NCBI RefSeq assembly: GCF_023055435.1
Contig: NW_025963890.1
Coordinates: 21,328,001-21,392,000 of the forward strand
From: Haliotis rufescens
Lineage: Eukaryota
DNA: 64,000 nt
Direction of reading: 5' to 3'
The translations under genes were made by a program, and so were the position numbers. Positions within the stretch are counted from its first letter, which is position 1. Each line of letters starts with the position of its first letter. Shown in pieces: positions 1-64,000 of this stretch. The notes beneath the pieces are model-generated. The model saw nothing but the letters and a program-made list of their open reading frames with translations. It was not told the DNA's origin and ran no database searches.

Positions 1-404
1 AAAAATGTCCCCATTGAAACATATCTTAGTACTCAGGAAAAAAGATCATTGCCTGAGAATGTATTGTTTTTAAGGTCTTAGCCAAATGGATAAGTGCCCT
101 TAATGTACAAGAACTGTGTATGAAGTAATACTCAGCCTATATATAAACAAAACAAACATGTGTCATAATCTCATTTGTACAGAACAGAAAACCTCATTTG
201 ATGCTCCAACAAAGGCCTTCATAAATACCATACTTCCTCTACTAATTAGTGCCCGGTTATTTCTTAACTTGTTTACTTTTAGACATGGCTCATATATCAG
301 AGGCTGGCTTTACTAGAGACCCAGGCCTTACTCATTCCTTTTGTGTCTGTGCCCTAGGAGAAATCACTAGCTGTAGCTGACCCGGCCCTTAATAAAATAC
401 ATAC

Positions 405-464
405 CTTGGAGGCAAATCCACTCATTGAGCTGCCGACGTCATTCATCAAGGAGCCGTCCTTCAC
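405..464 (-). CDS. ARFGAP1: ARFGAP1 internal coding exon (60 nt, phase 0/0), VKDGSLMNDVGSSMSGFASK, ALPS2 N-terminal half, copy B
   Basis: Minus strand reads ttctctcacAG|GTGAAG...TCCAAG|GTatgt with canonical splice sites. The peptide resembles the recalled vertebrate ARFGAP1 segment VKEGKIFDDVSSGVSQLASK and follows the 15081-15170 exon in frame. Confidence 0.85.
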
Positions 465-1666
465 CTGTGAGAGAACAAACAGTAAAATTAGCATTATCAT
501 TCACAGTTGATCATACTACAGTCAGAACAGAGCTTTGAGATGTTTGAGGATGTACACTATATACTCATAATCATTTAATCTATCAGGGGTCAAACTTAGA
601 CTTACTACATTCAGGAGGTTATTTGTGTAACTACCGTATTATATGTATTTTTTGCCCGTCTGTCCACAGAACTGAACTGTTAGTGACATGGAGTTAATTG
701 TGAATTAAAAGTGGTTAATCATGCCACTTCACTTAAATACAACAGTCAAGCCAATCGTGATGTGAGTTTCAAACATTGAACACTTTGGTGATGTCCAAAA
801 CAAACAAAACAGTGATATTTTAAATATAAAAAAGAGGCACTCATCCACTCCGAAGTGAACTAGACAGTATTGACACTATCCTTGGGTGAGTGGGTATTCA
901 ATATTTGGAAAGTCTGTCTGTATGTTATCATTATTCAAGTGAGTGCTGTCACAGTCCTTGACATAAGCCAAGGGTCATAATCAGGGTAATCAGGGTCCAA
1001 ACCCACAACCATTGTATCCATCCTTTCAGCTATGGGATGCAACTCCTTGTTAATCTTAACAGGTTTGTATACACTGAATGACCAGGGTATTTTATTAACA
1101 GGTTAATATTAGAACCCTCCATCAGATACAGCAGCTTTGTAGTGTTGTTACTACTCGTAACCAACAAACCAAGCCTCAGCCAGGTCTCTAGTACTGCGTC
1201 ACGACTGTGCAAATTATATATAGATATTTGTTTTACTAAAAGCTAGGCAAGTCTAGCTTCCTTGACATCACTGCAGACGAGGAAAGGTTCTTTTGAAGAA
1301 AAAAATTACAATTATTTTACTGAAATGCTAATTGTTAGTCTACCTGGTTTCAGCAAGAGGGAAACCAGCGAGAGCTTTGACCAATGAGTGTTCAGATTAC
1401 ATCACAAAAAAGTTTGTGGTCATCCACTCTACACACTGCTTCAATATCAGGCAACTGAAGAGTTAGACAAAATTCATGTGTGAAGCAGGACTCATTTGAC
1501 TCCCACGAGACGAATTTCATTACTTGACTCAAAGTAGACACGCATCACTATTACACCACATACTGACCATATGTATTCATGGGAGATGGAGGAACGTATA
1601 CAAAACATTATTTATGAAGGACTGATGGATGCAACTCTGCACAGCCAGCTGTGGTACTAAGATCAG

Positions 1667-2068
1667 ACCGCCTCCGTGGTCTAGTCATAGAGCATCCGCC
1701 CAGAGAGCGTACAGTCTGGGGTTGATCCCAGGCCGTGTCACACCAAAAGATGTTAAAAGATGGTACTTGTTGTTTCCCTGTGTGCGCTTAGCATTAAGGG
1801 GCTCATAGTCAGTATACTGTGTCTGAGTGGGGTATTCATGTCAAACTGCGTCATGGTATCTTAGTGGGCTAGCACTATAAATCGGCATNNNNNNNNNNNN
1901 NNNNNNNNNNNNNNNNNNNNNNNNNNNNNNNNNNNNNNNNNNNNNNNNNNNNNNNNNNNNNNNNNNNNNNNNNNNNNNNNNNNNNNNNNNNNNNNNNNNN
2001 NNNNNNNNNNNNNNNNNNNNNNNNNNNAAGTACACTAATCTTGACCTTAAACCCAATTTCACCTCACC
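1667..2068 (+). mobile_element. tRNA-headed SINE family A (Meta/MESC-like core)
   Basis: tRNA-like head ACCGCCTCCGTGGTCTAGTCATAGAGC...GGGTTGATCCC, core GTCACACCAAAAGATGTTAAAAGATGGTAC and tail CACCTCACC; TACTAAGAT flanks it (1655-1663, 2069-2077); homologous to 54664-55016. Confidence 0.85.
1889..2027. other. Assembly gap (139 N)
   Basis: Run of N inside the SINE, where other family A copies have a (CA/TG)-rich microsatellite. Confidence 0.99.
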
Positions 2069-2890
2069 TACTAAGATAACTTGGCCAGCCGCACAACCAG
2101 CATGTGCATGAGTAATGGGCGGTCTTGCAACTCTCACATGGATAAAAGAAACTAATATTTTGTCTGCTACGTCTCACCAGAGTTTCCAAGGCAAGAACAA
2201 ATTGGAAAATAACATGCTATGGAAATGCTCTGGGGATGTTAAATATGCAGACTGGTATATATACATTACATACGGTAAATCATAGAGATGACAAAAAATG
2301 AAGGACCTATAGATCGTAAGAAGGAAGAGTTGTCAGGTGTTATTAATGAGATTATCAAGCCTGCAGACGTTAAATATGATATGGAAACACTGACATAACA
2401 CAGCAACCAGGGGTGTAAGATAACAAGGACACCGAACATATCACTCTGTACATGGATTGCTGCATCTCAGCATGGAGATGCAACTATGTACCAGCTGCCA
2501 ACTCCTTAACAGTCAGTGTTTTCAGATCCTTTTTATCCCAAGTTGTTGAGATATGTTAAGATGTGTTGATTATACATTATTTACAAAACTGTATAACAAA
2601 GCTAAATCAATTGGTATCTGAGGATTGGGATTTGAAATGGAATGCATTCATTATTTAACAAAGTGAGTGACGGAGTGACTTCGGGCACATGCTGCTGCTC
2701 TTGAAAGTGTTTTTATCATATCACAGCAGTCAGTTGTTTTGTCATGTTGGAGGCATTACTATGTCAAAGTAACACAAGTCACAGACAATTACACAGGTGC
2801 CTGTGGAGATTCCAAGATAGGAAAGGTCACAATTTTTGTACCAGGTGCTTATGATTTAAAGAGCCAACTAATGATTATCAAGAAGTTACA

Positions 2891-3430
2891 ATGTGTGAGC
2901 TGGTTGATTGTGTGTCATCATGGTCAGATGATGTGGATTGTTGTTCATGCAATCAACCACTGGTTTGCCTGACCAAGAACTGATTATCTACGATCCTCCA
3001 TGTGTGACCTGGCTGATTGTGTGTCATCATGGTCAGATGGTGTGGATTGTTGTTCATGCAATCAACCACTGGTTTGCCTGACCAAGAACTGATTATCTAC
3101 GATCCTCCATGTGTGACCTGGCTGATTGTGTGTCATCATGGTCAGATGATGTGGATTGTTGTTCATGCAATCAACCACTGGTTTGCCTGACCAAGAACTG
3201 ATTATCTACGATCCTCCATGTGTGACCTGGCTGATTGTGTGTCATCATGGTCAGATGGTGTGGATTGTTGTTCATGCAATCAACCACTGGTTTGCCTGAC
3301 CAAGAACTGATTATCTAAGATCTTCCATGTGTCACCTGGCTGATTGTGTGTCATCATGGTCAGATGGTGTGGATTGCTGTTCATGCTATCAACCACTGGT
3401 TTGCCATGATACAGCTTGATTATTACTGAC
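2891..3430 (+). repeat. Tandem array, 109-bp unit, about 4.8 copies, derived from the SINE family D body
   Basis: (A/T)ATCAACCACTGG recurs at 2951, 3060, 3169, 3278 and 3387; the unit aligns to the middle of the element at 3723-3975. Confidence 0.92.
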
Positions 3431-3722
3431 GGCAGTCTAAATTGACCATCATCACAACTCCCAAGAGAGCTATCATAATCAGGGTTCACCTATAATTTGT
3501 CACATACAGTCAGTGCAGGGCCAGTCTCGATGACTGGTCCACCTGTACTTTCTGTTGTTGCTAAATCTTGGTTACAGTGCCACATCACAAAGAGTATTCT
3601 GAAAACTCATTCCCGTTTGGCACATAGGGGCTGGAAACATACCCAGCACCCATGTTTGTTGGTTAAATTTAACTGACTAAAACAAATATCAGAATGTTAC
3701 AATGTGTCTCCTGATTGTGTGT

Positions 3723-3975
3723 GACCCATGAAGATTCCGAATAGGTCTTCAGTAACCCATGCTTGCCGTAAAAGGTGACTATGCTTGTCGTAAACGGCGA
3801 CTAAAATAGGATTGGGTGGTCACGGTCAGGCTCGCTGACTTGGTTGATGCATGTCTGATTGATCCCAAGTGCGTGGATCGATGCTCATGATATTAATCAC
3901 TGGATTGTCTGGTCCAGAATTGATTATTTACAGACCGCCGTCATATAGCTGGAATATTGCTGATTGTGTGTAAAT
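3723..3975 (+). mobile_element. SINE-like family D (no tRNA head)
   Basis: GACCCATGAAG...GCTTGTCGTAAACGGCGACTAA...CTGGAATATTGCTG; homologous to 16339-16594. Confidence 0.8.
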
Positions 3976-4593
3976 GCTGCTCATGCTATCAACCACTGAT
4001 TTGTCTTGTCCAGATTTAACGACATATATCTGCCATAATACAACTATTGGAGTGACAATCACCACCTACTCAGTGTATAATAACAAGTTTGTGACATGAC
4101 GAAAGCATTGCCTCGTCATGCTGAACACCTTGTTTTCCATCCCCATATGGGAATGATGTAGATCTCCCATTTCGATGTACCCCATAGTGATATTGCTTTA
4201 TCATTTGAAAAGAGGCAAAAAACATCTTCTTAAATTTTGATTTAATCTACAAAAGTCTTATTCAGAACAGACAGACATTTCTCTTGGTAACATTATTTGT
4301 AGGTCACCTCTATTGTAGGACAACAGTGAATATATTATACAAAAATAACTGATTATGATACCAACAGAACTGATGATATTATAAATGATGTCTGTGACTC
4401 CTAAAATTGGTATTGTTGAATCATAAGACTTAAACCTAGTATAGAAAGAGAGAGATAGATAAAGCATCCAAATATATCCTTAACCTTTAGTTGTACATAA
4501 TATGCTTCCAAAACAGATCGATCATTACAGATAGATGAAGCAAACAACTGTAAATATCAGTTTCAAAATGGCACTGCTGTGATGTTAGTTGTG

Positions 4594-4938
4594 AGGTGAA
4601 GCGTGTGTGTGTGTGTGCTGATGCTGGTATTATAGTGCTAGCCCACTGAGATACCATGACACCGGATATAACTGGAATACTGTTAAAAGCGGCATTAAAC
4701 CCAACTAACTGACTGACTGACTGACTCACTCACTGAGATACCATGCAACACTGAATACCCACTTAGGCACAGTATACTGACTCAGAGCTGACCCGTCCTT
4801 GTTTTAGCCCCTTATTTATATGGTGCCAGGAGGTACCATTTTTATGTCTTTTTATAAGACATAGCCAGGGATCGAACCCTTAGACCTTCAATTTTCCAGG
4901 CTGACACTCTATGTAACCACTAGACCACTGAGGCAGTA
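4594..4938 (-). mobile_element. SINE family A copy with a nested 72-bp 3'-tail insertion (4659-4730, plus strand)
   Basis: Homologous to 54664-55016. The nested piece CTGGAATACTGTTAAAAGCGGCATTAAAC-(ACTG/ACTC)n is flanked by a 15-bp TSD CACTGAGATACCATG (4644-4658, 4731-4745). Confidence 0.8.
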
Positions 4939-5226
4939 GATATGATGTTAAGTTTTAATACAAATGCATGTGAATGTATAGTCTTTCATATTTCAAGCAT
5001 GACAAACATGTATACATACATCCAGCCACACATATGTTACTGGCAATTTCATTAAAATCAGATTTGACACTTTGATATGATTTGATTTTTTCGACTTGAT
5101 ACCTGACTCTCCGTCAAGATATGACAACTGCCTGTAGAAGAACATGTCATGTGACCCAATCAAAATGAAGGATGAGCAAATGAGATGTCAGTGATCTCTA
5201 TTCCATATGGTTATATTTGAACAATA

Positions 5227-6489
5227 CAGTGATCACTCGCTACAACGCTACCTTCAAGGTCCAAATAATTAATGAGCGTTATAGATGATCCGCTGAGTCA
5301 AAGGTGGTAGATGACCAACAAAACAGTATACATGCTCTGCCTACCGAACACGATCTACGTTGCACGTTTCAGAGTTTAAAAAAAGATTAGAATAGAAGTT
5401 GTTTATGAATCATTGTGTAAAAAAAAGATTTATCGAGTATTGATATGCTCTTTCAAAAAGACACATCGTTTTCCTTCAGCGAATTACGGTGAATAAACAG
5501 GTATAACAAACTTGGTCAATAAAAATATGAAATTTGATATAAAACATCACTAGACATGATGATTTACAATTTAAATTGTGTTTCCTGCTCTCCAAGGCAT
5601 TGTTTTATATGCAGAGATAAACATTACCGTGTGTATTTTCTCGTAAACTAAGCCGGAAATAGTAATCAGCTGTGCACACGTTTCCTCCCAATATACTGAT
5701 GATTCAGTCTAAAAGTACCCAATGATACAACTCAAAAGAATTTTGATGCAATGGTTGGAAGAAATTGTATCTGAAATTATTATCTTATCAGGAATAATAT
5801 ATTCCAATATCGTGTTATTTTAGTTGCAGCTTTCACTATATATATATTTAAAATTATAAGAACCATAAGGGTAGCACTTTGGTACAGGTGGTATGCAGGA
5901 TATTTTTACGTATTGAACAATTTGACCAGTCACCGTAGGGACTTCCCGCGCTACATGTATTTTGATTGAGAAAACCTTATGTTGACATTTAATAGTTAAA
6001 CTGCCTCAAATATGACTTTTAGCGAGTCATGGTAAGGCATTTATGATATGTGTATCCATTCTCTTGCAACTTAAGTTAATTTCAAGGCATCAATAGCGGT
6101 AATCGGACTGTGGTTGCTGTAAACAACAGTAATTTGTGTGATCTACCGACCACTTCGTATACGATTTTGCAAAAATTACAAAAAAACATTATTTTAATTA
6201 TTGAATGAAATTTTGAATAAAATTAATAAAATATATTGTAAACATTAGTCCAGATAAACAATGAACAAATTTTTTATACCTAGGTATTATAATAATAGGA
6301 TAAAATTGCCTACTTCAGTTTGGATTTGTTGACTGGTATTTCCGGTGTTCACCTAAACGCGGTGATCAGCTGATAATGTTTTTTGAGATGGGAGAAAACA
6401 TTGTGTCGTTGGAACTTGGGGAGCCATGCTTTACCGCACTATAACCGAATTAGCGCTATATTGAAGAGTGCAATAGCGAGGGAACACTA
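5227..6489. mobile_element. Non-autonomous pogo/Tigger-like DNA transposon, copy 1
   Basis: TA|CAGTGATCACTCGCTAC at the left end and ATAGCGAGGGAACACT at the right are imperfect TIRs; about 1 kb is clearly homologous to 61486-63727. Confidence 0.8.
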
Positions 6490-7529
6490 TCTCTGTCACA
6501 CACAAACACAAATTTCCCTTTTAAGTACACCCTTTCGGATTCAGACACAATGGCACTCATACATGACAGAGTGTGTGATTCTCCATTCATTTGTGTTTGA
6601 GATACAGAAATCTGATATGATGCTCCCAATGACCCAGCTACTTATGCCGCAAATTTAAAGAAATTAGTCATGCTAGTGTTACTTACCACCTATCATGAAA
6701 CAACATGTTAAATCTGACTGCATACAACTATAAGAAAAAGTCTCAACTAATACATCCTCTACCTTGAAGTATTGGTTGGGATCACCAAAAACAGGCTTCA
6801 CACTACATGTACCATTATGGGATTCAAACCCAAGTGTTGGGCCTGAGAAGCTATAACCAGTGTGCTACCATGCATATGGCTTCATGACAACATTATTCAG
6901 ATGAAGGTGTACTTGGTCCATTAATACTCTGAAGGTTGCTGTTCTACCACAATTTGCCTCTGAACCATGGCACCATGAGATCTGAACCATGGCAACTGTT
7001 CACTGTCATCACAGAATGTAATCATGTTAGTGCCGTCCATTTCTGCTGTGATATGGATTGCTTGCTAAGGTCTCCCGACAATTCGGATTCACAGGCTATG
7101 CTGTTCTCCTGATAACAGAACCATCATGTGTGTAATCACTTTAGGAGGAGATTGGAATTTGATGATTTAATCCTTGGAAGTAATACGACTTTCAAGATGA
7201 CAGTTTGTGTCCTGAGATGGGTCAATATGACCCTAACCTCAAGTGTGAACAATCTAAGAGCTTGACTCTGCTTGTGTGATTGAGACATTTCAGAGACAAA
7301 TGGCTTTCTTTATGGGGGCTGAACATATCTTAGATTAAGAATTTGAATGCTGAAATAGGATATTGAATTCGTAGCAGACACTTCATGCCAAATTTTTCCA
7401 TAAAGGGAGGAGGACTTTATCAGGATAGGATAACACATTAGAATAATCTGGACAGTCAGGACAATTCTGATCACTTTCCCGCTGGACGCTTCATAAGTGA
7501 GGTGAAATTGGGTTTAACGTCGCATTCCA

Positions 7530-7660
7530 CACCAGAATACAGTGGCCACAACTTTCTTCACTGATCTTGAAGACTTGAATTTCTTTGGTGCCGGAGAAGT
7601 GGAATGGTGCCTACGTTTTGACTTGGGATCAGAGTTGTAGACCCATGTTTCATCACCCAC
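7530..7660 (-). pseudogene. mariner transposase fragment (catalytic-domain start), 3' part of the split element
   Basis: Minus-strand translation GDETWVYNSDPKSKRRHHSTSPAPKKFKSSRSVKKVVATVFW contains the mariner first catalytic Asp motif and the KKFK/KVMATVFW-type motif. Confidence 0.85.
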
Positions 7661-7664
7661 TTAA

Positions 7665-10600
7665 AGCCCCATCTGCGGTAGGAACTACCGCACTCTAGTG
7701 GGCGGAGCTTATACGAGTGATCTGACAGGTCAATATGACGTCATGATAACACACACATTTCATTGGTTATTGCGTAAACGGGTGACGTCATGTAAACACC
7801 CACCCACGTGGGCCGTTTGACAACAAGGACGTAAGTTTTAATGGTAATATAAATATCTACCAAACGATTCCAAGGCTTTTCAACAAACGCGTAGGTCTTT
7901 GGTTTCAAAACCTACCTGCCATGTCGTCTTCACATCTTCATAAAATGATACCGCGGAATGTCCACGATATATCCAACGCAGTCCAATACAGAAATTATAG
8001 ACGTTCTTGTTCTGAGCTATTCTAGATCTCCCGACGACAACGAATTAATACGTTTGTCGTGATGAATATGAACAGTGTAATTGAACACAAAAAAAACATT
8101 ATATGTGTCACGGCAACAATCGTTATCCTGTGGTGTACGGTATATCTGCAGTTTATAAATAGCATTTCTCACATATACACGGTAATCGGTGATTTCAACA
8201 GTGTTTATCTTCGTTCTGTTCGTCTTGCCTTCATCTGGAATCTGGATGACAACGATCGTGTAAAAAACCCTGGTAATGGTCAAAAATATTTTCACGTGAT
8301 CAAAGTAGTTTTTTGTCGTTTCCGTGACATTTTTTCATTGCCCAGTAGCAATGTATTTTGGCAAAGTCACACTTGTCCGATGAAGCTCTTCGTGCCGAAG
8401 TAACTCGATCCGTGAAACTTGGCGGGTCCCAGTGACCCAGATCCCTCTTGATTGGCATGCCAAGTGTCATTTGCATAAGGCCATCCATATTTTTTGTATG
8501 TGTTTCTCCCCTCAAGCCTAAACTAACCAGAGAGCGGCCGGACGAGATAAAATATATATTACTTATCAAAAAATGTCTTTCAATAATTGTGTAAGTTATT
8601 TTATGACATTTAAAAAAAAAGTTTAAACACTTGGTACTAGAATCTAGTCTATGAATTTGTTTATTATGTAGATCGATTCGCTTTGCTTCGGAAGCGAATT
8701 TTTAATAAACAACGGAACAAAGATAAAGTTGATCTGGTTCTATTATAAAGTTGAGCTAGTAGTATTTCTTTTAATAGATCGGTGCGCAATTTTCCACAGC
8801 GGCAGCAAAATTAAGATACGAAAACATTATATTATTTTACGTCGCAATGGAAATAAGAATATTAAAATACGGACAGCCTCACAGACTTCGAAACGATGTT
8901 CAAATAAATATTTGTTCACATTAATTCTGTCATGTGCGAGAAAATGGATTCCAACATTATTTTCATCAAGCTTATTCAGGTCGCTGGCTGCACAGATCAC
9001 CCTCTCTTGTAAACTACTTCGGCATGAACACATGTTTTGTCGCGAAGCTCAAAGCAACAATGTTTCTCTCAGATACATTTTTTTCTCCATCAATGACGAG
9101 CATCTGTCATAATGTGCCTCAACAACCTTCCTGGTCAGTTGAATTCAACAATGTTATACACACGGCCTCATTCACGGCTTCATCACAAGATTCCTTCCAA
9201 ATACCCGCCACGTGATCAGGGTTACGACCTTGGGATGAATTAATAAATTAATTTGCACTTTTAGAAAAAAAAATTTTTCGTGAATATTATTATTCAAAAA
9301 TATCCTTTACATGGTACTTTGGGATTGCACTGCGGATTTCTTTTATTACTTTCTAAAACTTTTTGTTTTCCCCTTTCTGACCTCGCGATCTCCTAGCAAC
9401 CACGCCCCATGAGTGCATCGAGTTGCTGCTTACAACTGACAAGAACTTTGCAATTTCGCTTGTCTTCAATATGAGCAACAAAACATTTTCATGTAAATCC
9501 TAATTTGACGAAGAGGTTTTCGAGATAATCAGGAAGCCTTTGGTCATTTCGATTGTGACATTGGTGACTTTATCGTGGAGAAAGTTCCAATTCAAGATGA
9601 CTTCATTCCGATTCACAACTCGAATCGACAAGATGGCGCCTCTCTTCCCGCCCTTGAAAGTGCAACAGAAACTTTGACAAATTCAGTGCCGATTCTTGGG
9701 AGTAGGGAATCAGTGTCACAGCGAGATTTCATTGTGGAACCAGATGAAGCCGAATATGTATGTTCACACTTCTTTTGTCAACCATGCGTGACACGGCACA
9801 GACAATCGCAGTTAGGGAATGGTGCGGCCACCATGTTGCAGAAATTCGTCGATTCGAACACAGTGTTTCTGGACTGAGTTAAATAAACGAAGTGTTTGGA
9901 GAGATCGTAGATACTTGGACTTGAAGAAACGGAATTATACGTTGCAGCAAATGAAGGATTGGTGTGGACAAAACGGGAAAGGGATCCCAGATTGTACTTT
10001 AAAACTTGTGCGCGAAGTGTATCCAAATACCCCGAACAAAAAATACATGGGACAAGTGTGGATCTAATGATCAAACTCAGTTTTGTGTGTGAAAATTCTG
10101 TGAAAGATAAAGGAAATTCATAATTAAAGTTGTCTTGGAATATGTGTATTGGAGTTTTCGTTTATCGTAAGTACAATATTATCCGGATACGCCTTCTGTA
10201 GGCCAAAACATCAAGTATATTCAGTTACTTATTTACCAGTTGCTTATGTGCATTGTTATGTTGATACACGTAATATATTCATCTATTGTAGTCAAGCTGA
10301 GAAATATTGGCGCAACTTCTGGTGCTTCAAATTAGGCCCCTTCCTAAACACTAGTTGAAAAATCTCTGTAATAATTTACGTTTGATGAATATAAACTGAT
10401 TATTGTGTGGCACAAATCTAACTGTTGAATGCAAATGACCAAAACTAAACAAATATCTGTAATTTTCGAATGGAACTGAAAGAATCGCGTCGTCAATTTC
10501 GTATTTAAGTATCGTTACTGTTACATTAACTGAAACTGATGTTCTGCTGCTGTTCTGCCTTAAAAATATACAACACAATACACTTTGACCACAAATGCAT

Positions 10601-10942
10601 TAAATGTGTCACATGTACACATGACCATGTGCTTTGCTATTTATAGCGCAAACGTAAATAAGCTCCGCCCACTGTGATCGATGCAGACGCCAAACACGAT
10701 CGATTCGATTTTTTAGGATAAAACTACAGAAAATTTATTGACTTATATCTTGATATGGAGCCATTTGTTGTATCCATGGTTTGTCATTCAAGTTGATACG
10801 AAGTTTGACGGTCAATGGTGATCTTGTTCCAGTATGGTTTTCAAAAAACGTCTCCCGACACTCGGTTGTGTTTACATTGTCAGTCATTGTTCGAAACTGA
10901 AACACCGCCACCTTGCGGGCTATTTATAGTCAGGGTGGGGCT
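7665..10942. mobile_element. Kolobok-like DNA transposon (3.28 kb), defective or non-autonomous
   Basis: TTAA duplicated at 7661-7664 and 10943-10946; termini AGCCCCA...TGGGGCT (RR...YY); subterminal inverted repeat AGTGGGCGGAGCTTAT near 7697 and 10658; removing it rejoins the two mariner halves. Confidence 0.8.
9575..10067 (+). pseudogene. Frameshifted KolX-like / P2X7-ballast-like Cys-rich accessory ORF
   Basis: Two overlapping ORFs (9575-9877, 9819-10067) give CSHFFCQPC...FWTELNKRSVW...YL..K...IPDCTLKLVREVYPN...YMG, resembling the recalled P2X7 C-terminal pattern IPSC...IR..FP.....YSGF. Confidence 0.6.
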
Positions 10943-10946
10943 TTAA

Positions 10947-11584
10947 GTAATTTCTTTTTGAATTTGACGAAATCCTCTTCAATTAGCTCTAAATTTCCCC
11001 TGGCAATGACAGTAGTTTTTTCCTTAAGAACAGAATTTAGGAACTTTGGCACCCCACAAGCAGACATCATATTCATCTGTAAATGTTCATGAATAATAGT
11101 TTCAATGGATCCATAGCTAAGACCTGTTTCTTCCTCAAGTTCAGCAATGGTAATATGTCTAGCTAACAGTATAAGTTTTCCTATCTCCTTGATTGAATCT
11201 GCATTGATGGAAGTTGAGGGACATCCAGACCTAGCGTCATCATCAAGGCTTGTTCTCCCAGGCTTAAACATAGCTGTCCAACATTTAACATCAGAATAGC
11301 TAGGGTACTTATCCCCATACACTTGTGACATGCGGTCATGAAATGCTTAGGGAGTACTTTACTCTAAAGTAAAAAAACTTGATCACTGCTCGGTACTCGT
11401 TCTGTTTCATTTCTGTGTCCATTTGGACTCCTATCATGTTCAACTTGCTGTCACTTATACACAAACGGCCTCAACAGACCAAATACACTTGCAATGAACT
11501 ACTCAAACAATGTACTACATTGACTAGTTCACTTTGTTATGGCCCATAGTTGAAAGATAGTCAGGCTTTTTTGGCCAGCCCTCG
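10947..11584 (-). mobile_element. mariner element, 5' part (TIR plus HTH region of a decayed transposase)
   Basis: 5' end TA|CGAGGGCTGGCCAAAAAAG; the ORF reads EYRAVIKFF...GRTSLDDDARSGCP...ITIAELEEETGLSYGSIETIIHEHL...GVPKFL (WVPxxL-like linker). Confidence 0.88.
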
Positions 11585-11714
11585 TATCCATCTGATCCCC
11601 CATTAGTCAGTTCTTCCAACAAGCATGGTATACATAAGAAAGCTCACAACACTTACAACAGGCAAAAAGAAGCAGGGTCAAAGACAAGTGTAGAACATGA
11701 ACATGATGACTTAC

Positions 11715-11774
11715 TTTGTCGGTAAAGTTTACAACAGATGCCGACACATCGTTGAAAATCTTGCCCTCTGCCAC
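11715..11774 (-). CDS. ARFGAP1: ARFGAP1 internal coding exon (60 nt, phase 0/0), VAEGKIFNDVSASVVNFTDK, ALPS2 N-terminal half, copy A
   Basis: ttttcacccaatcAG|GTGGCA...GACAAA|GTaagt; same length and phase as 405-464 with 8/20 aa identity; EGKIF.DVS matches the recalled vertebrate ARFGAP1. Confidence 0.82.
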
Positions 11775-12165
11775 CTGATTGGGTGAAAACAGACACACAA
11801 ACATCAACATGCAACAAAAGAAATCAAAAGACTACAAACAAAATAAAACAACATGAAAGTTTGATCATCAGCGAAAGTAAAGAAAAAATCTTAGACTTCA
11901 GAGTGATAAAATGTATTTCACTTGAAAATAACTTGAGACATGAAAACATGTTTCAAGAACAAACTGGATAACATATGGTCATTATTTGAATTAGATGTAC
12001 AATTGATGATCAAACTTTTTGAAAAATAATGATCTACATTTCAGTGCTTCAGATTGCCTTGAATACCTATTCATCAATGTCCCAGTATCATTGAAATGAT
12101 GGAAAGAAATATATGTCCAAATTGCTAAGAATGGAGGGTGATTTCTTGTTTGACGGGTCACTCAC

Positions 12166-12183
12166 CCACACCTTCCTGGCAAT
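12166..12183 (-). CDS. ARFGAP1: Candidate 18-nt frame-preserving ARFGAP1 microexon (IARKVW)
   Basis: acagTGCttcAG|ATTGCCAGGAAGGTGTGG|GTGAGT: strong donor, TGC just upstream of the AG, pyrimidine tract further upstream, phase 0/0 between two phase-0 exons. No homology support. Confidence 0.4.
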
Positions 12184-12559
12184 CTGAAGCACTGTATTTT
12201 GATGAAGCTTGAGGAGTATTAAAAAACAAGGTAGGACACTAGCTAAGGTAGTGGTCAAAAGAACATAAAAAACCCATTCATACCGCACCACATTGTATTA
12301 TTTCTTATAGTTTAATCTATATAAGGGATATGTATGTATGTACATTACACAATTCTGTTGTCTAAAAAGCTGTAAGAAATAGAGTTTAAAACATCCAAAT
12401 AAAACTCATAAATCATAAACAATAACCTGCAGATTTCAACTCCAGAATCTTCAATAAAAGGATGGGTCACGTGATATAGCTGGGGCCCAACTTTAATATC
12501 AACACCAACATGTGTATGAATCCATGCTTTCAGACAGATTCACAGGAAGGGCTTGAGTC

Positions 12560-13310
12560 GATGAATGCAGCAGAATTGACAACAAGTACCTGAGTCCATG
12601 GCTGCAGCCAGATTCAGTATAAGGACCTGGGTAAGGATTCTGCAGCAATATGTGGAAAACTGTATCCACGGGTGAACAGTGAACACCAAGCCCATCTGAC
12701 TAATTGTCCTGTTAGCACCTTTGAGTGTGACAGTCGCAGCATCTAACTATTGATTATTGTCAATGCCTGACTGGACAACTAATTCACACTCAGCATGCCA
12801 CAAGTGTTCATCATCATTAGAAACAGCTTCTGCTGAGATAGATTTTCCTTGTGAGTGGGTAATCGTGACTGCCTGGTTGTAAAAGGAATCATGTAAATCA
12901 CTCCACAGATACAACACTGAAATCTTGAAGAAGGCCATGAATACAACAAAACTGAGGGGATGGGTCGACAAAAAGTGCACGGAGGGTCCAATAAGATTCT
13001 GCAGATGGTCACAATATGACACGTCTTGGTGGTCTGGTTAGAGCTGGCAAATCGATGGTTGTAGGAGTGAACCTGATCATTCGGTCAGGAAGACAAACTA
13101 AACAGTACCATCCATACTCACTGAGTACCATTTGTGCTCAATAATCTCAAAGAACATCCGCAAGCAAAACAGCACAAACCGGTGGTCAATATGGTGAGTA
13201 TTGTCCACACATTTGAGGAACTAGGCCACACGGTCGACCAGGTCACTTTCCTGGTGATCACTCAAGAAAGTACTATTCATACTGAGCAGACATTTTGACC
13301 TCCAACTCTT
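12560..13310 (+). mobile_element. Highly decayed non-LTR retrotransposon fragment, R4/Dong-like
   Basis: Broken-frame remnants KYL, RILQ, HHH..ASAE...P....NR.L and WVDKK.HG occur in the order expected downstream of the RT core in R4-type ORFs. Confidence 0.45.
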
Positions 13311-15080
13311 ACTCAGCCATGTTCTGAATGGAGAACAGGTATTAAAGAAACTAGAGAAACAAAGGGAGAAAACTGACCCAAATAGTGACATGAGTAAATT
13401 GCAGATGCTACTCCATTTCATCACAGATCTTATATTGAAAAAACAAAATGAAAAGTTTCACTTTGCAGTCTATTGCATGATTTAGAGATTCCAATCTGCT
13501 AACTGTGGTAGTTGTGCAATATAAATTATTGACATGTCCAATACACAACTGACAGCTGAAACATCAACTAGGTGCAATGTAATATATAGAAATCCCGGGC
13601 AAGCAGCAACATTGAAGCAAAGTTCTTGCAAGGATGACTACCAAAGTCCCAGATTTGACAGCTGCTTTCTTGGCTGGTACCGAAATAGTCCAGCAAGTGA
13701 CAAAAAGGGCTAGGAAGATAACATACAGTGTCTGTCACAAAATATCCCTTGATCATCTTTTGGCGGACACCCTAACCCCATGGAGACCTATATCTATCAT
13801 TGCTCTAGCGCTTACATCCTGAAGGGGAGAAAATCAATACCTTTCTGCTCGCATCATTTCAAGGGCATCAAAGAGGTGGGCTGCTCTGGGCTAGCTTATA
13901 TCTCATGCCACAGAACCTAGGTACCATATGGAATGAAGAACCAACATCAAACAGACACTGTTTGCTGTAAACATATTTCTGATGTCATATGGGCATGGTT
14001 CTCACATCATTATCTTGAAACTCCTGAAAAGTAAGATCTGAGATGAAATGTTTGCAAGGCAAGACATTCCTTTTGCGTGTTAAGCTGTCAATTTGCTGAT
14101 AAATGGCATAATCAGTAAGTAATACATCTCTTTCTGCTTGCCTGGCTAGTCGGTTATCATCAAGCTATAGCATCATTGCAGCATACAGTCAGGAAAAAAC
14201 ATAAAAGAATTTGGTGCAATGGGAAAGCAGATGAGTATGTTTCTATCATGCCCACTACAAACAGTCCAGCCATTCTACACACAACAGCCATGCAACATCA
14301 AACGACAACATCAGGTATAACATGCTCTACATTGTCACAATGACAGGTTCTGAATGGAAACCTGAGGAGCTGCAACATGATTACAGATCATTCTCCATGT
14401 GTCATCTCTTTGCAGTACATAACTTACTGTCAATTCCAATGCTTAAAACAAAGAAAGCAAGTCACTTTCCTGCCATTACTATGTTACATTACAGATTGAG
14501 AATTATATTTTGAATCATGAAGTAAGATATGTTTTTTAGACAAACTGGCAACCAATTCATTGCAAAAGATTTTGAAGACATTCTAATTTATGTATGACCA
14601 CATTATCTACAAGAATGGATGACAATAATCAGCTACTCGCACTGCTCTACAGCCTGAAAGAAAATGCTCAGTTGTCAAAGTATCCACAGTGCTAGTATTA
14701 ACTCTATATGATAAGACATTGTGTTCCAATGAGATATAATGCTGGTACATACACCTTGAAAAAGTTCAGCACCACGACATCTTTATTTGCAAACTTGAAA
14801 CCACAAATATGTCATATGATAAATGACTTCAATTTCTGTATGTCAAAATGAGTATGTGTCTTGTCTGAGAGTTAATACAGGAAAAGATCTAAAAGAAAAT
14901 TCAATACAAATGGAAATATTTAGAAAGTGGTGCTTACTATATAATTCAACATAAAGTCAACAGCCTCATCACCAAATGATTTTGAGCACCAGAGTTTCAT
15001 GCATACTGCAATACAGAGAGACAGGAGATGACAGAGGAGATGGAACTTTGGACTGTTTAGATCCAGAATGAAGGCACTAC

Positions 15081-15170
15081 CTTTTCCTTGGTGGGTTTGA
15101 TGACAGATTCATTAACACTCTGGCCAAGTTCCTTGGTCTTCTTGGCAGTTGTCGTTGCTAGTTTGGCAGC
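15081..15170 (-). CDS. ARFGAP1: ARFGAP1 internal coding exon (90 nt, phase 0/0), AAKLATTTAKKTKELGQSVNESVIKPTKEK
   Basis: ttttgttttcttccAG|GCTGCC...GAAAAG|GTagtg; resembles the recalled vertebrate ATKFGSQASQKASELGHSLNENVLKPAQEK linker between ALPS1 and ALPS2. Confidence 0.9.
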
Positions 15171-16338
15171 CTGGAAGAAAACAAAACTCATGTCATGCAT
15201 GTCTATGTCTGTAGGTAATTGTGTTTATCAACTCTTTTTTCAATTTTTCTGAAAGTAAGATGTACAAATATAAGAAAGGTCCCATTGGTGTGACAAATGT
15301 TATCAATTTTCAAAAATTTACAGGCATATTGCTTTCATTTCTCTCTTCTAACATCTCGTTTGTCAGGTCCTTTTTTCTTTCTATAGCACGGGTAGTCATT
15401 CTAAACATATTTAATGGCCAACTGGGTCACCTGCATTTCTTATTTCAATACAGGGTTTGCCATAGTCACTGTTATAGACCAGTGAAAACTTCAAAGTAAA
15501 ACCAAATACTTTTCTACTCAAACGTTACATGGAATACATAGGATTTATAAAATTTAATATGGCCTTAACTCCAAGACTTAATCTTAAATTTACACCCTCT
15601 TTACTCTGTATTAAGACAGTCATTTTTTAACTCTCAAACAAGAAAGATAAATGTTTGGAGCAGAGGGTGATTTTCGCAAACACATGTTGTCATAGCTATT
15701 TGATAGTGATTCATACACACATGCTCATGATAAAGTTGAAGATGATAAAAGATATGATGATATCTGACACAAACAAACTGGATTGTTTATAATTGTAATC
15801 AGAGATAACTTCAGTAATGCCTACAGAGAATGAAGAATATTCACTATTGAATAAAAGCACCTGCCACAAAGCGGTCAGCGCTGCCCACACAACTAATTGA
15901 TAAACACCTCAGCACTGACCAAACTTGACATTTTGGCCAGTCTCCAGCATATGTCACCCAAGTCTTAATAATGTCTCTCCATAATGGTGACATGCAAAGA
16001 CATCACAAAAGAACTCCTTTTGACATGTTGACGTAAACAATACTGAGACACTTGGAAATTGTAACAATCTGGTTTCTTTCCAGCCATGTTTTTGCCATCT
16101 GTAGTGGTTTGCATAAGCTCCAGATAACGTACAGTGGCCACAATTCAATAGGCATCAATTTGTAAAGGCCATTTAAGTTGGGGCCACTTTGTTATTGTCT
16201 CTTGGGATAACTTATTAATGTCACATTTGTCTGTTGTTTCTGTTGTTGTCAGCACTATTCTAGCCCTAATACATTTGTAGTAACTGAATCTGGGCCGGGA
16301 AAACAAGAATGAGCAATGTCTAAAGCTGTTGGGGTATG

Positions 16339-16594
16339 TTTGTTAGTTAGTTTGTTTGTTTGTTGTTTAACACTGCACACAGCAATATTCCAGATATATG
16401 ACGGTGGCCTGTAAATAATCGAGTCTGGACCAGACAGTCTAGTGATTGACATCATGAGCATCGATCCATGCAATTGGGATATGGTGACATATATCAACCA
16501 AGTCAGCAAGCCTTACCAACCGAACCCGTTAGTCGCCTCTTACTACAAGCATGGATTGCTGAAGCCCTATTCTCTACCTGGATCTCCACAGGTC
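16339..16594 (-). mobile_element. SINE-like family D, full-length copy
   Basis: 13-bp TSD CTGTTGGGGTATG (16326-16338, 16595-16607); 5' end GACCTGTGGAG; (AAAC)n tail. Confidence 0.9.
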
Positions 16595-18199
16595 CTGTTG
16601 GGGTATGATGACATCACCACTGGGACAGTGTTGTAGGCCATATACCTACATACTACCTTAACTCAGTTAAATCATGAAAACAATTTGCAATCTCAAATAA
16701 GGAGGATACAAAAATGGTCATTTCTCTAAAATCAATATTAAATGGTAACCAATGAAAAATTGCAGGAATTTTTTTTTTTCTTGTGTTTTAAAAAAAATCC
16801 CCCTCATAATGCTTGGACAAATATTTCTTCACATTTCTTTACTAAAGCATCTATGAAATGTGAAATTTGGAAGTGTAGTAAGAAAATAGGAACTAACTGG
16901 AATCAAAGCAAGAATTACTTTTGAGAGAATACAATAACATCATATCAGTAAAGTGATCCTAATGGAATACAACCCACTCACTATACACTGAGACATACAT
17001 CAATATTTATGTAGGATGATGAATTATGGCTACACTGACAACCTGATGTTTATAGATCAGTCTAATAATGAACTGGTAAACAGGAGGAGTTTTATGTGTT
17101 AGTCGGCCGCATCTCAATATATCAGGACAACCTGCTCTGAGCAGACCAAACAGCCATCACTGATCCAGGTGCTGTAGGAGGTAGCAGGATTCTTTAACTC
17201 AGTCTGTCACAGCCAAGGTTCCTGGCTGGTCACACCTTCTCACATCAGTAGTAGAAATAAACAAGTATAGGCTCCACAGTCCGGTGCCCATTTCCAGTCG
17301 TGGTCTAGACCTTGTAATTAGTGACTTCTTTCAAACTGAGACATTATCTTGGTGTAATTAGGATAACCATTGCCTGCTTGAATGATACATCATAAATATT
17401 GTGTTTACAGACAAATTGCTTTGCAATGACTTTGAATAACCTTTTCTGGGCCTGCCATTTGGCTCAAACCCAAATTTGCCCTTTATGAGGGTGAGCTCTT
17501 TCAGTCTTACAACCATAGTATTTTAATCTAGGGACTCCCTAACTCTTTAATGTTCAATTATGAGTGTTATTACAAGGACCCACTGACTCTCATCCTTGGT
17601 ATCCAACACTGTAAGTATTACGCAGCAGGAAACTGTACATCATCTGTTTCCATGACAGTTGCATTCTAAGCTAACCATGAAGCCTTGGGTCCTGGTCTTG
17701 GCACTACTGTTACGATAAATCTGTGGTAAAGGACGAGAGTTACAACAGCAGCTAGCCTTGGCTCTATCATGATGTAGCCCTTACAATTCTGCCAATGTTT
17801 CCCCTGGGATATAGACCCTATGTACGATTCTAATAAATCTTTTCTTCTGTAGTTGTTGGATTTTGTATATATACTGAGCAACAAAATAAGGGAAGATTAT
17901 GCAATATAGCTGAAGGCGGCTTTTTGAGTTCAATAACTTAATACGGTTCACAGCAATTAAGACTGAAAGTCACGGGTCATGAGCTAGGTGTCACAAGATC
18001 TAAATATTGTAGCAAATACATCAAAGAGCCCAGTGACACCTCTCGGTCAGTGTCATCATGTTTTACAGTCAACAATTTTCCAGCTGCATCTGTGGCCTGT
18101 ACAAGTGCTTGACAGCATGAGCAACAATCCATGCATATTGACATGATCACATACAATCAGCCAGGTCACACACCATAAGAACCCGGGCGCCATTAGTGG

Positions 18200-18560
18200 C
18201 AGGGCGATACACCAATGTATCGGTGGGTTGCCATTATTTACTTCTTGATACAAGCATCAATTACAGTTGCACACTAAGTAAAATATATTGATTTTTACCT
18301 TCAGCATTTGCTTTAATAACTGTTACACTAAACACTATTTAGAAGAGCAAACGTAACTGTTTTTATCCATTGTGCCATACTTGACACTGCCAACTGTAAA
18401 TCATCAGTGTGCCAGGTATTTGGCCATACTGTCTGTGAAATAAAATGGCTTTGAGAGACAACAGATAAGAGCTCATGCAAGTATCATGATACATATCGGA
18501 TTGTTAGCAAGCTATCATGATGTGTATCAGATCGCACAGTTGGTGTATTGTCTGAGCCCT
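18200..18560. mobile_element. Old hAT-like MITE
   Basis: The ends CAGGGCGATACACCAA and TTGGTGTATTGTCTGAGCCCTA are imperfect inverted repeats with repeated GATAC/GTATC subterminal motifs. Confidence 0.35.
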
Positions 18561-19667
18561 AGTCATCATCCTGTTATGAAGCATGCAAAATACCCCCCCC
18601 ACACACACACACACACACACAAAATATGAAACACTGTGTGAATTATCATATATGGTATAGCTACAGACTGCGACTTTATCCACTACGCCGAAACAAGAGG
18701 CCAGTAAAATTCTGTTTGGTGTATTCAAGCTCAGCTAATAATAGTCGATATAATAACACTAAAATCTACTGAAAATTTTATTGGAACGTTGTTTGGGCTA
18801 CGAGAATCGAAACTCTTTGGCATAGACTGTAGCTGCATAGTAAAAATACCTCCAGATTTCTTCGAGGCACTTTAACATTTTAAATGAAAGGTTTCCGTAA
18901 TATCTGCGCAGTTATACAATGAGAAATCAATAGTAGCAGTCACCAGCAACCCCGATGAGTCACATGAATACCAGACTCAGTTACTGTCAAACAAACATGT
19001 ATACAACTATCACATGGCAGAATCTATCAACATAAACTGTAAGCCATGGGAATCACATAGATCTCACTACGAACAATCAAATCCTTGCATATTGTTTCAC
19101 AGAATAGTAACCGTACATTGTGGATATCCGAACAAGGGATCCGGAAAATTTCTTTTGGCCAACAGGAAATTTGTGTTTTGGTCACCACTTATTTGACAGT
19201 TTCTGGTGGACGTTCATGTATGAATAAAATAATAACAGAATTACATCAAAGGTCACATTCATAACATATACCATATTTTCTTGAGGACAGTGTGCAAAGT
19301 TTTTTTCACCATAAAACACACCGTAATGAGTTTTGACGTGTTTTCACCAACATAATCCAACTATGACATATCATACCGTGTCAGTGCGTAACACCAGAAA
19401 TACCATGTCAACAAATCTGTACTGAATTACACAATTTAATCCTGTTATTACACTAGCTGGTTATAAAAAGTGTTCAGTTTATATATGGACTTATGTTTAT
19501 CATCTATTTGATTAAATTTATTCAAATTTCATTCAATATTGTTTACATTAATTTCAGTGAAATTAGTGTGAAGTGACTCACTATAATTTACAGCAACCAG
19601 GGTCAGATTACCGATTTTGATGCCTTGACTTTTGTTGACAGAGAATGGTTACATAAATATACTACTA

Positions 19668-20154
19668 CAGTCAAGTCCCATTAATCCGACATTGTTGGTT
19701 GCATATGATTATGTCGGATTAACAAGTATGTCGGATAAACGAAATTAAGTAGTATCAACATTTGTGATCGAAAATCGGACAACTACACGATAGATAACTA
19801 TACAAACACGTAATAAAAAAAATATAAATGAAATATTCATATTGTTATGTTACATTGTTAACAGAATATGTTTACTAATCATGCAACTTCTAAAAACAAC
19901 TGTTACGGACTGTATGACTTATTCAAAATACTTTTAAAAGCATAGCATGTGTACTCCCGGGCAAAGTGATCACTGTGTCGGATTAACGAGACTGATCAGT
20001 GATTTCAGTAATTCGTTGCAAATTAGCTGTGTCGGAGTCGGAGTGCGAGACTGTCGGATTAACGGGTCTAAATAGCACTGATTTAATCGGTTCCCATCAT
20101 TAGTGTCCGATAAAGCTGATTGTCAGATTAATGAATGTCGGATTAATGAGACTG
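19668..20154. mobile_element. pogo/Tigger-like MITE
   Basis: TA|CAGTCAAGTCCCATTAATCCGACATT...AATGTCGGATTAATGAGACTG|TA with several internal TGTCGGATTAA repeats. Confidence 0.8.
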
Positions 20155-21109
20155 TATATGTAAACATAACTTTCTGGCTAAGATTACGAGAAAATATACA
20201 CAGTATTCTTAATTACTGCATATAAAGCAATTACTAGCAGAACTGGATATACAGTTGAAATGGTGAATCATCATGTCTACTGATATTTTATCTCAAATTT
20301 CACATTAAAATTTTTTTGGAAACTGTTTTATAAAACAACATAAAGGCAACAGAAAAAAGGGGATTGTCTCCACAGTGCTGTTTTTGCAAACATGTCTGTA
20401 AAAATTAATATCTTCATATCAGGACTCGTCATGTCCTTGGATCATTACAATGAGAAAAAGACTTGTGTTTCTAAAAACTTTTTATAAGAACTTGTGTGAG
20501 GAAAGTCCAAACTCACACAGTTGTTAAGGCTGCTTATTTCATCATTTCCAAGATTTGACAAGTTGCAACAAACTCATTTCAAAACACTACAGCAAGTACA
20601 AGGTGCTAAGGGAAACAACTCCCCGTAATGAAGTGTAAAGTAATGGACACCATGGCCTGCCGTGTCACATCCCTTAGGAACAAGAAACCATTACACCAGA
20701 AAGTAACAATTTAATACGGAACTATTTTCTTGGTTACATTCTTATCGTGTTACTGAGACACTAATAGCAACAGGATTCAATAATCCTGAGCTGGACACGG
20801 TTAATTATGAGACGTTACCAGATCCCATGTACATCAGAATAACATATTAATAACTGATTATTATCAAGTTATGGTCACTTTACCAGCAAGCACTGACAAG
20901 CATGAATAAAGATGAACAATAAGCTAAAGGACGACACAAAACTAGGCGGTTATATAAGGTAATTCTTACACAGAATAACATATCACTATGTCTATTGTGT
21001 CTTGTTGATTGGCCAAGCTGCTCATATCATCAGATTTTTCTTGTATCAGCACAAAGCACAAAAAGGGCAATGTGGCTATTGGAGACATATTTCATGTTTT
21101 GCTTCTTCT

Positions 21110-21318
21110 TTCACATCACCAATATGATGATATCCTGGAAATAACCAAATCTCAACCAAACAGGTCAGTGATTGATGTTGTAACATTTCATGCTGGCAGG
21201 GTACGATGACATGCGATAGGCCAAGTCATTAAGCCTGACCACTCAATCCATTTTGTTGCCTCTTATGACAAGTATAGTTTGCTTGGGACCTGTTCTAACC
21301 TGGAATCCCCACGGGGCT
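21110..21318 (-). mobile_element. SINE-like family D, degraded
   Basis: CCAAGTCATTAAGCCTGACCAC...TTGCCTCTTATGACAAG...CCCCACGGGGC aligns to 16339-16594. Confidence 0.65.
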
Positions 21319-21344
21319 CTTACCCTGGTAACTTGTGAAGTACA

Positions 21345-21655
21345 GCAAAATGGGGTTTAACATTGTGTTTAATATTATTGCACTTATATAGCAAGATGCA
21401 TGCATGTGTGTGTGTGGCTGCTTGTAACAGTGAGGGCTATTTACCAGTTTTATAATGGATATCAAATTTTCGACACATAAATACTGACTGCGTGCCGGAC
21501 AGTCCTTGCTTTATCCACTTAATGACAAGCACCAGGCAGGGTAACAACAAATACCATTTTTAAAGTCTTTTGGTTAGATGAGGCCAGGAAATGAAACCAC
21601 CGACTATCCGCTCTCTGGGCAGATGCACTATCCACTTCACCACAGATGTGGCCGG
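21345..21655 (-). mobile_element. SINE family A, degraded
   Basis: GGGGTTTAAC...TTATTGCACTTATATAGC...CAGGGTAACAACAAATACCATTTTTAAAGTCTTTTGG. Confidence 0.75.
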
Positions 21656-23950
21656 TTCCTATGACCATCATGTAGCACTAGAGGCTTAGTTTGCTCCCAA
21701 ACAATATCGGGCAAGAATGCAGTATACTGGACACCTTCTGACATTTTGGTAAAGGATGTGCAAAAGCACATTCCTAAGTAACGGTTTCTAAGTTTTTCAG
21801 ATGGCATTTCTTGTTGACTTGCTAAAATAACAGGGCGTGAATCCACGCAATTGGGATCGATGACATGCAACAACCAAGTCAGCGAGCCTGACCACCCGAT
21901 CCCGTTAGTCGACTCTTACGACAGGGTCCGTTATTATGCATGTGTACTTATTAAGTAAACCCAAGCAATACATGCACTCAGCAGCATGAAAAGTTGCCAA
22001 TGAAGATGCAATTCATTTTGACTGTTGTACATAAGGATGCAATGCTAGGGGAGGGGGTAGCTTAGTAGTCAAAGTCTCCACTCCTGGTCAGGGTATATTT
22101 GTATTCCGTAAATTACCTAAGTATTCTAGTTTTTAAATTCAATGTAACAGGTAAATTAACTGTAACACATTATTGATGAATAAAATATTGCAATGAGTTA
22201 AAAGTTACTCAGTTGATAATCCATCAGTTAACTGTTATTATCTGAAAACTAACCTTAAACAGTACAATTCTTGTTTACCTTTTTGTTATACTGTTGTTTG
22301 TTAGTCTGTAGCATTCTGGACTGGCAACATTCTGTCTGGTCTGCTAACTTTGCAAAGTTGCCAGTCCGGTTGTCTGACTGAAATTTTGGGGAATTTTATA
22401 CACTGTTCTATTACCCATATGGCTACAATGCATGGAGCCAATTCTTGATAAACCCAGCAAGATGTCACACGGCCTCACTCCCATCTGTTGTTTTACTGGG
22501 CATCTCAATGAAAGCAAGATTCAGGACTTCCTTTGAGCAGTGCCCATTCTAGGTGATGTATCTTTCTGCTTCATTATACACTGGGAATTGTACACTTAGC
22601 ACCTTCACTATCTCAAATAGAAGTGAGACAAGCATGGATGGAAATACCATACCAAATTACTAGTGGTGGTAATTTGTGACAAATACATCCTTCGGGAGTT
22701 GGACTGACCATTCCGAGCTGCATAGAAACTGTCATACAAATAGATTACTGAGCTGGAACTGGGAACAATTCATCACGTAGCCGTACAACAATAAACATGT
22801 GTATCAAGACTTGCAAAGTGCTGTCAAGACTTTAATAATAAATGATGTAAGACTGAACACCTTCTTGTTTAGCTAGAAAATTTAGAAGATCAACAATTAA
22901 TAGGAACACATTTGATTACAGAATTTAAGAAAACAAATTTCTCAGGAATTCACAAAATTTTGAAAACGTTAGAAAAAAACCTCCTAGCCTTATGGACATG
23001 TCCTTTACATGGGGTAGATGTCAGTAGTGTATATCATATTGTCTGAGTGGTGGGTGCTGCCTGTGTATGCTTACCCTTGACAGTAGATTCCCTACTAGAA
23101 TTATGACTCTTATGTACGCTTCATAGAGTGAGCTGTGATAAATGCTGCTTCAAACAGTATCTCTGTTGAATCACAGGGGGAAGAAATCCAGAAGTGATGT
23201 GTTTGCAGGTGTACATATTTTGAGATATGGTGCTGACAGACCAAGAATTGTAATGGTTCAATCTGGGATTCAAACCAACAATCAGCAGATCCTGGAATGG
23301 TTAAGGGATGCAATTCTGCATAGTGAATTCTGCACCTTCGACCACTGGGCTGCTATTGACTCTTTGAAATTATGAGCAAAAACAACATAAAGAATGAAAA
23401 CAAACCATACCTTTTGTCCATTTATCAACTCAATACTCAAAGAACAGGCTGTAAAAACATTCCTTATAAAACAAACTTTATACAATCCCATGGATTTTTT
23501 GTATCTCTAAGCATATGATGCATGTATTTGGTTTTGCTAGACTATCTCCAATCTATATCAAATAAACTGTGTATCTCTGTAGACTTGACAGTATATCAAC
23601 TCATCTCCCCAAATGATCACCACATAAACACCTCTACCAATTTGTAAGTGAGAACCAATGGAGATTGCCATTTAAGACAGTTTGGACACCAAGCCTTTTC
23701 TATGCTAATGACCTGCTCCATTACTACAGCGCCGATGGCTTCATCATCATTAGATTCCCAAGAGTAGCATCACCAATCTTGCTTCACTATTACCACGGGG
23801 CCCATTAAACACAATATCATCAGCTGAGAGGATAAGGCTGAACCCAAAACAGATTATATACAAACGTCATCAAAGAGTGCGTGAGTGAGTTTGCCTTAAC
23901 ACCACTCTGAACCATATTTTAGTTATATCACACCATGTCAGCTTGATGTG

Positions 23951-24223
23951 GAGTGAGTGAGTGAGTCGGGTTTAACGCCGCTTTTAACAGTATTCCAGAT
24001 ATATTATGGCATGTCAGCTTAATGTGGGAGAAAAGCCTGAAGTGATGCAGGTCTTAGACATTTACCACTTTGGTGAAACCCACGAGCATGGGTATGATAA
24101 ACCTAGAAACATAATTGGGGCAAAGGTTCGAACCCACAATGATAGGTTTCTAGGCGTGTCTAAGGGATGCAACTCTGCACAGTGAATCGCGGCGCCTTAG
24201 ACGACTGGGCCACCCGTTCCCCC
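23951..24223 (-). mobile_element. tRNA-headed SINE family B (long box A-box B spacer); partial extra copies flank it
   Basis: Head GGGTGGCCCAGTCGTCTAAGGCGCC...GTGGGTTCGAACC and tail CTGGAATACTGTTAAAAGCGGCGTTAAAC(ACTC)n; related pieces near 23180, 24240, 41810, 46620, 54578 and 57710. Confidence 0.8.
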
Positions 24224-27200
24224 TCGCTTGATTTGGAAGGAAAGCTTGAAGTGAAGCAGGTCTTAGCTGTATACCACTTTGGAGAAACTGACCAGCACTG
24301 GAATAGTGCCGAGAAACCTAAAAACGTAACAGAAAACCTGGGATTTAAACCCACAATATGTGGCACCTTAGACAACTGGGCCATCAATTGTGACCAACCA
24401 TGACATAGGGGACCAAAGGTGAAAAATCACACTGACTTCTTATTTTATTTTAAAACTAAAGTATTTTAGGACAACAAAAATACAATGAATCAGCTTCAAT
24501 TCATATTTATTTTAGAGATGAATGGATCATGTGGACTCCTTTTTTGCAAAGTAAAAATTTCAGACTTATAACTTTTATGTAATGGTTGCACCTTTTAGAT
24601 ATGCTGTTTGGAAATGTTTTTATTACCTTGCAAACAAATGAGAGAAAAAGTAGGATATTTTTGTACATTCTGCACACATGGCAATTTCCAAGGAAGGAAG
24701 ACAGCATCAAACGCCTTTCTTTATGCAGTCACAGCACAATTGTATCCTTGCACCCATGAGGTCCCTTTTCTCCTGGTGGGTCACAATTATGGAACCATTC
24801 TTGTTTGGAACAAAGATGGAAACAAAGTTCTACCAAAGTATTTCTCTTGGTTTGGATCCAAAACTTATAAAAAAAGAAACATGTTTAGGCATCTGTTATT
24901 GTGTCCAGTAATTACAGCATCAGTTTATTTCAATAACTGGTTCATCTACTTGCATTTACACAAGGGACTTGTAAGTGGAACAAACACTATTGCTTTTATT
25001 GCTAATATGAAATCTCAGACTTCTTAGCAGTAAGTTTCATTTGTCAATGAAAATAAACATGACACTGGGTCATTGATGTACTCTTGTAAAAGAATCTATT
25101 AATGTTTTACAATTTCATTCCTTTCCTTGTTAACACGGTTTGATTTAAAGAAGATTTATCAAGCAGTCGAAAACTTGCAAGTGAACGCACAACACTCAGG
25201 TTAATAAATTACCTCAAACTTATGAATATCTGAGTTGAAGGAACAAAGTTTTAGGAGCCATGAAAATTTGAAGAGAAACAATCTTCATGAACACCATCAC
25301 AAAAATAATTTGAGTCATAGTTATTTGAAAGTTTATTGTAACTCTTCTTGACAGTTCTGGCAAGCCTAGCCCTCAAGTAAATTGCTCAAAAGTAAAATAA
25401 ACATAGAAAATTGATTTTATCTTTCTTCAAAAGGCCAGAGCTTGGAAAAGAATCCCTTGATGGCCAACTTGTATCACCAACTTCTATTTCCAGACCACCG
25501 TTTTTAATGAGCTGTCCAATTTGTCAGATGTGTCTCCCTAAAGCATGGAAATACACACTGTCCTTTGATTCCTCACCTGTTGCTGCACTTTAATTGGTTA
25601 CCAGGGAAACAAAGTGTTTTTCGCCAGGTCAGGAAGCACTGACATTTGAAACAAACCAGCCCTTATGTATCAAGGCTGAGATTTATCTGTGAGACAAAGA
25701 TTGAAGCTTGGCCTAAGCGAGACAGGTATATGTATGTGTACTGTTGTCTACATGTTAAGATCATGCAACAAACAGCAGACTCAATGTCGCCAATGAACTT
25801 GTCCATGCGATTTCCTTCCAAAGTGTCTTTGTTTACTTATTTTCTTCAGGTTCAATGTGTAAATAGGGAATAACTTGGACACCAAACCCGATAACAGAAA
25901 AAAACTTTCTTTCATCAATACCTTCATTTAGTCATCTTTCGAGCACTGAAAATAACAGTCTCTCTTTGATGTGGGGCGTATGGACTCAAAACATCAATGC
26001 CAGAAAATAATCAGTCAAGGATATTTGCTGAGGGATTCCATTTGGCGTAAAAGGCAAAACAGTGACGCAAATCATCTTATGAATGGATCACTAAAATAAC
26101 TGATGACCCTTGTGTTTGCTATTGGTAAGCGTATCCTGCTCCATTGCTAAGCACCTATCACTCCCACAATTTGCATATACTTACTCCAGTCTACATGACA
26201 TAACATAATGATCCTGTTTGTGCTCCTTCCAAGCAGTGCATTAATAGTGAAACTCCAGCCAAGACGAATGGATGAAGCTTATTGATAGGATTGGGAAGAA
26301 AATGAAAAGGCCACAGAACACACTGTCCTAATGAAAAGGGCAGAAGTGCTGGTTGAAGATGAATCTGGCCATGACTTAAAGGCAACCTAGTATCTCCATT
26401 TGGATATTAAAGATGAAGCAAGACTTCGAGCGCATCACAACACAGGTCTTCAGATGTAGGTACATGAGGCATTACCAATCACCATCCAAGCGATGAGAAT
26501 TACTGGCACAAACTAGCATTTAACTGACAATAAAGCTTCTGTTGACTTTGCTGTACTTCAGGTGGAATAATCACAGAACTTTTGAAGAGAGATTATTCTC
26601 ATGACATTTTCCAGGTGAACAGTCTCAGTCTGTCTGGCCAAAATGTTGAGAGAGAAAAATAAGTGAAGAAAAAGGTAATCTGTTCTGGTCAGAGAGTTTG
26701 CAATTTCGCTATAGATGGGCTCTAAAAGGTCAATAACTATGGTGTTTGTTCATTTGTTTATTGTTTATTGCCTCACAGCAATGATCCATATCAGACTGTA
26801 AATACTATCCCACTGGACCAGCCAATAGTATGAGCAATATCCAACACACTTGGAGTACAATGAAGCACAATCAACCAAGTCACTGAGAATGACCACCAAT
26901 CCATTTCAGTTACCTCATACAACAAGCGTAAGAAGCTGTGGACCTAACTAACCGAAATCCCCAAAGGGGCAAACCTGTTCAGAAATACAACAATATGACA
27001 TCAATATAAAAGATTTATTAAAATTCTTTTGCAAAGAAAAATGTGTATAAAACAGTGTATGATTTACCTTTCATGCAATACAAGGTTGTTATTATTGCAT
27101 GAATTATCATAAGGAAGGTAATCGATAATACTGTGAAGGAAATTGTGTATATCAAGGAAAGAACAAGGAAATTGTATTGGATAAGGTATATGTTGCCCTC

Positions 27201-29594
27201 AAGGCAAACTTTCAAGGCAGTCAAACAACCATATTCTTTGTAAATGAGATCATAGATGAACCAAAACATCAGACACCCATCACCTCACCCACATTAACAT
27301 ACTCCCACTCTTGCCTAAAGTATTGTAGGTTGTTGCTATCTCATCGTAACCTTGTGAGAGGTACTACTTTCAAGTGAGACCTGCAAGTGGTTTCACATTT
27401 TAATTGTAAGACCTATTTTGAGGTCTTTTCCCGTCGGTTCTTGGGCTTTTCTCTCACTCAAGGTTTTACATTTTCAACCAAACCTGAGGAGGAGTGTTCT
27501 AAGAAACTCATGAAGCGTGTAAATGCTTTTCTCTCACTCGAGGTTTTACATTTTCAATCAAAACTGAGGCTCTGTGTATTAATCATAACATATACATATA
27601 TGTCATTATTTTGGATGAACCTCACACAGTGTCAATGCTTTTTTCACATGTAACTCCTTGTGATCCTGATTGGCCAAGAAGCCCACTATCATCAAATAAA
27701 TAACATATCGTATTAATATTCAAAACATATCTTTCTGTTGATCCTACCAATAATTGCCTGTTATATTTTCTGGACATGGTATCTGGTGACCATTGATTAT
27801 TAACCATCACTGAACATGCACATGCATTATCGCAGTTATATACAAATGACTAAGTGACATACCCACAAAGTAACTAGTACCTCGACCATGATACTATGAA
27901 TACATGCATCCCAATTTCTGACATCCACAGAAGGACAATACTTGATGCTGTTCATGCAACTAATTGCCAATGATAGCAGTAATTCCCTTGTCTCATTTCC
28001 CTGATAGATGACGATGGTTATCAACACAGGGTTTATAGTCCCTATGTTCTCAGAGACATTGTGGAATAATGTCTAATCTTCATTAATGTATGCAAACTGC
28101 ACAACCTGGGTCAAGTAAAGTCATTTGAGACTGGATTAACATAAAACTATACACACAATGTCGAAGCAATCACAAAGTGGCGATGATCGGAAGAGCTTTT
28201 CACATGGAAGAGATATGATATTGACAATTCTCTACTTGGATGTGTGTTGCTACATAAACAGAGATATCTGCTGCAATAATAATGAATGCAGTTCTGATCC
28301 TAGGAGATTTCAGGGCTCCTATAGCACATTGACTCAGTCATGGTTATCTTCATGACGATAAATGACCTGTTCTAAATTATGTCGAATTTACATCTATTCT
28401 TTTTCATTTCTCATAAAAACAAACAAACATTGGGCCTTCTTTATTGTGCAAAGTTTGTCAATCCAAATGAAGAAAGAATTATTGATAATAAGTGGACGAA
28501 CAAGGATGGCATTGAAACATTAGGGAGATACTTAAACATGACTATAAACCAAATGTGCACAATCTAGAAACGAATGAGTCACTTGCACACTTTGTATTAT
28601 GGTATAATAAAGAAACACTCAGACCATAGGCAATATCAGCTGAGTAATAAGGTACTGAATGTCAAATCTTTTTAACTGTAGACTTCATATTTATTATTAG
28701 AGTTAAATTCAAGTTAACACAGAGAGTACCTGTTAAGTATTATTCTATGATGGACCATGATCAATTTGTGAAGGAATTATGAGAGACAGGCTGAGTTTGA
28801 TATTCTTTCTGAAACGTGCTCCTACACGAGCACTTAAGTAGACAGTATTTCAAGATAAGAGTTCTGTTTTATCATAACGGCCAATGATTTCCTCAAATGG
28901 CCTAATATTTTGGTAAATTGTCTTAGTGTTACTCTGACAGTGGGCTAATGGCTATTTCTAAGGCCCTTCATTGTCCAGACCTTCAATGATCCCTGACAGT
29001 TATATCTCAGTTACGTATTCTCAACTTGAGTAAGTTCCAAAGCAAAGAAATGCTTAAGTAGAAGAAAAAAATGTAAATACAAAAAGTGATACATAATTTT
29101 CTGTTGTAGTCTCTTTCTGTGCATACAAAATTTGTCTGTACATATAACTCTCTTTCAGCTCATGACGTCATGACATAATCAATGATAATGGATGACATCA
29201 GAAACTTCCATGACAACTGAATCAGATTAGCAGAAAATGAAAATTGTACATGAAAAAGTAGACGTGTAAAATCCTATTAATCAAAGTTCATCTGATTAAT
29301 AATAATCCATTACTTGATGTAGTGTCATCATGCCAAATGCCACATTTTTCAAACTTGTGACATGTTACTTTTTCAAGAACAGTATTTATACTCATTGAAA
29401 CATCAACAAGATTTCCAGGCTTCAAATCTAAATAAAAACATTTTCAAATATTTCAAACTATGGCACACACTCCAGTTCTTTTCACAATTGGCTACTAACA
29501 AGAGAGAAAATAAGATGTTCAGTTCTTAGTTTTCAACAAAGTGCTAAACATCTAAGAGATGCATCACTTCAGCTATCCACCCAAGCTGGCATAG

Positions 29595-29811
29595 GTGAGG
29601 TGAAATGGGGTTTAACGTTGTGTCCAAGTTTATTGCACTTACATAGCGACCTGCATGCATCCTTGTTCTAGCCCCTTAATGCCGAGCGCCAGACAGGGTA
29701 ACAACAAGTACCATCTTTTAACGTCTTTTGGTATGACGTGGCCGGGGACTCAAAACCAGACCTTCCTCTCTCTGGGCGGACACTCTACCACCAGACCACG
29801 GAAGCGGTCTA
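29595..29811 (-). mobile_element. SINE family A with internal deletion
   Basis: 14-bp TSD CCAAGCTGGCATAG (29581-29594, 29812-29825). Confidence 0.88.
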
Positions 29812-32800
29812 CCAAGCTGGCATAGTATGATATAACTAACAAACTGTTCAAAGAGGCAATAAACCCAACTCACTCACTCACCCAACCCCATGTGTTATTG
29901 AATGGTAGATACACAATGGCACATACATTGCCTACACTTTTGATGGAGTACATTAAACATTGTAACTACATGAGAAATTGAACCTGAGTCTTAAGTATCG
30001 CAAGCTAAATATCAAACCAACAGGCTACCCCACCAACTACAAATATGATATTTAACAATGTAAACATATCCATAACCCCAAAATAAATTGGCACAGTTTC
30101 AGACCAATGAAAAATCATTGAATCGGAAGTTAGCAATTGCATGATCCATAACACAATGAGCTGAACATTAAGCACACATTCAAACTATGCTGGACCAGAA
30201 AGGCAAGCTTTCTTTGTAATCCAAGAAGCATATATCTGACTTTGAGGTGACAGCTGTGCAAGACTAGGCAATAACAGCTGACAAGTGAGTCTCAAAGCCT
30301 CTTCCTTGAGATCAGACTGTGTTGAGGCGAGCCTTGTGTTAATCAGGAGAATATTGGTGCTTCCAAATGAAATAAGTCCAAAAGAAGGATCTGATCCCAG
30401 AACTGTCTCCTTCGTCACTTGATATTGGCTATCCTCTTTGTGCCACGAAATATTGTGGACCTGGATTGAAATTACTCATTTCCTGTACTGGTGTTGTATT
30501 TTTTGTGTGACACAGCTGGTTATATAAAACAGGTAGTGTTTACATGATTTGCATGAAAAATTGATGTTTTCTAATGTTATGGTGTGTTTTGTATTCTATG
30601 TAATTTGATGTCATTATTTGAAGTGACATTCACTAGTCATTAATTAAATATTTATTTCATGCTGTGTGAGAAATAATGATTTATAGTTTTGACATGATGA
30701 ACGTGGAAAGTCGGAATATTTTCAACTGGCAATTAATCTTTCAATGTACTTTATTGATTCTTTTCCAAACTTAAGCTATGAACAGGCATATTGATTAATA
30801 AATGTAATTTGGCATCTTCAAGAAAACCTAGCCAACAGAAAAATCGAATTTATGTGCCATAGTTATTCTAAAGAAGGATGATCCAGTTAGACTGTCAAAA
30901 CAATTACTGTCCTAAAAGGAACCATTTAAGAACAAAAGCAAGTTATTCCTCTAATGGCCTTTGATTAACTCTCGCATCTAATGATAAAATGATACTCACA
31001 CCATGTCAAACTGTCCAATTCAAATAAATTCTTTTGATTCCTGATAACACATCAAAGAATGTGTGTCTTGCTCCTAACAACGAAACATTCCAAATGTTAA
31101 AAAAACAAACTCAATTCAAGATCATCATTTCTCATCCAATTACCCCATCCAATTATTGACTTATAAAACTGAATTGGGAGCAGTTCTGACAAAACCTAAC
31201 GACAGTGGATTGAAAAGGCCTGATAGAACTGTTGAAATAAAGTTGCAAGAAGACTCCGCCTAATTTCCCAATCTCCTTTTCTGCACCAGCGCAGTCATTA
31301 ATCCATTTGGTAGTGGTACAGATCAAGACTGATTTGTGCAGACTATCATGAAGACAAACCAATACACAATCTTTCTGGGGTCATACAAAGTCTTTGGGCC
31401 TCACTTCAGGCCTCCACACATGCAAGATGAAGCTTAATTCCAATCTCATATTGGATTCTGTCTTGCAAAAGGGAGGCAAACTTAGATCAATTATGGGTCT
31501 ATGTTTTGGCAGTGTGACGTTCACACTACATTTATCAATCTGGGTGTTTATCAAGGTGGCCAGAGCTGTCTGGTGAGGACTGGGGTATTGCAAGCAGAGC
31601 AGACTGTTGATGACTGAACAGACTTCACTGATGTGGACAGTCAGATGTAACCATACTCAGGTCTGTGATGGCCAAGAATGACAGTGAGTGAGAAGCGTTT
31701 TATTCTCATATGTCTTTCAGCACATAACAGCATTGGGAACCAAGAATTGGGTTTATAGTGTCTTGTCATTTATGCAGTATTTCAACACATTATGGCACTG
31801 GGCATCAAGAATTGGCTTTGAACATGTTTTCCTTCATGTGAACATTTTAACCACTAGGCTAACATTCAACAATCTTAAAGAATAGTATTTCATTTATAGC
31901 ATGTTATTTGTCTGTTTGTTGTTTAACACTGCACTCAGCAATATTCTTGCTATTCTGTCTGGGCCAGACAAACCAGTTGTTGATATTATAAGCAGCATCC
32001 AATACTGTAGGGATACAATGATGCAATACCAGCAAAGACACATCGTCTTACCACATGATTTGTTTAGTCCCTGTGTATTACAAGCATAGGTTACTGGGGA
32101 AATATTCAAATCTGGTATTCCTATGGGGGCCTAAGCAAGGTTAACCCTCCACTGAAACACAGTCAGTTAATGACATTTACTATTTCTCATATTGCTTTCA
32201 GACATCAATTTTTATGTAGTCCTACCAAACCTTCATGCTTCAAGTAAATCACATGCAACTATCGACAGTTCATGTAAACAATTGTCTTGAAAATTTGTTG
32301 AATACAATGCATACATGAAATCATACCTTTAAAAGCATACCAAATATCAACACATGAAACTTAAAAATTGGATCACAAAATAAAGCTTTGGTATGAAGCA
32401 GAGAAAACTTTCAATCTGAAAAATATTGCCTGATATTTTTCAAAACACCATAAACATCCTATAACACTTTAAATAAACCTTCACAAGATCAGTCAATAAT
32501 GTAAAATACCCAATGTTTGCAATAATAATGCTCAATACAACCTTGTACATTTAAACGGAAGAAGAAAAATCGAGGTTTGTTTCCTTAAGAGCTGCAATGA
32601 CATCGAGAAACGGTGTAAGAAAAATACAAAATTTCAAGAATCCCTACCAAACACTCCTTCAATATAACAACATGACAAGATCAATACAGCCTGCCCCAGC
32701 AGGAGTCCCAACACAAACCCAAACAAGATCACAGCTAATATGCTGAAGACCTCTCCCGATACCATGTAAACACCATGCAAGCCTACCTGTAATCCTCCCT

Positions 32801-35349
32801 CAAGCTCACCACCAACTGGTGTTATGTGCTTGTCAGCCCTTCTGCTGAACACAAAGGCATCAGCATCAGTAATGATGCTTTTATCAGAACTGAGGCAGGC
32901 CAAATCAGTGCAGGGGCTGGATTGGCAAACTAACTTGCCTCTCTGGCCATGGCGATATTAAAGTCTCCTTGTACTATCTCAAACTAAATTTAGATTCCAC
33001 AAGAGGAATCAAGCCGGAACTGTCGGTTGGCCAAACTGTGAGTGTTCCAATTAATGGTAACGGAGGGAGACCAAGCTTGGACCGATCTCCAATTACAAAG
33101 AGCACCCTTTTCCACTATAAAAGTCGGGTCCAAAGCTTCGTTTGCTAAGGCTATCAGGAAGGACATGACTTTTCAATACACAAAAATGTCTCGAGCTGGT
33201 GAGAGCACACACCACCTGCCTGGCCCTGCTTGTTCGTCTTGCTGCACATGACTGTCCCAGAGAGGGATGAAAGTGTAAACATGGTGGGAGTTGCACCACC
33301 TTATTGTGTGAGATAGCTCATCATTGTGGCTGCGAGTTTATGCCCAATTCTGTCCCAGAATAAACAAGGGCTCTTTAGTAGGGCCACATGTACTTTCTGA
33401 AATCCCTTGCTTAAACATTGGCCACAATCGGCTGTTTCATTGCCACTTCCACAGACACATTTTATTGAATATTCGCACAATCTCCACCAACCATCACAAT
33501 GCAAATCCAGACAGCTGAGGGGCCACTTGCTATGGAGAGCAATTTTGACACCAACACAATGACCATAAAAAGTTTATTTTCAACAATTCTCACCTAACTG
33601 TTGACATATATTCTAAAAGTGATAAGGTTTTATGTGACAAATGTTCAAGATAAGCTCTTCACAAATAATTTCCTTTATCTGCCCAGCTCTGGCATCATTG
33701 CTGATAACAGTACTCGGTACCATGAATCATAGTTTATGAATTTAAGATATGTTTAAATGAAAAAGTAACACAGCTGTTTCATAAGCAAATCTTATAATTA
33801 TCATAAAACTGGAGAACATTTGATAAAAAAAGATTCCATATATAAGCTTGTATATGACTGAGTTCTTAGTTATCAATGTATAAATACATAACATCTATGT
33901 ATTCAATACTCACACAGTCTCATATTTTGATGTGCAATTAAAATGTTCACGTTTATTTCACCATGTATAAACATGCAAGATCTGTTTAATCCTTGTATAA
34001 ATATTTCAAATAGCCTCTGTTCTCGGGCATTGCCAGCAGGGCCATTATCAGTGAAATACACCCTGCTTGACAGCTTTTCTGCTCTCAGACAAAAAATGGA
34101 AATTCTGAAATACTTGTCACTTGTCACATTTATCCATTTAAAAAAATCCTTTATTTGACAAAGAACATTAAATCAAATGAACTAATTCAGCCAAGATTGA
34201 TTTAGAAACATAATTTTAAATTTGACAACTTTTAATATCCCTTTTAGTCAACAATAAATACATTATGAGCGAGCAAAGGAATATATGCTGGTCAAGTCAC
34301 AAAAATGGAGTTTTTAACGAAACATTTTGAAGAGAATAACAAACATTAAGAAGCGATATTAACTCCATAAATGACCATCTGTCATTGTTTTGCCTTGTCA
34401 ATGTCGAACTAACATAAAAGGGAAGTCAACAGTTTGTGTACGGGCCTGACACTTGTGATAAAGGAAGACAATTTGCGGGTAGCTCTTGCATGACAATAGT
34501 TCCGTCAAAGTGTTAAGTTCACTGCAGTGAAATATCAAGTGTTTATTGTGTTCACTGCAGTGAAATATCAAGTGTTATGTTCACTGCAATGAAAATATCA
34601 CTTTTCTCAACTTCAGAAAACTCAGTCTTTCACACTGAAGTATATAATAAAGAATTAAGTGAACACAGCAATCTTTTTGGTCTGGATTAACAAAGGGACA
34701 TTATTATGATGTTAGGCAGGGGGTTTGGCAGTGAGGCAAGGAGAAATCAACTAATTTATTATGACCTTATGTATAGTTTACAAGCTTACATCACCCAAAC
34801 CAAGACTTAGTGAACCAAATAATGAACTTCCAGCACACAAACAACATTACAGAAATCAATGGCCTGTAGTCCTTACCTTCACCATCAGAAAATGAAGACC
34901 AGGCCTATAAGTTCATTCTTCATCAATTATAGGCAATTTATGGGCAACCATCACAAAATGTCACACCAGTTTCTGCCCAGACTGATAATAGAGACCTGTG
35001 CAGTCGGGAGCATACTGCAACATGCATAACCATCCAGATAAATAATTAACAAATGCATAACCAGTTTGCCCATTGTGTAATCAATTGGAAAAGTATTCAC
35101 GGACTAAATGGATTTGCGGTTTTATGGCAACCCATTGATCAATACAACATGAAAAAAAAACTCATACATCTGATACATGTATGCAGCAGACATCTTCTTG
35201 TATGATTTCACAAAACAGAATTCATTTGATGTCGAGTGAGTTTGAAAGCTTGGTGTCCAGTTTACATCTTCTGGTATTATTTCATAAAATAAAATACCTA
35301 TGATGTGGGGTGAATTTGCAAGTCTTATATTCAGGTATTTATGCAGCTT

Positions 35350-35612
35350 GAAGAATATTTCAGCCATATCATTGCAGTGCACACAAGAAATGGGCTTTAA
35401 ATTTTGTACTGATGGAGATTCAAACCTGGGTTTGCAGCATGACAAGTCAGTGCTTTAACCACTATACTACCACACCATCCCCGTCACGCCGAAGACCCGG
35501 GTTTGATTCCCGACATGGGTACAATGTGTGAAGCCCATTTCTGGTGTCCCCTGCCGTGATATTGCTGGAATATTGCTAAAAGCGGCGTAAAACCAAACTC
35601 ACTCACTCACTA
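35350..35612. mobile_element. Two head-to-head SINE family C copies (old minus copy, then younger 5'-truncated plus copy)
   Basis: GAAATGGGCTT...TTGTAC...GATTCAAACCTGGGT is followed by its reverse-complement homolog ACCCGGGTTTGATTCC...GTACAA...AAGCCCATTTC and an (ACTC)n tail. Confidence 0.75.
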
Positions 35613-36189
35613 TGATTACATTAAGGCTTGGATCAGTTTATGACCTCCAATACTTCACTCATATTGACACAACTTATCACAATGCACCAAATCTTACATC
35701 CCTTGAACTAAACACATACCTCCTGCATGATAAGCAAACACTGTACCCACTGAGCTTCCCTTCTCCACTTCAAACAATGGGATAAAGCAGCAAAAGCATC
35801 ATTGTGAACCTAATCATTAAGCAAAGAGAATCAATTTGACAAATTGTCCAAATCCTCTTCAATGTCAACTCTTCAATATCAACTCCTGTCGTTATTAAGT
35901 AACAACAGCCCAGGATGCAGTTTCCTTTTTGCCTTCTAAAAACCCACAGCTAATTCATAAACCAACACGACCTATCATTAATTCCCTTATCCACTATTGA
36001 TCCGAATGACAAAGTATGACAATGTTAATGAAATCCATATTTTACACAGGCAGTAATACACATGGAATCCCATGCAAGATTATTACCACCAAACAAACCA
36101 GGCCAGCATGTTTGCTCATAATTTAAGCCAGTGCCCATAAATCTGAACAAGGCAATGTCAAATATGCCACAGTCTCAACATTCCTCTTA

Positions 36190-36450
36190 TCATCTGCTAA
36201 CCTTTTCTAGCCATCTGTATTGGGATGCACCAATCAAAGCATTGATACACATAGTGATAGAAACAATATACTAGATAACAAAATTAACAGACGCCTGTAC
36301 CCATTGATGTCAATATGACAAAATCTGCCATTCTTTGTTTCATTCGCTAACCTTTTCTTTCCATCTGAATTTGGATGCACTAACCCTCGAATTGAAACAC
36401 ACTGTGATCAAAACAATATACTAGATAACAAATTTAACAGAAATATGTAC
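36190..36450 (+). repeat. Diverged tandem duplication, period about 150 bp
   Basis: GCTAACCTTTTC...CCATCTG...GGATGCAC...AAACAATATACTAGATAACAAA.TTAACAG occurs at about 36196 and 36346. Confidence 0.8.
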
Positions 36451-38818
36451 CAGGGGACATTAACTATGCTGCCAGGCATTCCTCTCTTTTCATTCATTCA
36501 GGGAGAGATATTGGAACAAGAAGCAGACTACATGCATAACAAAATGAACAATCTTTTCTATGCCAACTTCTTATAATTGCAATGCACTCATGACATGCAA
36601 GTCATTCATTTTTAACTCTGCAAACAAATGAGAAAGCAAGGTGTTTGCTCTCAGCTTCTATTGAATGTAAACAAGGTGGTGAATACCCAGCACTTCTGAT
36701 TTGGACATTAAACGTAACAGCAAACAAATTTTGTAGAGGCTTCTCAGCATCCGCATCTCCCTACCTTTGATCAGACTGAATGGCTCTCCGTCTATCTGGC
36801 ATTGCGTAAATAACAACCTGTAGATGCAGATGCGGCAAGACCGCACAGCCCACGCTGCAACAACTGCACTATCTCTGCAGCTACAGCTACTGCACTGTGA
36901 CTAATAGCATCATTAAATCCATATTAACCTTCAGGTGTAAATTGTGCATTTAAAAGATGCATCAGTTAAGGGATTGAGGAGATGTACAGATACATATACA
37001 CATACCAGAACGCATGGGGTGTATTTGAAACATGCCAAGAGACTAAATTTGCCAATTGGATTAACTTTATCACAAATAACCGACATGACCGTTGTTTGAC
37101 CCGTCAGGAGTTCTCATTTAAAATGCCCTTGTGTAAAGTTCTATTAATATATGTTCCATCTACAATCCTCCCTAAATTTACCAGACACCAAAGAACAGAC
37201 TAATGGGAATTTATAGTTCCTCTGCTTGCCTACTAAGAGTATAAGATGTAGGCAGAGGGATTGGAAAGTCATCAGGGACAACCACCTAACTTTCCTTTCA
37301 TCAAGCAGGGCAAGTGACTTCTGAAAACAACAATTTTTAATGCAAGTTGACTTAATGCCATCACTTTTTCATAATTGGTTCCAAAGACATAGATCACCAT
37401 TTTGGAATAAATATAATTTTGCAGAAATTTAGTAAGCATGGTATATATTACTCCCTGTTTCTTTGCCTATTAGGAAAAGAAATGCATGCTTCTGCTTTAG
37501 TCCTTAGGGTCAAAACAGTTGGCTTGTTTGATTAAAGCCACATTCCAGATTATTCCAGGTGTCATGGGGTTTCCCCCTCATAAAACCTTTATGTAACATG
37601 CATTTCAAATGCACATAAACACCATGAAAATTATGAAGGTATGAATATATTACAAGTGATTCCATGCCATTTGATTGGATGAGTGGACCTACAATGTGGA
37701 CACTGGATTTTACGTTGATACGTCCATGAAAGCAAAAACTACTGAATTTAAAACTTAAAAACAGCATCGATTGTCTTGTTCACTCTAGCCTTCCCCAACC
37801 AATCTATGTCAGTGAAACATTACACCCATGAAAGTAGGACTATGTATGTACGTTCTTTGTGTTTATTACCACATTGAGCAATATCCAATGATTGATATTG
37901 TGAGCAACAATCAACGTCGTCTGGGTACTTTGCATTGCTCGAAATAAGCGTCTGCGCTTGGGGCCGTGGCAGGTATATCTCATGGAAGGCTAATAGTAAA
38001 AGGTTTGTATGGGTTCTCATGGCCTGCAATAAATTTATGCGTCGATTTATTTGTTATAGTTTGCTGCAATTTTTTATTAAGGACCAAAAGAGTTTAGCCT
38101 GAGGGTCCAGATGGTAGCTTGGAGTTTTTTTATTCAATTCAAACACTGTTACGATGACACGCAATCAACCAAGTCACCGTGTCTGGCCACCCAATCCATT
38201 TTGTTGCCTCTCTTACGACCAAGCACTGGTTGATCAGGACCAATTCTAAGTAATAGTATGACTATGATACCAATTGCATCTGAGTATGCTTCAGAACATG
38301 GCATGGGTTTTTATTAGACAGCATAAATTACAGCAGTAGATACTACAAGGTAAGGAGTGCTTAGGCTATTTTCGAACGCCACAAGAGGCCACATTGAGCT
38401 GCACCCATCAGCAAGGCCTTGGAGTCAGTCAAGGTTCTTTCCTTTCATTAGAAGGAAATTCAATTTTGTCCATTCAATTTCATCTTGTTCTAGAGGCTTT
38501 TTCGAGGCGATTGTGTAGCAGTGGGGCTGGAAGTGTATTTGTGGCATGATTGGAGCAAGTTGTGCACACAATTGATGGGGAGACAGGACATCTAGGGGGC
38601 CTGACCTCCGGCTCACAAGAAAATGAGACAATTTGCTTTTGTTAATGGGACTGATGAGAGGAAGGAGAGGCCTAGGGCAGGCTGGGTTGCTAATGTCAGC
38701 GATGCTGCACAACAGGTTCATGTGCTACTTCAGGAAACAAGGCACTTTTTTTACAGGATAATTTTAGTGAGTGAATATTGTTCTATGCAACGGTCAGCAA
38801 TATTCCATCTATGTCAGT

Positions 38819-39460
38819 CAGGCCTACCAATGAGAACCGGCAGACTGCAACAAAAAGCTTTTTTATGTCTACAATACACAAGGAATCGGCAACAGAAACC
38901 AATGAGAACGGCACCAAAACCTATTTTTTTTGCTTGTTGTTTAATGCCACACTCAGCAATTTTCCAGCAATATCAAAAACTAAGATACAGCATCATAAAT
39001 CTGAGAGCATGCTGCCAATAACATAGAAAGGGCAGCATTAAAACAAACAGACAGCAACATTCCAAACTAGGCATGAGCGGAACAAGAGGGAAGTTGATTG
39101 CCAATTGTCATGAGGATCAACAAACAGCGAGTAAATTTACATATAACAGCGCTAATATCAAATATTCTAGATGTGTATTATTATATTAATTAGCGCTGTA
39201 AGATTTGTATTTAATCACTGTTTGTTGGTCCTCGTGACATGACTGACAACTTCCCTCTTGCTCTGCGCAAGTGTGGAATGTTGCGATCTGTGTTTTAGTG
39301 TTGCAGTTTCCATGTTTTCGGCAGTGTGCTCTTAGATTTATGATGCTGTTTCTTTGTTTTTTGTGTTACCTTCCCATCGTTTTTTGCTGCCGATTCATTA
39401 TGTATTGTAGACATATGACTGTTTTATGTTGCAGTCTGTGAGTTTTCATTGCAAGGCCTG
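38819..39460. mobile_element. Foldback/palindromic MITE (arms about 290 bp) inserted in a family D SINE
   Basis: CAGGCCT...AGGCCTG termini, arms complementary up to CAGCGCTAAT/ATTAGCGCTG, and TCAGT duplicated on both sides (38814-38818, 39461-39465). Confidence 0.85.
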
Positions 39461-39589
39461 TCAGTATGTCTTGTAAATAATCAAATTCTTGGCCAGGCAA
39501 ACCTATTGTTGATAAATGAGCAGCATTCTACCATGTTGGGATCAGCTACAATTGGTCAGGTCACACATTGTAGGTACCAACCCATTCCT

Positions 39590-40130
39590 CATTAAGATCC
39601 TCATTCCCGAAGATCAAGTGGTCAACATCTACTGATGTCCCTTCATTCCCGGTCAGAAAAGTTTTGTGACTGTTGTTTCTCAAGATCAGGTTCCTTGATA
39701 TTGAACTCTCTCCTGCCCAACATCAGAGTGAGTGAGTGAATGAGTAATTTGGTTTTACGCTGCTTTTAGCAATATTCCAGCAATATCACGGCGGGGGACT
39801 CCAGAAATGGGCTTCACACATTGTACCCATGTTGGGAATCGAACCCGGGTCTTCAGGCGTCACGAGCGAACGCTTAACCACTAGGCTACTCGGCCACCCC
39901 CCCAACATCAGAGGTATCCATGAAGTCACAACATTCAAGACAAAACTGAAGACACATCTTTACAGAGGCTTACATTATATAGCAATACCATCAGTTATAC
40001 CTGGGCCTGTTATGTGTGGGCATCCTTATCATTGCATGTCAACACAATTTACTGTCAATGTATCTAGTGGGATGGAGTCAAGACAAGCGCTTATGAGCAG
40101 TTGTTTCCATTGGATTCTAGCGCTATAATG
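39590..40130 (+). mobile_element. 3' end of an L2/CR1-group LINE, interrupted by a SINE
   Basis: LRSS...NSL.PNIRGIHEVTTFKTKLKTHLYR C-terminal signature and 3' UTR AAGCGCTTATGAG...AGCGCTATAA. Confidence 0.7.
39729..39900 (-). mobile_element. Short tRNA-headed SINE family C
   Basis: Box A TAGCCTAGTGG and box B GGTTCGATTCC; 13-bp TSD CCCAACATCAGAG (39716-39728, 39901-39913). Confidence 0.92.
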
Positions 40131-41809
40131 TCCAGTTACTATAATTAGTCACCTCTGACAACAAGCATTGGGTGCTGGAACCTATTTTGTCTCGCTCCCT
40201 CTCACAACACTGTTATATTGAGCCCTGGGTCTAGATGACCTTGAGTTACCATAACACATGTTTGTAACCTTATTAAATCAATAATTGAAACTGACACAAA
40301 TTGAATTTCTCTTTTCTCTCATCACCATACAATAAAAACATTTCCCTGATCACTTAAAGCAACCAGGTTTCCTTAATTTTACTCTTTAGTTTAGATCCAA
40401 CATTAAAGTGAATTTCGGCATAAAAATGTGTCCTTGTCAGCCTCTGCTAAGTAAAGTAAGAATGCTAATTTTCAAACTCTGATGTCAAACAATGTATTCT
40501 GAGAAAGCCATCACCAAATACAGACTTGTTGGCGTCTTCCATACCTTGTTCCTTCATTGAAACTGACTCAGGAATCATGCAAATGATATTATCTGAAAAT
40601 TATAGGGCTTTGTGACATTTCTAAATGACATGCTCTGACTTACAAATGAGAGTTGAATTAATATTATTAGTGAACTGATGTTCTGTCCAGCAGATTCCTA
40701 ATACTGGATGTCAAGACGTCAAGTAAGCATTTTTACAGTATTTATCGGCCAAAGCAGAGACCTTTCCTTAACACACCAACAAATTTAGCCATTGCTCAGC
40801 AACCTTCTGTAACTGTAAAGCTTGAAATCCCATTTTATCATCAATATTTTCAAAGACATTATACAGTTTCATTGGTGTACTTGATAATTAGGAAGAAAAA
40901 GTGGCTTCCAAATATTAAATTTACATCAAACCAGAAATAGATTAAATATGTAGCATTTATTTTTTAATTTTATGTAACTGTTGATAATGATCTCATCTTC
41001 TCTACTCCAAAAAGGAATCAAACAAGAAACATAAAAAAAAAAGAATATTAAACTTCTAATTGTCACGGATTTCTATCTATAACAGGATAATTCTAAAAGG
41101 TATCTTCTTAAATCTTCTGCTTTTGTCATTTAACATGGTTCAATGTATATTGGGTATGGTTCTAAGTGAAGCATATGACTATAATTATATCAAATTTTCT
41201 TACTGGCCATATGACATTAAAAGCCTCAGACCAAGGAAGAGAAATGTGTGATGATTCTATCATCTAAATCACCTACAGTCAACAAGGATAATCAATGGGG
41301 ATTTCAAAACTAGGAACACAGTAGTTTTTCAGAATAATCTTCATCCGATAAAAGTAACCAAAAAGAAATTACCCTTATAATTGATGAACAAAACAGATTT
41401 CTCTCCTCCAGTGAGTTAATTCTAGAAAAGAATAATTGAAGTGTGTTTGGATTAACTCTGCTCATTGTCGTCCTCTGTATTTCCAGGGCTAGCATTTTGG
41501 GAACCCAACACCGACCCCCGGACACATTCACAAGGTTTTCACGATCTTAAATTACCTGTCCTTGATTTCATGAACATTTTACAGACAAATCAAACGTTGA
41601 GATAAGGAAAAAGAAAATGGGTAACTCATATTGCCCAGTTTTGATGGACACGAAAACATCCTTTACATCAAAAAGAATTTTTAGGGCTTTCTTTTGCGTG
41701 TCAGTCAGTTTTTCAACACTAAATATATCTCGCAAACTCTATCATAATCAGTGGGACTGGACTGGCCACTATGACGTTGATATCGCCAACCTAACATTGA
41801 GGCTCGATT

Positions 41810-41990
41810 GTGAGTGAATGAGTGAGCTGGGTTTAACGCCGCTTTTAACAGTATTCCAGTTATATCGCTACATGTCAGCTTAATGTGGGAGGAAAGCCCA
41901 AAGTGATGCAAGTCTCAGACGTTTACCACTTTGGTGAAACCCACGAGCACGGGTATGGTGCTGACAAACCTAGAAACATAATTGGGGCGA
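41810..41990 (-). mobile_element. SINE family B, 3' half
   Basis: Closely similar to 23951-24120. Confidence 0.8.
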
Positions 41991-44900
41991 ATCTGATGTG
42001 TAGTGAACCGGTAACTCGTTTTACAGATACTGTTTTGTTTCCAATTAACTGTTTTCGTGATCTCCAAAGTGAACGGATGACTTGTCTTACACAAACCATT
42101 CCTAGTTATCCAATTAACCGTTTTCATGATCTGCAGCGCAAGGTACAAATGAGTTATGTTCCATGATAAAATACATATTGATAGTTTTATACACGTAACT
42201 TCAAATTATCATTAATAATATGAACCTAGGGTAACCCATACCAGTTAGCAAACTTGTAACTGGTTATCCAAGTATTTGCGACGAGCCCAACACTTAGAAT
42301 GATGGTTAGTTCAGAGTCATAATGAGACTGATAGTCAATTCAAGAGGCTTGATGAGACATCAGATTCATAATGTGAGACTGATTCTAAGATCAGTCATAC
42401 TGACACTGATGGTATCTTCACAAGGCTAAATGAGACTTAAGTTCAGATTCCTAATGAAGGTAAATTTAGTGTTATTGGGACTTATGGTAAGCTGAATCTG
42501 CTCTTACTCTGTGTAAAGTTACCCATCACTGTGTGGACTGAATATTGCAAAATGCACAAAACCCAAACTTTATCCTTTATCCCTAATGCCATTCACTGTG
42601 TGAATTGAATATTCAAAATTAGCATAAAACACAGACCCTGTAATGCAACAAGAAAAATCTCATAATTCTCCAATCTGAGGAAGATGAATGCTTGCTATTG
42701 TATACAAGATGACAGACTCAAAGCACTAATTGAGGCCCCAGCTGAAATTCAGAATTTGCAAACCAAACTCTATCACATTAACACCTTCCCCTGCTCCAGT
42801 GTTGACCAAAACTCCACAGACATACACTGAACAAAAACACTTAAGCAAGTTCCATAACATCCACCACCCCACATTGATTTCCAATTCTGACCAAGGTAAA
42901 CATCAAGACACTGATCGGAATGGCTGGTCTGTTTTATTGGGCAGTAATACCAAACCAAGCTTCCTCCAAGGCAAAGGTCAGCTACCCATGGACTTGTTCT
43001 ACAAAGCATCTACAGTGTTTGGACCATCATAAATCTATGTGGAATCATGAGAGTGAAATTGTCGGTGAACGGTGCCTGATGGCCACATTTGAGAGGACCA
43101 TGAGAGTAGGAGGCAACAGAGGTCGTATTGACCTGTTTGTCTGTCTCTGCTGGGGCAGGCTGCTGTAATTGGGCGAGGTGAGACTTCAGGGATCAATAGG
43201 GTCTCCTGCATTCCTCCCTCGTGAAAGCTACCCCCTCATCGAAACCTCTCCATTGTTCACTAGCACGTTTTGCTGTGATCATACACAGCACTGATGGAGC
43301 CTGATTGCGCTTAACAAATTGACGAGCCAGTCCGAACCTCGCCAATGATTTGATGAAAGTAGAATATAATCCCTCACAATCACTGAAGTCAGGTATGGTT
43401 TTCATGCGGTGAGGAGGGTTCATGAAAAGTAACTTGCGCTGCTTATCTGGGAAAATGTTCTCCTGTTTTTGCAAACCAACTTAACACTTTAATTCATCAA
43501 ATTGCTTCACTTATTTTTGATAAATGGAAGTATGAGTCTGATGGGATGCTGCAGATAGCTGAAGTTTTCAGTAGCAATTACATCAGAGATGCATTAAACA
43601 GTGCTTGAAATTGACAAGTTTTCAATTCCGGTGGCAAGCAATCCACTTTGCCTTACTTTCGTTAGTAGAAGTGAGAACAGCTTTTTACAAATCACATTCT
43701 AAGGAAATTAGCCAGCATGGAATGTCGTAATTAATTTACAAAGAAATATATGATGTTCACCATTTTCTGTTCTACAACAAGTTTTCCTGATTGAAAAAAT
43801 ATTTTTCAGTGCTCTTCCCAATATGACCTTCAGTTGTTGAAAAATGTGCTACACACATGCATCATTTACATTAAAATTGCTTAAAATATGGACTATGTTA
43901 CACTTTTAACACTATTCTACTAGCCCAAACCTATCATTTTAATTTTAAGCTCAAAATATTGACTATTCTTAACCAAGGGTACAAGAGAGTAAGAAACTGT
44001 TCAAAATCTGATTCGAAAACTCATAAAAAATGGTTTATACTCACATTCATTTCCCATCACTTATAATTGTGAAAGCAACAATTCTAGAGCAATCAGAATT
44101 GGCAGTTACTTCATCAGAACAATATCCAATATCACAATCAAATGAAAAGAGTCTTCAGATTAGTACCTCACCCACAACACCTGATTTAGAACGTCTTGAT
44201 TTCTGAAGTGTTTCCAAACATGTTAAACAAACCTTAAATGAAGGCAAAATGGAAAGACATATTTAGACAATCCTTGTGCAAATTGTACACGACATGAGCA
44301 ACATCCTGTAGAATCTGGCAAAAAAACAACAACAGTAAACAAATTACCTGCAAACAAGATCCAGTGAACATGTGCTAATTTCTTTCTGGCTCTCCACAGT
44401 AGCATGTTTGTCATTCATTATCACGTCAAGCGTCAATCAATAATAAAGGCGTTGTATATATCACTGGATGGTGTGTATTTCTTGCGTCAGTGCCCTTCAA
44501 GCTGATGACTGATCAATTGAAATTACGCATAAAAATATATATTGACAACTGGGAATTTCACAGGGTATTGATAAAACTACTCAACTGAAATGATTGTGAA
44601 ACACTTCATTGCAAAGTAGGATTTTAGCTTGTACCAGTGGGAACACTGAAAGGAAATTTTAATCGAATAACATGCTTGTCTGCCATAAGGGGAAACAGCC
44701 AAACTTCTAATGGAACACAGGGCTGATATATAATTGTCTGTGAGAAACATCTTTTGGGTTTTTTTTCATCCCGGTTCATGCGCGAATTGTTTAAGCAGTG
44801 ATTTTTAGTGGGTTAGGGTGCATCATCACCATGTGATAGTGATCATAAATACATGCTCATGAAATAGTTTGAATTGTACAATGATTTGTTATGGTTATGG

Positions 44901-47900
44901 AAATGTTTTTGTGGCTTATATTTATTTGGGGAGTCTGGGTATTTTTTCACTGGGGTGGTGTTAGGTAGTGTGTTGGGGTTGGATCAATTGATAATCCTGT
45001 GACACTATTTGCCATGTGTAATGAGTTACCTTCCCTTGCCCTGTACATAAAACAAAATTGTTGAAAGGGTGGACAAAGCGAGGAACATGATCAAGAAACC
45101 AAAGACTTATGGTGTGTAGGTATGGATGTCATCTCAGTTGAAGTAGCCAAAAGAAAACGTTCGACAAAAGGGGTTTTGTGCCAAAGACAGTGAAATGGCA
45201 ACTATTCTTAAATCCTCATTGATGAAGGAGTAAGTATATACACACTACTAAACATTGTGTTCCTCGTCATTGATATCCATAAATTCTCTCTCTTATGTGA
45301 TTCACTTCTAAATGCCATTCAAAGACTTGGTGCAAGTATTGTTGAAGCTTTAATTGACCCTCATCACAGCAAAATTGTTTCTTCACAGATTCACTTTAAT
45401 ATTCAAAAGAAATTTGTTTAAATATAAGAACAACTTATTTTTTAAGTCTATGTCACATAAGCAATGTCCTAATGTTGTCAGGCTACAATGACACAATCAG
45501 CAAGGTAAGAAGACACTTGACCATTCAATCCACTCAGCTCTTAAGACACAGGGGTACTGTGGATTATGGGGTAGATCAAAGGTGTTGCCTGAAATCAACC
45601 ATCCTCAATAACCCTGTGTGATGTCTTTTTTCAGTTATGATAAATACCCTGGACCTATTCTCTAACATTTGTTTCAAGTCCAATAAAGTTAAGCCATCCA
45701 ATCAAATTACACTGATAAGAGACATAATTCTGGGCAAACTTATTGATAAAAGCGATGGAAAAGACAGCATCACTTCCTGTCACAGCTATGGTAACAAATG
45801 GGTCCAATGTATAAGTTTTTCACAACAGAAGTAATATTTCACAGTATAATCAAGGATGGATGTATAGTTACAACTCCACACTTGAATTAAAGCATTGATG
45901 GTAAAAAAACTGTCAAGGGAGTCAGTGAGTGTCATGTAACGTGTAGTGACTGTGAGCTACATCACGCTAGACAGGAACTGAGCTTGGACCAAACAACACA
46001 CAGTCGATAGTCACAGGGCTAAGCTGTCGCCAGTCACCAAAGTCACCCAAGTCATGGATGAAAGCTTCTCTACCCTGCGGTCAGTCTTACAAGTACATAC
46101 ACAGCTGCCGTTGTTGCCACCTAATCTTCAAATGATTCACTTAAGACATGGGGAAAAGACCTATTCAACTCTGAATCCCCACTAGATATACCCATTACCA
46201 CATGGCTGAAATAATACCCTCTGTTCATGTCAATTCTCAAATTGAAACAATATGTCAACCCAGAAATCTTGATGTAAAAGAACTTAGTGTGAAACCAACC
46301 AACAACCAACAAATGGTATACAGTCAACAAATGTATTACAAAAATTCACTAGGTTTACAAATCAATACAAATTACTGCACAGCGATTAGAATGGCAGTAC
46401 ACAATTTAGTGGTAGTACAATATTCAATGGTAACATATAATATGATGGCAGCGGTCAGTATCAAATACACAAATACAGTGGTGATAGCAAAAGTCAGTGG
46501 TAATAGTCCCAATATATTCATCCATGGCGACAGTGGTCAAGCTTCCGAGATGGGATAGGCAGGGAGGGAATCAGGGACGATGAGCGACCCTCACATGAAA
46601 GCTGATTCCAAAGCGAAGAAATGCATGCACAGCGAATCGGGGCGCCTTAGACGACTGGGCCACCTGTGCCCCTCAGCATAAAGAACATTATAGAAATTTT
46701 GCTAACATACTATCACTGTTCGGCTATAACAGACCGGAAGTTTTCACACCACACTAGCATCTAAATATTACCGGTAAGTAACTTCCAGACGACTGATCAC
46801 TGTCCAAACACAATGAAATGAGCGTCTACCAAATCTCAACAAAAAGCAATATAACACAGTTACAATCATTGTTCAACAATAAAATACACTGCCATCTACC
46901 ACCATGCACAACTATCATTCATTCGCTCTTATAGGAAGTCATAATATTGATTTTACGAAAGATGAGGTATGATAAGGGCCCCTGTTGGTTTGCAATATCT
47001 GCATAATTTAAGAAATGAGCTAATTTTTAGAAAATGTTTTGAAAGTAGTAAGATGAGTTTTATCTTTTTATCTTTTCAACATAGACATGTTATGTTACTA
47101 GTAACAACATATCAACATGTCCTACAACTTTCAAGATAATTTTTTTTCTTTTGTTTTTCAGTGGGCCAAATCGGAACCCACATTACAACATGTCCTTTGT
47201 TTTACATGTTATGGAAAAAGGCAGAAAGAGTAACTCTTTGACTATGGACAATACGGTATGCTAAACATTATAATAAGGATAGGTCATAATCTATGATTCC
47301 ATTTAGTTATCTTCCCTTGTCTTTGTGATGTTAGGTAGTCACAGGCACAATTACTTGTTTTTTAACCTTTTATTAATCATGACAAAAGGAATTAAAAAGC
47401 TCAGTACTAATGCACAAACTGCCTCCAAATCCCACTCTGAGGCTTTGGAATAAACATTTCACACATACTCACCAGCCATGTGACATTAAAGAAACTAAAA
47501 CTTGAAGTTACTTAAAAAAACTAAAAGCTTTCTTCACGGAAAATCCCATTAGTGTCTTACACCTTGAAAAAAAATAAAAGCTGATGGAAAAAAAGAAAAA
47601 CTGAAATCTCTGATGTAAACCATCACTACTTTCACCAAATACAGCTCTTCAAAATGGTCTTTCCTTCTTTACAGCAGGAGCACTGTATCGGGAAGAGTGG
47701 CCAACTAGCTTCACAGTCAATTCAGAAATAAGCCAGCGAAGGCAACCAAGTCAGAATCAATGCGGACAAAATGAAAGGAGGTCCACTTGTGAATCATAGG
47801 AAATGTGTCACCTGGCGTACAAAGAACATGAAAGGATACATCCATAATTGATCAGCCCTTATTCAGACGCGGATAGTTGATAGACTAGCCATATAGAAGA

Positions 47901-48346
47901 CAGGCAGATCTGAGGCTGGCCCACAATACACTTCTGTGTCATTCAGCATGCTGGACTGTGTTACATTTGCTTGTGAAAATGTATGATTTGAAAGGTTCTT
48001 TCATGGAATGTCATTTTTTATTACCGTTTCTTGAAAATTCTTACAAGTTGGTAGCACATAGGAAGAGTTGAAATGAGACTGTTCCATATTCTGGAGGTCT
48101 TGGTCCAGACGTAGTAAGTGCCATGTGTGGTTTAGGTATCATAAGCTGTTGGCCTGATATACATCATACAATGTGTGTTAGCAGACACACAAAGTGGTGT
48201 TTCAATGTATTGAATCTACTTTGCTCAAACTGCTAATTTGACTTAGTCTGGCTTGCTCAGTGAAACATTGTAAACTCGAATCTCAAGGTATCAATGAAAT
48301 CATATCGAGCTATCTGGATTTCAAGAAAAGCAGTGTGCTTATATTC

Positions 48347-48992
48347 CACCATAGTGCTCATATATAACACCATAGCGCTGATATAACATCATAGGGCTGA
48401 TAAAACATCATAGGGCTGATATCACATCATAGGGCTGATATAACATCATAGTGCTGATATAACATCATAGTGTTGCTTATAATAACACCATAGTGGTGAT
48501 ATAACACCATAGTGCTGCTATAATACCATAGTGGTGATATAACACCATAGTGCTGATATAACATCATAGTGCTGATATCACATCATAGGGCTGATATCAC
48601 ATCATAGTGCTGATATAACATCATAGGGCTGATATAACACCATAGTGCTGATATAACATCATAGTGCTGATATAACATCATAGGGCTGATATAACATCAT
48701 AGGGCTGATATAACACCACAGAGTGTCAATATCATTAAACACCATAATGTCGATTATACATCATAGGATCGACATAACAATATAGTACTGATATAACACC
48801 ATTTATAGTGCTGATGTAATATCATAGTGATGATATGACACCAAAGTGATGAAACAACACCATCATGATTTTAAAAAGTGCTGATACAACACCACAGTGT
48901 CCTTACAACACCATAGTGCCGATATAACACCATAATACCAAAATAACACCATAGTGCTGACAGAAACCACAGCACATATAACACCATAGTGT
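48347..48992. repeat. 19-bp minisatellite (CATAGKGCTGATATAACAY)n with decaying 3' flank
   Basis: Directly visible; homogeneous to about 48720, then degenerate. Confidence 0.95.
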
Positions 48993-51900
48993 TATATGTA
49001 ATACTCAATTTTAATATTTTTAATATTTTTGATATTCAATTTAGTGAGGCCATGCCATTGACTGAAAAGGTTCAAGAAATTTGAGACAATTTCTTCTTCA
49101 CAATATTTCAACACTTAAAAAAGCTTTCACCAATTTCCCCAGACAGGCCCCACAGTGGTGCAAGTCTGATCAGTAATGCATCATCATCCACTACAACACC
49201 AAATCTTGACATAATGGATTCAATTAAACAGCACAAATACTATGACAGATAAAATGCCAAGCACAGGTAATGACAACACTCCAGCAGATCCCAGACACCA
49301 ACAGCTTGGCCTCGTGTAATTCCAAGTGATAGATGGCCACAATGACCAGTGGTCAGTGGGTGGCAGGTGCCCTTGGCGCTCAGATAAATTAGGTTGCAAA
49401 GTGATCCCTGTAATCAAAGATAATGTCTGGAATCCAGCTGTGATAACATGCTCACTGCTCACCCCTCTCAATCATCCCCAGGGAGTGATCATGCCTTACG
49501 ATAACAACTAATTAATTCATCAGTTTGAGGTCATGTGTCTTGTCACCACATGGCGAGCCAATCAAGCTGTTAGAAGGTATCCTTAGTTATCAAGCCCAGA
49601 GGTACAAAAGTTAGAAAAAAAATCTTTTCACGAACACTTTTGTCTACGCCTAAGGCAGAAAATTTGGTTATTAGGATTTTGTATGGTTATTTATGCTGCA
49701 TTTAACTATATTGCAGCAATATCCTAGCAGGGTAATAAGAAACTGCTTCATTAAATTATATTTAGACTAAGATTTGACAGCCACATTTCTATCTGTAATG
49801 GTCCTGAGCTTTTGAGTGTTAAAACAGTTCTCCAGTATTCCATGCTCGTAATAACAGTAAAAAAAATAAATGAGGATTGGGTGGTTACAATGCGGGATAT
49901 GGATGATTGGCTAGCCCTGGGTGGATATTTTACAGTCACATGACATAGCTGTAATACTGCTGGCAACAAAACAACATTCACTGACTCACAATTTTTTTAA
50001 AGGAGGAAATTCTATCTCTCTCTTTCCAGATTAGAATGCTGGTTAAAACAGGTGACATATAATGGAACAGGTTGAACTTGGAGGATTGCATGTCATCGAA
50101 CCCCAATGGTGTGGATTGTTTCTCCCTGGGCTGCCTGGTCAAGACTTGATTATTTACAGGCCATCATATTGCTTAAATATTGCTGTGCTAGGTATTAAAC
50201 ATCAAACAACCTCAACCAACAATAGGTATCAATTCAGGGATAGGAATTTTCAGGATTTAAGAATTTTCACAATTGACAATATCCCATACACTCTATTTAA
50301 AAAAATCTATCTGCATCTCACTGTTGTAATATTGATATGGGTATTTAACATAGACAGATTACAGACTTCAACAAATACTTATGAATATCATCTCAAACAG
50401 ACTTCCATGGAAATATGATTATGCCTAAATGAATAAATGCACTACAACATCCATCCATCATTTCAAGCAATTTGTGCCTGAGGCTGACCAAGTAGCCTCA
50501 ATGGACATTGGTCAATGTTTTATCGAATCCAGATTGTTCCTTCCATGACATTCGCCTCCAAGCCTGGATGAGGAAGAACCTCAAGTAACCGATGTAATTG
50601 CCATTATTGAGCAAATACTAAAGTCCAGAACAGTCTGCCTTGTGGGGCGCCAACAGGCAGGACTGGAGCAGGATGACCCAGCTGCTGCTGCTGCTGAGGA
50701 CACTGTGTCTGTACAATAGTGAGTTGAAGCTGTTTTACTCTGCAGTCCCAGAGATGCTGACCCCCTAAATTGAGGCAGTTAGGAATATTTCATGGGTACT
50801 TGGAGTCTAAAACTAGTAATCTAAAAATACAATTAATAAATATTATTAGAATGTCTGACTCTATGTTTTTAAAAATAATAAATCCTCTTATGCGTTATAT
50901 TTTATACTTCTATAAATTTGGAAAATACTCGATATTGATTTGTCAAATCACGATAAATCCCCTCTGATTGAAACAGCCGATTTGAAGATGCATTATTGCG
51001 GAAGCTAATATTTTTAGAAAAGTACTTCTTTTACAGTATTTGTTGGCGGACATAATTAAATGCTAAAGTTGCGGTTACTACAATATTCAAAGGATGTGTG
51101 GTAATACATTTTGTGCAGAAATTACGAAAAACATGCTAAATTTAACATTGGAAACCTCATGTAGTGTGTTCATATCCAAATTCAGTTCAGCGTGGTTAAA
51201 TCTACAGGTAACTCAGCTCTACATTGAGGGCACAGCAAGTTCATCTCCTAATTACTCAAACAATGGTTGGATGAACATATCTATGAACAGGTCGCTCGAA
51301 TACAAAGAGGTCTCTTACTTGACACATCTTGGCAGCATCACATAATATCAGCAATAGACCATGTAGAATGGCATAAAATGTGTCATTAAAGCTTACTGAT
51401 ACATGACAGAACGAGTTGCATGGAAATGACAACATCACAGCAGCAGACATAATTAACTAAGAACCTGGAAACAAGAAATTCTTTTGGACTACAGTATGGT
51501 TTGACGTTTGACGTTTGACGTTTGACCTTTGACCTCCAACATCCAAAATATTGACAGATCTGGCTGGCTATATATTGAACGTGTCCACAATGACCTGTCT
51601 ACAAATTGAATTTGCTCTAAATCTATCACCATTGGACACCAGCGACTAGTAGTGGTATGGAATGACAGCCATCACTGCTCCGAAGATTTGTTGTAAATTC
51701 AATAGTCTCTTTCCCAAACTCTCCCAAACAGGCTGAAGGAAAATTTAGCTATCCATGTTTGCTTTATAATCGTTTGCTTGTCCATCACATCCACTTGACA
51801 TTATCAAATTCCATTTGACATCACAACAGATGTCCATGATCCCCCTAACCATAAAAAAACACTTCTAGTGGATAAATCATTTAAGCTTTAGGATTTTGAT

Positions 51901-52487
51901 GAATTCCCCCTTCGCAATAACCTTCGCATGTATAGCATTGTAGACACACTGTAAGGATGAAAAACAACAAGGAAACGTGAGAGAAAACACTGTATTTGTC
52001 TTGATGAGATTGACTGCATCTTGCAAACTCGGCGGCCTAGTTGCCTATGCAAACAGGAGGTCACATTTGCAGTAACCTTCAGCTGCTGATGCAGGCCAAG
52101 TGTCTGTGGCAGATGTTCAGCCATCAGTGACTGTTTAACATCACATACAGTTGAGGTACTCTACATGGCTGATACAAAATCCATCAGCGAAGTGTTCACA
52201 AACAGTCTAACTGCTCATCTGTTATTCATGTGTGTAAAGACAGTTCCTGCTCCTTTTAATTGTTTGAGTGCTTAAATGTGTCAGCGTAAAGAATGGTCAC
52301 AGATGAACATTTCTACAATACATTCAATGTATTTTGCTTCTTTGTTCTGATACAGAAATATTTCATTTTCACACTCAATTTGTCAAAGATGTTTTCTGCA
52401 TGAAAGTCTGGTGCATACACATGCATTTAATGAAGCCCTTCTCACATAGACTGGTCTCAAGCAGTGTTAGCATTGCGTCATTTTTAT

Positions 52488-52780
52488 GAGGTGAGATGAA
52501 ATGGGGTTTAATGTTGTGTCACGTAGCAATATGCATGCATATATATATGCGTGTGCGTGTGCTTATGTGAGTGTGCTTGTGTGGCTGTTTGTACTGGTCC
52601 AGACCTTTTGCAGATTTCATGGTGCTAGCCAAATGAGATATCATGCTGCAGTTTAACATGGATTCCCCACTTTAGGCAGAATAACAAGTGCCATCTTTTA
52701 ACATCTTTTGGTATAAAGTGGCCAAAGCATTGAATCACCAACCTTCGACTTTCCAGGCAGATGCTCTACCCACTAGATGA
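52488..52780 (-). mobile_element. SINE family A, degraded
   Basis: GAGGTGAGATGAAATGGGGTTTAA...ACAAGTGCCATCTTTTAACATCTTTTGGTAT. Confidence 0.7.
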
Positions 52781-53202
52781 CAGTCTTTGGATATCTCTGC
52801 AGAAGTAGGTATGTTTCATGATAACACAATCTGATCTTTTACACTCTGCATATGCATCAAGTGCATTAAGGTTGATTTGCTTTTTCGAGTTAAGCTTTGC
52901 AATGAGCAGCATTCAAGCTATAAATGGTGCTTGTAAATAAATGAGTCTTGGCCAGGCAATCCAGTGGTTGATATTATGAGCATCTGACATTGTATTCAAG
53001 GTTGATGAAAAAACAGAGTATACAAGGTTTCGACAAGGGGTGCTGACTGGATGTAGCATGTCTGTAAGATCTTGAATCAGAAGATTGAGTAGTACATGTC
53101 ATGAAAAGAGGATTGGATGAGAACTACAGTAAAACAAACTCTAAGGGATCACTGAAAGAGATGCTGAAGTATTCATCCTACTATTGCAATGCTATTGTGT
53201 AT

Positions 53203-53438
53203 GTGTTTGTTGTTTAACACTGCAATCAGCAGTATTCAAGCTATATCAAGGCAGCCTTTAACTAAACAAGTCAGGACCAGACAATCCAGTGACTGATATT
53301 ATAAGCAACGATCCATGCTGTCAGGGTATGCTGACATGCAATCAACAGTCACTGAGTCTGACTGCTCAATCCATTTTAGTCACCTCTTATGTCATAGGTT
53401 ACTGGGGAATGATTCTAACCCTGACTTCCCCTGGGGTG
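53203..53438 (-). mobile_element. SINE-like family D, degraded
   Basis: TTTGTTGTTTAACAC...GGACCAGACAATCCAGTG...TTAGTCACCTCTTATG; similar copies at about 26750-26970 and 31910-32130. Confidence 0.7.
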
Positions 53439-54663
53439 TGCATTCAGTGACCATATACACTAAACACAGTAAGGTGTCATGTACTGATACAACATCATCT
53501 GATGATGTTTAAGAGTGTTATCACTCATAAGAGTGGAACAAAATAAACAGTAAGTGTTTTGTGCTTTAGCTACATCATGGTGGACTGTGAGTAAATGGAG
53601 TCGACGTGTGACCAAAAAGTACAAATAAAATATATTAAATAAACTCAGCAAAAACACTGAATCAAGTCCAAGTGGTGCTGCAATTTTAATGAGTCTGTGA
53701 CATCAGTTTCAATGTGACATGAATAGCATGATATTTGCAACAGATGTTCATGACAAAAGTCCACATTTGTAAGAACAGAATGTACATGGTCTACTAAACA
53801 CAGTATAACTGCTGCCATTCCTTTGTAGACTAATAACACTACAACAAAGTTTCTGGATGTTCGTGACAGCACAGCATATATCACTGAAATGATCCCAATA
53901 TCTGTCCATACTGACTGTGCACAGAAACCAATAGACTGTCATCTTTGACTGGAGTCCTCATGGGGCTGTCATGCATATACTGCTGAATATCCCCATGTTA
54001 CACTCACGACCATGGATGCAATACACAGAAACAAATGGAGTGTCATCTTTGACTCAAGTTCTGGCTAAGTTATATATCAACTAACTGGCATCAACATCCC
54101 CGTGTTAGCTGTCATAAACCAATGGACTGCCATCACAGACTCGAGCCCTGGTTGTTTTGCATGTTTTTGTTTGATAGTGTTTAACGCTGCAATGTTCCAG
54201 CAATATGACAGGGGTCTATAAATGGTAGGGTTACTGCACCAGAGAAACAAGCAACTGATATTAAAAGTAAAGTTTCACACCATCCAGGTATGATAACACA
54301 AAATTAAATAAGTCACTGAACCTGACCACCCGAACCAATCAGACATCTTGTACGACAAGCAATGATTCCTATTCTAGCCTGGAATCCCAATTTGCATGTG
54401 GTTCGTGTACTGCAGTCATCATGAATAATATCAATACATCAAAATGATCTATCTAACATCATGGCAACATGAGCCAGAAGCTCAATGACAAGATGGTGCA
54501 AAATACTTTAAAATGAAAGCTGCACAAGGATCTGTACCATGTGGCAACAAAAATCAACAATTGAATTCAACAATTTATGATTGAGCATGGGCATGGTGCT
54601 GACAAACCTAGGAACAAACTCAAACTGACTCAAACCCACAATCATAGGTTATCTCTCCAAGGA

Positions 54664-55016
54664 GGTGAGGTGAAATTAGGTTTAACGTCGCGTCCAAGAT
54701 TATTGCACTTATATAGCGACGTGCATGCACGTGTGTGCGTGTGTGTGCTGCTTGTACTAGTCCGGACTGATGCCGATTTATAGTGCTAGCTCACTGAGAT
54801 ACCATGCCGCAGTTTAACATGAATACCCCACTCAGACACAGTATACTGACTCCGAGCTGACCAGTCCTTGTTTAAGTCCCTTAATGCCGAGCGCCAGACA
54901 GGGTAACAACAAGTACCATCTTTTAACGTCTTTTGGTATGACGCGGCCGGGGATCGAACCCCGGACCTTCCGCTCTCCGGGCGGACGCTCTACCACAAGG
55001 CCACGGAGGCGGTATC
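54664..55016 (-). mobile_element. Young full-length SINE family A nested in an older family B SINE (54578-55087)
   Basis: Intact box A TGGCCTTGTGG and box B GGTTCGATCCC, CpG-rich; 14-bp TSD TATCTCTCCAAGGA (54650-54663, 55017-55030). Confidence 0.93.
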
Positions 55017-56547
55017 TATCTCTCCAAGGAACGCAACTCTGCACAGTGAATTGTGGTGCCCTATTCCACTGGCACACCCGCGCCCCCAACATTACAGGAA
55101 GCGGGACAACCAAACAAACCATTAGATGATAGCACAATGGTGATGCTGAGATTATTTCCGACAACCTTTTTAACATCCATTAGCAAGCATGCAGATTTAG
55201 AGCTCCATGAAACCTGTCTTCCTCCAGGAAAACTGTTTAATCTTCAATCCTGCTTTCTTTCTGAATTCTCAAAATTCTTTTACCTGACACATAATCACGA
55301 AGAATATTTTGGCCATATTGTACAGATTAATAATCCTTCCTAATTGGAACAATATGCCTGTGTTTTTACCCTCCATTCTCTTTACACTTTCAACACTGGT
55401 CTTCTTTACAAAAAAAAAATAGAGAATTATTTTTTCATATTTTTTTTTCAGACAACCAGAGCCCTTAAGCATTATCGTAAACACAGGCCATTAGCATCGG
55501 ATCTTAATTCTTCACCATTCCAAGATTTGGATTTCAGCACATGAGAAACCATTTCACACACAGCAAATCAGAGAAAGGATACCTTTAACATTAAGCAAAT
55601 TGCTTGGGGATTTAGCGTAAGTGTTGACATTCATCCCCTTCGTGTTGTATTGTAGTTATTGTAGATCACCATCTTGGAGTTGTCTAGACTTCCTGCTCAC
55701 ATCACCAATTCTCACAAATGAAATATTGGTACATGAATCCTCAACGATCTTCAACTAATGTACCAATCATCTCCATTCTCCTGACAGAGGACACTGCTTT
55801 AAGAGAGTTGAATATATCAGTAGAGTTGCAACATAATGTCTATTTCAGATCACTAAAGGTTTAGATATCAGTCAGAAATGACTTGGTGCACATTTCAGGT
55901 ACGGTGATTTCATCAACTGCCATTTCGTGATTTTCAAAATGTCTGCCCATTCTTAAAATGCACTTACTACAGCTGAAAACAAGAAATGGGCAGTGAAATT
56001 GACCCATTAAGCTCATAAAACAGCCTGATTTAGTAGTGTTGAGTGTCTGGTAAGCTGAGATTATGTTGGTCAATGCATCGAAATCCAAGGGATCACTGAA
56101 GATACAGACGCAGTGAAATTAATTACCATCTATGGTGTTCAGGATTTGGACACCTGATCTTCAAATCGATAGAGAGGGACATTTTTAGTGAAGATGGAGA
56201 GTGAGGATCAGGATTGGAAACTGAGCTTTAGGATACAGGATGTAGCATTATTGCAATTCTCATATCATTTATCAAGTCTTAATTTTGTTGTATGAAAATG
56301 ATTGGGCCAAGGAAGAATGATAATAGTTTCTCAAAAAATCAATCATGATCACTGAAACAGAGCATCAAATTTCTACAAAAGCTACATTTACGGGTATTAC
56401 CACAAGTTAAAGACACTAAGGGACTACGGTAAACAAGCAATTTAAGAACTTAGTGTCTGAAGTTTTATCTTTCAATCAATCAGTTTATTTGGTAATAAGG
56501 CCTCAGGCAGATACATACAATTTAGTTTCATATCAGGTGCTACATGA

Positions 56548-56714
56548 GAGAGTGAGTATGTTTTACGCCACTTTTAGCAATATTCAAGCAATATCACCGC
56601 TGGGGACACTAGAAATGGGCTTCAGACATTGTACCCATGTCGGGAATCGAACCCGGGGTCTTCAGTGTATCACGAGCGAAGGCTTTAACCACTAGGCTAC
56701 CCGACCGGCCCCTA
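56548..56714 (-). mobile_element. SINE family C
   Basis: Homologous to 39729-39900; TSD GTGCTRCATGA (56537-56547, 56715-56725). Confidence 0.88.
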
Positions 56715-59700
56715 GTGCTGCATGAAATAATATTTACAGGTAAGAAGAATGAAGACAGATAGCATCTTTAACATAATTGGCTAAGTTCTCAAGACAGTTT
56801 ACATCAGAAGATTTTAACATTCCAACTAGTATCTCTTTACGATTATTACCAGTAATAAAGTCTAAATATGGGAAATATTTTGAGCCAATATCTTAATAAA
56901 TAGGGCAAACATTTTAGAATGAAATGAATTTCTTTTCAACTGTCCTTAACTTGCACAATGAAAAAAACGGAGTGTCTTATCAATGCAATCCCTCCTTCAG
57001 GTTTATGCATAATTCCTATTTCTCCAAGGCGTAAGCATAGGTAAGCAAGGGTAAGCATACATCACTTTTCTTTTGATAATACGTTTAATAGATACGGTGA
57101 AGTTTCATCTTTTGTCTTCTAGCAAAAGTCTAATTTTGTTCTGCAGAGACACTGATATTGATGCAAGCAGTCTCTGACAAACACTAATATCTTTCTTTTT
57201 CATTTTGCCTTAAGCAAAACCATTTTTTACACTAAAACTTTCTTAGAAAATATATTGCATTTTCAAGAAAGAATAAAAAATCTTTTGTTTTTTATTCTGT
57301 TTTATTTTTTCTTTGTAATTAAATTCTAGTCGTTCCAAACCCATGCTACATTTGTTCATATTTTGCCTTCTGCATGATGGCATCATGGCCTAAGGATCAA
57401 TAAATTAAGAAATATTGTTAAGATGTTGCTTTCCAGCAAAACTATGAAAAGACCATCAAGTTTATAAAATAGAAATTCATGTCCTTTCAAGGTTTAAACT
57501 TACAATAACATGTAGAACATATAATTATTGAGTATATATACATATACTCCTAGTAATCATTGTAATATCGCCTAACTCTGTCTTGGCAAGAAAACACCAA
57601 TAACAGTTAGATTTAGTGACCGAATTCAGTTCAATGCTCCATATTATAATGAACAGTTATAATTTCAAATATAATATGTATTACAGATTAATATTTGCAG
57701 AAGGCTCACAAGACATGCAGGTCCAAGATGTTTACCACTCTGGTGAAACAAGCAAGTGGTGCAGACAAACCAAGGATCATAATCTGGGTGGCTGTACAAT
57801 TCAAATCCTTCACCAGCAGGTCCTGATGGAATTATGCATTGGGAATTCTGTGCTCAAGACCCATGGGTCTCTCCTGTTTTAAATCCACTAACATTATGAT
57901 ACCTTCGATATTCAGCAACATTGCCAAAGGTAGCACAATGCTGATAATCATTCCCCATTGCCTTTGCTCTTTGAAATCAGTGCAAAACAGATACTTCGGC
58001 TGTTTCCTGCATTATCGTACAATCCCAATAAAATCCTTAAATCTGACTGTAGAATGCCTTGCATACAAAACAAGCAGACAATCGAGGACTTCTCCTCACA
58101 GTACATGAGCTGAAGAGTACTGATAAGGAGAACCGTTCTGAGACAAGAATTAAAACACACGAATGAGAGACTTAATGAATAAATTATTGATTGCATATAA
58201 TCTGACAGACAGTGAGGATTATAAAACCATGCAGGGGTAGGATCTCTGTAGCTGAAATACTAGATATGTTGCAACACACTTGCAACGGGGGCCTGTTTCA
58301 AGGACACAAGGTTTGCTCCCAAAAATAAACCAAAAGTGCGACTTGAAAATACAAATTAAATTGAAGACTGGGTTTCAAGAGGCCATTTTGATCCAAAAAT
58401 CCAATTAACTGGACCGTCTAAACTGCTAGTGAAAATTCTCACTGAATTGGGGATTGGATGTCTGCACCAAGAGAATGTAATACTGTGTTGATTAGATTAC
58501 CCAGACAGTCCAAACTGACAGCTAATATCTTGGACGGAAATGGAGGACAGGGAATCTGTTTCAAGAGGACCTTTTCAGCATATATTTAATCAACTCAACA
58601 CTCTAAAGAAATACTAAATATTTAAGACTGAATTGAGGACTGAGCATCTGATTCAGGAGGACAGTCTAAAAAAATACAAAATATTTTGGATTAAAGTGAC
58701 AACATGGTGTCTGTTTCAAAAGGACACTTTGCCACACTATTTTGATTATCACTGTCATCTAATGAACGGTCCTAATGAGTAGTGAACCTGACAACCTCTT
58801 ATTACCATCCAGGATTTATCTACCGTAGGTCTCCAAATTGAATGCCCTTGGAAGGCAAACTTGCAGGGTAAAAGCCATTTTGTTCAAAACTGGTACTTGA
58901 ACTTGTTTTCCCAAATTCGAAAGTATTTTAACATTGTATAAGAATTGTATGTTAAATTATAAATAAAAGTCTTTTCTTCTTTACTGGTCTTGTAATCAGT
59001 GACATACAAATCACCCCGACAAAGCTATGACATTAGTTATAACTATAGTAACATGAATTAGGGAAATCTAAATTCCAGTTTGCGAATTTTTACTGACATT
59101 TGTTGCAGACCTGGGACCGAATATCAACCTCTGAGCAGGTAATAGATCCAGACAAAACCTTAGACTATAACTGTCAAATGAAAACATGAAAATCAATAAG
59201 AATGACAGATTAACAGCTTTCAGTTTTCAAAGATGTCAATGAAATTCCATGAAGGGATGAACCCTACTGGTATTTAAATTGATGTATAATGGTCTAATGT
59301 TATTCTAATATACAGGGTGAGAAAACAGAGATAGTCAATCTGCATCTATTTAAAAACACTATAATTCTAAAACTATGGTTTTTGAAGTGCGATTAGGTAG
59401 CAATTTGAAAATTATTTGTTTTCAGAACATTTCTTCCAGCATCAGCATCAAAAGGGTTAAAAGATAACAATCAATATCATGTAAGGAATGCATGTTCAAC
59501 AAATTAAATGTAACACCTGGTGGAATATGATACTTATCATTTATGACTTTATGCATTATGCATAGCTATGCATTATGGCACATCATGAGAACGACAATGG
59601 ACACCTGCATAATAGAACAACATATTCTTCCTGGGTTTTTTTTGTGGTTTTTTTTTGGAATTGTAGATACAAATGTTCATTAGCATTTTACTAAAACTAT

Positions 59701-61948
59701 AACATACACATGAGTATAGGCCATACCCACAAGCCAACTGACAGTTATTTAGCTTTAATATTCAGTGTCCAAGCCAAAGGACTACAGTTAAGTTATCTAT
59801 TAAACCTTATGAAAGATATAATGACAATATATACACTATATGTATATCAAGATAGAAAAACTTAGGAAAGCATTGTTCCCCGAAGTTCAACATCAGCCAT
59901 GTGGCCATGTACTGAATAGGCAGCCATAACAGACAATATGGAAATGTCAACCATCTGAAAAAACGGAGATTAATAAGCAAAACATGTTCAAACAACTCAC
60001 CAAAAGAAGAAGCAGTAGACAAAATCAGAGAGGAGATATCATTGACAACAGCAACAGCAGTATCAGCAACAACAGCAAAAAGTGTCAGAGCAGAAAATCC
60101 TCGCTGTGCTGCATGTCACAGCTCTTCAATGACTCATACAACATGGATAACACTGAACGAAAATTTGCCAAGTTCCATCACTGGTCCAGAATCTTTCACA
60201 CCTGGATCCTGACTAAGGCTCTACTAGGTGAATGTAAGTCTCCTGACACTTATGTCTGTACCCTGAGTGATGCAACGAGGTCCATACGTCGTGTCTGCTG
60301 CCACCACCGACCTACTAGACCTGCAAGTGAGTGGACTGCTAGCGTACAACATCCATCTGCGACGGATCAATACTTTGTTTCTTTGTTAGGAGTAGCGAGT
60401 GACTCGTCGCAGTGCCACAATGGCCACATCGTCAGGTAGATGTTAGCATTGCTCATCTGCCGGCTACACAGTAATTATTTTGGAAGAATTATCAGTAATT
60501 ACTGACATTGTAAGTTGTTACCAAGATTAGCTCCTTATGGAAGAGTTATTTCGAACGGCTGTTACAAATGGCACAGATGACACAAATCATTTGGAAATAC
60601 TCTTGACAATTTCCCATGGAAAAATCAATAAACCTGCACATTTGGATTAAATATGACACTTTAAGATGGACAGAAATGTTTAACGTGGTGCCTCTTACAA
60701 ATAACTTCATTGCAGTCTAATTCATAAAAACCTATGAACACACATTGCCATTTAGAAAGTGGTCAAATGTAACAAATGTTATATTAGGGATAACACTTTC
60801 TTAGTAAAGTACAGATTCTCGTACTTTCATAATAACCTGGTAGAAAGCCACCTTCTCTAAATCTGGACGGAAGAACAGTAACTCAAATACAGCAGGTTAA
60901 TTTGATCAACACCTTCAAGCAGTGTCAGGAAATAAGGGGGGTTTTCTGCCATTGTATTTCAATGAAGGGACCCTGTATATCTTTAATTTGTAACTTGACA
61001 GTGATGAAAAGGACCCATTACGTAAAAACTTAAATACGTTTGTTTTGCTTTGGGGACCCCAATACTGCAGTCTACTTCCCATTTCGTCAATGCATACCAA
61101 TGCATATACACATAGATCAGTTGGTAAAGTTTTTAGAAACAATGTTTGAGTTTTACATAAATCTAAATTAATGTTTATGGAACTGAATCTAAAATATCCC
61201 AGAAACAATGCATTGTAGTATCAATGTATCACAATACGAAGTGTCGCATAGTTAGACAAATGTCAATTACAGTAATAGTTTGAAATATTGGCCAAGCTCC
61301 TTCAAATTGTTATGAATCTTCTTGCACTTTAATGGATTCCTGCATCAAGCAAAATTATCTGAGCAGGGGTCCGGAAAAGGTCATATGCGCCGGACATGTC
61401 CGATTGGGAATGTCAAAATATCTGATTTAATATATTGCTTACCGGACATTTAAATTTTTCTGTCTGGCCATTTTTGAAAACAAACAACACTACCTTCAGG
61501 GTCCAAATAGTTGATGAGCGTTATCACATCCCTTCAACCAAAGATATATATACATTGTATATACGTCTTTGCTTCAAAGAATTCCGGTGAATAAACAGGT
61601 ATAACAAACTTGGTCAATAAAAGTATGAAATTTGATATAAAACATCACTAGACATGATGATTTACCATTTAAAATGTATTTCCTGCTCTCCAAGGCATTG
61701 TTTTATATGCAGAGATTAAGATTACCGTGTGTATTTTCTCGTAAACTAAGCCAGAACTAGCAATCAGCTGTGCACACGTTTCCTCCCAATCTACGGGTGA
61801 TTCAGTTAAAACGTACCCAATATACATCTACAAAGAATTTTGATGCAATGGTCGGAAGAAATTGTATCTGAAATTATTATTTTATCAGGAATAATATATT
61901 CCAATATCGTGTTATTTTAGTTGCAGTTTCCACCATATATATACTTAA

Positions 61949-63070
61949 AACAAGTATTTGTCACAGAGTGACGAAATATCCCCCGCCTGTACACCATACT
62001 ACCAAATATGAAGACAATCCAGAGATTAGTTCTTGAGATATTGTGGCAACACCGTTTTCCAACTCCAAAAACAGATTTGCCTGCTGTGACCTTGAAAATG
62101 GGGTCAAGGTCACCAAATCTGACAGGTGTATGCGGTGTCTGTATATACACTATAGTTCCAAATATGAAGACAATCCAGCGATTAGTTCTTGAGATATCGC
62201 GGCAACACCGTTTTCTAACTCCAAAAGCAGATTTGCCTGCTGTGACCTTGACAATGGGGTCAAGGTCACCAAAACCGACTGGTGTCTGCGGTGTCTGTAT
62301 ATACACCATAGTTCCAAATATGAAGACAATCCAGTGTTTAGTTCTTGAGATATCGCGGCAACACCGTTTTCCAACTCTAAAAGCAGATTTGCCTGCTGTG
62401 ACCTTTAAAATGGGATCAAGGTTACCAAAACCGACTGGTGTCTGCGGAGTCTGTATATACACCATAGTTCCAAATATGAAGACAATCCAGTGTTTAGTTC
62501 TTGAGATATCGCGGCAACACCGTTTTCCAACTGTAAAAGCAGATTTGTCTGCTGTGACCTTGAAAATGGGATCAAGGTCACCAAAACCGACTGGTGTCTG
62601 CGGAGTCTGTATATACACCATAGTTCCAAATATGAAGACAATCCAGTGTTTAGTTCTTGAGATATCGCGGCAACACCGTTTTCCAACTGTAAAAGCAGAT
62701 TTGTCTGCTGTGACCTTGAAAATGGGATCAAGGTCACCAAAACCGACTGGTGTCTGCGGAGTCTGTATATACACCATAGTTCCAAATATGAAGACAATCC
62801 AGTGTTTAGTTCTTGAGATATCGTGGCAACACCGTTTTCCAACTCCAAAAGCAGATATGCCTGCTGTGACCTTGAAAATGGGGTCAAGGTCACCAAAACC
62901 GACTGGTGTCTGCGGAGTCTGTATATACACCATAGTTCCAAATATGAAGACAATCCAGTGTTTAGTTCTTGAGATATCGCGGCAACAAACAGGTGGGACG
63001 TACGGACGGACGTACGGACGGTCGTGAATACTATATCCCCCGCTTCGCGCTTTCGCGCGGCGGGGGATAA
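61949..63070 (-). mobile_element. Helentron-associated non-autonomous element (HINE / DINE-1 / pearl-like)
   Basis: Minus strand: 5' subTIR ATCCCCCGCC with nearby inverted copy GCGGGGGATAT, (CCGT/ACGT)n microsatellite, central tandem array, 3' subTIR GGCGGGGGATAT, hairpin GTCACTCTGTGAC, CTTGTT end; inserted in a T-run with no TSD relative to the empty site near 5848. Confidence 0.88.
61988..62988. repeat. 156-bp satellite-like tandem array, about 6.4 units
   Basis: ATGAAGACAATCCAG at 62008, 62164, 62320, 62476, 62632, 62788 and 62944; each unit contains the palindrome GTGACCTTGA-n8-TCAAGGTCAC. Confidence 0.97.
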
Positions 63071-64000
63071 TTATAAGAACCATAAGCATGATAAGTGTAG
63101 CACTTTGGTACAGATGGTTTGCAGGATATTTTTGGGGGTATGGAATGATTTTGACCAGTCACCGTAGGGGCTTCCCTGTGCTACATGTATTTCGATTGCG
63201 AAAACGTAAGGTTGACATTTAATAGTCAACCTTCCTCAAATATGACTTTTAGCGAGCCATGGTACAGCATTTATTATATGTGTATCCATTCTCTTGCATC
63301 TAAAGTTTGTTTCAAGGCGTCAATAGCGGTAATCTGACCGTGGTTGCTGTAAATGATGGTGAGTTGTGCGATCTACCGATCACTTCGCATACGCCAAAAG
63401 TATTGTAAACATTATTATAATTCTTGAATGAAATATTGAATAATATTAATAAAATATATTGCAAACTCTAGTCCAGATAAACAGTGAACAATTTTTTTAT
63501 TACCAGATATCATAATGAAAGGATTAAATTGCGTACTTCAGTTCGGATTTGTTGACTGGTATTTCAGGTGTTACGTGATCGCGGTGATCAGCTGATAATG
63601 TTTTCTGAGATGGGGGGAAAATATCAAGTCATTGGAAAACTTGAATTTATTAAAAATGTTAGTAAATTTTGGGAGCCATGCTTTACCACGCGCTATAACC
63701 GAAGCGCGCAATAACGAGGGAACACTGTACGTAACAACTTTAAATGTGTGTGAAAAGTTATACAAAAATACACTATTTGAAGGGGCCGTAGCCTAAATGT
63801 AAATGTCCGACTGGGATTTTAAATTTTCCGGACCCCTGGATCTGAGGACAGAGAATTTTTGTTGTTGATTTGTTGATTGGAAATCAGCTAGTCACTTTCA
63901 CATCTGTGTATCAGGACTTTCTTTCTATTATATTTTTTATTTCCATCATAATTCATATATTTAACAGTGTTCCTGTAGTCTGTTCACATAACAATCTTGA

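What the first reader, a model, noticed from the sequence alone, without database searches (positions are those of the whole stretch)
405..11774. Duplicated ALPS2 exon in ARFGAP1: a possible splice-switchable membrane-curvature sensor
Seen: two 60-nt phase-0 exons 11.3 kb apart, both with canonical splice sites and open frames, encode VAEGKIFNDVSASVVNFTDK and VKDGSLMNDVGSSMSGFASK (8/20 identical, hydrophobic positions 6/7/10/14/17 kept) despite heavy nucleotide divergence. Known: this segment begins ALPS2, an amphipathic lipid-packing sensor whose behaviour depends on bulky hydrophobics and a Ser/Gly/Thr polar face; to my recollection vertebrates have one such exon. Inference: an old, selected exon duplication used either mutually exclusively (I/F/V and more charged versus L/M and Ser/Gly-rich) or in tandem, tuning Golgi/COPI curvature sensing by tissue.
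Basis: partly seen in the sequence, partly recalled or inferred. Interest (0 to 1): 0.8.

Follow-up and report, generated by a model that had tools for sequence, protein, structure and literature searches.

The report
Duplicated ALPS2 cassette exon, abalone ARFGAP1
The abalone gene for the Golgi regulator ARFGAP1 has two old sister exons in its membrane-sensing tail: one is always used and the other is optional, and public gene models already list both.

Summary
Two 60-nt, phase-0, minus-strand exons lie at 11774-11715 (A) and 464-405 (B). Both have AG/GT splice sites. Their peptides are 8/20 identical, far above chance.

They are coding exons 9 and 10 of a roughly 106-kb, 12-coding-exon ARFGAP1 gene in a Haliotis genome (H. 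rufescens or H. cracherodii).

The N gap (1889-2027) lies inside the A-B intron and touches no frame.

The pair is not mutually exclusive. B is constitutive and A is a cassette.
- RefSeq isoforms X1/X2 of this species carry A+B; X3 carries B only.
- RNA contigs show the junctions exon 8>A and A>B in two runs, and exon 8>B in a third.
- No A-only form was seen in abalone.

The same A+B / B-only pattern occurs in gastropods, bivalves, a chiton, cephalopods, an annelid, two nemerteans and a brachiopod. Deuterostome, arthropod and cnidarian proteins examined have one unit. The duplication is therefore probably a single one, older than these spiralian phyla.

Helical-phase arithmetic suggests A is a separate amphipathic segment, about 190 degrees out of phase with B. 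It has more charge and less Ser/Gly/Thr than B. An effect on curvature sensing is inferred, not shown.

I found no paper on this pair. Mammalian brain ArfGAP1 is already known to alter ALPS2 by splicing.

The parts
15081..15170 (-). ARFGAP1 coding exon 8 (90 nt, phase 0-0). It encodes AAKLATTTAKKTKELGQSVNESVIKPTKEK, the linker between ALPS1 and the A/B units. Its donor at 15081 splices either to exon A or to exon B.
   Evidence: Sequence and splice sites. tblastn of P0264 residues 257-288. Joint 15079>11772 in runs X2 and X3, and a loose end at 15079 running into the start of exon B in X22.
11775..15080 (-). Intron between exon 8 and exon A (3,306 nt, GT..AG on the minus strand).
   Evidence: table 5: the joint skips 3306 letters with ends CT..AC on the + strand.
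11715..11774 (-). Exon A (coding exon 9, 60 nt, phase 0-0), an optional cassette that is a paralogue of exon B. It encodes VAEGKIFNDVSASVVNFTDK.
   Evidence: Present in RefSeq isoforms X1/X2 (P0264, P0263) and absent from X3 (P0265). Included in RNA contigs of X2 and X3 and skipped in X22.
465..11714 (-). Intron between exon A and exon B (about 11,250 nt). It holds the assembly gap and repeat-like open frames.
   Evidence: The A>B junction is shown by loose ends at 11713 in X2 and X3 that equal window 433-462.
1889..2027 (.). Assembly gap (139 N) inside the A-B intron. It affects no exon and no frame.
   Evidence: It lies 1,425 nt from exon B and 9,688 nt from exon A.
405..464 (-). Exon B (coding exon 10, 60 nt, phase 0-0), constitutive. 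It encodes VKDGSLMNDVGSSMSGFASK, the first part of ALPS2 proper.
   Evidence: Present in all 7 Haliotis isoforms. It is the best conserved unit, with mean B-B identity 0.69 over 153 taxon pairs.
15171..64000 (-). Part of the roughly 59-kb intron between coding exon 7 (window-equivalent 74364-74296, outside the window in L013) and exon 8.
   Evidence: tblastn of P0264 and P0163. The loose end at 15172 in X2, X3 and X22 leaves the stretch upstream.
1..404 (-). Start of the roughly 10.6-kb intron between exon B and coding exon 11 (window-equivalent -10227 to -10352/-10367, in L011).
   Evidence: tblastn of P0264 residues 327-373 on L011.

Best explanation
Exons A and B are products of one ancient tandem duplication of the 60-nt exon that encodes the first 20 residues of the second lipid-packing sensor (ALPS2) of ARFGAP1.

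In abalone the downstream copy B is constitutive. The upstream copy A is a cassette exon. Both are 60 nt and phase 0, so skipping or including A keeps the frame. The result is a B-only protein (518 aa, isoform X3) or an A+B protein (538/533 aa, isoforms X1/X2). These points are shown.

The rest is inferred. B runs on in roughly the same helical phase into the next exon (LTAASTKGWRDLQSLW) and with it forms the ALPS2 amphipathic helix. A is about 190 degrees out of phase with B, and the hydrophobic moment collapses at the DKVKDG joint. A therefore cannot simply lengthen that helix.

A most likely folds on membranes as a separate amphipathic segment of about 16 residues between the linker and ALPS2. 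That would make a third membrane-binding element, with I/F/V-type hydrophobics, more charge and fewer Ser/Gly/Thr. It would be expected to raise membrane avidity or relax the curvature dependence of ARFGAP1, and so the timing of Arf1-GTP hydrolysis on COPI membranes.
For: Gene and model:
- ArfGap (PF01412) exons lie on the same strand 16-25 kb beyond the window end.
- P0264 maps in 12 pieces on the minus strand, from window-equivalent 93578 to -12388.
- The contig length of the RefSeq proteins, 79,745,701, equals that of the window's contig.

Usage:
- Of 7 Haliotis isoforms, 4 are A+B, 3 are B-only and 0 are A-only.
- RNA contigs show the joint exon 8>A in X2 and X3. The loose end at the A donor equals window 433-462 in X2 and X3. 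The loose end at the exon 8 donor equals the same letters in X22.

Age:
- 37 of 276 held proteins of 200 aa or more have two units. All 37 with a name are lophotrochozoan, or are unnamed relatives of such proteins.
- Long and short isoform pairs occur in Gigantopelta, Babylonia, Littorina, Saccostrea (two species), Mytilus, Liolophura, Octopus, Tubulanus, Lineus and Lingula.
- For 17 of 18 A units the best match in another taxon is an A. For 18 of 18 B units it is a B.
- No third copy exists in the window or in four flanking loci; the best score there is 26.

Biophysics:
- The moment direction is 95-120 degrees across A, 290-310 degrees across B and 300-360 degrees in the next exon.
- muH falls to 0.06 at the A/B joint.
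- A has 5 charged and 4 S/T/G residues. B has 4 charged and 8 S/T/G.
Against: - No experiment or tissue information bears on function. The sample labels were coded, and contigs cannot give inclusion levels.
- A fits the ALPS composition rule poorly, with 5/20 charged and 4/20 S/T/G residues. It may not bind membranes as an ALPS at all.
- AlphaFold2 gave no helix and pLDDT below 50 across residues 288-327. That fits a disordered region but does not support the two-helix picture.
- The helical-phase argument assumes ideal 100-degree helices.
- Many molluscs are represented only by B-only models: pectinids, Pinctada, Aplysia, Lymnaea and several heterodont bivalves. A is therefore lost, or not annotated, in part of the clade.
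Confidence: 0.85

Rival explanations
1. A and B are mutually exclusive exons, as in classical tandem duplicated exon substitution. Each transcript would carry one or the other, giving two alternative ALPS2 starts.
For: The exons have equal length and phase and are homologous, which is the usual anatomy of such pairs (abstracts of PMC9741552 and PMC9013439). One unnamed transcript-derived protein, P0194 (479 aa, annelid-like), carries only an A-type unit directly before the ...KGW exon.
Against: - Transcripts with both exons exist. One 1,168-nt contig in X2 joins exon 8, A and B, and X3 shows the same junctions.
- 37 public proteins carry A+B.
- No A-only form occurs among the 7 Haliotis isoforms or in any named mollusc, nemertean or brachiopod protein seen.
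Confidence: 0.04
2. Exon A is splicing noise or a decaying pseudo-exon that annotation pipelines pick up. Only B matters.
For: A is less conserved than B, with mean pairwise identity 0.46 against 0.69. It is absent from the models of many molluscs.
Against: - A keeps an open 60-nt frame and consensus splice sites.
- A units of 18 taxa in four phyla keep V1, a hydrophobic residue at positions 6, 7, 10, 14 and 17, Ser/Thr at 11 and 13, and K/R at 20.
- A is as conserved as the constitutive flanking segments (0.46 against 0.48 and 0.47).
- The contig that includes it has depth 10.7 in X2. The contig that skips it has depth 6.95 in X22, a different run, so the two figures cannot be compared.
Confidence: 0.05
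3. The two-unit state arose several times independently, or was homogenised, in molluscs, annelids, nemerteans and brachiopods, rather than once in their common ancestor.
For: This region does duplicate repeatedly. Exaiptasia isoform X1 has a tandem repeat of the neighbouring 19-residue segment. Units are only 20 residues long, so trees are weak.
Against: - A units match A units of other phyla better than their own B, and the reverse holds for B (17/18 and 18/18).
- Within-species A-B identity (0.40) equals between-species A-B identity (0.40), so there is no sign of recent duplication or conversion.
- Type-specific characters are shared across phyla: B has K2, G4, S/T5 and N8, while A mostly has K5, acidic 8 and S11.
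Confidence: 0.06

Closest known systems
ALPS2 motif of mammalian ArfGAP1 (residues 264-295; ALPS1 is 199-234). These are the coordinates given in passages of PMC13139335, which cites Bigay et al. 2005 and Mesmin et al. 2007.
   Same: The position in the protein is the same: after the GAP domain, ALPS1 and a linker, and just before the conserved ...S.KGW... segment. Exon B plus the start of the next exon gives a 32-residue amphipathic stretch with 12 S/T/G residues, 7 bulky hydrophobic residues and muH 0.35.
   Different: The mammalian motif is described as a single one. Here an optional paralogous 20-residue unit can be placed in front of it. I did not compare with any mammalian sequence directly.
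[quoted passage not shown] This is a passage of PMC4944158 citing Levi et al. 2008, J Biol Chem 283:8564. I did not see that paper; Parnis et al. 2006 is not held.
   Same: Alternative splicing changes the ALPS2 region of ArfGAP1, so a splice-switchable ALPS2 is already a known idea.
   Different: The mechanism and lineage differ. Here a duplicated homologous exon is included or skipped, in spiralian invertebrates. Tissue specificity is unknown.
Tandem exon duplications with alternative splicing. Sources seen: PMC9741552 (listing and start of abstract), PMC9013439 (abstract), and oyster alternative oxidase, PMC5589949 (listing only).
   Same: Adjacent homologous exons of equal length and phase, ancient, alternatively spliced.
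   Different: Most described cases are mutually exclusive substitutions. This pair is additive: one copy or both.

Membership tests
ARFGAP1 (gene identity) | N-terminal ArfGap zinc-finger domain (Pfam PF01412) | tested here: met
   two exon matches over the curated cut-off on the same strand of the same contig (54.3 and 38.4 bits), 16-25 kb past the window end. PF01412 is precomputed for P0163 and its relatives.
ARFGAP1 (gene identity) | Closest named relatives are ARFGAP1, and the locus encodes such a protein end to end | tested here: met
   P0264 (RefSeq 'ADP-ribosylation factor GTPase-activating protein 1-like isoform X1', Haliotis) maps in 12 pieces with 87-100% identity per piece. The mismatches are at piece ends that read into introns.
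ALPS motif (applied to exon B plus the next exon) | Amphipathic helix of 20-40 residues with bulky hydrophobic residues every 3-4 positions and a polar face rich in Ser/Thr/Gly with few charges. This definition follows passages of PMC4569407 and PMC13139335. | tested here: met
   32 residues, muH 0.35, 12 S/T/G, 7 F/I/L/M/W/Y, and a near-constant moment direction (290-360 degrees). It has 7 charged residues, which is not few.
ALPS motif (applied to exon A) | The same composition rule | tested here: inconclusive
   residues 5-20 are amphipathic (muH 0.52), but exon A has only 4/20 S/T/G residues and 5/20 charged. Its hydrophobic residues are I, F, F plus four V.
ALPS motif | Unstructured in solution, and folds into a helix on highly curved or loosely packed membranes | not testable with these tools
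   AlphaFold2 gives pLDDT below 50 and no helix for residues 288-327. This is compatible with disorder and nothing more.
Tandem exon duplication | Adjacent exons of equal length and phase, with sequence similarity above chance | tested here: met
   60 nt each, phase 0-0, consecutive in the gene. Score 44 against a next best of 26 among 39,479 candidates.
Mutually exclusive exon pair | One and only one of the two exons in each transcript | tested here: not met
   The A>B junction is seen in X2 and X3. A+B proteins P0264 and P0263. Lineus X3 lacks both units.
Cassette exon (exon A) | Both the inclusion junctions and the skipping junction are seen in RNA | tested here: met
   Inclusion: 15081>11774 and 11715>464 in X2 and X3. 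Skipping: 15081>464 in X22. The runs are labelled 'RNA?' by the tool, but spliced contigs show that they hold RNA.

The most novel reading that the evidence does not exclude
The A/B pair is a splice switch older than the split of molluscs, annelids, nemerteans and brachiopods. It toggles ARFGAP1 between a two-sensor form (ALPS1 + ALPS2) and a three-element form (ALPS1 + A + ALPS2). This would set how strongly, and on what curvature or lipid packing, Arf1-GTP hydrolysis is triggered on COPI membranes. It would be an invertebrate counterpart, reached by exon duplication, of the mammalian brain isoform that alters ALPS2.
Probability: 0.4. Interest if true: 0.5.

Novelty: new member of a known kind. 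Interest (0 to 1): 0.3.

Why it matters
ArfGAP1 is the textbook curvature sensor, and its ALPS motifs have been studied almost only in mammals and yeast. This finding offers a natural variant: an extra amphipathic unit, conserved across four phyla, that is more charged and poorer in Ser/Gly/Thr, and that is spliced in or out in front of ALPS2. That gives a ready-made comparison for asking how the number and chemistry of such helices set membrane avidity and curvature dependence.

For genome annotation it matters little. Both exons and both isoform classes are already in RefSeq models for this species and for many relatives.

Tried and rejected
- Mutually exclusive splicing: rejected.
- Chance similarity: rejected.
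- A third unit copy in the window or in flanks L009, L011, L013 and L015: none found, best score 26 or less.
- The gap disturbing the model: rejected, because the gap is intronic.
It has AG/GT sites. No joint there appeared in 4 runs, and none of the proteins then held contains its peptide. It is unsupported, but contigs cannot prove absence.
- AlphaFold2 of the long isoform with a 31-row alignment: mean pLDDT 54.8, and the A/B region is below 50 with no helix. Uninformative for the helix-break question. I ran no fold search.
- Tissue specificity: not obtainable. Sample and organism names were coded.
- Literature. 'ARFGAP1' + 'exon duplication' gave 0 papers. 'ArfGAP1' + 'ALPS2' gave 14 papers, 10 listed. 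Two further ArfGAP1 searches and one on splice isoforms showed nothing on invertebrate exon duplication in the listed titles and abstract starts. Supplements were closed and subscription papers are not searched, so 'not in print' holds only for these searches.
- The figure that ALPS2 strengthens ALPS1 binding about 40-fold (Mesmin et al. 2007) is recalled, was not seen, and is not used as evidence.


Full report
**Observation.** The two proposed exons are in the window as described, on the minus strand.
- Exon A is 11774-11715. It is preceded by AG, followed by gtaagt, and encodes VAEGKIFNDVSASVVNFTDK.
- Exon B is 464-405. It is preceded by AG, followed by gtatgt, and encodes VKDGSLMNDVGSSMSGFASK.
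- The peptides share 8/20 residues, with a BLOSUM62 score of 44.
- The DNA shares 27/60 bases, and only 5/20 third codon positions match.
- Against all 39,479 open 20-codon stretches of the window in six frames, the next best score to A is 26 and to B is 23.
- Among the 132 open 60-nt stretches flanked by AG and GT, the next best scores are 9 and 6.

The similarity is therefore real homology at the protein level with saturated silent sites. That is what an old, selected duplication looks like.

**Gene.**
- A six-frame Pfam search of the window's own assembly places the window at G000:C112:21328001-21392000. It finds ArfGap-domain exons on the minus strand of the same contig, 16-25 kb beyond the window's end.
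- I fetched the flanks and searched one ArfGap exon against the protein representatives.
- I then used the best full-length hit, P0009 from Pinctada, to collect named relatives.
- The Haliotis asinina protein P0163 matches the locus far better than any other.
- Its cluster holds RefSeq isoforms named for Haliotis rufescens and H. cracherodii. The two species have identical sequences. The contig length on record, 79,745,701, equals that of the window's contig.
- Isoform X1 (P0264, 538 aa) maps to the locus in 12 pieces on the minus strand, from window-equivalent 93578 to -12388, about 106 kb.
- In the window lie coding exon 8 (15170-15081, AAKLATTTAKKTKELGQSVNESVIKPTKEK), exon A and exon B. The rest of the window is intron, including part of a roughly 59-kb intron upstream of exon 8.
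Full-length comparisons used database proteins.

**The gap.** The 139 N at 1889-2027 lie in the intron between A and B. They affect only the stated intron length. Order and frame are shown independently by RNA contigs and by the RefSeq proteins (see below). I neither filled the gap nor looked it up.

**How the exons are used.**
- Of the 7 Haliotis isoforms in the cluster, 4 carry A directly followed by B: X1 and X2 of both species groups.
- The other 3 carry B only.
- None carries A only.
- The other difference between isoforms is a 5-residue stretch (YGSNA) at the end of exon 11.

I laid the contigs of four public runs on window:11400-15400.
- Runs X2 and X3 hold a joint that skips 3,306 letters with GT..AG ends on the minus strand. 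This is exon 8>exon A.
- In both runs the contig continues past the exon A donor into 28-30 letters that occur once in the window, at 433-462. That is the start of exon B.
- In X2, exon 8, A and B lie on one 1,168-nt contig.
- In run X22 the contig leaves the exon 8 donor directly into the same exon B letters, so A is skipped.
- No loose end at the A donor led anywhere else.
- The tool labels these runs 'RNA?' as a guess. The spliced contigs show that RNA is in them.
- Contigs cannot give inclusion levels, and the sample names were coded. I cannot say anything about tissues.

A is therefore a cassette exon, B is constitutive, and the pair is not mutually exclusive in abalone.

**Distribution and age.**
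- The same long (A+B) and short (B-only) isoform pairs are in public models for Gigantopelta, Babylonia, Littorina, two Saccostrea species, several Mytilus, the chiton Liolophura and Octopus.
- They are also in models for the nemerteans Tubulanus and Lineus and the brachiopod Lingula.
- A+B forms alone were seen for Nucella, Pomacea, Argonauta and the annelid Owenia.
- Some A+B proteins come from transcript-sized Logan contigs. An example is P0153, 544 aa on a 3,043-nt contig.
- A unit profile built from the stored proteins finds two units in 37 of 276 held proteins of 200 aa or more. It finds one unit in 172 and none above threshold in the rest.
- All 37 are from these spiralian groups or are unnamed relatives of them.
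- Echinoderm, hemichordate, amphioxus, chelicerate and cnidarian isoform sets that I opened have one unit. Their roughly 20-residue isoform differences lie elsewhere or remove the single unit.

Using one long isoform from each of 18 taxa:
- For 17 of 18 A units the best match in another taxon is an A unit. For 18 of 18 B units it is a B unit.
- A-B identity is 0.40 both within and between taxa.
- Mean pairwise identity is 0.69 for B and 0.46 for A. It is 0.48 and 0.47 for the constitutive flanks.

This supports one duplication before these phyla split, with B under the stronger constraint and A about as constrained as its neighbours.

Against a simple picture:
- Many molluscs are represented by B-only models only: pectinids, Pinctada, Aplysia, Lymnaea and several heterodont bivalves.
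- Lineus X3 lacks both units.
- One unnamed annelid-like transcript protein, P0194, has an A-type unit only.

**Likely mechanism (inferred).** I used the Fauchere-Pliska scale and 100 degrees per residue on P0264.
- The hydrophobic moment points to 95-120 degrees through A, 290-310 degrees through B and 300-360 degrees through the following LTAASTKGWRDLQSLW.
- It falls to 0.06 at the DKVKDG joint between A and B.
- B and the next exon can therefore form one amphipathic helix: 32 residues, muH 0.35, 12 S/T/G. This corresponds to ALPS2, which in mammals is residues 264-295 (passages of PMC13139335).
- A is about 190 degrees out of phase, as expected for a 20-residue insertion. It would have to act as a separate short amphipathic segment (residues 5-20, muH 0.52).
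- A has 5 charged and only 4 S/T/G residues, against 4 and 8 in B. It fits the ALPS composition rule less well.
- My reading is that including A adds a third, chemically different membrane-binding element. This would raise avidity or soften curvature dependence. Nothing here tests that.
- AlphaFold2 predicts the region as disordered (pLDDT below 50). That is compatible with the reading but uninformative.

**What is known.**
- Both exons and both isoform classes are in RefSeq models of this species. As annotation, the finding is not new.
- That splicing can alter ALPS2 is also known. A passage of PMC4944158 states that brain-specific mammalian ArfGAP1 arises by a deletion/insertion that alters ALPS2, citing Levi et al. 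2008, which I could not read.
- Tandem exon duplication with alternative splicing is a well-described kind (abstract of PMC9013439; listing of PMC9741552).
- I found no paper on a duplicated ALPS2 exon in invertebrates. Searches cover this, and one search returned 0 papers. Supplements and subscription journals were not searchable.
- The scan's notes hold nothing on ARFGAP1. A follow-up on another gene of this genome reports a similar spiralian-wide duplicated exon pair.

**Verdict.**
It is wrong about mutual exclusivity and untested about function.
- This is a new, undescribed-in-print member of a known kind that is already present in public gene models. Interest is modest.

Noticed in passing
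No joint appeared there in four runs, and none of the proteins then held contains the peptide. It remains unsupported.
   Followed up: partly
L013:5650-5810 (minus strand; window-equivalent about 79650-79810, outside the window): The intron after ARFGAP1 exon 3 holds about 2.5 tandem copies of a roughly 71-nt unit. The unit repeats the 3' end of exon 3 together with its donor site (..MSISEKYNTKAAALFRDK|gta..). One copy has an in-frame stop. This is a degenerate local duplication of an exon end.
   Followed up: partly
proteins P0342 and P0007 (Exaiptasia diaphana ARFGAP1 X1 and X2): The sea anemone long isoform has a tandem repeat of the neighbouring 19-residue linker segment (..KLGTTLNENVVKPTADK then ..KLGSTINESVVKPTTNK), which the short isoform lacks. 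It looks like an independent duplication of the exon just upstream of the ALPS2 unit.
   Followed up: no
proteins P0329 (Limulus X3), P0308 (Lineus X3), P0194 (unnamed): The unit exon can itself be skipped. Limulus X3 has no unit and Lineus X3 lacks both A and B. An unnamed annelid-like transcript protein has an A-type unit only.
   Followed up: partly
L011, window-equivalent about -10352 to -10367: Haliotis isoforms X1/X3 differ from X2 (and from X4 in H. asinina) by five residues (YGSNA) at the end of coding exon 11. This looks like an alternative donor site.
   Followed up: no
window 10933-11346 (minus strand): A 138-codon open frame lies in the A-B intron just downstream of exon A. By eye it looks like a fragment of a transposase N-terminus. 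This is a recalled resemblance and was not tested.
   Followed up: no
window 61920-63160 (both strands): Long open frames of 413 and 351 codons on opposite strands lie within what looks like a tandem repeat of about 250 nt, inside the 59-kb ARFGAP1 intron.
   Followed up: no
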